From contig OZ076409.1 of assembly GCA_964187785.1 (NCBI GenBank), positions 77,254,001 through 77,318,000 on the forward strand: a DNA stretch of 64,000 bases. The letters are read 5' to 3'. Every line of letters begins with the position of its first letter. Positions within the stretch are counted from its first letter, which is position 1. The translations under genes and the position numbers were made by a program. Positions 1-64,000 of the stretch are shown piece after piece. The notes under the pieces were generated by a model, which made no database searches, was not told the origin of the DNA, and was given only the letters and a program-made list of their open reading frames with translations. This DNA comes from Amphiscolops sp. MND2022. Taxonomy: Eukaryota.

Positions 1-418
1 CGTACTGTTCAGATCGTGAACCCAAATTTTATCAAGTTGCACATTATACTTGAAAACCCTGGCTCTTAATGAATGGTCTCAAGAAACGCAACTATGCATA
101 TGGATTTTTTGAGTAAAATCTATTAATCGTCGAAATCGTCGAAGTTCCAAACAAGTGACAGCTTGACGGTATTAGAATACATTGGACCACGTGTTCAATT
201 CCCCCCCCCCCCCCAAACTGCGGCGGGGGGGGGGGGGGGTAAATAAGACAGAAGGTTCAAATACCATTATGTCGACATAGTTTGCGTTGAAATTTTGATC
301 CAATATAATAATTGATGTCGACATAATCCTATCCTTTACATTGACTGTCATTTAAAAGTTGCTCATTTGATTTAATAGCGGACAAAATTTGCGCTGAAAT
401 CGGGGCCTTTTTATACGA

Positions 419-613
419 TGTGGCATAGCTGAATAAGCTAGAGGACAAACTTTATACTTTAGACACTATTATTCTTATTGTTATTTAATTAGTCTGAAGT
501 ACCTGCCTATACTGTATCATCTTTATCATACTAAAGTTCGTTTAGTAACAATAGCTACGAGATAAAATACAGTCTTGAAAGAAAGTAAATTCTTGTATCA
601 TAAAGTTACAACA
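419..613 (+). repeat. 5' LTR of the Mag-like Gypsy
   Basis: Direct repeat of 6304-6498; TGTGGC...ACAACA. Confidence 0.97.
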
Positions 614-625
614 TGGCGCAGTCAG
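614..625 (+). promoter_or_regulatory. Primer binding site, probably tRNA-Ser
   Basis: TGGCGCAGTCAG directly after the LTR, complementary to a tRNA 3' end ...CUGACUGCG-CCA as in invertebrate tRNA-Ser. The tRNA identity is inferred. Confidence 0.75.
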
Positions 626-684
626 TGTCAGTATAACTGACATTTACCACAAATATTCGTGATCAGCCCATCAATTACCAAAGA

Positions 685-3600
685 ATGGAAGACACGAACA
701 CCACCCTTCCAATGGGGGAACAGCCTGACCGGGCAACCGATCAATCATCCAGCAGCCAGTTGATACCCAATGAAACAACAACAAGAGCGGGAGAACGGAC
801 ATGTACCCAGAAATTGACCATTCCCAGCCTAGAAAAACACGACAGCTCCAGCGCAAATTTGTGGTGGCGAAAATTTGTCCAATATATTAAAATGACAAAA
901 GACATCGATTTATCACAAATGGTAAATCCAAAAGAAATCCTGCAACAATTCCGCGATCAACTGGAACTAGAAATTAAAGACACGTTTCTTTGGGCAATTG
1001 GACAAAGTGCCCTATCAGAAATGACAAAAACGGTGAGAGAACGAGAACCCAGCACTCTACCGTTACACAGATTATACAGCCTATTCCGACTACATTTCAC
1101 TCCAGAACGGAACGTACAACACAGCAGGGCCGATATTTTGATTTGAAAAGAGAATCAAACGAAAAGGCCGCAGACGTCTGGAAGAAAATACTGGAGGTGG
1201 AAAAAAACTGCGAGTTCGAAACCATTACGGCAGCCGAACTTTTGGCCTCAAAATTTCTATCGCTCATCGGGAAATCCACAGGCGACTACGAATTAAAAAA
1301 GAAAATTAGAAAAAGTGACATGTCAGTGGAGGCTATCACAGAGGCAATACATGAGTACATGTATGAAAAACTAAATGAATCCCCAGAAACTGACGAAGAC
1401 AAAAAAAATCAGACATGTGGAAAAAAGAAAACTAAAGTATGGGAAAGAACATACCGAACGAAACCCGAAGACCGCGAGAAGACTGGACTGTAATAGGTGC
1501 GGAACGCCCAACTGGTCCAAACAACACGAATGCCCCGCGAAAGGAAAGAAATGTGCCAAATGCGGTAAATTGGGACATTACGCCAAATGCTGCCGGTCCG
1601 GGAGGAAAATAAACCATATAGCAGACGAGGAAGCATACAGCGCAGACGAAGATGAGTGGACACCAGACAGAATACACTCAATTCAACAAAAAATCAACTC
1701 GCTGAGCAATGGAAGCAAGAACGGACTACCGTTCTATACCAAAACGTTATTGGTCAATAACCGACCAATCAAATTCATCGTCGATACAGGCTCACCAATA
1801 ACTCTAATTCCAAAAATCAAAATTCAACAATATTACAACAATGAAGCCGGTAACTATAGATTACCGGGACGTGAACGACAATAAAATAAAATTTGAAGGG
1901 AAAACAACCGCCAACATAAGAATAGACGGTAAAGAGAGACAACTGGAAATACTGGTAACAACTAAACAAACACACCCACTACTCGGATTAGACTGGATGG
2001 GAAAACTCGGAATCACACTGAACACGGACAATAACACCCAAACAATAAAACACATCACCGACAAACCGAACCAAACCAACTGCAACTCGGAATGCGAAAT
2101 AACAGCACTGAAAAGTAAGTTCCACAAATTATTTTCAACACACCACACGGTAAAAAACGTGGAAGTTGATATACAATTAAAAGACGACGCAAAACTAATC
2201 CAACAAAAAGGTAGGCCCATTCCTCTCCTATTGCAACAAGCAGTGGGTAAAGAAATCGAAAAATTGAAAAAATTGGGCCACAACGAAAAAGCTGTAAATA
2301 TTGACGAAAATTGTTTCGTAAGCCCGGCGGTAATCACCATCAAAAAAGATAAGTCGGTAAAAATCGCACTGGACTCAAGAAACCTAAACAAAATAACAAT
2401 AAAAAGAAAGGCACAAATGCCCAATATGGAGGAATTAATATCAAGAATCTCCAGAAAAATTCCAGACGGACCGGCAGACGAAATCTGGATCTCGAAGTTC
2501 GATTTAGATTATGCATACGGTCAACTTAGATTATCAAAAAAGGCAATGGACTTATGTATCTTCGCAGTAACCGGGGGAAACTTTACCGGTTATTACCGAT
2601 TTTTAAAAGGCTTTTACGGGCTAGCCGACATTCCGACGATATTCCAAGAGAAAATTGACCAAACACTGGAAAATAAACACCCAGCATGGCTAGACGACAT
2701 CATAGTCGTAACAAAAGGCTCCAAACAAAAACATTTGGAGGAATTAACCGACGTACCATCAAAACTGGAAAACGCCGGTTATAGACTGAGCGAAAGCAAA
2801 TCGGAGCTGTTCAAAACCGAAATTGAATGGATTGGACATAAAATTGACCAAAACGGAATAAGACCGTTACAGGACAAGTTACTGGCGATTAAAAACTTGA
2901 AGAAACCGGAGAATGAAAAGGAACTTAAATCATTCCTCGGAGCAATCCAATATCTGTCAAAGTACATAGAAAATCTCTCAGCACAAACGGACGTTTTAAG
3001 ACAACTGCTAAAGAAAGGTAATGATTGGATTTGGACCGAGGAACACACGGAAGCATTTGAAAATTTAAAACAGAAAATCACGGAAATACCGTGTCTGGCG
3101 CACTACAATTCTAATTACCCGAACATAATTACCACAGACGCCAGCACCAAGGGCCTTGGGGCTACACTATGGCAAGAACAACCGGACGGTAAACTAAAAC
3201 CGATCGGATTCGCCAGTCGCTTCCTTTCAGACACGGAAAAGAAATACGCCATTAACGAACTGGAGCTATTAGCGGTGGTATGGGGGCTTGAACACTTCTG
3301 TCTATACATATAAGGAAAACCGATAAAATTACTTACGGACCATCAAGCTCTAGAACCATTAATTAAATGAAATAGTTCAAACAAAACATACAGCGCACGG
3401 CTAACTCGATGGCTCGACCGATTAGCTCACTTTTCAATCAACGTAAGCCATATTGCTGGTAAACACTTAGCGCTCACGGATTATCTCAGTCGTAATCCGT
3501 CAGCACCACCGCAAGCAGATGAGGCATACGACGAAGAGTACGTAATCAACAACATCGTCCCGCACTACAAATTCGTAGCCAATAACGGTTGCCTTAGCAA

Positions 3601-6277
3601 CCACTTCAACCAATCACACGACGCGACTCGGATTAGTGAATCGAAACATTCCAAAACGCGTGAACAAACTGCCATTGCGTGCCTTAATCGACCGCCAGAA
3701 AGTTGCATCAATTCTATCGCAAATTCGAACAATTCAACTATGGACGCTAGAACCATAGACAATCTTGAAGCCGCAGACTCGTCTGCAGAAACCAGACAAC
3801 TGATACCCCGATGGAGAGACATAGTAAAACCGGGCATTTACAGACAATCCGGTGGCCCTTGGAAGAAATACCACGAGCCAAAATTTCTCCGGAACGAACG
3901 GAAAATAATAGAAGAGCGCCCACAATTAGCCATACAAAACTTACCGGGACAACAACAACAACAACCGCAAGGATTTCAGCCACAACAACGGCTAAAAGAA
4001 CAATGGACCGTTGACCCATTCTGGGAGCTAGATCGCCCACAGCGACCACAAGAGCAACCCGGGACATCATCTCCGGTCACATTGTAGGCCCCAATGGAAG
4101 AAGGCGAAATCGGATCAGACACCGATCAGGACCCGTCCGTCCTAGAAGTTCCGGCCATCAACTGGGCCAAATACGTGGGCGTCAAAAGCGTCCAGTACAT
4201 AAAGATGGGTCACGCTCCCAGAGTGGACGCTGAGGAACAAAACAATTGGGACCTAGGGAACGCCGTCAGAGAAACGGAAAAGAATTTCTCCACAGATCTC
4301 CAATTACTTATGTCGGAGACCACAAATGACCCTAGCCTCTTCAAAACGCTGGTATGTTTGGAACGCCAGCAACACGACAACATGCCCGAGGAATACACCA
4401 TGTACAAGAAAAAGCTCTCCACCAGATACGGATTGGTATTCTTCGAAGAACCTACGGAACACAATAATTAGCCTCCTTCACAAGGGACATCCCGCCATTA
4501 ACAAGATGTCGATGGCAGCAAGACACTTCTGGTGGCGAAAATTGACGGAAGCTATCCGGAAAAATTGCGACGGCTGTGTACCAAGCAAAATGTCCGGTAA
4601 GAGCTTTAAACCTAACATTCCTAGTAAGGAAGTAAGTCAATTACCAACGGTAAATAAACCGAACGAAGAAATCCAAATGGATTTCACCGGCCCCATAAGC
4701 GAAAAGAACCAAAAATTCTACATTTTACTTTCAATGGACCGATTTAGCAAATGGCCCGCAGCCAGCTTATGTAAAACCACGGACGGACAAACGGCGGTAG
4801 ATTTTTAGAACAGTACATAAATCTGAACGTCATCCCGAAAACCATTAGAACGGATAAAGCTACCGCGTTCACGGGCCGTACATTTAGAGACTTTTGCAAA
4901 ACTCACCAGATAAAATTAATATACGGGACACCGTATATCCATACACCGACAGGATTGGTTGAACGCGGCGTAAGAACATTGAAAGAAACACTACTAACCA
5001 ATATCAAGGCCGGAGAGAAATTCGGTAAAGCTTTAGATATAGCTCTGGGAATCATGCGGAAAACACCCCATACGAGACTAAAGAAGTCCGCATTTGAGCT
5101 ACACTAAGGACGCGAACCGAACACGGAAATAAACAATATGTTAAACCTAGACGCACTAAAGTCTATTACAAAAAGTTGTATTTCAGCAAAACCAGACACC
5201 TTACAGGTGTACACATTCAGCGGAGCTGGCGGTGCCTCTGACCAGCTACCGATGAAGCAGAAGAAAGGAGAAAAAAGAGTCAGTAAATATCCGTTCCTTT
5301 TCTTTGAAAAGAAAATAAATAAACCGAAGTTCGAAAGTGCATATTCCGATAAAAAACAGATAGCCATATTGGGCACCAAACATACAATAACAACGTCAGA
5401 TAATAAAATCTTGCACAGAGAACATATTAGTAAACCCATTTCTGAAATTGTACAGGAAAACAACACCAATCGGGGCACCGGACCACGAGGACCAGATGGC
5501 CGCTTTACCAAATCACCGAGGATAGTCAATGTCCCTGACTCAGACAGTGACCATGGAGAAGCCTCACCGGTAGTGACCGCCACAGCAACTACAACATCTG
5601 GAGAATACACAACACCGCCTCCAAAACACAGCACAATCGGCAGAGGACGACCAAAGCTAGTCAGGAACCGCCAAAATTCTGGCTCTCCGGGAGAAACTCA
5701 TACCAACCCGGACCAACAATCAAACATTGGACCGTTAACAGTAGTAACGGAGAACATGACGGACGCGGAAATAGACCGCGTCATTGAGGATGCCAGAAGG
5801 GCAAACACAGAGCTACACCTCAAAGACAATAACGGTAAGGTATTTCAAAATAACTACCAATCCCCCAAAGGAGGGGAAGAAGACAATGTAGAAAATAGTT
5901 ATACTGAACAAGACACCTCAGAACTAGAATTACTTAGCAATCTCAGCTCAAGTACCGAAATTGAACAAGAAACAAAAGAACATAATCTACGTAGATCGAA
6001 ACGCTTGACAAAAACCAACCCAATAATCAGGCTTAATAATCCAGTACCATCTGATTATAGGAAACACCGTCAAAAGACTGAATGGCCGGGAAAACACACC
6101 GGACACCGAGGACAATATGGACAACAACTGACCCAGCAAACTAAATGGACCGCTCCGGAAGAACATCCTGACAACCGGACCACAAAAGAAGGAAGTACAC
6201 GGAACACTGTGAACAACAACAACAGCTTTGGACGGAAAACCGCCTCAACAGTAGAAAACACACTCCCCATTGGCTAA
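685..6277 (+). pseudogene. gag-pol polyprotein, broken by frameshifts and stops
   Basis: Twin knuckle CNRCG..HECPAKGKKCAKCGKLGHYAKCC; protease FIVDTGS; RT KFDLDYAYGQ, FYGL, AWLDD; RNase H TTDAS, ELELLAVVW, TDH; integrase HKGHP..HFWW..C, MDF..MDRFSKW, RTD, GLVER; long C-terminal tail with LRRSKR. ORF pieces 685-1146, 990-1493, 1375-1884, 1841-3313, 3740-4471, 4326-4808, 5138-6277. Confidence 0.95.
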
Positions 6278-6303
6278 GCTACTTCCAATCAAAGAGGGGG
6301 GAA

Positions 6304-6498
6304 TGTGGCATAGCTGAATAAGCTAGAGGACAAACTTTATACTTTAGACACTATTATTCTTATTGTTATTTAATTAGTCTGAAGTACCTGCCTATACTGT
6401 ATCATCTTTATCATACTAAAGTTCGTTTAGTAACAATAGCTACGAGATAAAATACAGTCTTGAAAGAAAGTAAATTCTAATATCATAAAGTTACAACA
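6304..6498 (+). repeat. 3' LTR of the Mag-like Gypsy
   Basis: Direct repeat of 419-613, preceded by PPT AAAGAGGGGGGAA. Confidence 0.97.
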
Positions 6499-8249
6499 TA
6501 CAATTTTAGCTTGTTTAAAACGTGAATTTCTGCTATTTTGGACAATGATATCAAAAATTTTTGGTAATTTTTTTACCTGAAGTGTCCAAACAGTTGTAGA
6601 GGCAACCCTCTAAGGGTATACATTCATATAATATTCTCTTACTCGTGAAATATTTTTATTCAAGAACAAAGTGTGCTTTCGTGTTTCGTGTTGGGGGGGA
6701 TTCGCATCAAGGTGTACCTGGGGGGGGGGAATTGAACACATGGTCCAATACATTGAAGGAAAAGGAAAACTTATAGAAATGTTGTTCGCTGGACTTGGAA
6801 AACCAAAGCGTTACTCACCAAATGAAAACCTTTCTGATTCAGTTCGATCATTAGGAAAGTTTCTCCGCCCTCGAAATCTACCTTTTCTTAAGTGGCGCGC
6901 CTTGGTGGGTTTTTCTTTCGTTCGATATTCATTACCAGTTATCATTGATTTTGGTGCGATTGAGTACACTTGTAACATTCAGTCGCCAGTTGCATTATAA
7001 TTAGAGTTTAACAACGGGAGCTTTTCGGAGGTCGCCATGCAAGCATTTGGACGAAGGACGAATGATAACCATAATCGAAGCTTCAACAACGATACTTTTC
7101 AACAAAATCGCTTCCCTTCAATTTCATAAGCGAGTTGGGTGCAATGAAAGACCCACTTCATTGCTACGGTCGAAAGAATTCGGCGGCGAAACGAAAGTCA
7201 AGCAGTTAAAGCGCTTTTAGTTTGTTTGAATGGGCCTTCGCATGAGTTCCTTGTAGCATCCCAGGAGCTGAAAACGCATGTAGGGATTCTTCTTGCACAT
7301 ATCTTATGAGCACTCTTTTTAAAAAAATGAATCGAGTCACGGAGGTCATTGGAAACGATAGAGCGGCGCGCAACGAGTTCAAGGCTGTGGTTCAGAACGA
7401 AAGCGAATTCTTGCGGGATGTTGCACATCGCATTCGAAGTGTCGGAGTGCTAGTCTTCGCTCAGTGCTATCTCTGGTTTCGCAAAATGCTGCAACATCAT
7501 AAAAGTGTCTGGTGGTTCTAAAAATTCAGCCATCAAAAAGGTTTTTAAGGACGACATCATTTCGAAAACCAACATCAACCGATGACATTATTTTGTGCTA
7601 CATAGGGATGACAAATAAGATTTTAGGGAACACATTGATTTTGGCGACTAAATGTGTCACTAATTCTTTGGACATTCGTCAACACTTCAACCATGACTGT
7701 TGTTGTTGGGCTCTTAAATTTTTTGAGCTTTTTATAGGCCTTTGTGTACAAAAACAATTGTCCTTAGTTATTAAAGTTCGAGATGACGAGAATTCTAAAA
7801 GATATCCAAAATGCCTTTGAGACCCAACTTTTACCCTAATATTGCGGCAGAAGTAGGCTGTAGACTAGCCGGTTACGGCATAAGTCGGTCCATCGCTTCA
7901 GGCTCAAAATAGCAAAAGTCAAAGCATCAAGAATTCTCTTCCGGAACAATTTCCCAGCACCGAAAAATCGAAAGGAAATTTTGGCTGGGGGAGCATTTTT
8001 TTCAAAGCTGCGCCTCTTTAGTAAAACGCAGTTTACTTCGGTTAAATCGTCAAAAAATTAGATATAGCGCAAAATTTTGAACTTCCGCCTTCTGCTTAGT
8101 GAAACGCGATTAACTTCAGATATAATGTAGAAAATTCGGATTTAGCGCAATATTTTGTTCATATCAGAAACTGCAACTAGTATAGTTCAGATGCTTAGGC
8201 AAAATGGTACCATTGGCCCCCTGAAGTTCTGTAGAACTATATGTAGAAC

Positions 8250-10521
8250 TGTCACAGGCTGCCGCCTGTGACGGTAATCTCTACCAAATCACATTTGAAG
8301 GAGACAACACTAACCCACCCCCAGGAGTGCTGCCCATTTAAAGACTGACAAGGACAAAAAGTAATGTAAACGACTTGTATTTTGTTGTTATTTTTATTCC
8401 TTTGAATTTCACCACAAAAGACCCATGGTCCATACGGCCTCAGTGCAATTGATAATTTTAGTTTACAAGGCTGTATTTATTCGTTTAGTAAATCGTCCTG
8501 TGCCAGTTTTATTGTTGAAATGTTAATGAAATTTGGCAATTAGTAATTAAAATCAATGAATTAATACAATGCAATTGTATGCGGAAGAGAAAACGCGTTC
8601 AAATGAACGCTTCTTCTTGCTTATTGTACTCGCTGTACAAGCATTATAGTCCAATCAGAATGTAGTACATTAGTGTAGCTCCGTGGACAGAATGTCTGCC
8701 ACGGTGGAATTAGCGCGCGAGTGCCGCTAGTGCTGTAATTGAGTGTGGCTACGCGGACTTAAAGTCCGCTACGGTAAAGTATAATGTTAACATGAAATTA
8801 CATATTCTGGGCGCAAGTAGTATTGTAGATTAGTATTGAAAGTACATACAGGGCTCTGTAAACATTTTCTTACTTTGTCGGCTTAACTGTCAAAGCCCCT
8901 CATCCTTCTCTTTGATGCAATGACGTCATAGTGACGTAACCTAACAAAATGCTATTTTTAGATTACCATATCTATATTCAGTACTATGACCCGCAATTTT
9001 TGTGTTGTCACCTTCTCCCAACTATAAATAGGGAGGGCGCAGGACCAAAGGGACAATCTTTCAGAAACACGAATTACTAACAAGTTGCTAAATCTGACCA
9101 GTTGAATCTGATATTGTGCTTGCCTTAACCAGTTCTTTCATTTGTACTACTCGTTCTCCAATTCAATTATGCTTAAAGTGGTATTTCTTCAATGCCTTCA
9201 ACAAGAAAGCAAAAAGCTAAGGAAAGACGCTCTAGACAGTTAGACTTTATGTTTGATGTAGAAAATGTTGATGTAATGTTAGGAAGTTACTCACGGAATG
9301 ATGAGGAAAATGACCATAGTGAAAATGAAATAAATTCGGACTCAGAGTCAAGTAGACCACAACGAACCTCTAATGTAACTGGCGAAGATTTTTGGTCACA
9401 CCTCACGAACAGTAGAGAAAACATTGAGATTACTATTGAGACTACTAGAATGATAAACGAAGAAATTTCAAACCAAATGTCTAGGAAACTTAATTCGATC
9501 AATAACAGCTTAAATTCTCAGATACAAAATGCAATCACTGTTGCAAAAGCTGACACTGTGCTTCCTTTTATACAGAATGCATTAGAGATGCAGGGGAGAT
9601 CAAATTTTACCGTAGTGGACCGAGCGTCCAACGGGCTACATCCTGGCCCAAGGACAGGTAATTTCACCGTGGAGGACCAAAAGTCCAGTGGGCGTAAACG
9701 TAAACGTAATAAATAGGGAGGGCGCAGGACCAAAGGGACAATCTTTCAGAAACACGAATTACTAACAAGTTGCTAAATCTGACCAGTTGAATCTGATATT
9801 GTGCTTGCCTTAACCAGTTCTTTCATTTGTACTACTCGTTCTCCAATTCAATATTGCTTAAAGTGGTATTTCTTCAATGCCTTCAACAAGAAAGCAAAAA
9901 GCTAAGGAAAGACGCTCTAGACAGTTAGACTTTATGTTTGATGTAGAAAATGTTGATGTAATGTTAGGAAGTTACTCACGGAATGATGAGGAAAATGACC
10001 ATAGTGAAAATGAAATAAATTCGGACTCAGAGTCAAGTAGACCACAACGAACCTCTAATGTAACTGGCGAAGATTTTTGGTCATACCTCACGAACAGTAG
10101 AGAAAACATTGAGATTACTATTGAGACTACTAGAATGATAAACGGAGAAATTTCAAACCAAATGTCTAGGAAACCTAATTCGATCAATAACAGCTTAAAT
10201 TCTCAGATACAAAATGCAATCACTGTTGCAAAAGTTGACACTGTGCTTCCTTTTATACAGAATGCATTAGAGATGCAGGGGAGATCAAATTTTACCGTAG
10301 TGGACCGAGCGTCCAACGGGCTACATCCTGGCCCAAGGACAGGTAATTTCACCGTGGAGGACCAAAAGTCCAGTGGGCGTAAACGGAACTCCGAAGCAGA
10401 AAATGCCCAGAAAAGAAAACGTGGGAAAATCGTCCTAAAAGGTGTTTTACACGGGAAAATAGTAGACAAATGTCTAGAGAGGGTTCAGCCGACTCCTATA
10501 ATGGCGAACAAAATCGCGACA
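8250..10521 (+). repeat. 5' LTR (about 1587 bp plus a 685-bp internal duplication)
   Basis: Colinear with 22445-23861 joined to 25822-25989. Contains CCAAT (8651), TGACGTCA-like motifs (~8921-8938) and TATAAATA (9023-9030). Confidence 0.93.
9024..10385 (+). repeat. 685-bp-period tandem duplication inside the 5' LTR
   Basis: 9024-9700 is repeated at 9709-10385 with an 8-nt filler TAAACGTA. It gives two near-identical ORF starts MPSTRKQKAKERR (9192, 9877) and is absent from the 3' LTR. Confidence 0.95.
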
Positions 10522-11643
10522 TGGTGACAGGAGCCAACCTCACCCCCCATATGGTTCCTGAGTTTCGCACTGGACGGCCCATGCAATCCCGTGAACCCCA
10601 GCAACGTCAAACCTCTAACGCAGACGAGTCTTTGGACCATAGCCCACAGGTCCAAGAACCTGCAGGCCGAACTACCCCTACAGACCCCCTCAACCGTCTT
10701 GCTGATGTATTAGTTGGCATGAACAACCGTCCATCAGCACAAACACTGATGGTACGCCCAGTCAGCACAACTACATTGACGTTCGACTGTAAATCAGAGA
10801 AATTCAATTTTTTTGAAGATCTCTTTCACACAATGATAAAAATGCTAACTGATATGACCGAAACAATGAAAATAAACCACCCTCATTCATTATTACGCAA
10901 GAACGCGTCAAAAACTTTCCGTAACATCAATACGGCAAACAGGCAAACTTTGGAAGACCTTCTGGCAGTATTTCGTCAAAAATACGTCAATCCCGAGTCC
11001 CAGGCGACCGCAAAACACAAATGGCACAAATTGGTGTTTGATCCAAACACCCTGAAATTGTTCGACTTCCTTGAGGAATTAAACCAAGGAGCTGAAAAAG
11101 CGTTTGGCGAGAACACCCAGGCAAAGATCGACAGTCTCCTATATGCCAAACTGCCGCCCAAATTGAAACGCTCAGTCAATATGGCCAGACTTGAGAACCC
11201 CACCGACGAGGAAATAGTCACCCATTTAGAACGTGAGCTTGAACTCAACGGACTTGAGGAGGGAGATGACAGTCCAGTACCAACAATGTCCACTGCCCCT
11301 ACAGCAACACGACCGGGAACTGGCCTTCTTTCTTCGGGTATAGATCCAAACATTACTTGCAACTATTGCAAGAAGCCCGGACATGTCAAGGACGACTGCC
11401 GAAAACTCAAAAAAGGAAGAAAAACGCTGCAATGACGGGCAGGATACCAAAAAAGAATGTCCAAAATGTCCAACTTGCGACAAAACGAACCATCCGGCGG
11501 AACGATGTTGGAAAGGCGATGGATTCCACCTCAAGCCCAGAAATTTTGAACTGGAGGACACCACAGTTGCCGATACGTCCACCAGTCAAGATGATGCCAA
11601 AAATAAACAAACGCTTTCAATCTTTAAAAATCCAAAAAACTAG
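9877..11643 (+). pseudogene. gag (starts inside the LTR), frameshifted
   Basis: ORF pieces 9877-10527, 10470-11435, 11383-11643. Capsid-like TFDCKSEKFNFFEDLF region; knuckles CNYCKKPGHVKDDC and CPTCDKTNHPAERC. Confidence 0.92.
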
Positions 11644-14600
11644 ATTTGCCACGACTCCAAATAAATGAAAAACTTCGTGTCAGACAATATACAATATCTG
11701 ATCCTTCGACCATATATTACACTGAGTAATATACAACTCTTAAAGAAACTTCATCAACTGACTGGCAGCAGCAGATGAAGACTTCACCTAACTTTTCCAC
11801 CACTTCGGACCCTACGTCCAACAGACTACAAAACGATACTTCGACTATACGACTTATACCGCTCATTGATGACTATAACCCATATTACCCTGACCCTGAC
11901 CATTGTTTTGACCCATATTGGGAGGCTAATTGCTACAATCAACATCATCTATACTTTTACACCAATTATAACAAACCAGATCAGGAGGTAGAGTCGGACT
12001 CTTCCGAAGTAGATGAAGACCTGAATACCGTCCTTGGCAATGCCCGAGTTGACCCATGGCAACATGGCGCACAACTCACTAATCACACGACCCACTCTGA
12101 AGCTGACAACGATTTTCACCGTGGGGGACCACAAGTCTCCCTAGCCTCAGCAGTCGCAGCACGTTTTGTCAACACACTAGTCACCAGAACTGGCGAACCA
12201 GATTATTTACCGCTGACGACCAATCTTGGCCTCAAATACAAATGACGAATGCTCTATTTTCCGATGGATTTCGGCGAACTAACTCTAGATGGCCTTGTAG
12301 ACACGGGAGCCCTATCTAGTGCAATCCCAGAAGCTGATCTACGTAAAATCCGACTATTAGCCCCTCAGTCTATTGTCAAAGAGGGCCCAACACCCAACTT
12401 CCAAATTATGGTTGCCAATGGGCAGCTGGAGACTCCGAAGAGCACCGTCGAGCTGAAGGTTGAAGTCGGCGACATAGAATTCCACGAGATATTCATAGTA
12501 ATGGAAAAACTCACTAGTCCATTGATTGGTCTTTCGTTCCTCCAACGGAACAACACCATCCGGGACATGAGACAAAGTTTCCTGAACTTCCCTTTCTTTT
12601 CGATGCAATTGAAAACTGCCGATCACAAGTATACTAACATTATGGAACCCATCTGCATTAGAGAGGATGTAACTATCCCACCTTAGGACCGACACTCGGT
12701 CAAGCTGGCCTCAAAACTGTACGAAGGCACTACAGTTACTGGGATCCTTCAACCGAGCAACACACTTACAGATGATGGCGAGATTGCCTTCTGTGCTGCT
12801 CTAGTCACTTTGACCAATGGTCAAGTATCGGTTCACCTGAACAACTTTACCTCAAAAGAGGTACACAAGTAGCCACTTTTACTGTCCTGACACCAGAACA
12901 GATGAAATATGTCAAACCCATAGATCCGGTGAAGACATGGCACCTCTTGCAGGATAACCCTGAGAATGCTGCCTACTACGCAAGCAGCTTGATCAAATCT
13001 ACAAAACCTGAGGACTTCAAGGAAAACTACTGGTTTCCTACACCAGAGGACCCTGGGGACCCTCAGCAACACACGCCAGTCCAGAAAAGGATTTTATCCG
13101 AACTAATTAATCTCCAAGAATTCGAGAAATTCAACCCTCAGGACGACCATGAGTCGCGCCGTCAGTTCCTGTCTAATTTTGACTGGACAGAATAGAATCT
13201 ATGCTACAACCCGCTGAATTCGCTTGCATAGAGGACTTAGTTGACGAATTTCACGACATATTCGCAAGACATCGATTTGACATAGGTATGAACGAGGAGT
13301 TCAAGGTCAAATTGACACCCAAAGAGAATTCCTCAGCCTATAGTCAGAGTTTGCCTACGCCAATCAACCTCAAGGAAGACAACCTCGTGGAATTAGCATT
13401 ACTACATCGCTAGGGATAATTAAAACACACCCATTCTCCAAATACGCAAGCCCAATTTTTGCCCAAAAGAAACCTAACGGCAAACTGCGACTGCTTGTCG
13501 ATTTGCGAAAAATCAATAACCTTATTTCCGACGATTATATAAATAACAATCACCCCGTGAGTACCCTCACAGATGCAGCCCAACACCCATGGCATGGCTG
13601 GCAAGAAGCTATTCTGCAAATTGGACTGCTCGCAAGCATATCATTGCTTACAGATGGCTGACAAGAGGTCAATCGACATGCTTGCTTTCAATTTCGCCAG
13701 CAGAACCGTCGCATACAGAAGATTGGCGCAAGGACTCAGCAGAGCCTTATCGGCCTTTTCGAGTTTTATGCGTGAATATTTGGACAAGGTCATCAAAGCA
13801 GACCAATGTGCCCAATTTGTTGATGATATTGGCATCGCTGTCAATAATGCCGAACAACTTATCAACAACCTGAGGGCCACATTTCAGTGCATTCAAAATG
13901 CTGGTCTCAAACTCACGATGCATAAATGCCACTAGCACTCAAACAACCCTTACCGAACAAGCAAATAGCCCTCATGACTGACGCTAGCCTTTAGGCCGCA
14001 GGGTATGCAGTTCTCATCGAAGATGATCCCCTCGAGAAATACACATCAACAAGGAAAACTTTCGCACCAGTAGCTTATGGATCCAAGACCTTTAGTCCTT
14101 TCCAACTGAAAATGTCTATCTATGCGAAGGAATTCTTGTCACTTTTCTTTGCCTTTAAGGATTTTGGACATATCTTTTGGGGAACCCCGAAACCGGTGAT
14201 TACACTTACCGACAATAAATCCGTCACACGATTTTTTCAAACGAAAATCATTCCACCGACACTATGGAATGCATGCGACTATGTCATTCAGTTCAATTTT
14301 ACAAATGCTCATATTCCAGATAAAAACAACACCGCTGTCGACTACTTGTCCCGTCTCGAAATCTCTCCAAAAGAAAAACTAATCCTCCGAATTAGAGAAG
14401 ATATTCCATCGACACCGATTGAACTACATGTCCAATCAGCAGGAGTGTCGGAGGAGGAACAAATCTTTTATAAGGAGGATGACGATGAGACTGAAGAACA
14501 AATTTTACAACGCAAAAGGAAATCTAGGGATCCAGGAATAAGCACCCAAAATGCTCATAGAAGTTCGACAAAAATATTACTATCCTGGCATTGCAAAATT

Positions 14601-16084
14601 TGTTAAAAATGGGTTCAACAATGCGAAATTTGTATAAAAGACAGAAGAATTCCAAACTCATCCATCACACCTGAATTGCTCAATCTGCTCGAATGGGACT
14701 TAGGTCCAGAAGACGCAATGCAAATCGATTTTTTACCAAACCTACCCCCCAGCGGAGGATACGAAAACATCATTACTGCAATAGACGTGTTTTCGCATTA
14801 TCTTTTTGCTTACCCAGTTACAGACGCTTCAGCCACGAACACGGCTAATGTCATTTTTGACATAATTACGAAACAGACCTACTTGCCTGCCACCTTGATC
14901 ACTAACAAAGGAACGGCCTTTACGTCCAAACTGGTGGCCGAAATTGCTCAAATTTCGGGAATTCAAGTGAATGGCGCAACTACAAAACACCCACAAATTA
15001 TTGGTAAACTCGAACGCACACACGCTAGCCTGAAAACGAACCTAAAAAGGGCCTCAGGGGACTACCGGCGACAATGGTTTATATATTTGCCTTTAGCCGT
15101 ATTAAACTATAATACGACCTACCACGCCACCTACCACGCTGTGAACCATCCAGAATCTTTCATGGACGAATCCCATATAATATATTAGATCACAAATTGG
15201 GCCTTAATCCAAACTCGAAGGTCTTTCCAACCACAGACTTTGCTGAGGAATTTCAATGACGCACGCAAGTACTACTCGATTCCACAAAGAAAAACATCAT
15301 GCAACCCTACTTGAAATACAAGGAGTATTACGACCGAAAGGCCAAAGCAGCCCTTTTGAGACAAAACGACTATTGTTTCATATTACAACCTATCGCTGGC
15401 CACCAAGGATCAAAAATCCCGTTTTGAGAATACAGATGGACAGGACCCTATATTGTAGAAAATGTCCTACCAAACGAAAATTATATAGTCAGAAAACTGA
15501 ATTCCAACAAAACGCAAATTCTACATCGTATTATATTGCGTAAATATGAGCCGAACACCGTCCTACAAGTCATCAGACCGGAAGACATTTTGCAACCGGA
15601 TGATGAAATTATTATTCCGCAAGACAACCTCTATGTTATCACTTGGGAAACCAATTTTGGAGAATTCCCCAATTCCACTGAAAATAACACAATTCCTACG
15701 AATCGAGATGCTCAAGACACTTCTAATGATTACGTCAATGATGACAGAGCGCCAAACGAAATTTTGGCCGACGTGGACTTTAGGTCCACTGGGCCTCACG
15801 AAAATGACGCCAGAGCGCCAGTCGAGTGTTTTACCGATGTGGACCTTACGTCCACCGGGCCTCACGAAAATGATGATTTTGATTCGCTTAAAGAAACCCG
15901 CTCAGAACGTACAGACCACAGGTTTGACGATCGACAATCGTCAGGAGGGAGAGATACTATCGTGCCCGAAGTATTAGATGATCAAAATGATGATGTGATG
16001 GTAGAAAATGATAGCTCTAGGGGAGGAAAATATAATCTTCGTCCTAGACCCACCCCCAACTTTACTGACGAATACAAATACTAG
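11640..16084 (+). pseudogene. pol (PR-RT-RH-IN), decayed, with two internal deletions
   Basis: LDGLVDTGA; LDCSQAYH, LAQGL, QFVDD; MTDAS, SIYAKEFL, TDNK; WVQQCEIC, QIDF..IDVFS, GKLERTH; ends KYNLRPRPTPNFTDEYKY*. Sequence is missing after ~13932 (RT thumb/connection) and ~14527 (before integrase). Confidence 0.95.
15767..15876 (+). repeat. Two 66-bp tandem units in the integrase tail
   Basis: ADVDFRSTGPHEND / TDVDLTSTGPHEND. Confidence 0.85.
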
Positions 16085-16254
16085 TCAAATCTTTAAATTA
16101 CTGTCCTGTTCTTGAGCAATAAAAATATCTTTTAGGGACCTGACTGACTTCTAAACGGAAAACTACGATAGACTTCAGACAACAAATGGAAAAAGATGAA
16201 TAAAAAACTGAATAAATAAAGGCTGTTTATCATGTGCAAGTATGTATTAGACAA

Positions 16255-19200
16255 TTAGAGCTTAGTGGGACTCCCAATCGAATGGCTGCTTCGTTCGATT
16301 GAACCCCCTCTCGACACTGATCGGCCCTGGCGCTTGCTAGCCTTTTTGTCCCAGGACTTTTCCGGCGACTTATCAGAACTCTGAGGATCAGCGCTAACAC
16401 ACATGGTGACTTTGCGCTGTTCAGTAGATTGGGAATTTATGCAGTCTTCAATAGCAGCGCGATTGAAACGATTGATCTTGTCCCAAGGACAGTAGGTACT
16501 ACTGAGCCCAGTACCACCAAATAATTTCTCCAGGACCAGAAAATGAGCGATAGATCCATCAGAGAAAAGAGTGTTCAGTCCGCGTGCGACATTTCCCAGA
16601 TAGGACTGAATAGGAGCAACAATGTCAAACAACACACTTTTGGGTTCGTCAGTCTTGTTGGAGCCAAATCTAACAGGTGCAAATGTAAACCTGGGTTCAT
16701 CGATGCAGAGACAGCTTAGACGGAAAATCCTTGACAGATATACTCGGGACTTTAATGCAGGTTGCTTGGACACGAAGTCAATGGTATCGGCTATTAGTAA
16801 CTTAGGTTGCTGCATCTCAGGTTGAGTGCGTCTCAACTCGTCAATGATGGAAAGGTACTCTTCAATGTAGATAGTTTCCTCTTCGGGCTGGAAGACACCT
16901 CTGAATCGGAAACTAGAGAACAGGTTCTTAAAGCAATACGCAGCTTGCTCCATTGTGTCCACAAACAGGGTCTCTAGGTCGAAGGAGCCTAACCCTTTGA
17001 CGATATCTGAAGTGAATCTGGTGAGTCCAGTAGCTGCTCCGAAAAGATGTGCCACATACCCACGAGCTTGTCGACCAAATTCCTCACGATTATTGGCGAT
17101 TATTTCTTCAAGGCTCAGTTCACTATTTCTGCTTCTTTTCGCTCCTTCTCGGATTTACGCTTGCACCAAGCATCCAGTCGGGGTCATAGTATTAAGCGGG
17201 ATATAAAATCACTGACTGATAGGGATTTTGAATCTGGGATGGAAATTCGGAGAATGTCATAATATCAGGTTCGGAAGGCAGGCAACTGGATCGAATGCAC
17301 CTCTGGGCAAGTTTGTGCAGATACTGGCAGAGCTCCTTGTGGACATGAAACCCTCGATCACGCCTCGTCTTCAGGTTAAGAATGAAACTGCTGGTATCTA
17401 AAAAATACAACAATGAACTCATGAAAACAGACAATTACCACAACACACGATATACCACTTACAATCGCAGAACAATCGACAGAACAAGTCCAATCGGCAA
17501 GGAAAGAGGTCATCATAGACTATGGACAATTCCAGATTCTGTGGCTGATATTGTTATGGATTTGAACTAAACTGGACTCGAGGTCATCTTAGCCATACAA
17601 TGACATTACTCATTACCTCGTTTCGGACTCCTTGCTTTTCTTGTTGTGGGGCATGCTTGGAGAGGTGCCCTACCACCTTCGACCAATTGTCAAGCAATTC
17701 CTGACAGAGCGCACGGAGTCCACTGACATCAAGCTGGCCTGTCCTGATGGCCTAAAACAAGATACCTAAACTAAGCTCAATAGCACAAAACCTCACATGG
17801 ATAGGTACGCTCACACTCCTGGAAACGACGAGTCACTGCTTGATGAAGTGGAGTTATTTACCTTGGTTAATTCTGGAGACAACAACACCCAGTCCAGCTC
17901 TGAGCTGCCCCTGAGGGAGATGACAAGGTAGCGCAGTACGGAGAAGAAGTCTTTACGTCCGAAGACACTCTGGCTCTTCTTGTGCATCAGGGTTGACAGG
18001 GTTAGCTCTTCGAAACGAGGAGTACTCTGTACTCCACATGGACTGTAAGGGCTCTGATCAACCAATTGCACTGTCCGGGCACTACTTCCAGTACATTTAA
18101 CTAGGCGTGGCTTAGTCGAGATGGCTCCAATGATGTACCAAATTAGGCACACTCCAGCTTGGGTCTGGCCCTGTACCCGTCCAGTCCGTTTGAGGAACAC
18201 TCGGCATAATTGATCACCGTGACAGAACCTGATAAATGACAGGAGGAAAACGCCGTCAGTAGCAAATTCTACTGCGTATTCGCCTGACGAATTGATCTGA
18301 CATTCGAGGTCATCAATAAATTCACGAAACATATGGTGAAACATGACCTAAACACAAATTCGATTGATTAGCCCCCGGAAATACTACGAGTACACAGCTT
18401 AACAGAGTGCGTAAGCGGATAAGATGAAATAATTGTGATTACTTACACTAATTCTTTCCTTCCCCCAGTTGAAATCCGTAAACAGGGCTTGGTGATTGAC
18501 TATGACTCCGACGTCACTCCAAAAGCTTTTCAGAACCTCAAGGCACCGTGAGTAGGAAGGAATTTGGCCAGTACGGGCAATTGGACTCGTGCACGATTAT
18601 CGGACGAAGAAGACATGTAATCCGTCCCAGCCATGAATTCATCATGAAAGGGAAGTTTTTGGCCAATTTCAACTAACGGAGCGTCTTTAAAGTAAGGCAA
18701 CTCCAATTCCAATTGATATGGTGAGAGTAGTTTACCATCTCCACCTCGGACTTGGTGGATTTTTGACTTGGTCACTGGGTCAACTTAGTAAAGGTACTCG
18801 TACCGCCACCTTTGGTCTTTACGTAAATGTTTTTCGGAGGAATGATGGCGCAAAAGTTTCCGTGCTCCCTCGCCATAAAGGGAGATGTTGGCGTTACAGA
18901 TCTGGCAGTAGAACTTGTAAGGATTCCACCTTGGGTCCACTGGACCTGAAACGAATGTTCGGGTCCATTCTATCCCTGAAGTAAGCTTCCTTCAATATCT
19001 TGCAAGACCTTGTGATCTGCCTGCGGGTCGCTGTGCCTCGGGAACTGGAACTGATTCTTCCACCCTGATTATTAGGAAGCTTGCCTTTGTGTTTAATTGC
19101 TTCGGCCTTCAAGGAAGCAAGGGTTTGGGCATCAAGACTGTCGGCAGCTGTTAATGATGTGCCGGCCCGACGGTCCGTATAGCTGCAGGACGCACCCTCG

Positions 19201-20571
19201 GAAGCTTTCGGCGGAGCAATTATCTCATCAGTTTCTGGCCTTTCGTAAGAGTAACCAATACTGGAGAACTCATCATCGCTCTGGAGGGCTCCGCTTGTGT
19301 CACTCAGTTGACCCAGTGTCGTGCTTCTAGACCTTTGACTCTGGCCGACTTATAAAGTCGCTGGGGTAGTCATGGTGCTAGCAGAGGCTTCTAAGGTGAG
19401 TCTCGTCGTTTTTTGGATAATGCCTTCTAACATGTCTTGGGAGGCCCTCACAGTCTCGTCAGCAACAATCTTAAGAAGGCTGCTCAATTGATCCTCAGTA
19501 AACGCAATAACTGGGTGTCCTTGGGGGAAATTGAAGGGTTCATTAGTCTGGAAGTGTTCTTTGATGAGCGCCCTGCTAGTAGGAAGTAAGACTTTGACCT
19601 CTAGGAACCCCAGGAAGGCCAACAGTGGTAAACGCACTTTCAGCGTCACTAGACTCAATGTTAAGCTGTCGGGACTTCAAGTCTAAAGCCTGAGCAATCG
19701 TAGAGCCAGCTGGGTTGAAAGAAGACTCGGCATCAGTTTCAACTACAGGTTCACTACTGCTAATAGTGACAGCCCGAACGTCTTTGTGACCTGTTTCGGC
19801 ATTTGAGTCCGTGTCAGCCTCTTCATCACTCATGGTACGAAATGGAGTAGGAGCTCTTTGTTTGGCTGGAGGATGACTCCATGAAAGGATGTACTCCCTT
19901 TTCTTGGTTGTTTGTTTGTACCCTGAGTACGTTTTGTTTCCGCTTGAGAGCTGGCGCCAAGCACTGGCCCAAGAAATGAGACTTTAGGTCCAGAGGGACC
20001 TTGTTCAGTCGGGCTCAATTGGAAGCTTGTGGAGGGAATCATCACGATAGGTTCACTCTCAATCGCTTTTACAGTGTTGTTTGCCCCCACTAAAGCCTCT
20101 TGTTTCGGTAAATCTTTTTCAACGCTCTCAGTTTTGCGGGTCGAATATGCCTGGACGCTTTCTCCTGAACTACTATTTCCAGACGCAAACGGATTGACTA
20201 GGGATGGAGTGTAATCCGGAGACGGTGGTCGAGGGGTTGGTTGACAAACTGTAGGAGTAGAAGAATCGACATTTTTTTGTAGAGGAATCTTGTTCAGATG
20301 AAGCCTGTAATCCACTTCCCTCAAGGATTTCTATGGCAGTGAGTAAAACACTAGGAGAAGTAGGAGGTGAAATTGTCTGTTTGGAGGAAGAAGCTGCTTC
20401 TCCCACGGTTGTGGGACTGCTGGTCTCCACAGCCTCATCAGGGCGTTGGGTCAAACTGTTATCTCTGATGCTTTCATTGTTCATAGACGCCTGGGTCGGT
20501 TGGCCGTTTGATTCAGTTCCTAAATGGAAAGGAATAATTTCGCGCGGTTCACTTCCTGCAAATGAATCCAT
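16255..20571 (-). pseudogene. Antisense intron-containing gene inside the Gypsy element: S/T/P-rich N-terminus, C2H2-type zinc finger, hAT-transposase-like body
   Basis: Minus-strand exons 20571-18447, 18347-17862, 17751-17463, 17397-16255. GT-AG introns 18446-18348, 17861-17752, 17462-17398 have matching phases (0, 0, 1). FYCQICNANISLYGEGARKLLRHHSSEKH at ~18913-18827. Several stops and frameshifts. Confidence 0.8.
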
Positions 20572-21725
20572 CTCGCCGCTTTTTAAAATCTTCCGGAAGT
20601 AGAGTTCAACTCATTCAATTTAGTTTGAAACATTTCACGACGGAGGAAGTACAATTAGTCGAACCTAAACCCTGATCAAGTTTAGTTAGACAAAATGAAA
20701 GAACCAACCTGATGTTATTTCCATGACGGAAAACATAATTGTTGTCCCGAACGTCGTTTGAAAATGTTGGGCTGAAGAATGTGCTCAAGGGGTTGACTCT
20801 GTCCTTTTGAAGGCTCGTGATAATCTGTGACTGATCAGTGTGTCTGCTCAGCTGTGTGGTTCTCAGAAATAAAAATCCCTTGATGGGTAGAATTACAAGT
20901 TGAGGTGACAATCAACTCGAGTGTAGAGAATGAAAAGGGGCGGAAGAATACTGGATCACAGACACAGAACATACATTATAATATAATAACATTACTTACA
21001 CTTCCTGACCTCACTAGACTTAGAGACAATGTACACGAAGTACAAAACGCAAGACGGTTAATTACTTACCTGGCGAATGAACGTCGTGGCCTATTAAGTA
21101 GTTCTTTTATCTACAATTATGTACAACTTATCACATGTACCCTTAGTGTTATTATTTAATCAAGATCTGTTTCATCATGGATTGAAACTGCCAGTGAAAT
21201 TCATGTCTTTATTTCATCTTAGGGATTAGTTCATTTCGTAAATTAGTGTTAGTTTAACTGAAATAGCCATTCTCTTGGCTTTCGTCAATTTTTTTTGTTC
21301 TTTTCTCTGCGACACCTCATTGGTTACTTCAGTTGATGTAGCCGTGCGGACTGAAGGTCTTTGATGGTGAATTTATTTACCGGCAGTTAACTTGAGTTAA
21401 CACTTATTACACCTATTCACTGCCATCAAGTAGTTATTTAAACAGCTAGAAAGTCCTTCAAGAACCTTTTAACATCAAGTTTACCTTAGTTATCATTCCG
21501 GGAAATTGGGTAAATTCTACATTTAAGGAATGTTTGGTAAAGATTTAGGAAAGATCAGAAACTGTTTCCCCGCTGGGGAACTCCCGCGAAAACGGGAAGA
21601 CTGGCAGCCCAAGTATCTCGAGGAGAAATCATTCATCACAGTTTGAAAAGTGTAAAACAGTCGAGTAAAGAAACCTCAAAATTGCGAAGAAAGTCTTTCT
21701 TAGGAGATTTCAAAACAAAATGTAA

Positions 21726-22536
21726 ATGAATCTACCGTTCTATCTAGACGATCTCTCAGCGCTTCCAGTCAGTCCTAGTCACTACTCTTCTGATGAAGAA
21801 ATGGATGTGGACACCCAGTTAGTCACTGCTACCAAAGACGACTCCGAAGATAGCGATATAGGAATGATCGCGTGTTACCGGCAAGACCAATTCAGCCAGA
21901 TGGACTAGTCGCAGGACGCAAAATGACTGTGGAGATACCAAAAAGTGCTGGGGGAAACTTACCCCGATTGTCCCTAGGAGAATTTTGGTAGCATGATGCA
22001 ATTGGTGGACAGCCAGGCTGATCCGCTGGATATGGGAGCGGGGCCAAGTACAACTACCCAAAGCAGTAGTCCGCCCATAAGGTATTGTGGTAAACTAACG
22101 CCATTAGTTGACACGCCCCTATCTCCTCCACCACACGAGCGTGGTCCAAGTCACAGCAATTGTGACTACACAACGACAATGCAGACTCGGATGCCGCTCC
22201 GACCGAATTCTCATATACAAGCACTGAGTGTCCGCAAAGCGTCACAATGTGGACAGCCAAATCAAGCTCAATATGGTGACTGCATAGTTTGCGGAAGGAG
22301 TTATGAACAAATAAAGGAAACTGCTGCTTGGATACTTAGAATCTTCTACTTATCGTGGAGAAGGTTACAACGATCAACAAAGAAGACGTAATGCTTATTT
22401 AGCTGGAATGGACCAAGGGACAGTACTCTTTATCCCTAGGGGAGTGTCGCACGCTGCCGCCTGTGACTGTAACCTCTACCAAATCACATTGGAAGGAGAC
22501 AACTCTAACCCACCCCCAGGAGTGCTCCCCATTTAA
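21726..22536 (+). pseudogene. Sense accessory ORF of unknown function running across the PPT into the 3' LTR
   Basis: Pieces 21726-21908 and 21993-22391, then a shifted frame GYLESSTYRGEGYNDQQRRRNAYLAGMDQGTVLFIPRGVSHAAACDCNLYQITLEGDNSNPPPGVLPI* ending at 22536. Includes CIVCGRSY. Confidence 0.7.
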
Positions 22537-25500
22537 AGACTGACAAGGACAAAAAGTAATGTAAACTACATGTATTTTGTTGTTATTTTTATTACTTTGA
22601 ATTTCACCATAAAAGACCCATGGTCCATACGGCCTCAGTGCAATAAATAATTTTAGTTTACAAGGCTGTATTTAATCGTTTAGTAAATCGTCCTGTGCCT
22701 GTTTTATTGTTGAAATGTTAATGCAATTTGGCAATTAGTATGTAAAATCAATGAATTAATACAATGCAATTGTATGCGGAAGAGGAAACGCGTTCAAATG
22801 AACGTTTCTTCTAGCTTATTGTATTCGCTGTACAAGTAATAAAGTCCAATCAGAATGTAGTACATTAGTGTAGTTCCGTGGAGAGAATGTCTGCCACGGT
22901 GGAACTAGCGTGCGAGTGCCGCTAGTGCTGTAATTGAGTGTGGCTACGCGAACTTAAAATCCGCTACAGTGAAGTATTATGTTAACATGAAATTACATAT
23001 TCTGGACGCATGTAGTATTGTAGATTAGTATTGAAAGTACATACAGGGCACTGTAAACGTTTTCCTACTTTGTCGGCCTAACCGCCAAAGCCCCCATCCT
23101 TCTCTTTGATGCAATGACGTCATAGTGACGTACCCTAACATGATGCTTTTTTTAGTTTACCATTTCTATATTTAGTAACATGACCCGCAATTTTTGTGTT
23201 GTCACCTCCTGCCAACTATAAATAGGGAGGGCGCAGCACCAAAGGGACAATCTTTTAGAAACACGAATTGCAAACAAGTTGCTAAATCTGACCAGTTGAA
23301 TCTGATATTGTGCTTGTCTTACCCAGTTCTTTCATTTGTACTACTCGTTCTCCAATTCAATATTGCTTATAGTGGTATTTCTTCAATGCCTTCTACAAGA
23401 AAGCAAAAAGCTAAGGAAAGACGCTCTAGACAGTTAGACATTATGTCTGATGGAGAAAATGTTGATGTAAGGTTAGGAAATTACTCAAGGAATGATGAGA
23501 AAAACGACCATAGTGAAAATGAAATAAATTTGGACTCAGAGTCAAGTAGACCACAACGAACCTCTAATGTAACTGGCGAAGACTTTAGGTCACTACTCAC
23601 GAACAGTAGAGAAAACAGTGAGATTACTATTGGTACTACTAGAATGATAAACGAAGAAATTTCCAACCAAATGTCTAGGAGACTCAATGAGATGAAAACC
23701 AGCTTAAAATCTCAGATACAAAATGCAATCACTGTTGCAATAGCTGACACTGTGCTTCCTTCTATACAGAATGCATTAGAGATGCAGGGGAGATCAAATT
23801 TAACCGTAGTGGACCGAGCGTCCAACGGGCTACATCCTGGCCCAAGGACAGCAATTGTCACTGTCATGGACATTTTGGTTAGGAAAATCACTGTTTAGAT
23901 GGTCCTCATTCTGTCCATTTCTCTGGTTGCCTTTTGCGTTCATGTTTCGCTGAACTTCGAAAATTGGTTCCGGTCTCTCAGACGGAACGTCACATCCCTT
24001 TCTGGTCCAGTGTCTTGATCCGGCCATAATGACATTTTGAATCTGTGGAAGTACTTGAGTACTTATTGCATCACTTATGGCTTTTTGTATTTGGACACTC
24101 ACAGAGTTCATCATCTCGTCCATCTCTCGTGAAATACGAGAATTTAATTCACTCGACAGTCTATAAATCTCAGCACTAGAGTTAGCCGTAGCTGAATTGC
24201 GGTCAAACTCGGCATTAATACCGGCGTTGGTAGTTCTCTGCTTTCTACCCACATTCTCATCTCCATTTTCGGGTTCATTACTAGCGAAACTTCTGGATCT
24301 CCTAGGCAAATTGCTATTTAAACTGCCTTCCCTCTCTCTCGTGTCAAAGTGGTTCTCACCTAACATGATATCTAAGTTCTCGATATCAGACAACATTTCG
24401 AGTCCTCTCGACTTTCTAGCTTTCTTTTGCTTTCTAGTGGTAGGCATTGAAACGAACCTGGTCAAATATTAAATTATTTAACACCAGGAAACAGTCTTTT
24501 GTAGAAAGTTTGTAAGAGAAGGCTATTTTTACAAACTGAGCTTGAGGAGCAAAACAAAGATTGTGTCTGCTCAAGGAAGTAGCTCCTATATATACTTCCT
24601 TGGGCGGGATATTTAGGATACAAATACTCAGAAAATGTGACAATAACATTCCGAAAGCGCCTGATATACATATTTGTGTGGACATCTAAGTGCCGCCGAA
24701 ATGTGGTTGGAAAGGTCACGCGACCGTTCAAATTCTTTCACTCACAACACAAGCAAACATTTGAAAGGTGCGAGACACATCAAACAGGGTATCAAGCCAC
24801 AAGCATCTGAGGAATGTCAACAATTCCGTGTCGGCACGTGCCTACACAAGTGGACTGTTCTGGTAAATAACTAATACAACTGCATATTACTGCACATGTC
24901 TATTATACCTAATACTGCCACAACTCATACAAATCAACTGGACAAATCAGCTAAATCAGTCTATAAGACTGTCATCTAAAACTACAACATGAATCGTTCT
25001 TAATCGCGTCGAATAATTTAGAGAGGCAGATATTAGTTTCTGGCATGAACACAGCAGCACATGACATTAAAAGCATAAGGGTACATACATCACTCTAATT
25101 CGACACTCGAATAGCCGGCTTCAAAAGTAGCCGAAACCGGCCACTATCCATCTGGTCTTACTAACAGAAAATAATAATCCGGCAAATGGCCTTATTCGAC
25201 CAATTATTAAAATAAAGTGTGAAACTGCAAAAATGGGTATTTAATCAACATGAAAGGCACAATTACCTAATTATCAATCAAGTACATGAATGTTAGGCAA
25301 TTTATAACTCGCAAGCGCAAGACGCTCGGAACCGGCCATTTGACCAAAGTACTAGACGATAAAAGCAGAATTACGTCACGTGGCCTAAACCGTCCAATTG
25401 GTGAATACAATAATAGCACCGCCACATGAGCAAACATGATTGGTCAGCATAACGAGCTCAAGTGACGTTTCCGAAATTGGAGTTACGTTCACTTGAACTC

Positions 25501-25989
25501 CTCTCCTTTACGCTGCATAGCTGTTTCAATTGCTTCAATTGTTTACATTGTTATACTGCATTTTCAAATTTGATAATCACAAGCATCTCATCTTAATTTC
25601 TCAATTGTTGGCCTTAACAGACTAATACTAATACAAATATGTACAAAACGAAAAAATGAATAACTTCAATGAATGCAACACATAAAATGATGAAACGTAA
25701 AAGTTTAGGGTTTTTGATTACTTTCCTCTAGTAGATGGGTAAGGTGCCGACAGCTGTCTCTTGTCCCTCCGCCGTTGTCGTGATTTTTGTACCGTCACAG
25801 GCGGCAGCCTGCGACATTCACCGTGGAGGACCAAAGGTTTCATTGGGCGACAACGAAACTCCGAAGCAGCAGAAAATGCCCAGAAAACGTGGGAAAATCG
25901 TCCTAAAAGGTGTTTTACACAGGAAAATAGTAGACAAATGTCTAGAGAGGGTTCAGCCGACTCTTATAATGGCGAACAAAATCGCGACA
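22445..25989 (+). repeat. 3' LTR (about 1585 bp), interrupted by a sister-family solo LTR
   Basis: Matches the 5' LTR and contains the gag N-terminal ORF from ATG 23386. It resumes at ~25817 and ends CGCGACA at 25989, followed by the TSD. Confidence 0.93.
23862..25816 (-). mobile_element. Solo LTR (1955 bp) of a related Gypsy family
   Basis: On the minus strand it starts TGTCGCAGGCTGCCGCCTGTGACGG and ends CCATGACA. TSD GTCAC/TTCAC, TATA near 24590. ORF MPTTRKQKKARKSR (ATG 24447) is homologous to MPSTRKQKAKERRSR and open to the LTR end. Confidence 0.9.
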
Positions 25990-28900
25990 AGAACTTTTTG
26001 GGTCAGCTCGTGTGCATTGAAAAAAGTCATTTTTATAGTCGCCGACTAAAAAGGTGAAAAAGAGCGTGCTCATTCCAAGTTATATTGCAAGTTAGCAAAC
26101 TAGAAAACGGAAAGTCAGGCTAAGAGAGGCATCTAACGTTGTGGAGAGGTTGTTACAGAGACTTGACGGCAAAATCAAAGAAGTTTACATGGTTCTGAAT
26201 CACTTTGAAATAAGACTTGCGCTTGCTATCCCAAGCCTCAGAACGACTGTTGCAACGTCAGTTTACTGATACAGCAACAACGGAAGGGATCCCTAGTAGC
26301 TCAACTGTCTATAAAGTATGAAGTATATGCCTATTCCTGTTTGTATATCGCTCGGTGCATATTTAGAAAGGGATGAATTTGAATGGAGACAGCGTTTTAG
26401 ATAGAATTTCAGTCCTTTAAGAAAACAAACAATTTGCATATCTTGAAAGTTTGAGAGTGAAGAGTACGATAAGTGGAGAGTTGAGTTTCCCGTTAACTTT
26501 TCATAGGAAACCTCAATTCATTGGAAAAGAATATGTTCTTCTTTCCGAAGGCGTTTACATGAAAATCGAAATACGGAATGAGGAAAACACTGCGTAGCGC
26601 ATGAAAAAATTTACACATTGGGCACTATCACACTGTTGTGACCAGTTTTGATCAAACGTTTTGAGGTCCCAGTTGGCAGTCGACACAGTTGGCGCTCGAC
26701 ACCTAAATTAATGATCAAGTAATTTTCTATTCATGAAATGCCACGTCATCTTGACGAAAGGCCCGTGAATGAAAGGTGACAAATGAGAGCAAATGATTGG
26801 CTGATTATAATCAGGCTGACTGGCCCACCGAAGGGGTTTTACTTAGCACAGTGCTCTATGGGCGAGGATTTTCAGATAAAAACCAAGAAATATTAGAGGT
26901 GAGTTTTATAATCCAATAAAATGAATCATCTCTCCAAAAAACAACAAATTATAAAATAACGAAAGATTGTTGACAATTTGGTAAATTTTGCAGGTGTTTT
27001 TTCTTTTCTTACAATTGGTTTTATCATCTATATAAAACCAAGTCTTTTCAAAAATAATTCCTTTCACCACGGTGTGAGAAATTTTTATCACGAAATTCAA
27101 AAGCAAAAAGTCAATCTCTTTATAGAAGCCACACTCCGTGATTTTTATTCAACCTCATGGTGAAACGGCAAACAAAAGATTGCTTTGATTGGATTTTATC
27201 CAAACATGCAATTGTTCCGTATCTTCAGTATTCGAAATGTCAAACCAGACTCAACCGACCGCTTTGTCCAGAATAATTCTTCAGGTCCAAAATATGTTTG
27301 CGGTTTTTGTTTATTGAATGATTTTATCGTATATGGTTTGACGGCCTTCTAAATACAAAACCGCTTTTGATTTTTTTGACCAGCCCTTTTTGCGATGAAA
27401 AGTGTTTGTGATTTAATTCGTATGATAAATTGATGCTTACTTTGAAAGGCATCGAAATTACATCAATCTTTCTTACTTCAAGAATGGCCTAAATTGGATG
27501 AGAAACCAATGAGCGTGATAAGTGGCTGAATTGTGACCAATGTTTTAAGCACGCTTTGTTGGTATGAACACTTTAAACTTGGTATTGAAAATAATTTAAA
27601 CGTCAAAAAAATCAAAAGACGTTTTTCAAAAAGCTATACCTTGAAGCTAATTTCATTGCAGTTTCTTTTTTCTTTAGTTTATATATTTGATTGATTCGTT
27701 ATTGCAATTGAAAAATTACAAGTACAAAGTTATAAACGGACGAGTTCTGCAAATGACCAGATACATGCCGTCATTATGATGGATGGTCCAAAGAGTGTTG
27801 GTTTTGATGCAGAGCCAGGGTTTCTGGAGCAAGCAGCTCGAAATCGATGTCAGCTTATTCAGTCAATGGCCCGGAAAGTGAGTGAAATCAATTTCCACTG
27901 TAGAATGCTGAAAATGTAAACAAAGTTGTTACTAGTTGAAAAACCAGTCCTATATTGGTATCTCGACATTTGTTCGTTTTGCTATCACACTTGGGGACTA
28001 GAGAACAAACTATCATTCTTAGAACTAAAGAATTCCATTATGTTCGTCTTTCGACTCGCGGTATTTTGACCTGCCACAAATCGAAGTATCCAAATGAAAA
28101 AAATTCTCAAGGATTGATGATATATTTTCCTATAGGCCCCAGGTCTTATAAATAGTGAACAAACAAAAACATTCAAAAGCGATTTATGCTTTTACGGTTG
28201 TCCAAAAATTTAGCATAGCGGTATGAAACAGTCAAATTTGGATAGAGATAAAACAGTCGATTGCTGAAACGGGCTGTCTCTTTGTACCCAGGGTGACCCT
28301 CACAGCTCGATCACGCCTATCGTAGTAAGATAGGCAGTGAGATTGGAGCAAGACTTCATATTACGAAAAACATGTCTTCCAAGGTTTCGCTTAAATTAAC
28401 CCTAAATAGCATAGCGGTACTTTAAAGGAGCATACATTTTTTTCAACTTCTGTTTCGTTTTGTCATTCGGCCATGTTCTTTAACGCAGTTGCTATTTAAC
28501 AATTTGTTGGTACTGTGTTTGATCTGCGGCGAAAGCATTAGGAAAAGAGAATTTTTCTCCGAACCTCAGAAAAATGGGCTTTTTTGCTGAAAAAATAATT
28601 ATACTTTTTCAAAATTCCCTTTCTGGCAAAATCCAATTTTCTCGAAAGTACTTGACCAATAAAGAGAAACAAACCCATACGCTTTCACAGAAGACCTTGA
28701 GCAACAAAACTAAATAATATGCTGTTGTTACTACAAACCACGCGCAGCATGTGGCACCAAGTGTACCGGAAAAGGAAAGTGAAATTTTGGGGAATGGGAA
28801 GCGCAATACAGGTGCTCACTTAACCAAATCAGACCTTGAAACGTGCTGTACTTAATTTTCTGGTATGCCTAGTTGTGGAGATATTAGCAATTAAATTTTT

Positions 28901-29691
28901 GCTCAAATTTTTTGAACATTTGCAAAAACGCTCATGGTAATTAGGGTTAAATAAATTAGCGTGGCGAATATGTTGCATAATTTATTCCTTTTACAAACTT
29001 TATGTGAATTGTTTATTCAAATTTTGGTACTTAAGAGTACGGAAATGTCTTTTCCAAGGAGTTCACATAATTAGGAAAATTACCAAGGTGCGATAGTTTC
29101 GAAGGAGCGATAGGTTCTTCTTTTAGATGTGACCTTCAATTTTCATAGTTGTTTTTTTTTCAAATCGTTTTACTATTTTGCCTGGCAATGGTTGCAATTG
29201 GGCTTCAAAGTGCTGCGATTCTTCACCAGCATGAATTTCGGATAATATATAGGAAGTCTTACGATATCATATCAATCGTAGCACGATGCGTGGCACGATC
29301 ATTGCTAAGATCAGGCTACGACATGCACCGATGGCAAGCTCGGGCACAATAACACAACTGGGAAAAATATAACTATATGTATGGAAATTGTTATATTTAA
29401 TAATTCAACTTTCAATATCATGTGTTTGATTTTTTCCGTCTCATATGTAGGTACTAAGATGCATTTCAAAACGCATCAAAAAGTTTGATGAAAACTTGCA
29501 TCTCAAAACAATCTCAAGTTTTGAATGGAAATACTGAAAGTTGATTTAAATCGTTTTCATTTACTCTTCTCCATCTCAAATTGGTTGTTTTGTCCTTTTA
29601 TCAAAATTGACTCAATTGTCCTATTCTGAAATAGTCTTGTCTTATTCTGGAAATCGGCCGTTCTGTCCCACATGCAAGTGATGGCACTGCG

Positions 29692-30042
29692 TTTTTAGTC
29701 GGCGCTTCATGAAGGGAAACGCGACTATGATACTGACTCTTTTTTATTCAATCCAAACGACCTGACCAAACAAGTTCTACAAAAGTTCTACAAAACGTTA
29801 AGGTGTCAAATTCGACCATCTGGCTTAGCGAACTGAACCGAAAAGGTTTTCCTTTTTGTTCCGCGTAACATACAGTACCGGGCTAGACTAAAGGGTTTCT
29901 TTCAGTTTTTCGGCACTGAGACTTTTTTCAAAAATTTGTTTCCTCAAAGGGCCCCCTTCAATTATTTTGATGTTTGGCGACAGAATGGATGTTGAAAAAT
30001 TCCACAGGGTCCCCCTTTTAGTTATTTTCGGCATTGTGAGAC
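29692..30042 (+). mobile_element. Helentron/DINE-1-like element, 5' part (continues at ~37591-37775)
   Basis: TTTTTAGTCGGCGC...CGCGACT head hairpin and AAAGGG-CCCC/CGGCATTGTGAGAC internal units. Similar to the copy at 58190-58610. Confidence 0.7.
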
Positions 30043-30966
30043 TGTTGCAGCCTCAAACCATGTCAAAAAAATTGAAGGAAAAATAGGTCGAGTTAGCTAT
30101 TTTCAAAATGCTGTAAGAAAGTGTGGAATTGGATTTGAGGGCTGGTATTCCTTCCTCCGTCAAATTTTGACCCAAATGAGAAATCTAGACCATAAAACGA
30201 AAATCAGAGCTGAAAAAATTTTTAAATCTTGTATTCTGGGTAATTTTTGATCGTTTTTTCATAGTCAGTGAATATTTGGACCTAATTCTTTGTTTATTGT
30301 ACTTAAATGGTTATGAACGCCATATTTGGGCTACGTGGGTGTTCCTAGGACCCACGAGGACTGCTTGAGAACTTCGCTAATCATTTAATAGCAATAAAAA
30401 AATGCAAATCTATGCCTTAATCTTGCTGAATTGTATGCTTTTCATATATACCTTTATATATTTTGGTGCCTATTTACAACTCAGATAAGTAATTTGTATC
30501 AACCTGCTCTACATGTCAAGGCGCTTTTACGGTCAAAGTAAATTTAACTAGAAACATCTATTATGGAGTGTTTCCTGTATGCTAAAGTAACAACCAGAGT
30601 TAACTTCTACAAAAAACGCACAACCAAATAGAGATTCAAACAGGTCGACTTTGACGACAATGAAAGCTTGGAAGTTTCTCGTGCACTTAATTCTGTTAAC
30701 TCTGGTTATTGAAGAGCTTTATCAGAGTTGAGCAAGTGATATTATATTGTTTCGAAAATCCAACGTCAATTTACTTATATTGCATATGATTGCGATGTTT
30801 TCGCTTGAGGAAGTTATCGTAGACGCAAGGATTTGGACTTATTGTTTGGTCTAGCAGATCAATAACGCTGCCCATCATCGCGACATCTGAGTTGATTCCT
30901 ATAGTCACAGTTTAGAATTTGAAACTTACTTCATGTTTGTGAAACAGAATAAGTACAAAATCAAAG

Positions 30967-31560
30967 ATGCAGCAATTGCTTGACCGACTTCGGAAACCTA
31001 TTCAAAGTAACTCTAGCCGAAATTTGATTGAAGATAGATGCGATATCATCTATTCAAAATTTCAAAAAGCTAGAAACCTAATAATTTCGGATAGCCTAGG
31101 AATAGGGCTCGATATTGCCAAGTTTAACGTTTTAATCACTGCCCGGAGCTAAAAGAGAACACGTTTACTAATTTATACCCAAAAGAGATCTTTATTATAT
31201 CATCGTCCTATTTATAGGCGGTAACAATCTTATTTCTACCACGTCAGAAACCTTACTTCGATAGATATCCGATCTTGCAACTCGTTTATTAGCCAAAGCC
31301 AAAAACGTTTTCGTGCTTGGTATACCTCTACGCCGGTTTCAACGTTATCAAGCAAAAGAAGTTAATTCTTTAATAGCTTCTTGTCAAGAAGTCTCGAAAT
31401 TCAGAGGAACATCTAGGCAAGTGTTTAGCATTAAGCACTTGAACAAGGATAAAGTTCATTTGAACTCCTCCGCATTCAGTAAAATCAGCTATACTCTGAA
31501 AAGCAAGACACTTTACCAGAGATATTGTTCAGCAGTTGAAAAGGAAGGACATCTCCTAGT
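30967..31560 (+). pseudogene. SGNH/GDSL esterase-like ORF upstream of the BEL PBS
   Basis: Blocks in canonical order: LIISDSL, SLPGA, IVLFIGGNNL, VFVLGIP, DKVHLN. One frameshift (~31135) and two stops. The end coordinate is approximate. Confidence 0.78.
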
Positions 31561-31779
31561 TATTGGGTGTACCGGATTTTGCAAGTACCTTTCCTGGACA
31601 AATCAGTTTTGGTATTGTCCGCAAATTCTCAACCAAGCCATCGTGAAGCTTGGTAAGTGTTTTGGTCAGCTTGCTTTGCAGACGTAAAATTTCGGTGCCG
31701 CGACCCGGGAAAGCACTCTGTATATTTAGCCTAACTATTGTGACTTTCACTTATCTGACTGTTGCAGTAAGGCGACAAA

Positions 31780-34700
31780 ATGGCTGAAGGTGGGCTTTAG
31801 GAGCCTCATTATATGATCGTGTGAATGAAAAATGGAACAGAAAAAAGTCCCATTTTCGACCTCGCTGAAAAACTCATCCACGTTGAAAGACTGGATTGAT
31901 CATGAAAAACGAGTTTTTGAAATTGTTACGGCCATTAGAATTATTGAAAATGATTTTCAAAATTCGAAGTCTAAGAATCCAGTCCCTTGGACCGATGTGA
32001 TCAAGTTTCGTTTTAAATGTTGGGCGTCTTAGGATGAATTAAAGAAAAAATTCGAACTCTATCTCCTGATGTTGAAAAAAAACAACAACGCAAACGTGAA
32101 GAAGCTCTTACGAAATTCATTTTAGAATTCAGGGGGCGATTCAGAAAATGGGTTGGAAACCACAACAATCTTGGTTATATTGCCACGCTTTCGTAGAGGT
32201 TAAAAGATGAGAGAGACTTACTCAAGTTTTGTAAGTTCATAGACAAGTCCGCTAAATTGAAACGGAATTTGTCTCGTGAAACAGATACTATTAACAACTT
32301 GATGCAACAAGACGAAATGTCAAGGTAAATGAAATCATCCTTTCAAAAACTCCAAGAAACGAAAGCGAATCTGAAGCTGGATAGAGCTTACGAAAATGCT
32401 TGTGGTCCGCTGAAAGATGGGTTGGAGGGAATTTTCTCTCAGTAAGACATTCCAGTGACATCACACGATCATGAAGACAGTCAGACACGAATTTTCCGCA
32501 CTAGTGCAGACGATACGCTGGAAAAGAGTCTGAAACTGCTGAGAGATGTTAACCAATCCACCGTGTTGGACAAAATTGTGAATCTTACGGAAGTTGCTCC
32601 TCGAAAGCAACTTTGAGTACATTGAAGAAACGTTCACTAGTGGACCTCTCTTACGGAAGTTGCTCCTCGAAAGCAACTTTGAGTACATTGAAGAAACGTT
32701 CACTAGTGGACCTCTCACATTCAAGAACTTTGTCAAAAGATGATGTCTACAAACCTCGGGGCTCACAAATGGATTTCAATTTGTCAAGGGTAAATGAACG
32801 ACGACGCTTGGAGTTGCATGCTAAGTTTTTAGAGCAAAAGTGTCAAGTAGAGTATGAGAAAAAGCACCGATACCTAAAGTTGGAAAAAATAGAGAAAATG
32901 AAGTGCAGACGAACCAAATTGTCTTAGATTTACAAGTGGAAGCAGGTATGGAAAGCAGAAAAGCGCTTTAGCAGCAAGGAATGCGACTGCGTATAGAAAA
33001 GGCTGATGGGTCATTCCATGCTTCATCAATTTGTCCCAGTTTAATGACTTTTGCATTTGAAGAAGACAAAAACAGATATTAAAAATTGGTTGGAACAAAC
33101 TGATGAGAATTTTGCAAAGGGCTTCTTCCGACCGAAGGAGTCTAGTAGAGAATGGAAAACAAAGAGTGGTCAAGTAGACTGCCTCAGAGATTTCAAATAT
33201 ATTCTCATTTGAAAAGTCAACCCTGCCATCGCATTCTCAAAGCCGAGGTACGAGTAAATCACCTCAGAGAAAAATCACTGGAAATATTTTTCTAAAAACA
33301 AAACCTTCACTCCAGTAGGGCAATGACGAATCGAAGCCTTGACAGGGAAAATTGTCGTCCTTCTTTTTCCCCAGCAGTACCTGTACAGCAGCCTGTACAT
33401 TTTGTTCAAACAAGTTTACCTAAGGTAAAATGATCTGAATTTCATGGAAATTCATTGCAATGGACAGAATGTTCCAGTTTGTTCACAGCTGCCATCCATA
33501 ATGCGACATTTAATGCCAATGCAAAATGAGTCATTTTAAAACACTCTTTAAAGATAAAACCAAGGCAGCTATTGCTTGGCTTGGATACTCAGGAATGACG
33601 TTGAGTGTTTTGGTTACAAATTTCGGACGTCCACAACAAATTTTTAATGCGCAGATGAAGCATACCCTTTTGAGTCCGTTCATCATGTCGCAAGACGCAG
33701 CGGCTGTTAAAAAGTATTTTCAGTTGTTTGGAAACAATTTGGTGTCACTGGAGATCTGTATTCAGAATCAGTTACCTCCTGAGCTGAAACAGAATGGTGC
33801 AGATGTTTTCAAGTTTAGTGAGTGGCATAATGAAGTTGCCTATGTGCAGGATGAAATGATGGCGCAATCAAAACACAATTTGACGAAAGAACGTCTGGAT
33901 TGACAGAAAAGGTAAAGATTTCAACATTCGCTGCTAAGCACCTAGGTACACCAACATCACCTTCCACTAAACAATGTCCATTGAAAGATGGCGAACATAA
34001 AATTTGGATGCGCAACAAGCCGCCAACGTTGAAGAAACTGGAACAGTGCTTCTGTTGCCTTAATACCCAGCTTATTAAAGACTGCAAATCAGAACGTGTT
34101 TGTGAGGTGAATGGTTGCACTAAGAAACACAACAGCCTTCTACACTATGATGCTCAGAAAATTGATAAGGACACCAAGGACAAGAAAACAGAAAACCCAG
34201 CGTCTCAATCAGGGCCGGCAGCTCTTCTTTGATGTCTACAGGAAACAACGAGTTCTTACAGTTGATTCATATTTCGATACTTTAAAACTCAAATCGTAAC
34301 AGTCAAAGTTGGTTCAAGCGATGCAGAAACTCCTTGCGAGAATGTAACGTTGTTTTGTCACCCTAACTCAAATGTTGGTGGAAGGACCATGACAAAAACT
34401 AAAACAAGATTGCAAATATTTATCTGATTTGTCTAACATTAGTGTCTCTTTGACTGACGTTAAAGTCATTCTCGGTCAGGATGCCTATGATTTGATCAGG
34501 CCGCTGGAATACAAGTCTAGCGTTCGAAGTCAACCATGGGCAGTTAAAACAGCACTGGGTTGGACCATTAGCGAAGCTGTCAAAAAACGAAACCAGTATC
34601 GGTTTCTGGCAACTCTTCGGTTGCAACTGACCCATTGGCGAATCAGATGAAAAAATGGTGGGACATGGAGACAAATGAGTCCGTGTGTACATCCGCAGAA

Positions 34701-37590
34701 GCCAGGCAGTCAGAAGGGTTTGCAACGCAGCCTCAAAGTTCAAGGGAATTTCATTGAATGATGAACTGTTTTTTGGATCTGACTTATTGCGGAATTTAGT
34801 TGGAATTTTTTTAGTATCAGAGAACATCAGATAGCAATCACTGCCGATATAGAGTCTATCTATGTTTTACAAGTAGCAGTTCGAAAGGAAGAATGTAGAG
34901 TTTTACGTTTCTCTGGCGTGACAAGCCAGATGATAGCATTGGAAAATTTGAGTACAATAGGCAGTTGTTTGGAGCAAAGAGTTTTTCAACGTCTGCCAAT
35001 TATGGTTTCCAACAAAAGGGCGGAAATAACATAATGGCGTTTCTTGTGGCAGCCGCTACACTAGACAGAAACTTCTAAATGGACGACCTTGTCAAGAGTG
35101 TTGATACGCCACACCTTAGAATGTTATCAGCAATTGGTGGAAACACTAAAACTCAGTGGTTTCACATCGAAGCAGTGGGCGAGCAATTGCCCTGAAGTGC
35201 TTGAAATTTTTCCTTCAGACGATCAGTTGGATCCTAATGATTTTACATTGAGTGCTAAATCATCACCCATCCTAGGTCTGGAATGCCTCGAAAATGCAGA
35301 TACTTTTCAAGTCTGTCGAGGACCAAGCAAAGAATGTCCACAAGAAGTAACGCAACGAGTGATGTTAACGTTTGTTTTGTCGGTAATTGATTCCATAGGA
35401 TTCTGTACACTGTTTAGCATGCGAAAACGTTACGGTCAGTGAAGAATCTGACTGTCATTGAAGATGAGCAAACTTCTCCGAGTTGCTAAAAGAATTGAAG
35501 ACAATTAGGCAGACTTCTTTTCCTCGGAAGTATTTTTCCAATATCCCCAAGAACGTGCAGTTACAAATTTTTGGTGATGCCCAAATGGAAGCAATATGCA
35601 TTGTTGCATGTTTTTGAGCAGAAACAAAAGATGGCATCGAAGTGTCCTTTGTATTAGGTATATGAAGAATAGCTCCTATCACACAGGTGTCTATTCCACT
35701 TTTTGGGCTACTTTTTGAGCTACTCTTTTGGTATTCCGTGAGTTTGAGAAAATTGAATGATCGAGACTACGATTTACCAATCAAAAGTGTTACTCATTGG
35801 ACAGATTCCGTTTTTGTTTTGCAATGGTTAAACTCAGCGGACGAAAAGCAGTATGTCTTTGTTGCCAACAGAGCAGCTGAAATTCTGAAAAGTCCACAAT
35901 TGACGAATGAAAATTTATCCGAGTTTAGTTGAATCCATCTGATATTGGAACTCGTGGATAACCATAGAGAAGTTATCCGAAAGTGATTGGTTAACCGGAC
36001 CTTTTTGGTTGAATGACCATCCCGATGACTGGCGTTTACCTTTGCAGCCCTTCAATGTGGGTTCTCATTATCGTGCGAAGTTGCAGTAACTGTGAACACA
36101 AGTATGACTCAGGAGCCACCAATTTATTGGAATAAACTCCGTAGTGTCTCAGTATGGGTCCGTGTTATCGCGTTTTGTTCGCGCCTGAAGTATAGAATTC
36201 AATCTGAAGACTCACTTGTTGAAGAACTGAACCGAGCAGAAGAATGAGTTTTCAAAATGATTCAGCGAGCATCTTTCGCGGAACTTTTCAGTGAAAAGGA
36301 AAAATTCGGTAAAACTAAAAAGGAGAGAGTCTATCAAAATTTGCACCCTTCTTCGATAAAAAAGTAGTTATCAGAATTAGCGGTCGCATCAATCAAGCTA
36401 ATTTAAGCTTTGAACAACGTCACCCTGTATTTTTCCTACGAAACGAAACACGACCTGGTCATAACCATGTTTCGAGATCCACACTTGGAATACAATCATG
36501 AAAGTGTAGAGTATGTGAGAGGGGTTATTCAGCGGAAGTTTTGGATAATAGAGTTACGAAACGTTTTGAGGAGTATCAAAACTAGTTGTGTCTTTTGTCG
36601 CAAATTTCGTGCACAAAATAAAACTCCACTCAAGGTCAATTTACCCCAGAGAGATTTGATTATCAGTCATACCCGTTTACCAACGTTCGGGTGATTTATT
36701 TCAGTCTAATTGAAGTTAAAGTGTCACAAAGATCTATGATACGTTGGTGCTGTTTATTTACATGTTTAACTAACAGAGCATTACACATCGAAGTGGTCCG
36801 AAGCCTCGACAAAGACTCTCGCTTGCTAGCAGTCAACAGATTAATTGCTAGACGTGACAAGCCAACGACTATCCTTAGCGATAACGGTACTAACTTCGTT
36901 GGATCTGCGAGAGAAATGAATGAGTACTTTAACTCGTGGAATCATGACCAAATTACGTCAGAGTTGGCTCAAAAGCACGTTGTATGGAAATTTAACTCTA
37001 CTGAGGCGCCACAGTTTGATTGAGTAAGGGAGAGATTGGTTAAAAGCTGCAAAGAAGGAATGGTGGCTATATTGAGTATTCGATCTCTCATTGAAAAAGT
37101 TTTGTTAACAACTATGTGCTTAGTGGAACAAACATTGAATGCGCGTCCTACTACTTCAGCAAGCGATGATCCCGAAGCATTTGAAGCACTTACATCGAAC
37201 CATTTCATTCTGGGTCTTGCAAATGTTTGTGTTCCAGTTGTTCCGAACGCAGAGGTTTTTGGTAATCATAGAAGGATGTTTATGCCGAGCCACGTTTATG
37301 CTGACATGATTTGGAAGCTATGGGTTAAAGAATACCTTCCTCAGAACAATGTGAGAGCTCAATCGAGCATATCAGAACCAAATCTATAATTTGGAGATCT
37401 TGTTTGGTTGATAGAAGACAATGTAAAACGGTCACACTACAAGATGGCTCGCGTCTTGGAAGTATACCCTGGAAATGATCGTATTGTGATGTCAGCATTG
37501 ATCAAAACTGTCGATGGAACCGTGAAACGACCTGTGGGTAAACTGGCTCCAGTTTTTGAAAAACATTTCCAAGCTGAAAACAGTCCCCGT
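31780..37590 (+). pseudogene. BEL/Pao gag-pol remnant
   Basis: Fragmented ORFs 31832-37743 carrying the BEL motifs listed above, with deletions in the protease and RT regions. Confidence 0.85.
32583..32716 (+). repeat. 66-bp perfect tandem duplication in BEL gag
   Basis: TCTTACGGAAGTTGCTCCTCG...GTGGACCTC occurs twice. Confidence 0.95.
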
Positions 37591-38398
37591 AGACCATTTT
37601 TTTTGAAAAACATGGTTTTCGCCAGAGGGTCCCCCTTCAGTTTTCTGGTGTTTTGCAACAATGGATGTTTGAAAATCCGAAAGGTCCCCTGGCGCGCCAC
37701 TTTGCTCCAACTTTTGCGTTTTTCAGGCACTATAAAAGAATAATTGACACTTTGAAGTGCTTTTGCTAATTTTCGGCTTTTGGTAAGAACTGGTAATTTG
37801 AATTCTTCTGACGTCTCTCGCATTACACAGGAATGAACACCTATCGGAGCATTTGGACTTCCTCATCGGAAATTGTGTCTTTAAAATCAGAGTCACCGAG
37901 AATCGGCAAACAATTCTGTTATCATTTGATTTTTTCTATTGTTATTTTTGGTATTCCTGTGCGGTATTCCTGGTAGATGACGACGTTCTGCTTGCAAGAT
38001 ATGGTATAAGAAGTTCGAAAGGAAAACAAATTTAGTGTGAACATCGTTTGAATATCGTTTCAAAGTGATATATTTGAATCCCATAAGAATTCAAATGACA
38101 ATAGGTTTGATGAAGGCATAGTTGACTATGATTATAGCGAAACGGTTAGGACTTTTGAGGCATTTTGCAAGGCAGGGGTTATACAAAATTGATTTTTATA
38201 CAAAAAGCCTTCTACGAATCATTTTTGATCACTAAAACAATAAGCTTTGTGAACAATAACGTTTGTGACATAAGCGTTCCAGTCATAAACGTCTCAGGAA
38301 TTGAGGTGAAAAGTCAGAACCAAACAGTCAAAACGCGAATGTCGATAGCACATTCAAAAAGGACAAGTGAGAGCTTTCAGTTCGTTTTTCATAGCAGT

Positions 38399-40551
38399 TG
38401 TCGGAGTACTCGTTACTCGGTCCGGGAACATCAATATGTTCCGGGATCGAAACATCTTGCAAATTTCCGTCTCTAGAGCTAAGATAGTTAGGCTCTAGTG
38501 GTGACGAATTAGACAAACTATCTACTTTCGCCAATAAGTTCTCTATCAATTTAAGGATTTCCCTCTGACAGTGTTCAGTGTCTCTTAAACGCTTAGACAC
38601 TTTGTTCTCAACTTTACTGGATATATCTTCGAAATCTTGCTCTGAGATACAATTGTTTTCGTCAGTCTGTCGACTAGACTCTTCAGCTAACTCATGACCT
38701 TCAGGCGGATCTCTCCTCAATTTTTTTCTGAGATCTTTCTGGCATATTGATGGAAACTTTTAGGCTATCAAGATTTAAATTAATCAATAAGTTCTAACAA
38801 GTCGAGAAATTCTGACGACCTTTTAGCAATTATTTCAGAATAGACAAGTTCGCTCAATCAGGATGAACAACAAAATGTAAACAATTCGAAGTTAATGAAA
38901 TAACAAACAAGGTTGGGACAAGTTTCAAAAGGTGATCACTAATGATTTCAAAGATGCGGTTATTTCAAAAATAAAACTGCTTCAAGTGAGTCTCATCAAA
39001 ACAAAATTCAACAACTAACAATCTTAACCAGCGTCAGGTATATGTATACTTTCCGCTAGGCACGCGGGATAAATCCCGAGCGTGAACTCACACCTCGTTC
39101 AACTCGGCTTCCTTCCAAAGCGATAAAAATCCGAATTAGGAAAGCTTCCTCAGGGTTCGGCATTCGGCTTCGTGTCACTTTAAGAAAAGTGGGAATTCAT
39201 TTCCTGCCGAATTCCTGATTTCGCATTCCTTCTCCTTCATCTTCCGCGAATTTGTGACGCCGAGTTCAAAGTTGGCAATGAAAGTTCATAGACCTAGCAA
39301 CTGACGCGTGAAAAGTAACAATTTTACAACGAAACAAAATGGGAATCAATCACAAATATCACAAAATATGAAATAAGTTCTTTTTCCAAGTTAAATATTA
39401 ATTGAATACTGCTCAGAATCAACATTTTCACACTGATTAATTATCTTGGTCGCACTTCTGATAAATCGTTCTAGTTTAAGTCGACCGAACGGTTGACGAG
39501 AGTGTTGACTCAAAAGTGTTTGAACAAATTTCACTATTAGAAGAACGTTTAACAAAACAGTATATTAGAATTGTTAAAGCGTGACAAGGGAATGGTAATA
39601 CCGCATTGATTAGTGTAAATAGCGTACATCTTCAACTCAAACGGTTCCATCATTTCTGTGGAAGGGTAAACTCTAAATTATCGGGGAGGTGACTGGGGTA
39701 TCGTTCTGGATTCAAACAAATGTATTTCACACTTGCTATTTCATAAATAGTATTACGACACATTTCATCACATTTCATCGTTTTAACTTCTTACGAAGTC
39801 AGTTAGATCCGTATAATTATTGTTCATTGAACATTGATCGTAATGAATCTTTATGACAGCAATATAAGCAACCGCGAATTAATTTCGAAATTGTTCGGTT
39901 GGACGGTTGCCTGGGTGGTCGACTTCAAATTAGTGTTATTAAGTCTGTTCATAGCATCAATTTCACATCATTATGTAATTATTCCATCGTTTACATGCAT
40001 ATTCTATCGTATTTCAGCTTCTTTTAAGTTGGGATTGTATTACAGTTAGCACAGAATGTTGATCATCTAAATCATTTTATTAATTATTCAGTCGAGCGAC
40101 TGGGCGGTAGTCCCAGTTTTTGGTCGACTGCAGAGTTGACTAAGATGACTACACAGCTAACGCTGTTTATTTGCGCTAATCGCTGATTGGTTGATTTATG
40201 AGAGAATGAAAATCGTTTCGTTTAGCTCCGCTGTTTTTGGGACAGTAAGCTAGTCGGTGTGCTGGTTGGATTAATTTCACTCATCGCACCGGTCATTTTA
40301 CTGTAAACAAATTGTCTATATAGCACTTAATATTATTTAAGTATTTACATATTGATGTATTTTAGGTACTGCACTGGGATCAATTTTTTAATATTATTTA
40401 AAAAACTATTTAGTTGTTCTCTATGTTAGTGGTTGTTTGTTGGTTTAGTTCTTTCGGGTTCTCATGCTGATGTTCCGGTCATCTTCTCCACTTTCTTCCT
40501 CAGGCGTTCTCAACTGATCTATTTCCTCACAGTACCGCTGGGGCTGTGACA
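38399..40551 (-). mobile_element. Solo LTR (2153 bp) of a third long-LTR family
   Basis: Minus strand TGTCACAG...CTCCGACA with perfect TSD GCAGT (38394-38398, 40552-40556). A coiled-coil-like ORF from ATG 38745 (MPERSQKK, frameshift in an A-run, then RRDPPEG...NEYSD) is open to the LTR end. Confidence 0.88.
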
Positions 40552-42584
40552 GCAGTCGGCATAGCACTCACTTGCAAAGCTTTTGTTGTTCTGTGACTTT
40601 TTAGAAACGATGGCAGGTTGGATTCTTGAACGTGCTTCAAGACGAAAGAATTGAGAGCCAAAAATCTATTGCCGACATCCAGAGATTACGTAATCATTAC
40701 TAGCAGTTGTGAGCAAAATTGAAAATGGATGGGATCGGAATGCAGCAACGTAGCTTTGGTAGTTGTTCGCATAACAATGTTTTTTTTTCGTCGTCCAATC
40801 AGATTTGAGGGCTTCATATTTGTTCTTGAAACTCGTTCCTGCAACACCCTATCACCCTTTAAACTTAACTCAATGTTACGTAATCGAAAAAAAAACAACT
40901 GCGAATTAACAGCACCGCAACGGCACCGTTGAATGATTGTAATATTCAATGTTAGTTTAATTAGAATAAGCTATTACGAACTTCAAAAACTTTATAACAT
41001 TACATAGAATAGTATATTCTTAGTGAAGTTTATTTGATAGAGTAATTGTAAATATGACCGCATGCATGAATTGGGTATTTTTATAAAAAGTTCAATTTAG
41101 TTAAGTCGATACATACGTTTTTTTTCAGAAAACTGTCTTTTAGTAAAGACTATTGAAAATATTGACCGCTTTTCAACGTTATCGCAAAGCTTGAAAGCAT
41201 ATTCATTCATGATGAAGACATCTCTTCCATATTTGGCAGGTGTCACAGTTGCCAAAATAGATGTTTATCAATCCTTGAATCATATGTGTTTTTATCCTTA
41301 TATTATTATTATATTTTCACCATCCATAACTAGTTTTTAGCATATGAAATTTGGGAACAGTCTGTTTCTTCTCGTAGTGATTTGATTATTGAAAATGGGA
41401 TTGACTTGGAGATAACGAAAATTACTGATTGATCTGGAAAATAACTTGCTTGATCGGAGCAATCGAATTTCTTCGAATCCAGAGAGAGGGCTGTTCAATA
41501 TGAAGATTAGATGTTGCTCAACTGAAATTTCCATGATTTTTAAAATTCTTTAAACGCAGTTCAACAACCGCAGCAAATATCCGAAAGAATGATTTTTGTT
41601 GAAATTCTGATTAATTCATGAAATAAAATTAAAGTTGACGAACTCAACCTTTCTTCTAGAAATGTCAGCTGACATTTCACAAGTTACCACCATGAGCGTT
41701 GAAAACGAATGTGAATTGATTTCGAAGAAAGACAAGTTATTCTACTTTAAAAATCAATATCTTCACGCACCGTTTGTCAATATGCAGAATCCCGACGAAG
41801 GTTTACTCAATTTCGAAAAACTCTCCTGTCATGACTGTCAATTATTGATTTTTCAAGACAACCTTGAGCACGTAAAAGCATAATAAAATACCCCAACCAA
41901 AAATATAATTTTGTTTTTTTTTTTCAAAACCAAATGATATGGATAAACAGTGATAAGAAGGTCAGATAAAATATAACTGGCAGCAAGTGTTGCTGAATTA
42001 TTTCTTATGATTGCATTTATAAGATTGAAAATCCTGATATTAGAACTGAAAACCGTCAATGCCCAAGCTGTTTAAAAATGGATCCCTTCAAGGGGCATTT
42101 GAAGGACCTTGTATGTAAAGCATTTTTTCTAGGTCTATACATACCACCTGAGGTCCTTCAGTGGAACTTCGGAGGAATAACTGTTTTTTTTTTCGCGGGA
42201 GCTTCAAAAGAAAGCATTTTTCGTAGTAAAGGTAATAAAGTTATGATGACATAGTGCGACCAAAAAAAAAGAGTCAAACGTTCATTACTCGTCAAAAATT
42301 CTGCAATCACAGCTACGAAAAAAAATGGTTGGAAACATGACTTCATATTTTCAAGAAGCTTTCAACTGCGTGTTTAACCCCCTTATTTTGTGAAAGTTAA
42401 ACGGATCGCCGAGGAAGTTGAGGTGAACACAAAAGCCAGCACTGTGAAGTCAGAAAACAAAATACAAGTCTGTGCGTCTGAGTCAAAGACTTATTTTTTG
42501 CGCACATTTGACTCTTAAGAATTGTTGCGTGTGGGTGAGTGTTCGCGTAATCTTTTCAACGGTCAGTCCCCCATTTATAGGTCA

Positions 42585-44637
42585 TGGATTTCCCAACATG
42601 ATTCATCCATTATTCATCCATGACTCATGGGTTCACCAAGCCGAGAATCATTCCATGATTCATGGATGATCATGGATGATCATTGATGATTAGCCATGAT
42701 TGAATGTAATACAAAAATCGCCATGAATGATTAGCCATGATTCGAATGAAATGATCTTGGATTGTCCTACAAAATCCTGCTACCTCTTGAATTTCTTGAT
42801 AAGATCTTCTAAAGTCTTGCTTCTTCCAAAAAATCTTGATTTTTTTGACAAGAATCTTGCCAAAGTTCTTATCAACAAATCCAGGAGGTGAAAATTTTGA
42901 ATATTTCAATATTCAGTGCAATTTCACAAATTGTTGAGCTAGGCCTGTTTACAGTAATTTGGGCCATGTTATGGAAAAATTTGTAAAATTTACCGTTTTC
43001 TCAGCAAATTTACGGCCAATTTCAGAGACCATTAGTCTGCAATTACCAATTCTGCAAATTTTCAATATTATTATATGATCAATTTTGGGTCTGGAACATG
43101 TAATTATTAGATCCCAAATCCATACTAATTGGAACATATTTTCAATCCTTTTAGATCCTTTTGCTCATTTTAGATCTGAATTGGCAATTGTTAGAGCAGA
43201 TTTCATTGCTTTTCCAACCTCATATGTATCTTTTGGATCTTTCATGATCAGTTTTGAGCCTGAAACTTGTAGTTTTTAAATCGTTATTCTGTAACAAGCC
43301 GGGAACGGCCCAAGTCGACGTCATATCTAGGGCTCAAAAATAGCAAAAGGTCTTCAATGTGTCAAGTATTCTCTTGTACCCAAAAAACCTAAAAGTTGGA
43401 CCAAATTGGCGCGCTAAAAGGGGAACATTTTACAAGGGTAAAGATAAAAATTTACCGAAAAAAAAGTCTCACAATGCCGAATAAAACTGAAAGGGGGCCT
43501 CTTTGGGATTTTACAATATCCATTTTGTCGCAATATATCAAAAAATTGAGGGGAATACCCTTTGGAGAGAAAAACATGTTTTTCGAAAACAAAGTCTCAC
43601 GATGCCGACAAAACTAAAATAGAGGACCCTTTAGTCTCGCCTGGTATTGTATGTTATATGCGAACTTTGAAAACGTTATATCTGAACTTTGAAAACGTTA
43701 TATCCGAACTTTAAAAACGTTATCTTCGGAAAAAAGTTGCATAGTGCCGAAAAAAACCAACTTTTGGAAGCATAATAAAAAGTTTGTGGTTTAGTGCGAG
43801 ACTCGAACCCACGCTCTCTTGCCTCTCAAACCCCAAAAATCCGGGTAAACCTCTCAGTTAAGAAGTTGAACAAATGAAAAAAAAGTGGACCGATCGCGTT
43901 GAACTGACGAAAAAAAACTAGCCACTGTAAGAGTCGGGATTTTCTTCGAAAACGCCGACTAAAAATTGGATCTGTTTTTCGATCCTTCCAGATCATAACT
44001 TTGCTTACTCAAATCTGAATTGGCAATTGTTAGAGCAGAATCCAATGATTTTCCAACTTCAGCTGCATTTTTAGATCCTTCATGATAAATTTTGGGTCTG
44101 AAACATGTATTTTTTAGAACCTCGATACATACCAATCTTGTTTGCAATCCTTTTGGATCATGATTTTGCTTAATTCAGATCTGAATTTGCAATTATGAGA
44201 GCCAAATTCAATGATTTTCCAACTTCAGCTGCATTTTTCGATCTTTCGTGATCAGATTTGGGTCTGAACTTTATTTTTAGATCGTAATTCCATAATGCTG
44301 GATATTTTTGGATAATTTTTTACTCATTTGCCGAGATTTCTGAAGGTTCTATGATGACTGAGGTTCTAAACGGGAATCTTGAATCCTCTTGCACTTTCTT
44401 GCCTATTCTTGATTTCTCTTGAAACTCATGATAAGAATCTTGGAATTTCTTGAATTTCTTGGTACGATCTTGCAAGATCTAGCGAATACTTGGATTTCTT
44501 GGTAAGAGTCCTGGCAAGATTCTTACCAAGAGATCCAAGAGTATCCAAGATTCTTGTCAAGAGTTCCAAGAAGTTTTACACTGGGATGCCATGAAAAAGC
44601 CATGATCATGGATGAAAGGTGGGTTGTCCACCTGGGT
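42585..44637. repeat. Nested short-unit repeat elements (CCATGA-rich outside, TCTTG/CAAGA-rich inside, degenerate longer units in the centre)
   Basis: CATG-rich blocks at 42585-42745 and 44587-44615; TCTTG-rich blocks at 42755-42880 and 44375-44575 (also 55195-55400); repeated AGATCTGAATTGGCAATTGTTAGAGCAGA units at ~43170, ~44010, ~44175. Confidence 0.55.
43293..43965 (-). mobile_element. Helentron/DINE-1-like non-autonomous element
   Basis: Reverse copy with head AGTCGGCG..CCCGACT and tail ..CGACTTGGGCCGTTCCCGGCTTGTT. Contains a 23-bp unit x3 at ~43662-43725. Confidence 0.75.
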
Positions 44638-45094
44638 TCTTCTCGCATTCAATGTATATTCACATAATGACAAATTTATATTTTCAATTGCCTGATTGAT
44701 GAAGTTGAAAACAAATTTGTACCGTGGTTATTTGTTTTTAGCATTGGCGTTGCAAGGTTTGTCAGCAATCATACTAGATACCTTGAACATCCGGTTTTTA
44801 GCAAAATTTCAAAATATAGTATTCATTAGCCATATCGTTCACACCTGTATCAGCTAGTTTGACTTTAGGTGGTTTTTGAATTTTTCTGGTTTGGACCTCG
44901 AGAAGTAAAATTAATTTGAACCATTTTACATTTATTTCAATGCGAATTTGAATGGAATTATCATTGTGAAAAATAAACGGCTTTGGAATAAATGTATATG
45001 TGACCGTGTAATTACTAGATCAACATGAACCAACATGTTTTCTGCTTTTGCTTTTTCAAATTCAATTCAATCGAGGATATGATAAGTATTGCAG

Positions 45095-48000
45095 AACAAT
45101 CTCAGTACTCTAGCATTCAGTGCCTGTAATTACAATGCTTCTCTCCAGGAAGACGTGAAGACAAAGCACCTAGACAGATTAGCCGATCAAATGTTCAGCG
45201 CAGGTGTTGCAAATTCTAAGAAAGGCATACCCCCCGTGCAGACTTTCCAATCAGCATCCCCAGTCATCAATGCAGTCGGAGCCCCCCTGTCTCACTCCCC
45301 TCTGACGTCTGCACAGTATAGGGTGTCTTCAAAAGCGGTGCTAGAGGAACACCCTTCTTTGGGAGTGCTTAGAACAGTGGAGCCGCCTATCAATTTTTCA
45401 TCGCGCAGGTATTTCCACGATTTGAATTCTCGATGGGTTTTCGCTTGGAGCTAAGGCGGCAACTTTGTTCAAAATCTTGCAATTGCCATTGAAGTTATGC
45501 AAAAAAGTTGCAAAATAGTAGAAAATATAGCTAGCGGACAGCCATGCTTACCTTTGATTTTTAACTTTTTTCCTTTATTTTCCTTTATCATTGGGTACAT
45601 ACTTCTCATTTGCGCTCAATTTTTTTTTGTATTTTTTGCAGACGGCAAGGTTCTTGGTTTACCAATTTCTTCTGGAAGCGTTTTTAAAAACATGAATCGA
45701 TGGTTAATTCAAAAGTGATTTACTTTTAGTGTTTTGTTTTCGTCATGAAAATATGATCAAACAAAACAAAGTGATGCCAGCTTCTCGTTACACTGATACT
45801 TTTCGCCCATCTTGCATATGAAAGAAAAACTGAAAATCTTTCGACCGCATTTTTCCCATTTTACACTAAAATTTTTTTTACAAACGTGTATTTATGGAGA
45901 TATTGGAAATCTTTTTAGAAAACGCGACAAATTGAAAATTGTTTTGAAATGCCCGCCCAAATGCCATTTTTGACAGTTTGGTGCAATTTCTGTAAATTTT
46001 TTATTGCATAGTTTTTGGAAAATCCACATAGTTCAATGGAAAACAATCAGCATACTTCTCAATGAAAAATTGAATTTTCGGGAAAGTGCCTAAAATGTAC
46101 CAAAAAGTGTCAAAATTTACATTGACACAGATTTTAAACTTACAGTTGGGTTTGAATAGGATCTCTATTTGGTATGAAAAGTGGGCCTGTATCTTTGGAG
46201 GTTGTTTTTCGTCACAAACGACCAAATGAATTGAATCATAACATTATAATATATATATATTTGAAAATAGAGTTTCGTCATATATATTATAAGAATCTCG
46301 AGTTCAGGTGTTTTAGTTTTCTAAAAAATTATAGCAAACGATGTAAGTTCTCTATAAATTCACCCTAGCATTTACGCACCAGTGGCCTCAGTCTGAATGA
46401 ATTTCAATTTCAAGCAATCTTCATTTTTGTTTCAGTAAATTCAGCGGAACCCATCATCTGTTATACCTCAAAATAAACACCGAAGATGGAAACAACGTCG
46501 CTCCGCAGAATTCCCCAGTCTCAACTGAACCAAGTTAGATTTTCAGTCAGATAAGATTTATACAATTTTTTTCAAGCGCTTTTTCAACACTGCAATAATA
46601 CAAACATACTGTTTAATCCATTGAACAATCGATTGAAAACCTAAATCTCTTCATAACATTCTCTTCGAAGGTTTCAAACGTTCAACCGCTACTCTCGAAA
46701 CACGCTTAACATGAAGTTTCGTCGAAAAGTTTGATTAACTTGTTAGGAGTAATTGGTTTTTATTATCGAAGTACTAACAAGTACAGTGTAAGTATTCAGT
46801 AGTTTTGACAAGCGATACCAGACGGGTTGAAAATAATTATTGAATACGTGTTCGCCTTTTCCTTTTCGCTACGTTACTGGATTGGCAGCCATAAAATGGT
46901 TCAAAATCTTTATTTTGTGTAAAATTTTATTTGAAATACCACGTGACATCTTTTCTAGTGATCAATGAAGCTTCTCAGTTCATAACGTGAGTTAATGTTT
47001 TTCACAGATCGGGCTTTGAATCATCAGAATTTTGGTCAGCATATAAATTCGTCGTCTTCAGAACCTCAAAAGCCCGAAGATCTCTCAACATACCCAACAA
47101 CAGACCGATCTGACTGGTCTGAGCGCAACCCGCCTTCGCCCGAAGTCTCAGACTTCTCTTTAGACTCAGATGAAGAAAACATGAATTTCTGCCTGAGAAA
47201 CATGGGCAACCTAAACGTCGAAATACGTCATCAAAACACTGCTCGTGACTCAAGATCAAGCGAGCTGAGGTCACGTGATTTGGAATTACGCAACTCAGAG
47301 AATGTGAAGCCGAAGCGATATGTCGAAATGTTCATTCCGAGAGTTGAACAGGATACAGACATGGAAGCAAGTAGAGAGAAGATGAAACCTCACGTTGTTG
47401 CATCCGATAACGCAATAGATGATGACGTAAGCAAAACTATAGCCAGAGATGCTTCTTTCAATCCGGAAGGAGATGAAGGCGAGTATGACGTCACTAATGA
47501 TGGGGAAGATGGCGGGGAGTTGGAGTACCAAAAAGGTTATGACTGGTAGGTGTATTTTTATGTGCAAGCTTCAAAGACTGTCTCTGGACAACAGAAATGC
47601 TAAAACACAATCTCTGACGCCACTCTGCTCCAGAGCGATAGCCACTACCCCCCCCCATTGAGCTAACCGGGCCCTGTTGCAATCTTTTTAATGACCATGT
47701 GCGCAAATGTATTAGACCCTCTTCCCATCAATAGTTCATTGACATGGGGCAACTTTGTTTGACTTGGGGCATAAAATACTGTTTTCCCAACTCAAAATGA
47801 TCAAAAGATAAGAAGATAAGAGAAGGAACTAAAAGAGGGTCCAATTCACAGCTGATTTAGTTGTGATTCACAGGCGGTTGATACTAAAGTTACAAAACAG
47901 CAACAGTCGCTGCATAAGACTGTTTTGGACCAGCGGTACCGATCTTGGATAGTATTAAAACAAAGAGTTCTCCTAGAGATAAAACTGGAGATAATTCCCA

Positions 48001-49486
48001 ATGTCAAAATACATTATGAGCCAAATTAACCAAACTATTTTAAAACTGTTTTAAAAGTCACTTGTGATAAAATGGTACAACCGCGAAATTGTTCAAATGA
48101 ACTTTACAAGCTTAGTTACTCACCATTTGTCGCAAGCCATGTAAGTAATTACGGTTCAGAAAATATCACTATGACATTTAAATCTTTTGCAGGGAAGAAC
48201 GTACTCCTCGACCAGACCCCCACTTGATGAAACTGGAAGCCCTTTTGAGTCCTCTTAAAATGTCGCCCAACATCTCGGAACTAGCAGTTGCTTTCGAGGC
48301 CCCGTCACCCGAATCATCTCACGTCTCATTCTCACCCAAAAAGTCCTCAAACCAATTTAGTAGCACCTTCAAGCTGATGAAAGAAATATACAAACCCCAG
48401 CTGATGAACTCTCCCAATGGATCACCTTCATTGACACCCAGGGGTACAAAAGAAATTAACAAAACCACCAAAAACAGTCAAACTAAAGTTGCAACAACTC
48501 GCCCAAACTCGACACAGCCGATTCCAACTGAATTAAATTCGCCGTCTAGAATTTCCATTGCCAGTCTAACGTTCTTCGAGGATCTTAAACCTTTTGAGAA
48601 AGTCCGAAACCCAGAAAACCCTACAGACCAGGAGAATCTTTCTTCTCCCGTGTCGACACGAGTAATTAAAGGTAAGAAGAAGATCCATAAAGATGAAAAC
48701 CCGGCGCTTCGAGGTAACAGAAAAGAAAAATCTACAAAAAATTTGGAAGGCGATTCCAGTAAACTTGGAGACAGAAATGACCGGAACAGTTTAACTACTA
48801 TCACTTTTGGGTCAAAAGAAGTGCCCAATGAGGTCGAGTTCTCAACAACCACCAAACAATATTCAGAGCCCAAAAACACCAGCCTGGATCTTAGCAAGTA
48901 CCTGAAAACTTCTAGAGGTGCTGCAGAATTCAGAACTCAGTATATATCAATCACGGCTCCAAAACCCCAAATGGATTCAAGATTATCAGATGGAATTACC
49001 AGCCAAAGGTCCGTGTCATCATCAAACGCTTTATCGCCTTTCAAGAATAAACGCATCAAAAGTGCACCTGCGAACACGAGACTGAAGTTTCAGCCCAAAT
49101 CTGGAAGCTCTCGCGCTGAAAAGGTTTCATTTTTATGTTTGAGACTGTTGTCTCACTTTTATTCTTCTGAAATAAAACTCATTTTGTATTCCCATGCCAA
49201 ACGTTGTCTGGGCCAAATAGCGGAAGCCACAAAATCCAAGTTTGCGTATTCAAAATATGACAATCATTCAGAAAAAAATATGAATGAAGCAGGCATTTCA
49301 AAATAGTATAATATTAAACTTTTACTTTCAAGTATCTTTTTTTTTCAGATTGACGAGTTGGGATCTTTGATTCTGCTGCCGAGTAACGAAAAGAATACAA
49401 ACAAAAAACATCTACTAGTATTTGAAAGAGATCCTTTGAACCCCAACAGGGTGGCTACATCAGCACGACCTCTGAGAAAACTCTGA
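45095..49486 (+). CDS. Multi-exon host gene, Ser/Pro/Thr/Glu-rich protein of unknown function (>=670 aa; 5' end uncertain)
   Basis: Exons 45095-45408, 46436-46533, 47008-47545, 48193-49123, 49349-49486 join in one stop-free frame through GT-AG introns with phases 2, 1, 2, 0, ending ...SARPLRKL*. A possible phase-compatible first exon is 41662-41871. Confidence 0.8.
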
Positions 49487-51284
49487 TAATTTTTTTAGGT
49501 AGTTAAAAATATTTTTTGTTTTACATTGAGCTTTTGTGTTACCAGACAGTTTTGTACAAGTTGGAGGATTTATTTTGAAAACTACATCTTAACGTCTTAA
49601 ATTTATTCAAAGTGAACTTTGTACTTCTTAAGTATACTTCTTAAGTGTTATTTACAACTGAAAATCAGGGAATTTGCATGGTGTTTGGTTTCGAGCTTCG
49701 AATTTTCATCAATGTATGATGCCATGAAAAAAGTTCTTAAGTTTGAAATGAAGGTTACAAGATAACCGCTTAACGCCAAGAAGAAACTAAGGCAAGCTAG
49801 GGTACAATGTTTCCACCTAAGTGGTCAAGCAATGGTCGGCTTGAAGCTGTGGTTTGAAAGTGACTTGCTCAAAGTCACAAATGTCTGACTACTCACGTCG
49901 GCTCTTTTTGTTTTTGCCTTTCTCCGCCAAATCTGTTATTTTTTGTCATTGACCAAACCGCTAAGCTAGGTATGAAAGACTTGCCAAAGGCCCAACAAGG
50001 GTCATTAGAGGGAGTTTCGAAATTGATACCGACCCAGTACAAGCCGAATGCTCTAACCACTTCATCATGCTCCCCTTTGAACCAGCGAGACACTCAAGAC
50101 ACTCAATCAAAACATTCTTACAGCGATGATGTTTGCAAATATGGGGTACTAGAGTACACTTTCCAATTCGCTATATTATAAAAAGCAATAGTACAATTGG
50201 CGGGGCTCATTGTTTTTTTTAAAAACGACAGGTAGAATTTCTGCCTCAAATAAATTGCCGTTTAATACTGTCCGAATCCAACCTAACATGAAATTGCATG
50301 CATTTCTAAGCATTCCGGGACTCAGTTTACTAAAGGACGCCTGACATTTCAAAAACAAAAATTTTTTAAAATTTGGTTTCTTCGAGTCGAAAGGGAAGCA
50401 TTCGTAAACTAGGAGAAAATGGAGGCCAGCTAAGCATGAAAGGCGTACATTCTGCTGACAGCTTTTTCGTAACGTCACGAAACATAGAGGCTTGCAGAAA
50501 GTTTTGGTTTCAACATTTGGTTTTGTCGAAAACATTCCAATATTCGTTTTTTGACCTGACATTAAAAAAAGTATCAAAAGCACCTGACGACCATCTTGAA
50601 TCCTAGGAGTTGTATTCCGGGTGCAATTCCACTCGAATCAGACCAACTTGACTTGACTGGGTTATCTAATTCTAACAGTTGTCCGAACGAAGAAGGCAAG
50701 CTGAGGTTGGTAACTAAGGATTTAGTATTTGTTAGGAGTCTTTCGTTGCGAACTCAACGGCATATGTCTAGTACAAACGTATAGTAGTTCGCATGTAATA
50801 GTTTTAAATCAATAAATCATGTGTAACCGCATGTTCGTAGCAATGCTTTGTATTTTTTGAAAATGAATTCAGGCGTTAGTTCTTCTAAAACACTTGGGTG
50901 GTAAAAAACAATCTTTGAAAGACTTTGCCAACCACGCTCACAATTCCTCAAACAGGCTTTGGTTTCCTACAGTAGTTTGACGTCACAGTCACTGCGAAAT
51001 TTTCAAGGTTTTCAAAACCACAACGGGGTAGATTTTGAATATAAGTTTCTAAACTGTAGAATATACTTGAATATGCGTTGAGAGTTTGCTAAATAGTTAT
51101 TATTATTTTCCGCCCACATATAATGGGGGAGGAAAATCATAATCTGTGTTGCGTTTTTTTTTCAAAGCCTGTCAAATCTCCACGATCTCCATGGAGTCAA
51201 GTACCTAAAATAGTCAAGTCAAGTGATAGTTTTTTGACTGTTTCAATTACTTGTTTATGTAACTGTCTGTTAGATGCTATTTCA

Positions 51285-51356
51285 GGTACGGTAGCTCAAT
51301 TGGTAGTGCATCCGCCTATCAATCAGTAGGTTGTCGGTTCGAATCTCGTCTCCGCC
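51285..51356 (+). pseudogene. tRNA pseudogene or tRNA-derived SINE head
   Basis: A box TAGCTCAATTGG, B box GGTTCGAATCT and a following T-run. Acceptor and anticodon stems pair poorly. Confidence 0.6.
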
Positions 51357-53290
51357 TTTTTTGTTTTTTGACAAGGAGAAAAATATCCCGGTGTTTCGCG
51401 GGCGTCTTGTAAACTGATAAATTTTGAAATACATTGGACCATGTTTCCTATCCCCCAGGAACACCTTGTTTTGAATCTCCACCCCCACAACACGAAGAAC
51501 ATTCTTTTCTTCAAGCAAAATTTTTCAATAAAAAGAGAACATTATATGATTGTAAATACTTAGAGGGTTGTCGCTAGAGCTGATTTGACACTTTAAGGAA
51601 TTCATAGATTTTGGCGTTCTCATAAAAAACCCCTTATATAGCGCGAAGTCCAGACCGTAGACAGAACCATGTTGACTACGATTCTAGACTCGAAGAAAGA
51701 GTGAAAGCAGGTAAAAAATAAGTTTATAGCGTATTTTGAATTGCTTATTCGGCAAATTTGTGATTACTTAGTGTACGATATTTTTCGCCATCTAAATATA
51801 ATTTAAAAATGATGTGAGCGATGTGATTTTTGGAATCGGTTAAAACAGAGTGGATTTCTTTGCTCGAACTTGACTAAGTTTCAGTTTCAGGCCGAAACGA
51901 TTTTAAGTTTGACATTGAGCGTCGAGCTCCGAGCGTCGACAAAACGGAAACCCCTCATTTGGATTAACTCAAATTTCTCGAGGACTAATAGTCGTAGAGA
52001 TCTGAAATTCGGCACACGTATACATGAGTTGTGATGCGATTTGTTTATGAGGCTGAAACCGAGCCGGAAGCACCCCGTCCTACGCGATGCTATAGCTTTC
52101 CTACGCTACGCGGGCGTGTCGGCAGAACTTGGAATAAGTCGTATTACATATGGTTATGATTGCCCATAGAACTATATGCCATTGCGTTGTTGTTGGAACC
52201 CTTGTGCATAGTGCAAGCCAACGGGAGCACGGACCCTATATAAACAAACCCCGAATGTTATGTGAATTGTCAGAAGTTGATGCAATGATCAGAAGCTTTT
52301 CAAAGATGTTCAACTACTAACTCTAATTCAAATACATGGAAGTAAAATCAATCGACCCATAGTGCGAGGGTTTTTTTATCTAGGCCACCGGAGGCGCGGG
52401 CCCGGCAGAAAAGAACTACTTGACTTTGGCTTGTAATACCTCAAACGAACAGCGATATTGATTGTAGTCGATTACTAACATGAATGGAATTCTGTTTGTA
52501 ATCCATTCGGGGGTAATTGCCTCTAGTAAACAAACGATACGCACATCGTGTAACCCGGAAACTATTGACCTCAGAACTATATACCTTGGCATGTAGGAAC
52601 GTTAGATGACAAAATTAACTTCAAGGTTGTCGATACCACTGAACATTCGGAAAAGAGTGCATTGGAATTTGTAACTCAGCGTCAATTGCAATATACTTTA
52701 TGCATTTCTAATAGGCGAGTTTAATCTCGGAGAACCACACTCAGACTCAGGTAAGAATACTCCCACGTGTAGAAAACGTGTTACACATGTAGTTGAAGGT
52801 CATTGAGCTATGTCTCGATATTAGAATTGTCTTTGAAAACTTGAAACTTCACGGAAAGTGAAATTCACTCAGGCTGTTGAACAATTTATCATTAGAGGCA
52901 AAGAATGATTGAATAAAAGATGTCTAGTGGCGTTGCCTTGCCATGAAATGGAAAGGTAAATATGAAGGTAAACCCTTGCAAATTTTAGATGCTGGCGCGC
53001 AATAGCAAAAATGCTAAATGTTATGAAAAGATGTAACCACCCGAGCCACGAACGAAAAACAAAACACAGAAAAGAAAACTTGAAATAGAATCGAAAAGAG
53101 ACAGTCGAGTTAGAGAGCTAGAGGCAAGTTGAAGTTCGGAAGATCTTTTTCTAGATGATTGTGTTGTCGATAGCTCAGAATAGCGTTTCTGACAAGTTCG
53201 GAACTTGTGATTTGGTTGAAGTTGGAGCTTTAACAAGATTGAATTAGGCCCAAAAAAACTGGCTGAACCGCGGAGTTGATTGTTGTCGTT

Positions 53291-53847
53291 TTTTTTAGTC
53301 GGCGCTTTTCGAAGAAAAACGCAGACTATTGTAGTGACTTCTTTTTTTAAGACCAACGACCTGAAAGATTTTATAAAGAGTTATAAATAGCTGAGCTGAC
53401 TTCACTGCACTAACAGTAACTGCAACGCTAGCTATCACTGCTGGCACTTGGCATAGAGGTTAATTAAGCTTTTTGAGGTCTGCCAAGCAGAAGGACGTGG
53501 GTTCGAGTCCCGTCCTTGATCAAATTTTTTAGTGCAGGTTTTTTTCGGCTTGGTGAGATTTTTTTCGCAAATTTTTTTAATGTCTCCAAAGGGTCCACCC
53601 TTCATTTTTTTCTATTTTGCATAAGAATGGATGTTCAAAACCTCCCAAAGGGCCCCTTTTACAATTTTTCGGCACTATGCGACTTACCGGAGACCAAAAA
53701 ATTTCGAAAAAAATTCAAAAAAAATCGGATTTTTTTTTAATTTTTCCTCACGCGGGTACTGTAGAAGAGAATACTTGACACTTTGAAGTCCTTTTGCTAT
53801 TTTTGAGCCTTAGATATGGCGCCGACTTGGGCCGTTCCCGGCTTGTT
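53291..53847 (+). mobile_element. Helentron/DINE-1-like non-autonomous element with internal tRNA-like boxes
   Basis: Head TTTTAGTCGGCGCTTTTC, tail GGCGCCGACTTGGGCCGTTCCCGGCTTGTT, internal TGGCATAGAGG...GGTTCGAGTCCC. Confidence 0.78.
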
Positions 53848-54109
53848 ATTATCAGAAACTTGTTTGTCAAATAACCAAACTAGATTGTTTGTAGTTAACG
53901 TATTCGATTGGAGTTTGCAATTTTAATTGTTATACTCAATTGATTAATTACGGTTTCTCAATCGATAGGCTTTAACCGGTAGAGCAAAAACCGCAGAGAG
54001 AAATTTACAGTAATTTCAACCGACGTGGGTCATCCTCCACAACAACTTTCATCTTGTTAAGTTTCCAATTGGAAGCAAAACTCTCCCCGAACCCCCAAAA
54101 TTGGGTTTT

Positions 54110-54365
54110 CTTACACACTTCAGCAAAAAATATAAGCTATTTTGTTTTCAAATATTATTGTCCAAAATAGCATAAATTTACGTTTGGAACAAGCTGAAAT
54201 GGTATAAAAAGGCTCCTATCTCAATGCAGATTTTCTCCGCCATAAAAACAACTGAGCAACTTTTAATTTGCAGTAAATGAAAAGATAAGATTAATGCAAT
54301 ATCAAGTTTATTTTTGAACAAAAATTTCAACGCAAACGATGTCGACATAATGGTACTTGAAACTT
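54110..54365 (-). repeat. Fragment of the same MITE family as 184-6746, lacking the Gypsy insertion
   Basis: Its reverse complement aligns to ~255-418 joined to ~6504-6590. Confidence 0.7.
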
Positions 54366-55859
54366 GTTTCTTATTCCCGCGGCTATATAAGAATTCAACA
54401 ACGTATACGTATTAAACACGTAAAGGCAGGTTTTTTGCCGCACTATTGAAAAACTACAGTTTAGACAAAGATTCATTTTGATTGGCAGCCTTTTACAAAG
54501 GCTAACGCAGTCGAGCGTCAAGTGCCTCTGAATGAGGTAATCTGACTCTTACGATAGATTCAATCATCAGATTTTTGTCATATGGCCTTAAAAGCATTTT
54601 CATTTCATTTGATGACGATCTTGATGATTTTTATCATTCTCAAATCACCATTTTCAATAATTCAGTTGTACGCTTTTATAATAAAGCTTTCACATTAATT
54701 TTTTCTTCCTTCCATAATAACTGCAAAATTGATCTCCCAGATTGCTTTTTTTCATTCTAGAAATTTTTTTGCTGAGCAGCCAACAAGATCTAACCAGTTG
54801 ATAAACTCTAGCGCGTAAGTTTTCTTTTGTGTTCTTGGTCATCTTAACGTCACATTCAAAATTCAGTTGTTTTTATGTAAGAAAATAGAATTAGCAGAGC
54901 AGAATTTCCGTATTTGGTTTAATTAGCAACAAACAGCGTCGGTAGTCAGCTCCAGTGCCAAGACTGAAAAAACTTCTTGATTTTCGCTAAAACAACTTAC
55001 GCACAAATCATACTCATTGGAAAATCAGTAAATTGAACGTCGCAGCTAATTTGCTTGGGATTTTTTTTGTCTATTAACCAACACTCAAATCCACCCCCAC
55101 AGTAAGCGCTGAAAATAAAATCCCCTGTATGAGCGATGCGTTTCAGTTCAGTTAGAGTTATAAAATACTGCAATTTGATTGGTCGTTACTACTAATCCAG
55201 CGTTCGACATCTTGAAAATCTTGCCAAGATCTTGAAAAATCTTAGGTTTTGTATTGACATCTTGATATTTTTGGTAAGATGTTGGATTTCATCTTGGATA
55301 TTTTGATAAGATCTTGGATCTTGGAAATCCTGGTAAGATCTTGGATCTTGAATATCTTGGCCAGATCTTGGATTTTGTCTTGACATCTTGAAAATCTTGA
55401 ATTAATTCAATGATAATTTCACTTGAGCGCTTGAATGGGGGATGTTATATGGGTGGGGGTACTAACAAAAAAGATCTTTTGCTTGTATCCTCGAGTTCAC
55501 CGAACTCCACGGGTATTAAGTTAATGGTAATCAGACTTCAGATGTTTAAAGTGATTGAAAGTCTGATTACCGAATAACAACTATCCAAATAGAGGCCGCA
55601 ACTTGAGTGATAATGAAAGACGAACAAAAACTAAATCGTTAAAGTGTTGTATTCTGAGAACTTGCGTTCGCTAGTTTTGAAAGGATAAAAGAAAGACTAC
55701 CAAGATTGTATTAAATACCGCAATCCCCTTCTAAGCGGAGCAATGGTCGATCGGTTACTGTCTTTACAATCGGCAAGCCTCCGAGATCGATAACTTTTTA
55801 AATGAACTATAAGCGAGTGAAATGCTACTTTGATGTGCGTGCGAATGGGACCTTCGATG

Positions 55860-58610
55860 TGTCACGACTTTTTTGAAAATGAATGCCCGACTCTTACAGT
55901 GGCAAGTGTTTTTAGTCGGCACTTTTCCATTAAGGGAAAAATGCCCGACTATAGCAGTGACTGTTTTTAGTCGGCGCCTTTTCCCTTAAGGAAAAAAGCC
56001 CGACTATTACAGAGGGGAGTTTTTAGTCGGCGCCTTTTCCCTTAAGGAAAAAAGCCCGACTCTTACAGTGAGTAGTTTTTTTTAGTCGGCGCCTTTTCCC
56101 TTAAGGAAAAAAGCCCGACTCTTACAGTGAGTAGTTTTTTTTTGTTTTTTTTTCAGTTGAGAATCTCACTCTGAGTGGTCCACTTTTCTTACAATTTTTG
56201 TTCATCTTTCATATTTGTTCATCTTCCATCTTCGACCCAGCCGGAGAGCGTGGGTTCGAATCCCGCACTAAACCATAAATTTTTTAATGCTTCCAAAAGT
56301 ACAGGTGAGACCAAAGGGTCCCCCTTTTGGGTTTTTTTTCAGCACTATGCGACTTTTTTTCGAAAACTTTCGAAATTTATCAAAGGGTACCCCCTTGAAT
56401 TTTTTTGAAGTTTTCGGTTTGTAGAAAACGTTGAATGAGCCTGAATGGCCTCTTTTTGAGTTTTTCGGCATTGTGCGACCTAAAAAATACTTTTTTTCGA
56501 AAAAAAATCAATTTTTTTTGAAAAAAATTTTTTTTCCAAATTTTTCCAATAGTTGTTCCTTGAATATTTTTGAGCCTAAGATATGGCGCCGACTTGGGAC
56601 GTTCCCGTCTTGTTTTTTTTTGTTTTTTTCAGTTGACAATCTCACTCTGAGTGGTCCACTTTTCTTACAATTTGTTCATCTTTCATATTTGTTCATCTTC
56701 CCCCCCTTTGGGTTTTTTTCGGCACTATGCGACTTTATTCGAAAATTTTTGAAATTTATCAAAGGGTACCCCCTTGCATTTTTTTTTGAAATTTTCGGTT
56801 TGTAGAAAACGTTGAATGAGCCTGAATGGCCTTTTTTTGAGTTTTTCGGCATTTTGCGACTTAAAAAATACTTTTTTTCGAAAAAATTTCAAAAATAATT
56901 TTGAAAATTTTTTTTCCAAATTTTTACAATAGTTGTTCCTTGAATATTTTTGAGCCTAAGATATGGCGCCGACTTGGGACGTTCCCGTCTTGTTTTCTTT
57001 TTCAGCTTACAATCTCACTCTGAATGGTCCACTTTTTACAATTTGTTCATCTGTTCTGTTGTTCATCTTCGACTAAATTTCTGAAGCCGGAGAGCGGGGG
57101 TTCGATTCTCGCACTAAACCATAATAATTTTATGCTTCCAAAAGTCCAGCAGGTGAGACCAAAGGGTCCCCTTTGGGTTTTTCCGGCACTCTGCGACTTT
57201 TTTTTGAAAATTTTCGAATATCATCAAAGGGTACCCCTTGCATTTTTTTGAAGTTTTCGGTTTGTAAAAAACGTTTTATGGGCCTAAATGACCTCTTTTT
57301 GGGTTTTTCGGCACTGTGCGACTTTAACCGAATACTTTTAAAAAAATATATATTTTTTTCAAATGCTTCCAATAGTTGCTTTCGGCGTACTGAGACTTTT
57401 TTTCGCAAATTTTTCAAATGTCTCCAAAGGGTCCCCTCCAAATTTTTTTTCTATTTTTTCCTCACGTGGGTTTTGTAGAAGAGAATACCTGACACATTGA
57501 AGTCCTTTTGCTATTTTTGAGCCTTAGATATGGCGCCGACTTGGGCCGTTCCCGGCTTGTTTTTTCTTCAGACTACAATCCTCACACTGATCGTTCCACT
57601 TTTCTTACAATTCTTACAATCTTAAAATCTTACAATTCTTACTTAGCAAATACTTTAAAAGCTTGCGAAGTAGTATTTTTACATCATACAAGAAACGCAA
57701 AGGGAACAAAGGGTACTCCCTTAGAGTACTTTCGGCTCTGTGAGACTTTTTTCCCCAAAGGGTCCCTTCAATTTTTTTGGAGTTTTCCGACAGAACGGAT
57801 GTTGAAAAATCCCAAAAGTCCCCCTTTCAGTTTTTTCGGCATTGTGAGACTTTTTTTCAAAAAAAAATTTTTTCACTAAAAGTGCCCTTCCTTCAATTTT
57901 GTTTGATGATTTGCGACAGAATGGTAGAAAAATCTCAAAGTGTCCCCTCTGGTGCGCCCATTCGGTTCAACTTTTGGGTTTTTCCGGTATCGTAGAAGAG
58001 AATACTTTGACACTTTGAAGTCCTTTTGCTGTTTTTGACCCTTAGATATGGCGCCGACTTGGGCCGTTCCCGGCTTGTTCAGTTTTTTGCAAGATGACAA
58101 TTTCCACACTGAAAGGACCACTTTTCACAACCTTGCAACCTAAGAACTGAGGGGATCTTACAGGTACTAAAGGGTTCATCCCTTTAACTTTTAGTCAGCG
58201 CTTCATAAAGCGAAGCGCGACTATAATAGGGATTTCGTTTTCAATGCACTCGAACTGACGAAAATAATTCTACAAGTTCTACAAAATTTTAAGGCGCCAA
58301 ATTGTACCTTTTGGCCCGGGGAACTGAGTTTTTCCTTTTCTAGCGTAACATACAAAGCCGGACTAAAGGATCACTTTCGATCTTATTCGGCACTGTTCAA
58401 CTTCTTTTCGAAAAATTTCAAATGTTTCCAAAGGTTCACACTATTATTTTTTGATATTTTGCAACAGAACGGATGTTAAAATATAGAGCGCCAGGCGAGC
58501 CAGTTCGGTCTTCTTTTGGTGTTTCGGGTACTGTGGAAGAAAATACTTGACAATTTGAAGTAGTTTTGCTATTTTTAAGCCTTAAGTGTGGCGCCGACGT
58601 TTGCGGCTTC
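55860..58610 (+). mobile_element. Cluster of nested Helentron/DINE-1-like elements
   Basis: Stacked ~56-bp head hairpins (55860-56135), bodies ending at ~56614, ~56994, ~57560, ~58079, and a further copy at ~58190-58610. Confidence 0.8.
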
Positions 58611-60169
58611 TTTTACTTCCGAAGCACATCCGGTTTAGAAATTGTTTGATATTTAATATCAGAGGGTCAAATTCCATTTGTTTGTCAGAAAAATTTTGCT
58701 CTTGATGATTTTCCCCGGAAATAACCTGATAAAAGGTTTTATTAACTTTTAGTTGCTTTGAACCTGTATATCAGGAACTTGCAATCTCATACGGTGTCCA
58801 TGTTTCTGTAATTAGTACAACAAGAACCCAAGCTACGTTTTGCGCTTTTCATTTCGTGAAAAAAAATTCCGCATGGTTTTGGTTTGAATAAACACACGAA
58901 AAACGATTCTCGGATTTAGAAATATAAATTCTTTTACGAACTCGTACGAAATCAATTTTTTTGCTGAATGTTTTTGTACCCTGAATACCCTTGCGAAAAG
59001 TCCGGTGTACAGCACATATGAAGCGATCAACCGTTTCTAACCAGCTGAAACAACCCCAAGATTCAGCAAACTACCATCTTTGAACGGATGGCATAAACAA
59101 TTCAACTTTTTTCTGAAACCTAAAGTGGTTTGGTTTCAATATTTGTTCAAAATGTTGTTTATTTTGTTGTTTTCTTTTCAGTAAAGATTCTTTTAATGTT
59201 GACAAGCTAAAAAGAAGAAAAAGCTCGTTGATCAAATAAATCAGTCAATAGGTAACGTTATCGTTACCTGATTCAAATCAAACCCTTGTTTTTGATGCCC
59301 TAATCCACTTAGTGAGAATGTATGTCACATATTTATAATGTTCTTAAAGCCATGAGACATTTATAGCATAACTATTCTAGAAAATCAGAAATCAAATGTT
59401 GAATTCACACGCGAACTTGCATGATTTTTGCTGCATAGTGCGGTTTGTATGAAACAGCTTATGCGGTATTATTGTTGAAACAGCGAATGCGGTACATTGC
59501 TAAAACAGCACATTCGGTATTGTGACTAAAAGAGACTATTCGGAATTTTCACAAAAACAGCATGATGCTTAGAGGTGAAATGAGCATATTACCTGCGTGA
59601 CAGTGCTAGTGTATTATACTGAAATGTGCAGTTTTCATGAAACAGTACGAGCGGAATTGGGTTAGTAAACTGTATAACTTGTATGTTATTCCGTATTAAT
59701 ATGCTGCTACTACGGCGCTATGTTTGGACTTTCTAGGGTTGTGATGTGATGGTGTGTTTTTCCTCTGACCCTGGAAACATGACGTTATGACGATTTGAGT
59801 AAAATTGACGGTCATGCTCCTAAAAGTAACATCCAATATAATCGCTTGAGAAGGGACCCTGAAAATCAGCATTCCCAACAATCATTCAACAAAAAACACT
59901 CGTACAATACAGTCACTCAAATTCGCCAAACAACTTTGCAGTTTTTAAATTTTGCTTTTCTGTTTCCGTAATATGTCTACCCAAATTGTATTTTCAGCCC
60001 TGTTTTGAAGTTTAATGACTTTCTCTTTCGCGCTGGATATCTGGAAATAAAAGAAATCGACGACCGAGGAGAGCTGAATCTCAGTCTTTCGACAGATAAA
60101 AAAGCACTTCTGAAACAAGCTTTTTACGAGATAATGGGACTTTAGTTGAAATTTCTGAAAATTTTGATT

Positions 60170-61418
60170 ACATGTTTATTAGGAACGTAGTCAGCCAACT
60201 AACAGAACCGTCACGAATCAACAACGAAACAAAATGTATTTCTCAAAGATTGACTGAACAAAATAACACTAAGATGTCACGGTTTGCGGAACAGCTGAAC
60301 AGTAAATATAAAGAGGTACTCAAAGAACCTAGTGCAAACAAAATTTATAACTCATCAAGTAGAGAATAATATGCTGAGAACGGAAGACCTGTTCCTTCTA
60401 TCATGGGAAGTTAGTTTATCCGGTAAAAACGCGCATCAAAAACCGAAATGAATAAAGACAAAAGTCAGGATACTTACTTCCAATTCTCAGAAATGAAAGA
60501 ACTAAATCAACTTTAACTTATCTGGGAATTGTAGATGAGACAGTAAAACATACCATCATATTTATTAGATATAGACCGGAAACCAATATCACTTGGTGAC
60601 AGTACCTACCAAGAACATCTTGAGGAAACCATCAAACAATTCAAACCTCACAAACACACTAGGACCAAACGCCGAACATTTTTTTAATCGAGCATCATCA
60701 ACCACACAGAACCCGTCAATCAGATTGCCCAAGCAGTCGAGCAGCTAGCAAGAAGAAACGCAGAACCATCTTTCTTTCACACGAAAAAACACTCACTTTC
60801 AACAGGAAACGAAAAAAAAACGAGAAATTGGAGTACTTCGAAGATCTGTTTCACACAACACTCAAAATGCAACCTCATCTAACTGAAGAATTGAAAATCG
60901 ACCATTTTCACGCCCATCTCAGCGGATTAGCGTTGAAAACTTTCAGAAACATTTAACAGACTCCTGCAATTAACTCGAAGACATCTTATTCCAGCAAAAC
61001 ATATATTCAACATGTATATGTTCCAACCTGAAAACCAGAAACTACTCGTTTTTCTTGAAGACCTTCGAAAAAATGCTGAAAAAGATTTTGCTGAAGCAGC
61101 ACCTCAGATGATTGGAAGTCTGCTACATGCAAAATATCCCCTCACTTGAAGAAATTGATGAACCAAGCGTACCTCAAGAATGGTACATCGAAACAAAGTG
61201 TACGACACTTGGAATGAAAAATGGCGCTCAATAGACTCGAAGCAGACGAGCATCTAGCAAAAACACAGATGACTGGTGTAAAACAACAACCTAGCTCACA
61301 AATCGCTAAACTGCTGTCGCAAAAAACAAAAACTTCAAACACGGTCCCCAATGACACTCTTCAAACTAACCAATTTCGTTATTGCAGGACGAAGGCCACT
61401 TATCCAAAGAGCATTTAA
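60170..61418 (+). pseudogene. Heavily decayed gag relic related to the 8250-25989 family
   Basis: EKLEYFEDLFHTTLKMQPHLTEELKIDHFHAHL..LALKTFRNI (~60820-60955) matches EKFNFFEDLFHTMIKMLTDMTETMKINHPHSLL..ASKTFRNI. TGGTGACAG at 60594 has a coiled-coil-like ORF upstream. Confidence 0.75.
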
Positions 61419-61599
61419 AACTTGCAAAACGACTGAAATTACTATGATGTGCTTATGATTAATGCTGCATTGGGCGGTTTGTATTGAACATGATTTGAAG
61501 TATTTCTGGTAAAACATCATTTGTCGTAATGTGGTGGAAACAGCCTATGCGGAATCTTCTCAAAATGACCATGATGTGACATAAACTAGAACATGACAA

Positions 61600-63750
61600 A
61601 GAATTTATTTCGCTAAACAACTTTTCTTCTCTTCTCCCTCAACTCCCATTTCAGTGATGGTTTTCGATGATTCCAGTGGTTTTCAGACCCAGGGTTTCAG
61701 CCCAACATCAACCATAGTTTTAAAATTTTTGTCGTTTTTGACAACTCAGATGGCTTGGTTTTACTACTTTTGTTGCATAGAGTGACTCTGTTCCGAATTT
61801 TTCTGATATCTTCAAAAGAACCTCTGTTAGCAACAGTCACGTTTAAAAGGAATCTGTTAGCAACAGTCACTTCCCTGGAATAAAGTCTCTATTATCAACT
61901 TCGCAGTTGCTGCCAAGTTTAACGGAAGTATCATTTTTGCCACAATCTGCCTAACATGGTCTGCTATTCTATTCAAGTGGAGCCGCCGATCTTCAACAGA
62001 GTGTTTCCTAGTGGTTCAACTAAAATTCGGCCAGCTGGACGTAGACGTGGTCGACCACCGCGCACATCCTGTTAGGACTTATGGCTAAAACGTTGTTACT
62101 TCCCCAATATGATGGACGTCGCCGTGGTTGTCCCACGTTCAGTCATTCTACTTCCACGGTCGCAACGACAGAAGGGACATTGGCTTGGCCATCAGCTGAA
62201 CAACTATTCCAGCCTTGAGACAGACCCAGTCTCCATTGTCTTGTATATTAGACTTCGTGATACCTCATGCTTGATATGCTTGATATACGTCCTTCTGGTA
62301 GCCCGTGTTGTCGTCGGAAGATGATGGCTATTCTGCTGCAAACTGCACTCCCCTTCTTTCCAAGGAGCGAGGAGGTTGTCCTCAACTCTTAATTTATCCT
62401 GCAATTTATCGTGCAAATTTTGTTAGGCAGTCAATCATGTCCATTCATTGCTATCCTCATATCAAGGAGAGTGTAAAATGTACTAAAACACGATGGGTCG
62501 AATAATGCCTGGGGAGCACCAGTCGAGGACTATAACATCCCTATACTCCAGAATTCGAAAAGACAATACCCGAAGGTTATCGCTACGTTTGGTAATGGAC
62601 ACTTTGTTGCGTGAAAGTCCTCTAAAAGTAGATATTTCTCAAATTTGACGCCAAATTTCCAATTGTAATTATGTAAACGTCGTCTCAATTGTGTTTCTCG
62701 ATCGTCGTGAAGTCTGATTCAGAATACATCTATGAAAGCAATAAGCATCCCAACTCTATTGTATTGCCTCTACTTGTATTGCTTTGCCAAGAAGGTGCTG
62801 TTTTTGATTTTGCGTATTTTCCCAGGGTTTTCAGAATTTTCCTCCAGATTTCAACGTGACACCGAAAAACTGTCGAGCCCGCGTGCTCCATGAATCGAGT
62901 TTGCGTGATTTTGTCTATCCTTGCGTTTTTTACTTCAGTGGTAATTCTTAGGAGCAGTTCATAGTTGGCTTTTGATGCGTTCCTTATTGGAGGCTACAGA
63001 AATTCATAGATATGGAGCTGCACGTCTGTGCGTGTTGTCAAAACCAAGCCGATTTGTGAACAAAAAAGTATAGCGAAAACAGCTTGTCTTCTTTATCGAA
63101 CAGTGGGTGTTCCACTGAAAAGAAGTTTTACAAACTGAATTTTTGCAGCCATGGAGAAAGATTTTTTGATGTCAACAATGTTTGTGAGGACCGTAGAAGG
63201 AATATTAAGCGAATAAAAGCACAATGGTAGCAAACACTTTATCATATTTGGTGCAGGAACCTCGTGCTAACATATTAGTGCTCTCAGACTGGCCTGTAGA
63301 ATTTTGGATTTGGTTAATTTCCAAATCCATTTTTGAGAACTTCTTTTCTAGCTCAAGAGCTAGCTCTATGTCAACCGTTCGTTGACAATTCAAGCTCTAT
63401 GGATGGCAAGAATCAAGAACTCATTGTTGCCCAACCAGCAAAAGACGACAGTACCACTGTACTTTTGCAACTTCACCTCTTTGAACTCCAAGTTACAATG
63501 ATGATGTCAAGATGTATTCAATGCCACCTTCTCGCCAGCACAAGGACGTCATTCCTAAGGCCTGGGGAGTAATGTAACGGCACCCTTTGGTACAAAAAAA
63601 ATCAAATAGTATTGGAAATTGCGTATGTTCAGAGTTTTGATCGGAATTGCTAATCCGATGTGTGACGGGCCACTAAGCATGTTATTTATTGCTCCGAGAC
63701 TGTGAAAACCTCGATAAAAACTTTCTTTTTTTGGCGCTAACACTTTTTTC
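61600..63750 (-). pseudogene. Possible very degraded retroelement pol/integrase relic
   Basis: Faint integrase zinc-domain-like stretch (RLAIP...YSPG...RWH*IHLDII) near 63500-63660 and a minus-strand purine tract near 61620-61640. No intact motif. Confidence 0.3.
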
Positions 63751-64000
63751 TATGTTCACAAACTAAAGATAACCCTGTTTGATTTTCAGTACATACGATG
63801 CGTTTCGATGACGCCTTAGAGTTTTTCGACTCTTGCAACTTTTCACAAAAATTGTTTCGTCAAAGATTCGCTGCTTCGGTTCTTCATCATGTTTTCAGTT
63901 TCTAAGACGTCGCGTTACCGAGCATGAAGTGTCATATCAAGAGTTGTCGGCGGTTAACCAGTTTTGAAGTCCGTATCCGGCTGAAAAATCCAAAACCGGG

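Follow-up and report, generated by a model that had tools for sequence, protein, structure and literature searches.

The locus

The window, a stretch of 64,000 nucleotides from the genome of Amphiscolops sp. MND2022 (contig OZ076409.1, positions 77,254,001 to 77,318,000), contains a Ty3/gypsy element at positions 8250-25989, bounded by the 5-bp target site duplication (TSD) AGAAC at 8245-8249 and 25990-25994. Its features are listed in Table 1.

Table 1. Features of the element and of the two solo LTRs, in positions of the window
Feature	Position	Strand	Remarks
5′ LTR	8250..10521	+	TGTCAC..GCGACA, 2272 bp, 93% to 3′ LTR, flanked by TSD
Sense ORF3 tail, last 29 codons, at U3 end	8252..8341	+	dN/dS, conserved stop
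TATA-like box, predicted promoter	9023..9031	+	ATG-poor leader behind it
Gag head copy 1, LTR-borne	9192..9716	+	174 codons then stop, shortened by duplication
Gag head copy 2, LTR-borne	9877..10520	+	frame break near 10405-10420
Last LTR base and 12-nt PBS	10521..10533	+	tRNA-Leu complement; M-V-T-G in gag frame
Remainder of gag: linker, capsid, zinc knuckles	10521..11642	+	Pfam DUF1759, zf-CCHC, Retrotrans_gag; broken near 3′ end
pol, broken: protease, RT, RNase H, integrase	11643..16084	+	gypsy order, Pfam
Antisense accessory ORF remnants	16255..20610	-	
Sense ORF3 remnant	21978..22536	+	through purine tract 22438-22444 into 3′ LTR
3′ LTR	22445..25989 (22445-23861 and 25817-25989)	+	TATA 23217, ATG 23386, solo LTR inserted
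Solo LTR, sister family B	23862..25816	-	TSD GTCAC/TTCAC; 195-codon open head, ATG 24447 to ..VHD
Solo LTR, MPERS-type family	38399..40551	-	TSD ACTGC; terminal frame 120 codons open to ..YSD

The 5′ LTR includes a 685-bp tandem duplication (9024-9703 and 9709-10388, 99% identical), without which it measures 1587 bp. Because of this duplication the ATGs at 9192 and 9877 are copies of one start. The intact TATA precedes the first, whose frame stops at 9716; the frame of the second runs for 216 aa (..KIATW) to a stop at 10527, and its ATG, 644 nt from the junction of LTR and primer binding site (PBS), is out of the gag frame. In the 3′ LTR a solo LTR splits the corresponding frame, which is out of phase there too. 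The window element is a dead, rearranged member of its family.

A sequence-only reading of the window had proposed that gag starts at ATG 9877 and is translated through the LTR end and the PBS. Its particulars were borne out: the TATA at 9023, the ATGs at 9192, 9877 and 23386, the frame ..EQNRD-MVTG, and an ATG made of the final LTR A and the TG of the PBS. So was its remark that both solo LTRs, which are genuine, end in open frames at ..D (VHD and YSD), the start codon of the MPERS-type copy lying in another frame than its terminal open frame. The continuous gag frame itself is interrupted by a frameshift in the window copy and holds at the level of the family; because it is absent from the window, other copies were tested.

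Several further features of the window were noted. At the gag stop there is an A-AAA-AAC heptamer (11634-11640; also in L080) with pol overlapping in another frame, an arrangement that suggests -1 frameshifting. A weak dUTPase-like match (E 0.017) lies between protease and RT. The start of the LTR (8250-8275) is mostly self-complementary and common to families A and B, the U3 regions of which are otherwise unlike. Elsewhere the window holds another gypsy element, the LTRs of which are short (197 bp) and 99% identical, and BEL/Pao-like remnants (by ORF content), within 418-6499 and 32500-37800, and a degraded MGNKR-type element from 60043 (60043-61400) with a PBS-like TGGTGACAG at 60594.

The LTR boundary, the primer binding site and the class of element

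At the junction (10515-10531) the LTR ends in CGCGACA and is followed by TGGTGACAGG, read ..EQNRD-MVTG; the final A of the LTR (10521) and the TG of the PBS form an ATG in the gag frame. The PBS matches 12 nt, CCA included, of the 3′ end of a host tRNA-Leu. The pattern of this tRNA end has 886 matches in the genome against none for a control, and ARAGORN called Leu at three of nine loci. Most of the 100 pattern matches listed fall in a long tandem array of tRNA-Leu-type genes or gene ends (G000:C8:35587799-35637281 and beyond).

The position of the boundary matters, for one could argue that it has been mis-called, or that the open frame is a by-product of an RNA or DNA constraint on U5, with Gag made from the junction ATG. 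TSDs bound the window element and both solo LTRs. For ten junctions from other families the 20 kb downstream were searched for a copy of the LTR: in nine a copy with 94-100% identity ends at the junction A, eight exactly at the A of the ATG and one overshooting by 4 nt, and the tenth has no LTR in range. TSDs and LTR pairs together fix the boundary, against a mis-call; the constraint on U5 is taken up below with the evidence on selection.

The element shows the hallmarks of Ty3/gypsy: PR-RT-RH-IN order (Pfam), direct LTRs with TG..CA ends and a 5-bp TSD, within the 4-6 bp typical of the class. Integrase does not lie upstream of RT, as it does in Ty1/copia, and a Pfam scan found no env family, the mark of Errantivirus, on ORF3 or on the antisense ORFs scanned. 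In family A the 3′ LTR is preceded by the purine tract AGGGGAG. Family B has no purine run there; its 3′ LTRs are preceded by a pyrimidine-rich stretch (L032-L060, L072, L074, L076).

The gag frame runs through the LTR end and the PBS

The best 30 DNA matches to the window element constitute the family-A sample, which includes the window copy and one near-duplicate pair. The distance from head ATG to junction is divisible by three in 18 of these, in one by way of compensating shifts, giving 17 of 30 copies in phase; the LTR frame is thus in register with gag at the level of this family, as the sequence-only reading requires. The commonest distances are 639 (11 copies) and 642 (four). Seven copies are free of stops in the LTR part and four are open to the end of gag. 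In family B, sampled through a protein search and so biased, a PBS is present at five of 30 loci, all five in frame.

An unbiased sample was obtained by selecting loci solely on the 15-mer formed by ACA and the PBS, which has 7,449 exact matches in the genome (control, 1), and taking the first 30 junctions on contig 1. Over the 150 codons upstream, stops number 67 in the gag frame versus 545 and 306 in the other two; the median open frame is 132 codons versus 3.5 and 11; and the frame is open for at least 150 codons at 12, 0 and 0 junctions, respectively. Four degenerate or unrelated-looking loci were left in these counts. More widely, at 22 of 90 loci an open head (103-215 codons) leads into at least 330 further codons, and the 120 homologues among the matches listed cover 85-100% of a 570-aa query, in most cases with the head included. 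In this gypsy clade, then, the gag frame starts 103-215 codons inside the 5′ LTR. The proposed dual coding of att site and PBS is supported, the gag frame being open across both at the level of the family. At one locus (L103:945-3014; LTRs 99.7-100% identical) an LTR-coded head is fused in frame to protease-RT, without a capsid.

Selection on the LTR-borne codons

Absence of purifying selection on these codons had been named as fatal to the sequence-only reading; dN/dS across families returned the opposite. For all pairs of the 30 family-A copies, which are related, so that pooled pair counts are not independent, dN/dS is 0.12, 0.13 and 0.51 in successive thirds of the head and 0.19 in the capsid region, against controls of 0.75-0.80 in every frame of U3 and 1.1-1.2 in shifted frames of the head. 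Five disjoint family-A pairs give 0.18 (CI 0.14-0.24) for the head. Head codons 1-107, which lie outside the search query, give 0.08 (CI 0.05-0.13, with dS near saturation), and the last third is weakly constrained (0.48, CI 0.34-0.69). Among other families dN/dS in the head is 0.09-0.23 in six of eight pairs, two being saturated; the capsids stand at 0-0.03, and the constraint on the head is weaker than that on the capsid in these families.

Counts of sites agree. Informative sites in the head are distributed 55/51/128 over codon positions 1/2/3 (p 3e-11) versus 95/88/92 in U3, and singletons in the head are evenly spread (110/118/99). Indels common to at least three copies number two in the head versus 31 in U3 plus leader. 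At family level the LTR-borne Gag codons are under purifying selection.

These data also bear on the supposed constraint on U5. The frameshift in the window copy would suit it, as would the lower synonymous divergence in the last 70 LTR codons, but the excess at third positions is confined to the gag frame, low dN coincides with high dS, and RNA folding around the junction does not stand out (z -1.7, matched by 12 of 200 shuffles). Together with the fixed boundary, this leaves the by-product or mis-called boundary hardly credible and, indeed, largely refuted.

The opposite end of the LTR is also coding. The ORF3 tail, which makes up the first 28-29 codons of U3, is under purifying selection, with a dN/dS of 0.23 versus 1.32 and 0.96 in the other frames, and its stop falls at codon 29-30 in 41 of 42 LTRs. 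In two fetched copies (L079, L082) sense ORF3 is 326 aa long and reads through the purine tract into U3. Both LTR ends are therefore coding: one for the Gag head, the other for the ORF3 tail. ORF3 has no Pfam match and carries a C-x2-C motif. Between pol and the 3′ LTR there are antisense ORFs in 10 of 10 elements of the boundary test and in six of six of another set; those of the window and of L080, L074 and L119-L133 are apparently multi-exon, with a zinc-finger-like motif.

Structure of the head and the capsid

AlphaFold models of Gag from two unrelated families share one arrangement: a disordered basic start, one long helix, a disordered linker that contains the junction, and the capsid. 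The helix spans residues 75-135 of 588 (pLDDT ~90) in one and 42-84 of 501 in the other. The sequence-only reading had described about 200 codons of basic and coiled-coil-like sequence; the length (103-215 codons) and the basic start agree with this, but only one helix of ~60 residues is structured. Its hydrophobic period is 3.8-3.9 in the MPS and TTR families and 3.3-3.8 in others, and the former value suggests a right-handed rather than a heptad bundle. From composition and shape, the head is predicted to combine an RNA-binding basic start with a self-associating helix.

Eight family groups fall into six head types that are mutually unalignable (HH probability ≤31%), whereas their capsids align with 98-100% probability. 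A search for a common origin of the heads by HH alignment (alignments of 1-4 sequences) failed beyond three related families, and the head returned no usable match from Pfam or the ESM Atlas. The top Foldseek matches of the capsid are the PNMA2 and dArc1 capsids, with probabilities of 0.99-1.0 and non-significant E values of 0.006-0.02. By Pfam, DUF1759 scores above and zf-CCHC just below the cut-off in Gag.

Leader, start codon and translation

A TATA-like box precedes the head ATG by ~160-195 nt in family A (21 matches in 30 copies) and by 100-150 nt in family B (30 of 30 loci). The last 150 nt of the family-A leader contain five ATG versus 80 CAT over 30 copies, and 13-87 ATG occur per 50 nt farther upstream. 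The family-B leader has four ATG versus 10 CAT, so that the CAT control is low too; one family has short upstream ATGs and no clear TATA. The ATG-poor leader fits scanning to the head ATG. Mosaic breakpoints, which in family A lie ~70 nt before the TATA, were considered as markers of R and rejected, for a single switch in U3 suffices to explain them. A search for the poly(A) site found no AATAAA or ATTAAA conserved across families A and B.

We propose that the RNA starts ~30 nt after the TATA box and that the head ATG is the first AUG to be scanned, in which case ribosomes would make a single Gag with the LTR-coded head ahead of the capsid. The LTR end and the PBS would then lie in a disordered linker tolerant of the imposed [DNHY]-M-V-T-G, and minus-strand strong-stop DNA would reach ~700-800 nt in families A and B.

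It is possible to imagine two products instead, as for Ty1 p22 or retroviral glyco-Gag: a long Gag from the head ATG, and a head-less capsid protein from the junction ATG or from an internal transcript. A complete capsid does lie downstream of the junction, and all 20 of the Gags aligned carry M-V-T-G, although these loci were chosen on that motif. By the Kozak rule the junction ATG stands in the better context, with G at +4 in every case and commonly a purine at -3, the position that is occupied by a pyrimidine at the head ATG of families A and B. Conservation of the junction ATG is, however, uninformative on initiation because it is forced by the CA of the att site and the TGG of the PBS; in each of 30 cases one of D, N, H and Y precedes this Met. 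In addition, the head contains 2-12 in-frame Met codons (the start included) and 0-15 out-of-frame ATGs, so that scanning would rarely reach the junction. Two products are thus unlikely. The evidence of frame, selection and leader makes it highly probable that ribosomes read the head and the rest of Gag as one protein, the junction ATG being an internal Met imposed by att and PBS.

The head as a probable exchangeable cassette

In reverse transcription U5 is the first part to be copied, and what lies beyond the PBS the last. Because the two are copied at opposite ends of the process, a single template switch, wherever it occurs, creates an edge at the PBS. Such boundaries are present. For groups 1 and 2 of the family-A LTRs the best change point falls 14 nt upstream of the junction, 80 diagnostic columns lying on its upstream side and five on its downstream side (2dLL 78). 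Of the other group pairs two break at -14 and -17 and the three that involve group 3 at +184; there are six pairs in all, from small samples and with groups defined on LTR sequence. L097 and L101 are 6-46% divergent over -650..0, against 0-4% in most flanking bins, and L016, L018 and L021 join the distal U3 of one group to the promoter, leader and head of another.

Divergence between LTR groups extends to the 3′ accessory block but spares gag-pol: groups 1 and 2 are 5-19% apart in gag-pol and at least 28-35% apart in the antisense region. Faster evolution of accessory genes than of pol may account for the divergence of the block. By this pattern the head follows its LTR and the 3′ accessory block in descent, and not the capsid that it is joined to; as to mechanism, the sharp drop in divergence at the PBS probably reflects exchange of the cassette during reverse transcription.

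Joint inheritance with the accessory block would also be expected if the head served chiefly as an accessory protein in its own right, expressed from solo and 3′ LTRs in the manner of MMTV sag or of a self-restriction factor, with the Gag fusion secondary. In keeping with this idea, 25 of the 30 family-B matches are LTRs that lack a PBS; their frame continues into the flank for a median of nine codons. Yet a conserved stop at the end of the LTR is absent from every family, and all six head types, unrelated as they are, remain continuous with the gag frame. The even spread of singletons in the head, moreover, is what selection on replicating elements, as opposed to inserted copies, would produce. 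We consider a mainly separate protein very unlikely.

Translation of the head as part of Gag allows a broader, and rather doubtful, conjecture: that the clade moved its PBS into gag, that every recombination re-pairs a capsid with a new head still tied to promoter, ORF3 and antisense regulator, and that free heads from thousands of solo and 3′ LTRs can poison particle assembly in the matching families. The model for such poisoning is the truncated Gag of Ty1, which blocks assembly (PMC8458377), although that fragment is C-terminal. If the conjecture is true, free LTR heads would be a built-in, family-specific control of copy number and a source of new host genes.

Two warnings for annotation follow from an LTR-coded head: short ORFs in the solo LTRs of this genome are Gag fragments and not host genes, and ORF calls made on the internal region alone lose up to a third of Gag. 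In evolutionary terms, the evolution of Gag would be tied to the geometry of reverse transcription, which offers a testable reason for the unlike N-termini of metaviral Gags.

Comparison with known systems

Coding sequence that runs into U3 is familiar from HIV nef and MMTV sag, and ORF3 resembles these. They are, however, accessory genes at the U3 side and do not cross U5, att and PBS as Gag does here. A narrow full-text phrase search, outside Repbase, GyDB and subscription journals, found no report of a gypsy Gag domain inside an LTR.

With Ty3, the canonical Metaviridae and the vertebrate metaviral Gags the clade shares the order Gag-PR-(dUTPase-like)-RT-RH-IN, an Arc/PNMA-like capsid, CCHC knuckles, TG..CA ends and a 5-bp TSD. 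According to PMC11011659, metaviral Gags have N-terminal domains that are unlike each other and of varying length, and a coiled coil is present at the N-terminus of ARC. The PBS segment of Ty3 lies next to the 5′ UTR and outside gag (PMC4974528). In contrast to the clade studied here, the accessible sections of these two papers do not place the N-terminal domain inside the LTR. Plant gypsy elements of the Retand (Tat) group likewise have a long region between pol and 3′ LTR with antisense ORFs (PMC11963269). A gag start in the LTR is not described in the accessible part of that account, and TRP28 had no match in the element.

Ty1 offers a small-scale precedent. The premise of the sequence-only reading, that gag normally begins downstream of the PBS, has a textbook exception here: in Ty1 of Saccharomyces cerevisiae the PBS lies inside the GAG ORF (PMC4974528), as it does in this gypsy clade. 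Transcription of Ty1 starts at LTR nt 238 (10.1101/176248) and its 5′ UTR is 53 nt long (PMC3592414); with the PBS at nt 94-104, by our arithmetic, ~13 codons precede it. Ty1 belongs to the copia superfamily, is primed by tRNA-iMet and has a short LTR. In the present clade the LTR measures 1.2-2.2 kb where determined, the codons before the PBS number 103-215 and include a predicted folded helix, six head types all preserve the frame, and coding sequence occupies the U3 end as well. At family level the gag ATG lies inside the 5′ LTR and the PBS inside gag: by its sequence organization the clade is Ty3/gypsy with a Ty1-like layout taken to an extreme. In Ty1 the exception amounts to ~13 codons; in this gypsy clade, for which a single genome holds at least 7,449 junctions, it extends to an entire Gag domain.

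Follow-up and report, generated by a model that had tools for sequence, protein, structure and literature searches.

The window, by which we mean the whole 64,000-nt stretch of the Amphiscolops sp. MND2022 assembly analysed here, contains a whole but decayed copy of a Ty3/gypsy LTR retrotransposon at 8250-25989 on the plus strand, bounded on both flanks by the 5-bp target-site duplication AGAAC. The 5' LTR (8250-10521, plus strand), which has the TG...CA ends typical of such repeats, carries a 680-bp tandem duplication (9024-9703 and 9709-10388) and is followed directly by a PBS-like motif at 10522-10533, while a polypurine tract (22434-22444) lies just before the 3' LTR (22445-25989). Pieces of gag are found at 9862-11435, including a zinc knuckle match under the Pfam cut-off, and pieces of pol at 11730-16084, which Pfam places in the gypsy order of protease, RT, RNase H and integrase and which are broken in this copy. 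In relatives the gag ORF, of about 590 codons, starts within the 5' LTR, some 650 nt ahead of the LTR end. With LTRs 93% identical to each other, a broken pol, and frameshifts and stops in the antisense gene described below, the window copy is an old one. Internal duplications in tandem, 0.7-3 kb long, are frequent among these elements, being seen in the window (9024-10388) and at L047/L048, L063/L064, L065/L066 and L187/L188. The 3' LTR is interrupted at 23865-25816 by a 1.95-kb insert in reverse orientation with LTR-like ends, which is probably a related family's solo LTR; a clear target-site duplication was not seen around it.

Two additional genes lie between pol and the 3' end of the element. 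One, on the plus strand, is an ORF of about 270 codons (21720-22533) that runs into the 3' LTR; it is selected in relatives and broken in the window copy. It is oriented divergently from the antisense gene, has an acidic N-terminal part and a C-x2-C motif, lacks a Pfam match and was found in 26 of 33 loci selected by RT, with third codon positions 0.4-0.6 identical compared with mostly 0.65-0.95 for the first two. The other is the antisense gene, to which the remainder of this analysis is devoted. Elsewhere in the window, a second and unrelated gypsy-type element occupies 418-6499, with 197-bp LTRs that are 99% identical and an extra ORF of 389 codons (5108-6277) that has no match in Pfam. Integrase core and DUF5641 pieces near 36600-37750 suggest what we take to be a BEL/Pao-type remnant, and a 374-codon open frame on the plus strand at 48182-49306 gave no Pfam match. 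Short repeats are dispersed in both orientations at 29700-30050, 37600-37800, 43000-44600 and 53500-58600, some with tRNA-like B-box motifs; they are possibly a SINE- or MITE-like family, and ARAGORN finds no tRNA.

The antisense gene runs on the minus strand from 20571 to 16255, between pol and the 3' LTR, and comprises five exons and four introns encoding about 1,320 codons. It sits wholly inside the genomic RNA unit, tail to tail with pol, the two stops being about 170 nt apart. Exon 1 (20571-18447) opens with an ATG at 20571 and holds about 708 codons in a relative. It is followed by intron 1 (18446-18348, 99 nt, phase 0), exon 2 (18347-17862, 486 nt), intron 2 (17861-17752, 110 nt, phase 0), exon 3 (17751-17617, 135 nt), intron 3 (17616-17545, 72 nt, phase 0), exon 4 (17544-17463, 82 nt), intron 4 (17462-17398, 65 nt, phase 1) and exon 5 (17397-16255), of about 380 codons, predicted to be helical and ending in a stop at 16255. 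The window copy itself cannot make the full protein: exon 1 has several frameshifts and stops, and exon 5 changes frame twice and contains one stop near 17264-17127. Some 190 nt upstream of the ATG (20572-20760, bounds approximate) are conserved at all three positions (0.74-0.97), and we infer that they form a candidate promoter or 5' UTR.

The preliminary description of this DNA had proposed an antisense gene with three introns, those numbered 1, 2 and 4 here, joining their exons in frame. The positions, lengths and GT...AG ends of all three proved accurate, and the gene is indeed an intron-bearing antisense one; its extent is larger than was claimed, its protein had been left unidentified there, and the frame does not stay open across the three joints, as the fourth, 72-nt intron is needed. 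Treated as a single exon, 17751-17463 contains two stops in the window copy and two to four in each of the 26 copies spanning it, which led us to reject the three-intron model. With intron 3, which contains the in-frame stops, removed, exons 2-4 are stop-free in most copies. Two trivial origins of the signal were also rejected: the introns exceed what chance splice-like motifs would give, and a shadow of a gene on the opposite strand is incompatible with the 6-27 stops held by the opposite frames.

The 1.07-Gb assembly was searched for further copies, DNA search giving 42 matches and protein searches at least 150 matches each. We aligned 27 of 30 close loci, down to 70% identity, omitting three partial or overlapping fragments. 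Among these aligned copies the GT donors of introns 1-4 are present in 27/27, 27/27, 26/26 and 26/26, and the AG acceptors in 26/27, 27/27, 25/26 and 26/26; over the close copies, 208 of 210 sites retain the expected ends. Exon identity between families is 0.84-0.90, 0.93-0.97 and 0.51-0.61 at codon positions 1, 2 and 3 (about 0.87/0.94/0.55), whereas the intron interiors are 0.38-0.69 identical (about 0.4-0.6) and lack codon periodicity. The contrast foreseen in the preliminary description, of splice sites and exons more conserved than intron interiors, is thus borne out. Exon dN/dS is 0.04-0.13 when a family C copy is compared with family B or window copies. The decayed window copy gives 0.14-0.22 against family B, and synonymous divergence from family E is mostly at saturation. 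For pol, dN/dS is 0.03-0.05.

The same structure extends well beyond the close copies. At 20 more diverged loci, the joints extrapolated for introns 1-3 show GT-AG ends in 20/20, 16/20 and 18/20 cases, with the same four codon positions split and intron lengths ranging from 65 to 250 nt. Intron 4 has GT-AG ends in 14 of these loci and is absent from six, the gap being zero in five and two in the other, which has an indel nearby. Ten distant loci gave GT-AG ends at introns 1-4 in 10/10, 10/10, 8/9 and 7/9 cases. Database proteins point to the same donor from another side: 112 of 120 extend to the end of exon 1, and the next residue is Val in 110 of the 112, and Val-Ser in 96, as read-through of the GT donor gives.

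Natural relatives that lack intron 1, 2 or 4 join exactly at the predicted joints. Five database proteins (P0110, P0264, P0338, P0340 and P0355) have a zero-gap joint at intron 1 and one (P0291) has such a joint at intron 2, reflecting either genomic loss or a cDNA source. Intron 4 is exactly missing from one lineage of relatives (L143-L145, L148-L150, L206, L218, L225, L229 and L231), including five of 22 loci of the RT-selected set, and this lineage has a longer intron 3, of 132-193 nt where measured. Since the distant loci retain intron 4, its absence suggests loss rather than gain. A locus on C8 that at first looked intron-less proved to be an internally duplicated copy whose intron 1 has suffered a deletion, and it was excluded from the count of losses. 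Conserved GT/AG ends, phase-consistent exons under selection and exact intron-less counterparts are the marks of a spliceosomal gene, and on these comparative grounds the antisense gene is almost certainly real, selected and spliced.

How a retroelement could hold introns at all is answered in part by the way that its copies arose. Of 12 other copies for which a script located both ends, 11 have their own 5-bp target-site duplications in differing flanks, and in many of the 20 long copies the LTR pairs are 99-100% identical; the family therefore spreads by retrotransposition, and the distinct duplications rule out segmental duplication as the sole mode. All antisense exons are open in six of the 20 long copies, as is the pol core in six, and the clade is both numerous and young. 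The retrotransposed copies retain the introns of the antisense gene, in agreement with the preliminary description, which had taken the host to be a retrotransposon that could carry a conventional spliced gene with introns antisense to its genomic RNA. Introns that are antisense to the genomic RNA appear in it as their reverse complement, and the spliceosome ignores them. It is thus very probable, from established splicing biology and in keeping with the target-site duplications, that the genomic RNA carries these introns unspliced and is copied with them through reverse transcription, while a separate antisense mRNA, with its promoter in the spacer of about 1.1 kb, would be spliced by the host.

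Carriage of the gene is a general property of the clade. Where the gene itself led to the locus, at 20 of 20 diverged and 11 of 11 distant loci, pol lies on the opposite strand, tail to tail with it, and no free-standing copy was seen among the 31 diverged loci fetched, all of which had pol adjacent. Finding pol through the antisense gene is open to bias, and a gene-independent sample was therefore drawn, of 33 of the 146 RT matches, chosen by eye among those that the antisense searches had not already listed. Of these 33 loci, 28 have one or more of exons 1, 2 and 5, and 20 have all five exons. Among the five loci without the gene, two also lack integrase in the stretch examined, one has a 60% integrase, another retains the sense ORF, and the last is a plain absence of the cassette. 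With an E limit of 0.001, a profile of exons 1-2 retrieved 1,224 representatives, some of them (P0340, P0264) without a close match in the window's genome. The position and orientation of the gene are unchanged even between pol lineages about 58-77% identical, and antisense distances measured at 44 loci are correlated with those of RT (Spearman 0.50-0.65, with 0.78 for integrase; 0 of 500 permutations). The antisense gene is a standard part of this clade.

Over shorter distances the picture is one of exchange. RT is 95-100% identical across the RT matches, with exon 5 only 41-68% identical among the RT-selected loci. Family C is like family E across gag-pol (mostly 0.82-0.99), yet its cassette and U3 are like those of family B, the switch point lying near the end of pol. 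As read from these alignments, the cassette and U3 are exchanged as one module, separately from gag-pol. That the two travel together could be due to plain physical linkage, which is enough to give the pattern.

The predicted protein has about 1,320 residues (708+162+45+27+1+380). Exon 1 encodes a long, acidic and Ser-rich N-terminal part, mostly modelled at low confidence, and then a zinc finger and helices. The finger, C-x2-C-x16-H-x5-H, has all four ligands conserved as well as an upstream Trp and Phe, and its spacing falls inside the range of hAT proteins of the same genome, with no Pfam match to zf-BED. Sequence comparison did not put a name to the protein. In Pfam scans the antisense protein matched no family above the cut-off, with neither the C-terminal Dimer_Tnp_hAT (PF05699) nor, at E up to 1, Transposase_28 (PF04195) recovered. 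A profile search of the PDB gave no matches, a search for longer homologues with the window's exon 5 as query yielded 0 of 2,133 candidates, and HMMER and three hhalign tests against hAT proteins from 16 loci of the same genome scored within shuffled controls. A DUF4371 search of the genome found no match, and its control gave none either.

Comparisons of structure and by language model gave signals that were weak but concordant. Two natural contiguous pieces were folded, P0110, which is without intron 1, and an exon 4-5 piece from the lineage lacking intron 4, with a mean pLDDT of about 64 in both models. The P0110 model lays out exon 2 as three strands, helix, strand and helix, a predicted RNase H-like core of beta-beta-beta-alpha-beta-alpha type. 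In Foldseek the hAT transposase Hermes fills seven of the top ten rows for this model, with a best E of 4.4e-3 (above 0.001). VIA-align places P0110 model residues 440-552 on Hermes 148-266 with Z 6.3 and rmsd 3.7 over 105 residues; Pelota, kinases and integrases score Z 6.1-7.1, equal to or above Hermes, and all VIA Z values are under 8. The exon 4-5 model is helical and aligns collinearly with Hermes 341-572 in VIA (Z 5.0, rmsd 7.2, 173 residues), at rank 4 of 48,161 and with the longest alignment among the best 50 rows. For this C-terminal model, Foldseek found no match in PDB and BFVD, and a second VIA-align run was uninformative. In the ESM Atlas the best score was 0.93 to an unnamed cluster, and the ten best family-bearing matches (0.87-0.92) belong to one family or clan, comprising DUF4371, ZBED RNase-like, DUF659 and zf-BED, which we take to be hAT-transposase domains; an exon 5 query gave no usable match.

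None of these comparisons is significant alone. Two halves of the protein and two kinds of method agree, however, and do so collinearly, and for this reason we regard an origin from a hAT transposase as probable. The models likewise make it a good bet that the protein follows the hAT domain order of BED-like zinc finger, helices, RNase H core, helical insertion and C-terminal helices. In Hermes, D180, D248, D402 and E572 are named as affecting activity in the accessible text of PMC2533014. An intact D-D-E triad was not found in the antisense protein: the residue after predicted strand 4, the likely position of the second Asp, is Gly in 89 of about 95 rows and Asp in nine of nine hAT rows, a placement made by eye from predicted secondary structure without a significant alignment. 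At the end of predicted strand 1, also mapped by eye, Glu is seen in 39 rows and Ala in 39, while a Glu within that strand is conserved in 84 of 90 rows and several acidic residues are conserved in exon 5. Granted the hAT domain order, the protein is likely to be catalytically dead. Inverted repeats of at least 40 nt flanking the gene were not present in the window.

What would such a protein do for the element? Overall, we put at about even chances a composite reading in which a spliced five-exon antisense gene, under selection and likely hAT-derived without cutting activity, serves as what is likely the element's own DNA-binding regulator. In this reading the encoded protein would enter the nucleus and bind DNA without cutting it. 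Because the cassette moves together with U3 rather than with pol, and has diversified much more than pol has, we favour the role of a self-acting activator or anti-silencer: the protein may, at somewhat less than even chances, bind its own cassette or the U3 of the LTR, with the long acidic N-terminal part promoting or protecting transcription of the element. The fullest version is offered more tentatively still, that a hAT transposase was domesticated, its introns included, as an accessory factor that keeps diversifying, and that the dead protein binds U3 or cassette and activates the element or shields it from silencing, with cassette and U3 swapped among nearly identical pol genes like a specificity cartridge.

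Other roles can be envisioned from the same observations. A dead transposase would be expected to retain DNA-binding and oligomerising surfaces, and the spliced protein might instead act at integration or nuclear import, tethering the pre-integration complex to chromatin or steering it to targets. The presence of at least part of the gene in 28 of 33 RT-selected elements is in keeping with this, as are the nuclear roles suggested for antisense ORFs of plants in the accessible parts of PMC7264820. We nonetheless consider it unlikely, since the protein comes from a separate mRNA outside the polyprotein, the target-site duplications have no obvious common motif, and the cassette is swapped freely among nearly identical pol genes (RT 95-100% against exon 5 at 41-68%), which argues against a tight fit to integrase. 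Somewhat more doubtful is a self-limiting role, whether of a repressor protein or of antisense transcription that damps the element through dsRNA or transcriptional interference with the protein assisting. The tail-to-tail arrangement, with about 170 nt between the end of the gene and the pol stop and the gene inside the genomic RNA unit, would make sense-antisense pairing possible, and such pairing has been proposed for plant elements in the available portion of PMC7264820; yet a role of RNA only leaves the exon dN/dS of 0.04-0.13 unexplained, and repression sits poorly with a clade so numerous and young.

The remaining alternatives concern origin and activity. It is rather improbable that the gene, real and spliced, derives from something other than a hAT transposase, such as a captured host zinc-finger/RNase H-fold gene or another DDE superfamily. 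The insignificant hAT sequence match and the tie of other RNase H-like folds in VIA-align leave room for this reading; both halves independently place Hermes high and in collinear order, however, the Atlas features concur, and pol adjoins the gene at 31 of 31 diverged loci. That the protein is a still-active DNA transposase, or the gene a recently nested hAT passenger, is very improbable. The strand-1 Glu (84 of 90 rows) and the conserved acidic residues of exon 5 would suit an active enzyme, but Gly stands at the likely second Asp, the window holds no inverted repeats of at least 40 nt around the gene, and a passenger would not readily keep a fixed place and orientation across pol lineages about 58-77% identical with divergence correlated with RT (Spearman 0.50-0.65). 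We return, then, to the domesticated, self-acting regulator as the reading to set beside known systems.

The layout itself is of a known kind. In plant Ty3/gypsy elements, the region from pol to the 3' LTR can hold additional ORFs in antisense orientation, termed aORF-3R, among them gene23 of Grande, RIRE2 and TRP28 of Retand (PMC7264820, PMC11963269, accessible parts). As far as those accounts go, the aORF-3R share the position and orientation of the window gene, are present in most copies and are conserved about as well as the other proteins of their elements; an own promoter has been proposed and a nuclear or DNA-binding role suspected, as here. By the defining feature of aORF-3R, antisense and between pol and the 3' LTR, the window gene belongs with them. 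They are described as ORFs, with introns not reported in the portions available, whereas the window gene has four conserved introns and about 1,320 codons and lacks PF04195. A nested transposable element as the source of aORFs is presented in the accessible text of PMC7264820 as without support, the origin of most being unknown, while for the window gene structural and language-model evidence points to a hAT transposase. The brtn gene of Boty-like gypsy elements in Botrytis cinerea (PMC8365987, PMC4227169, PMC7264820, in part) is likewise an antisense accessory gene in a gypsy element.

Animal LTR elements also acquire genes downstream of pol, as with the ORF3 captures of bdelloid rotifers, of env, DEDDy, GDSL, CC and TM types; the accessible part of that account mentions neither 'intron' nor 'transposase' (PMC5408684), and other ORF captures are described in PMC6431247 and PMC5408684, as far as these were available. 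Among openly accessible papers, as listed and as judged from the opening lines of their abstracts, no LTR element with an antisense gene of hAT origin turned up. Compared with hAT transposases proper, such as Hermes and the ZBED, FAM200 and DUF4371 derivatives, the window protein would share an arrangement, predicted from its models, in which a BED-like finger precedes an RNase H core and a helical insertion, but it has no significant sequence similarity, has Gly at the likely second catalytic Asp and bears about 530 additional N-terminal residues; its gene is mobilised by an LTR element, theirs by their own inverted repeats.

What is new, then, is the size of the gene, the persistence of its four introns in place throughout a deep radiation apart from a single precise loss, the swapping of modules and the likely hAT origin. 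Antisense accessory genes were already known in LTR elements, and this clade likely represents domestication of a class II transposase by a class I element. It also gives a case of a retroelement that retains four spliceosomal introns at fixed positions over a deep radiation, one precise loss marking a lineage. With many young families that combine nearly identical pol with very different cassettes, the function of such a gene is testable here.

Follow-up and report, generated by a model that had tools for sequence, protein, structure and literature searches.

Does a reading frame that crosses the polypurine tract (PPT) position of a retroelement and ends inside U3 of its 3' LTR encode a genuine protein, and what might such a protein do? 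An earlier note on the window, meaning the whole 64,000-nucleotide stretch of DNA analyzed here, described one such frame at 21726-22536, likened its arrangement to lentiviral nef, and took peptide similarity among sister LTRs as a sign that the protein is real. In certain acoels, LTR retrotransposons account for about half of the genome (PMC9911081). An accessory protein that is under selection and carries a SIM-like motif may bear on how these elements stay mobile in the face of silencing by an animal host.

A decayed copy of a conserved accessory gene

The carrier of the frame is a Ty3/Gypsy LTR retrotransposon, as established by its TG...CA LTRs, target duplication, tRNA primer site, and Gypsy order of pol domains, which Pfam places as PR-RT-RH-IN at 12246-15188 (Table 1). 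The 5' and 3' LTRs of this element, a member of family A, are separated by a K2P distance of 0.069. A tRNA 3'-end pattern that matches the primer site occurs 962 times in the genome compared with 0 times for a control, and ARAGORN called tRNA-Leu(CAG) at one of the four loci tested for this match. Among the 962 matches is a dense tandem array that begins at about 35587000 of G000:C8. The gag ATG is positioned within the LTR (at 9192 in the window, with a duplicate at 9877 and another instance at 23386), and about 220 gag codons are located inside the LTR, as they are in families B and C. Because gag starts inside the LTR, protein-coding sequence is present at both LTR ends. It is the gag-coding part of the 3' LTR into which a family B solo LTR has been inserted, on the opposite strand.

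Table 1. Features of the accessory gene, its element, and neighboring solo LTRs in the window
Feature	Position	Strand	Remarks
Accessory ORF (272 codons in open copies), pseudogene here	21720-22536	+	ATG at 21720, stop at 22534-22536
SIM-like motif region	21849-21878	+	DSDIGMIACY here; DSDIEVIACY in open copies (acidic run and hXhh)
CxxC, then predicted helical hairpin (residues about 188-233)	22281-22420	+	CIVC at 22281-22292
Purine run AGGGGAG at PPT position	22438-22444	+	Codons P-R-G-V
U3 coding part, 92 nt (last 30 codons and stop)	22445-22536	+	First 24 nt are LTR end and hairpin; includes conserved C249
Ty3/Gypsy LTR element, whole, decayed	8250-25989	+	Target duplication AGAAC at 8245-8249 and 25990-25994
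5' LTR	8250-10521	+	Opens with 10-bp hairpin; carries 685-bp tandem duplication inside
Primer binding site TGGTGACAGGAG	10522-10533	+	Complements 3' end of host tRNA
gag (zinc knuckle) and pol, fragmented	9192-16084	+	Pfam matches
Minus-strand accessory frames, broken here	16255-20610	-	Finger-like C-x2-C...H-H motif; head to head with plus-strand accessory ORF
Spacer, noncoding, about 1.1 kb	20611-21719		Putative two-way internal promoter
3' LTR in two parts	22445-23861 and 25817-25989	+	Interrupted by family B solo LTR
Solo LTR, sister family B	23862-25816 (with flanks 23857-25821)	-	Flanks GTCAC/TTCAC
Solo LTR, family C	38399-40551	-	Full elements have ORF ending in U3

Other repeats share the window with this element. 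A second Gypsy-type element, with RT, RNase H, and integrase matches, is present at 418-6499 and is bounded by 197-bp repeats (99% identical) at 418-614 and 6303-6499. Another decayed element occupies about 31000-38000, with an integrase match at 36622-37020. Dispersed repeats of one family, each headed by a tRNA-like GTTCGA and containing short internal repeats, are found at 53450-58650, 43290-43850, and 29700-30090, and a 374-codon frame with no Pfam match is located at 48182-49306 on the plus strand.

When the accessory region is translated, the peptide described earlier can be recovered, with IPRG ahead of the LTR boundary and VSHAAACDCNLYQITLEGDNSNPPPGVLPI plus a stop codon after it, and the frame does cross the purine run and the LTR start. 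The interval 21726-22536 is not a single open frame in the window. Translation from the ATG is interrupted by in-frame stop codons at 21723 and 21975, and the frame shifts near 21882, 21949, and 22326, which puts the CIVC motif and the tail in different frames. What the window preserves is a decayed pseudogene of a conserved accessory gene.

The earlier readings of the 5' LTR and of the minus-strand solo LTRs at 25816 and 40551 were likewise reproduced, and differ in what they can contribute. The 5' LTR match is not independent evidence because this is the same LTR, 93% identical. The SQAAACD peptide shared by the tails is present, but it is encoded by a 24-nt LTR end that is constrained as DNA too and that translates as SQAAACD on both strands. 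This peptide, on which the earlier inference had been based, was its weakest part. Similarly, the solo LTR at 40551 does stay open for 35 codons, but the chance of this from local composition is about 0.08.

Sister copies permit the frame to be rebuilt, which the earlier note had proposed as a check. Of 393 candidates from a DNA search for family A, 40 were scored and 30 loci were fetched, and nine of these 30 carry a single open accessory frame encoding about 272-275 aa. Other families have homologues of 262-285 aa with about 30-40% identity. One of them is family B, to which the 25816 solo LTR belongs; full family B elements carry a 262-aa homologue (about 28% identical), the tail of which is encoded by the first 89 nt of the LTR. 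Two more families encode proteins of 273 aa (76 scored genome matches) and 279 aa (139 scored genome matches), and open accessory frames exist in at least five families. In each homologous family the LTR boundary splits the same Val or Leu codon behind its first base, and the coding LTR stretch measures 86-95 nt in typical copies. A profile search returned 667 cluster representatives at E<=0.001, and among the members read for 10 of these clusters none has a name. The protein P0070 has no match in this genome at E<=1e-60, which is only a hint of other host genomes.

Codon-level selection can also be recognized. The other five frames of the ORF region contain 5-19 stops each, and between family A subfamilies dN/dS is 0.12-0.14, with most changes at third positions. 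When pS and pN were compared for five nonoverlapping sequence pairs, the values were 0.57 and 0.12 for the codons before the LTR, 0.22 and 0.01 for LTR codons 1-9, and 0.66 and 0.11 for LTR codons 10 onward (p 5e-20). The tail of one exceptional pair (L233/L234) has changes at none of 16 synonymous sites versus two of 47 nonsynonymous sites. Given open natural copies and selection that continues past the hairpin, the earlier proposal of a real protein whose tail is encoded in U3 is supported, and the accessory gene is almost certainly real.

The further claim that this tail is conserved in sister LTRs holds for the family of the 25816 solo LTR, but not for that of the 40551 solo LTR (hhalign 0.4%, in-LTR pN 0.31-0.40). 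Full elements of this latter family, family C (L172, L192, and kin), carry in the same slot and phase a Ser/Pro-rich ORF of 210-212 aa that also ends in U3. It is open at 205-215 aa in 13 of 30 loci and is under selection before the LTR, with a pS of 0.35 and a pN of 0.06. Its tail is weakly conserved, and the tail lengths found at 30 LTR loci range between 17 and 48 codons. Comparison of this ORF with the accessory family gave an hhalign probability of 0.38% (E 0.16), with no CxxC and no SQAAACDG tail, and its own unnamed family (210-216 aa) includes 51 database proteins. From these comparisons, family C appears to share the layout with the accessory family, but not the protein.

Constraint at the LTR end

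The low pS of LTR codons 1-9 indicates that the first 24-27 nt are kept both as DNA and as protein. Might the peptide likeness be a by-product of a conserved LTR end and its hairpin, with no protein being made? Several observations fit such an explanation: the first 24 nt are constrained as DNA (pS 0.22), the 5' LTR hairpin folds strongly (z -4.6 as RNA and -6.0 as DNA), and the window copy is broken. However, selection acts on 242 codons before the hairpin and 21 codons after it, and the frame has stayed open across families, which leaves this explanation scarcely credible. Because purifying selection persists in U3 past the hairpin, where the similarity continues, the tail is not explained by the hairpin alone, and a by-product lacking any protein is ruled out. 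Judged by codon-level patterns, the first 24-27 nt of the LTR are under a double constraint, on the DNA and on the protein, and the remaining tail codons are constrained at the protein level. Among nine distinct LTR starts, the hairpin has one-sided changes and mismatches, and the inner stem is broken in family E, which demonstrates constraint on the DNA only, rather than a functional hairpin. The 92-nt overlap would nevertheless represent a clean triple use of DNA, serving as integration end, hairpin, and codons.

The overlap also bears on plus-strand priming. The PPT of LTR retrotransposons is a purine-rich segment of 8-49 nt upstream of the 3' LTR (PMC7264820). At this position, family A has the 7-nt AGGGGAG, and family B has purines at 5-6 of 13 nt. 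The family B copies L157, L036, and L128 read cacccgc(a/t)g and then TG, with no purine tract ahead of the 3' LTR. The two LTRs of one family B copy are nevertheless 99.7% identical, and a 5-bp target duplication flanks that copy. Judged from these sequences, family B appears to move without a purine tract, and a literature search returned nothing close to plus-strand priming of this kind.

Such features raise the possibility that the protein has a role in reverse transcription or integration, for example by assisting plus-strand priming in elements with a weak PPT or none, or by directing the integration complex toward chromatin rich in SUMO. In favor of this, the PPT position falls within the gene, and the purine-poor family B has nonetheless produced the nearly identical LTRs and target duplication mentioned above. 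However, overlap at the DNA level is uninformative regarding the site at which a protein acts, no fusion to Gag or Pol was seen in the copies read, and family C has the same layout with another protein. Overall, we consider such a role distinctly improbable.

Protein anatomy and a candidate SUMO-binding motif

The profile searches and structure prediction that the earlier note had called for leave the protein unnamed. No Pfam family was matched at E<=1 by P0001 or by the family B protein, a 110-row profile against PDB sequences gave a best E of 3.5, and the ESM Atlas yielded no usable match for the whole protein or its C-terminal part. Foldseek found nothing at E<=0.001 in PDB or BFVD, and a wide VIA-align search reached a best Z of 4.4 with helix pairs only, from a partly low-confidence model. 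These searches do not imply a novel fold. The full-length model is poor (mean pLDDT 43.5). Its N half, which is acidic with a net charge of -21 over the first 100 residues, is poorly modeled, and the last 100 residues have a net charge of -4. A helical hairpin at residues 195-233 is confidently predicted in a second model (pLDDT 89-96), and the region of C249 has low pLDDT and no confident placement.

Conserved islands in the alignment include a Cys near residue 123, H165 (kept in 69 of 98 rows), the CxxCG segment, and a tail that reads G-x-x-x-F-x-P-x-G-V-S-Q-A-A-A-C-D-G...Y...LP. The Cys residues C188, C191, and C249 are kept in 97 of 107, 101 of 109, and 101 of 109 rows, respectively, whereas no other copy shares the second Cys of the "CDC" seen in the window. 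With this pattern of conservation, zinc binding by C188, C191, C249, and H165 is plausible. The motif [ST]PxSP is present in 52 of the 58 near-full-length proteins (1.5 in shuffles), and five of the 58 have YSPxSP, which is like the Pol II CTD. A transmembrane segment (19-residue hydropathy >=1.6) is absent from 56 of the 58, no RING or ligase domain was found, and a nuclear localization signal is not clear in family A; family B has PSKKQRK.

N-terminal myristoylation at Gly2 is a hallmark of Nef. By the hallmarks tested, the accessory protein appears unrelated to Nef or Env. The position of the gene, its acidic clusters, and its Pro-rich motif might still suggest a Nef-like adaptor that rewires host trafficking or signaling at membranes. 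This is very improbable for a protein family that lacks Gly2 in 55 of 58 members, a Nef family match, and a membrane anchor.

A different hint is provided by the N half. The SIM consensus is a hydrophobic core of the form hXhh or hhXh with an acidic or phospho-Ser flank (PMC8616421). A SIM-like core with an acidic flank is present in 48 of the 58 near-full-length proteins (mean 8.6 and maximum 18 in shuffles). On a tree of 47 rows, 11 carry hhXh-Ser-Ser-acidic near the start, 28 carry acidic-hXhh about 25 residues further on, one carries both, and seven carry neither, with both motif types having been defined after the alignment was seen. The seven rows that fail the strict pattern mostly have single changes in the motif or truncations. 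The hhXh-S-S-acidic form, found in one lineage group, is PML-like, and from its distribution the switch between the two types may have been a single event.

Complex prediction was applied to residues 21-62 paired with a SUMO that matches the first exon of the host gene at 98% identity. Among named sequences, the host SUMO is closest to those of Convolutriloba and Symsagittifera (83% and 80%), which makes an acoel worm the likely host. The complex scored 0.36 against 0.01 for the best of three controls, runs agreed in at least 90% of contacts, and partner pLDDT was at least 52. In calibration, the mark was reached by 51 of 78 solved pairs and 2 of 108 mismatched pairs, and scores of 0.60 or under included five of the 78 solved pairs and all four passing mismatches. 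The prediction lends weak support to SUMO binding.

There are several reasons for caution. First, 0.36 is barely over the mark, with a tool that lacks validation on peptides or disordered chains, and the pass may reflect likeness to SUMO-SIM complexes that are already solved. Furthermore, acidic disordered regions often contain matches to so short a pattern as the SIM (8.6 of 58 expected by chance). In family A the A-C-Y that follows the motif is as conserved as the core, more than would be required of a SIM, and its homologous counterpart elsewhere resembles M-A-x-C-V-E; thus, the motif may be some other binding element. Finally, an unrelated protein fills the slot in family C.

With these points in mind, we tentatively favor, at somewhat less than even confidence, the reading that this is a conserved accessory gene of a Ty3/Gypsy clade, with its last 30 codons in U3, whose product is a nuclear regulator with weakly predicted SUMO binding that counters silencing or raises transcription of the element. 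Its transcript would begin at an internal promoter in the 1.1-kb spacer and end in the 3' LTR. An initiator-like TCATTC is present at 21629-21634, 91 nt upstream of the ATG, and TCA[GT]T[CT] occurs 70-97 nt upstream in 8 of 10 copies examined; no 6-mers are shared in the 150 nt upstream among five families. Closer to the ATG, at a distance of 21-42 nt, 7 of the 10 copies have a motif like AA[AG]AT[AT]GC (about 21678-21692 in the window), a possible 5' UTR or core-promoter element; none of these seven belongs to family C.

Once made, the protein might use its acidic SIM-like motif to bind SUMOylated chromatin factors, with binding tuned by phosphorylation of the neighboring Ser residues and of [ST]PxSP. 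The C-terminal domain (C188, C191, C249, and perhaps H165 or C123), stabilized by a metal or a partner, would act as an oligomerization or docking module. The protein would thereby compete with SIM-dependent recruitment of an H3K9 methyltransferase, and it could be targeted to the element by the head-to-head minus-strand finger protein. Precedents for parts of this scheme have been described: SetDB1/Wde is recruited by SUMO-SIM contacts in piRNA silencing (10.1101/533091), and the viral SIM proteins K-bZIP and ICP0 activate or desilence viral genomes (PMC8616421).

Outside the window copy, the minus-strand frames are 385-410 aa long and reach a maximum of 689 aa. Families A and B have them arranged head to head with the accessory ORF, with about 1 kb between that contains no long ORFs. 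The N half of the accessory protein has, we presume, a resemblance to activation domains. A plain acidic transactivator, resembling Tas, Tax, or E1A in its logic, would use its acidic-hydrophobic N half for activation and its Cys-helix domain for docking to a partner already bound to DNA, for which the minus-strand finger protein is a candidate, with no part played by SUMO. The negative charge of the first 100 residues, an amphipathic acidic helix at residues 87-97 (FPWEDFDSMMQLV), and the head-to-head layout are all in keeping with this. However, the 87-97 helix is poorly kept across families while the SIM-like and SPxSP motifs are retained, and there is the weak SUMO complex pass to consider. 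We regard such a transactivator as rather unlikely.

The helical hairpin prompts consideration of a Rev- or CERV-like factor, which would use it together with a short Arg cluster to bind element RNA and aid export or processing. The helix-loop-helix is predicted with confidence, and residues R223 and R224 are basic in 104 of 110 and 103 of 110 rows. CERV offers a precedent, as an LTR retrotransposon accessory protein that is nuclear and regulated by phosphorylation (PMC10309623). However, the cluster amounts to no more than two or three basic residues in a protein that is strongly acidic and remains negatively charged in its last 100 residues, so that an RNA-binding role of this type is improbable.

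If the reading as a SUMO-binding regulator is extended, these elements might define an env-less animal Gypsy clade with a two-gene, head-to-head counter-silencing cassette, in which a minus-strand DNA-binding finger protein is paired with a plus-strand SUMO-binding effector whose metal ligand is encoded in the LTR end. The layout would be independent of nef, and coding constraint would have replaced the polypurine tract in one family. This larger scenario is doubtful. If true, the cassette would be a transposon-encoded antagonist of SUMO-dependent silencing, and a SIM-like protein present in multiple families offers a direct and cheap test for retrotransposon attack on the SUMO step of silencing.

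Comparison with known accessory genes

Extra ORFs between pol and the 3' LTR are already known, as is overlap of the PPT and U3 by nef. In the literature covered (mostly main texts of open literature), no description was encountered of a selected, env-unrelated, unnamed ORF family that runs into U3 of a Gypsy element.

In lentiviruses, nef extends over the PPT and the att site and into the beginning of U3 in the 3' LTR (PMC11076291). The earlier comparison with nef stands as far as this position is concerned, with an accessory gene that crosses the PPT and overlaps U3. It does not extend to the protein, which has no Nef sequence or family match and has Gly2 in only 3 of 58 cases, nor to the setting, which is a 92-nt overlap in a Gypsy element without env.

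Closer parallels in gene order are provided by the extra sense ORFs between pol and the 3' LTR, including the env-like aORF-3S of plants (PMC7264820) and the ORF3s of rotifers (GDSL, DEDDy, and TM; PMC5408684). Like these, the gene described here is a conserved post-pol gene that is kept in most copies, in a slot whose content is family-specific. It differs in having no TM segment or enzyme domain and in its antisense gene placed head to head. Running into the LTR is seen here and is not described for plant aORF-3S or rotifer ORF3s in the portions of those sources that were available.

Antisense accessory genes with their own internal promoter are represented by Grande gene23, whose product is nuclear, and by other aORF-3R (PMC7264820). 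The element examined here has antisense frames too, but the accessory ORF itself runs in the sense direction on the other side of the spacer. Among animal LTR retrotransposons, Cer1 of C. elegans is comparable in that it encodes CERV, a novel accessory protein that is located in the nucleus and regulated by phosphorylation, properties that are proposed for the protein here. CERV is made from a spliced mRNA and exports genomic RNA (PMC10309623), and no homology between the two surfaced in searches.

Finally, KSHV K-bZIP, HSV-1 ICP0, and the phospho-SIMs of host PML and Daxx have the same combination of a hydrophobic core and a Ser/acidic flank (PMC8616421). They have nothing but this motif in common with the accessory protein, which has no RING or bZIP. 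The logic proposed to be common to them and to the retrotransposon protein would be that of acting on SUMO-based silencing.

What the first reader, a model, noticed from the sequence alone, without database searches (positions are those of the whole stretch)
30967..31560. SGNH esterase-like gene inside the presumed LTR of a BEL/Pao element
Seen: SDS, PGA, GGNN and DKVH blocks in order, lying between the element start (30043) and the PBS (31693). Established: SGNH esterase domains occur in ORF1 of CR1/L2/RTEX non-LTR elements, where membrane or lipid binding has been proposed; they are not a standard BEL component. Inference: a second, unrelated LTR superfamily in this genome also keeps a cargo gene in a ~1.6-kb LTR.
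Basis: partly seen in the sequence, partly recalled or inferred. Interest (0 to 1): 0.7.

Follow-up and report, generated by a model that had tools for sequence, protein, structure and literature searches.

The report
Esterase gene inside a retrotransposon LTR
This is a broken copy of a small fat-ester-splitting (SGNH) enzyme gene that a family of BEL/Pao jumping genes appears to carry inside its long terminal repeat, an unusual place for a whole enzyme gene, and a relative of the same gene rides at the front of an unrelated LINE-type jumping gene.

Summary
The four SGNH motifs are real, but in the window they are not one open frame: the gene (31038-~31609) has two frame changes and two stops. 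Intact relatives (188-207 aa, stand-alone, many copies) keep the Ser/Gly/Asn/Asp/His active site, fold as SGNH hydrolases (pLDDT 94.8; Z 17) and differ from the window copy mostly at silent sites (dN/dS about 0.13). The window element has no 3' LTR, so it cannot show LTR status itself. A related contig (L001) does: pol end, purine tract, TGTTG start (13/15 match to window 30043), intact esterase gene, then the same PBS. A read-through protein leaving homology exactly at the LTR end, and near-identical gene pairs on same-length contigs, agree. No whole two-LTR element was seen. A separately inserted LINE fragment is unlikely, but a 38%-identical relative is a free-standing first ORF of a PHD-ORF1 LINE (L002). 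Esterase cargo is known from LINE ORF1 and rotifer LTR-element ORF3; a whole esterase inside a BEL/Pao LTR was not met in eight paper searches. The neighbouring Gypsy LTR ORF is the front of gag, not cargo. Function is inferred, untested.

The parts
29693..30042 (+). Left half of a dispersed repeat into which the BEL element inserted
   Evidence: 29936-30046 aligns to 57747-57854; the right flank 37591-37773 continues the same repeat at 57847-58036
30038..30042 (+). Possible 5-bp target-site duplication (GAGAC; TAGAC at 37590-37594), uncertain
   Evidence: Junction sequences; one mismatch and no 3' LTR, so it may be chance
30043..31689 (+). 5' LTR of the BEL/Pao element, about 1.65 kb; the only LTR in this copy
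   Evidence: First 15 nt match 13/15 the start of the L001 LTR, the only match that good on either strand of 64 kb; 3' end from identity with L001 up to the PBS and from P0292, which leaves homology there
31038..31609 (+). SGNH esterase pseudogene: frame changes near 31066 and 31135, stops at 31169 and 31262
   Evidence: tblastn with P0006, P0009, P0010, P0020; 66.6% DNA identity to L001 862-1565
31093..31095 (+). Codon of the catalytic Ser (block I)
   Evidence: Ser in 40 of 42 aligned rows that cover the column
31145..31147 (+). Codon of the oxyanion-hole Gly (block II)
   Evidence: Gly in 42 of 48 rows
31223..31225 (+). Codon of the oxyanion-hole Asn (block III)
   Evidence: Asn in 44 of 49 rows
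31448..31459 (+). D-x-x-H (block V, catalytic Asp and His)
   Evidence: Asp 45 of 50, His 43 of 50 rows
31652..31681 (+). Conserved LTR tail: GGTAAG (splice-donor-like) and TTGCAG (acceptor-like) about 30 nt apart
   Evidence: Present in window and L001; function not tested
31693..31710 (+). Primer-binding site; resembles the 3' end of tRNA-His (recalled, not tested)
   Evidence: Same 17-mer follows the LTR in L001 at 1541
31780..37578 (+). Decayed BEL/Pao gag-pol, many stops and frameshifts; zinc-knuckle-like Cys/His runs near 33980-34170
   Evidence: Peptidase_A17 36.9 bits, cut-off 22.3, at about 35474-35809; Integrase_H2C2 and rve below cut-off, DUF5641 38.4 bits, cut-off 23.1
37579..37773 (+). 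Break at the polypurine tract, about 12 nt before the 3' LTR would start; the dispersed repeat resumes at ~37591; 3' LTR missing
   Evidence: Homology with L001 ends at 37581; no LTR remnant elsewhere in the window

Best explanation
The stretch is a dead copy of an accessory gene that belongs to a BEL/Pao family and lies wholly inside its long (1.4-1.65 kb) LTR, so a complete element would carry it twice and solo LTRs would scatter it. SHOWN: SGNH fold and active site in intact relatives; purifying selection; position between the post-pol TG start and the PBS in a related element. INFERRED: active copies make a ~190-aa soluble, basic esterase (pI 8.6-9.8, no signal peptide or membrane helix). 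It most likely sits in the transcribed R/U5 part and is read as the first ORF of the element's RNA (about 60:40 over U3), because neither LTR has a polyadenylation hexamer after the gene and the LINE relative is also a first ORF. My preferred function (about 45%) is that of the LINE ORF1 esterase: binding acidic phospholipids and hydrolysing acyl esters so as to bring the element's particle to membranes for assembly or transport. The gene family is a portable cassette that this host's retroelements share across classes; the direction of transfer is not known.
For: L001: DUF5641 end (34.1 bits), purine tract, TGTTG at 171, intact 198-aa ORF 865-1461, PBS at 1541, no internal repeat. LTR start 13/15 to window 30043, exactly where the flanking repeat is interrupted. 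P0292 follows the LTR tail and turns to unrelated sequence just where L001 enters the PBS, as a 3' or solo LTR would. Closest relative on a contig of the same length for 6 of 64 proteins, 1.0 expected, permutation p 0.0018; P0287/P0290 likewise, 98% against 95.5% for the next; 0 shared lengths among the 15 listed LINE-type copies. dN 0.27, dS 2.11 over 182 codons, while the LTR upstream of the gene barely aligns. All five active-site residues in 28 of 41 rows; all four motifs in 68 of 88 full-length proteins. Model pLDDT 94.8; Z 17.0, rmsd 2.1, 157 aligned to an SGNH esterase. ZfL2-1 esterase is basic, active and binds liposomes (PMC3905857).
Against: No element with two LTRs was seen; the case rests on one 1.7-kb contig, which may be a collapsed assembly, circle or tandem junction, plus indirect protein evidence. 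The LTR appears to end in AA, not the canonical CA (window, L001, P0292). The family lacks the His and Ser that mark LINE ORF1 esterases and has no coiled coil to tie it to a particle. No expression, start-site or activity data. Genomic context is known for only two subfamilies of a family with 421 representatives.
Confidence: 0.6

Rival explanations
1. Same position in the LTR, but the enzyme acts on a small acyl or acetyl ester (a host signalling lipid, acetylated glycan or defence metabolite) and serves counter-defence or host-cell conditioning rather than membrane targeting.
For: Closest solved folds are small-acyl esterases: sialate O-acetylesterase and PAF acetylhydrolase. The protein is free-standing, lacks the LINE-esterase marker residues and is shared by unrelated element classes, as a general helper would be.
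Against: Fold neighbours are only 10-23% identical and differ little in Z, so they do not name a substrate; the high pI fits acidic membranes.
Confidence: 0.2
2. The gene is a passenger: kept by selection on a host benefit or a few source loci and merely carried by the elements.
For: 13 of 41 rows have lost an active-site residue; in rotifers the ORF3 esterases showed no clear departure from neutrality within the genome (PMC5408684); Helitron-captured texim genes are a precedent (PMC4021074, abstract).
Against: Two BEL lineages with saturated silent sites keep the gene at the same place with dN/dS about 0.13, and dN equals that of the pol end (0.27 against 0.24); it is the best-kept part of the LTR.
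Confidence: 0.1
3. The gene is an internal ORF3 between pol and a very short LTR, as in rotifer Vesta, and the window copy is a circularly permuted unit.
For: The window holds exactly one unit, from TGTTG to the pol end, with no second LTR; the known LTR-element esterases are ORF3s.
Against: The LTR would be at most ~80 nt, against 0.2-1.2 kb reported for BEL/Pao (PMC3118150); the unit starts at TG right after a purine tract, and pol reading into the LTR start is usual in BEL (recalled); paired near-identical genes on same-length contigs need two copies per element.
Confidence: 0.06
4. 30500-31650 is a LINE fragment separately inserted in this copy.
For: A relative of the gene is part of a LINE (L002, L003).
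Against: The window gene groups with the L001 BEL gene (12-row clade, 99/94) and not with the LINE gene; no DNA similarity to L002; same position and LTR tail in a BEL lineage with saturated silent sites; other copies of the window's own subfamily share its upstream and downstream LTR sequence (P0092, P0082, P0100).
Confidence: 0.04

Closest known systems
GDSL esterase ORF3 of Vesta LTR retrotransposons and Athena elements in bdelloid rotifers (Rodriguez, Kenefick, Arkhipova 2017, PMC5408684; passages read)
   Same: Separate esterase ORF with intact S, G, N, H in an LTR retrotransposon; no coiled coil or membrane helix; same ORF type shared by unrelated retroelement classes in one host.
   Different: There it is an ORF3 beside gag and pol in rotifer-specific lineages; here the carrier is BEL/Pao and the gene lies within the LTR. 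Sequence kinship to the rotifer proteins was not tested.
Esterase of LINE ORF1p, ZfL2-1 and CR1/L2/RTEX (Schneider et al. 2013, PMC3905857; abstract and first part of Results read)
   Same: SGNH fold, Ser-His-Asp triad, Gly/Asn oxyanion hole, basic pI, carried by a retroelement.
   Different: There it is a domain of ORF1p behind a coiled coil and has the marker residues H191 and S228; here it is free-standing, has Phe (43 of 50) and Leu/Ile (42 of 50) at those places, and ends in a Cys motif. In L002 it sits ahead of a separate PHD-type ORF1.
BEL/Pao LTR retrotransposons (de la Chaux and Wagner 2011, PMC3118150; passages read)
   Same: Pao peptidase A17, integrase, DUF5641 end, TG start, PBS.
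   Different: LTR 1.37-1.65 kb against 0.2-1.2 kb reported; the only extra gene mentioned in the passages seen is env; 'esterase' does not occur in the main text; the LTR seems to end in AA.
Genes in retroviral LTRs: MMTV sag, HIV nef (recalled; only a search listing seen)
   Same: A whole or nearly whole accessory ORF inside the LTR, duplicated at both ends.
   Different: Those lie in U3 of vertebrate retroviruses and are not enzymes of this kind; the part of the LTR is unknown here.
texim SGNH genes mobilised by Helitrons in fish (PMC4021074; abstract read)
   Same: Stand-alone SGNH gene spread by a transposon.
   Different: DNA transposon and captured host gene; no LTR.

Membership tests
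SGNH/GDSL hydrolases | Blocks I, II, III, V with Ser, Gly, Asn, Asp-x-x-His | tested here: met
   S 40/42, G 42/48, N 44/49, D 45/50, H 43/50 in A4; all codons present in the window
SGNH/GDSL hydrolases | Flavodoxin-like SGNH fold | tested here: met
   Model of relative P0009, pLDDT 94.8; Foldseek E 1.4e-6 to PAF-AH; Z 17.0, rmsd 2.1, 157 aligned to 7pzg
SGNH/GDSL hydrolases | Pfam Lipase_GDSL_2 at its curated cut-off | tested here: inconclusive
   Window piece: no hit. Relatives: 14 of 19 hit at E<=0.1, none at cut-off; 11 of 13 hit, one (P0085, 35.8 bits) above cut-off
SGNH/GDSL hydrolases | Ester hydrolysis | not testable with these tools
   Needs an assay
Functional gene at this locus | Uninterrupted reading frame | tested here: not met
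   Two frame changes and two stops
BEL/Pao retrotransposons | Pao-type pol domains (Peptidase_A17, DUF5641, integrase last) | tested here: met
   L001 DUF5641
BEL/Pao retrotransposons | Two LTRs with TG...CA ends and a 5-bp target duplication | tested here: inconclusive
   Only one LTR in the window; TG start met; 3' end reads AA; duplication has one mismatch
LTR-resident gene | ORF lies between the post-PPT TG and the PBS | tested here: met
   L001
LTR-resident gene | ORF seen in both LTRs of one element | tested here: inconclusive
   No two-LTR locus fetched; indirect support from same-length contig pairs and P0292
LINE ORF1p esterases (ZfL2-1 type) | Marker residues H191 and S228 | tested here: not met
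   F in 43 of 50 and no H at N-4; L/I in 42 of 50 and S in 1 before G-x-P (positions mapped by motif)
LINE ORF1p esterases (ZfL2-1 type) | Fused behind a coiled coil in ORF1p | tested here: not met
   Stand-alone ORFs in L001 and L002; best 150 profile hits all <=320 aa; none among 7999 longer candidates, weak evidence
Rotifer Vesta/Athena GDSL ORF3 | Common ancestry with those proteins | not tested
   Their sequences were not fetched

The most novel reading that the evidence does not exclude
An active BEL/Pao lineage encodes a complete, catalytically intact enzyme inside its LTR, read as the first ORF of its RNA, and the same free-standing esterase cassette has been exchanged with a LINE lineage of the same host, where it precedes a normal PHD-type ORF1. 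LTRs would then be vehicles for a cross-class lipid-acting accessory gene, with every solo LTR a self-contained promoter-plus-enzyme unit.
Probability: 0.45. Interest if true: 0.75.

Novelty: new variant of a known kind. Interest (0 to 1): 0.58.

Why it matters
Why retroelements of several classes keep an SGNH esterase is an open question, addressed biochemically only for the fused ZfL2-1 domain. Here the enzyme is small, free-standing, confidently modelled and present in many intact natural copies in both an LTR and a non-LTR carrier, so its substrate and lipid binding can be tested directly. A whole enzyme gene within an LTR also matters for annotation and genome evolution: LTRs are treated as non-coding, and solo LTRs would spread the gene with its own promoter.

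Tried and rejected
No whole genome is held for this window, so sister elements could not be read. No sequencing run was listed for 29500-38500, so no reads were laid; that says nothing about expression. Scans of viral and prokaryotic contigs found no relative of the protein (75 and 108 pattern matches, 0 confirmed) and no match to the LTR-end/PBS pattern. Sequence searches of solved structures gave no hit at E<=0.001. A first model from 14 sequences was poor (pLDDT 58.9) and its fold search had no E<=0.001 match; it was replaced. The ZfL2-1 esterase is not among the rows shown, which is inconclusive. No Pfam family in six frames of 30043-31040 and no shared ORF with the matching part of L001: no second LTR gene found. 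The Gypsy LTR ORF was rejected as cargo. No source named the host. Earlier scan notes held nothing for this sequence or genome.

Full report
OBSERVATION. The four motifs are in the sequence in SGNH order, but six-frame translation puts the Ser block in one frame and the other three in another. Intact relatives align to three pieces: 31038-31070, 31057-31134 and 31136-31609, with stops at 31169 and 31262. So the locus is a pseudogene starting at 31038, not an ORF at 30967-31560. Pfam finds no SGNH family in the broken piece.

THE PROTEIN FAMILY. The piece finds 19 proteins among 25 candidates, 37-79% identical, many of them complete 188-196-aa ORFs in clusters of up to 20 members. A profile finds 421 representatives at 50% identity; the best 150 are all 320 aa or shorter, and a search of longer proteins found none among 7999 candidates, which is weak evidence. 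Lipase_GDSL_2 hits 14 of 19 relatives below its cut-off and 11 of 13 further ones, one above it. The Atlas's nearest clusters carry Lipase_GDSL_2 on 46% and 33% of members. With 50 sequences the model of P0009 reaches pLDDT 94.8 and matches PAF acetylhydrolase (E 1.4e-6) and a sialate esterase (Z 17.0, rmsd 2.1, 157 aligned). Ser, Gly, Asn, Asp and His are all kept in 28 of 41 rows covering the five columns; 68 of 88 full-length proteins pass all four motif patterns. Seven members tested have pI 8.6-9.8; none of the 88 has a hydrophobic N-terminus.

THE ELEMENT. Downstream lie a PBS and a decayed gag-pol with Peptidase_A17 and DUF5641 above cut-off: BEL/Pao. The window has no 3' LTR. The element interrupts a dispersed repeat whose halves end at 30042 and resume at ~37591.

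IS THE GENE IN THE LTR? One metagenome scan gave 4 confirmed loci from 94 pattern matches. L001 reads: pol end matching window 37423-37581, purine tract, TGTTG at 171, an intact 198-aa gene at 865-1461, the same LTR tail and PBS, then gag-like sequence. A non-repetitive 1.37-kb stretch between purine tract and PBS is one LTR, whether the contig is a collapsed repeat, a circle or a tandem junction. Its first 15 nt match window 30043 at 13/15, the only such match in 64 kb. P0292, a frameshifted member of the 40-member L001 cluster, reads through the tail and leaves homology exactly before the PBS, as a 3' or solo LTR would. Of 72 proteins I kept 64, dropping 8 on several or very short contigs; 22 share a contig length with another, and for 6 the closest relative is that mate (1.0 expected within subfamilies, p 0.0018); 16 of the 22 do not show this. 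P0287 and P0290 are another such pair. No two-LTR element was seen directly.

SELECTION. Window pieces against L001: 182 codons, differences 43/45/94 by codon position, dN 0.27, dS 2.11; the pol end gives dN 0.24, dS 1.05 on 52 codons. The LTR upstream of the gene barely aligns (best local score 36, shuffles up to 31). The gene is the conserved part of the LTR.

LINK TO LINES. L002 is a LINE with endonuclease-RT ORF2 and a PHD-like ORF1 (PHD on under half of the members of those clusters), preceded by a free-standing, 38%-identical SGNH ORF; L003 and P0134 show the same setting. In a 43-row tree the window gene, L001 and ten others form a clade (99/94) that excludes the LINE gene; the deeper branching is unresolved, so no direction of transfer is claimed. 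The family lacks the His and Ser that PMC3905857 gives as markers of ORF1 esterases.

THE GYPSY PARALLEL. The other element's LTRs are ~1.6 kb, but their ORF runs to the LTR end, and the frame 10383-11435 crosses the PBS at 10522 into gag with a zinc knuckle. It is the front of gag, not cargo.

MECHANISM. Shown: fold, active site, selection, position in L001. Inferred: expression and role. Neither LTR has AATAAA or ATTAAA after the gene; the AATAAA words lie upstream (30393; L001 298), which weakly favours R/U5 and first-ORF reading. A donor-like GGTAAG after the stop is conserved. By analogy with ZfL2-1 I favour lipid binding and acyl hydrolysis that help particle assembly or transport; small-ester hydrolysis for counter-defence is the main rival.

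LITERATURE. Eight searches ran. Seen: PMC5408684 passages (GDSL ORF3 in Vesta, shared with Athena); PMC3905857 abstract and first part of Results; PMC6431247 passages; PMC4021074 abstract; PMC3118150 passages, 'esterase' 0 times; PMC13524379 term search, 0 hits. None of these showed an esterase in BEL/Pao or inside an LTR. No supplements were read, subscription papers and Repbase were not searchable, so an unpublished Repbase entry may exist. sag and nef as LTR genes, the tRNA-His likeness and the BEL habit of pol reading into the LTR start are recalled. An earlier unchecked note (e1-7695285) reports internal SGNH cargo in a giant copia element; it was a lead only.

VERDICT. A real but dead copy of a selected, probably active accessory esterase that lies inside the LTR of a BEL/Pao family (about 85-90% for the position) and has a LINE-borne relative. 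New variant of a known kind; interest 0.58.

Noticed in passing
L002 240-5090; L003 1-1493: A complete-looking LINE (PHD-like ORF1 1174-2111, endonuclease-RT ORF2 2112-5018, (ACT)n tail) has a free-standing SGNH ORF at 240-863 ahead of ORF1; its 90% cluster has 32 members. L003 is a 98% copy with 442-933 deleted. PMC3905857 found esterases only as ORF1 domains.
   Followed up: partly
window 31686-31692; L001 1534-1540; P0292: The LTR seems to end in ...GTAAAA rather than CA in three copies; unexplained.
   Followed up: partly
window 37579-37596: The element stops at the polypurine tract and the interrupted host repeat resumes: exactly one LTR-plus-internal unit. Deletion of the 3' LTR, aberrant integration or an assembly effect.
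   Followed up: partly
window 8250-25989: Gypsy element with ~1.6-kb LTRs whose gag frame starts inside the LTR. The 5' LTR (8250-10521) has a 680-bp tandem duplication; the 3' LTR (22445-25989) is split by an inverted related LTR (23865-25816).
   Followed up: partly
window 16255-22391: About 6 kb between that Gypsy's integrase and its 3' LTR holds several long ORFs, mostly on the minus strand (16255-17154, 298 aa, no Pfam hit; 17811-20610): possible antisense cargo.
   Followed up: no
SGNH family termini: Conserved N-terminal His (32 of 39 rows) and C-terminal C-x(2-9)-C-x-C (53 of 60 full-length proteins); a possible zinc site closing the two ends, not tested.
   Followed up: partly
window 418-6499: A second Gypsy element with 197-bp LTRs 99% alike; close relatives are abundant in the same ENA contig set.
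   Followed up: no
window 32583-32716: Perfect 66-bp tandem duplication inside the BEL gag region.
   Followed up: no
L004 651-993: Decayed member of another subfamily in a context that matches neither the BEL LTR nor the LINE; its upstream sequence recurs in P0218.
   Followed up: no
window 43290-43820 and 53290-58600: Many direct and inverted copies of the dispersed repeat that hosts the BEL insertion, some with tRNA-like box-B-type words; type not determined.
   Followed up: no
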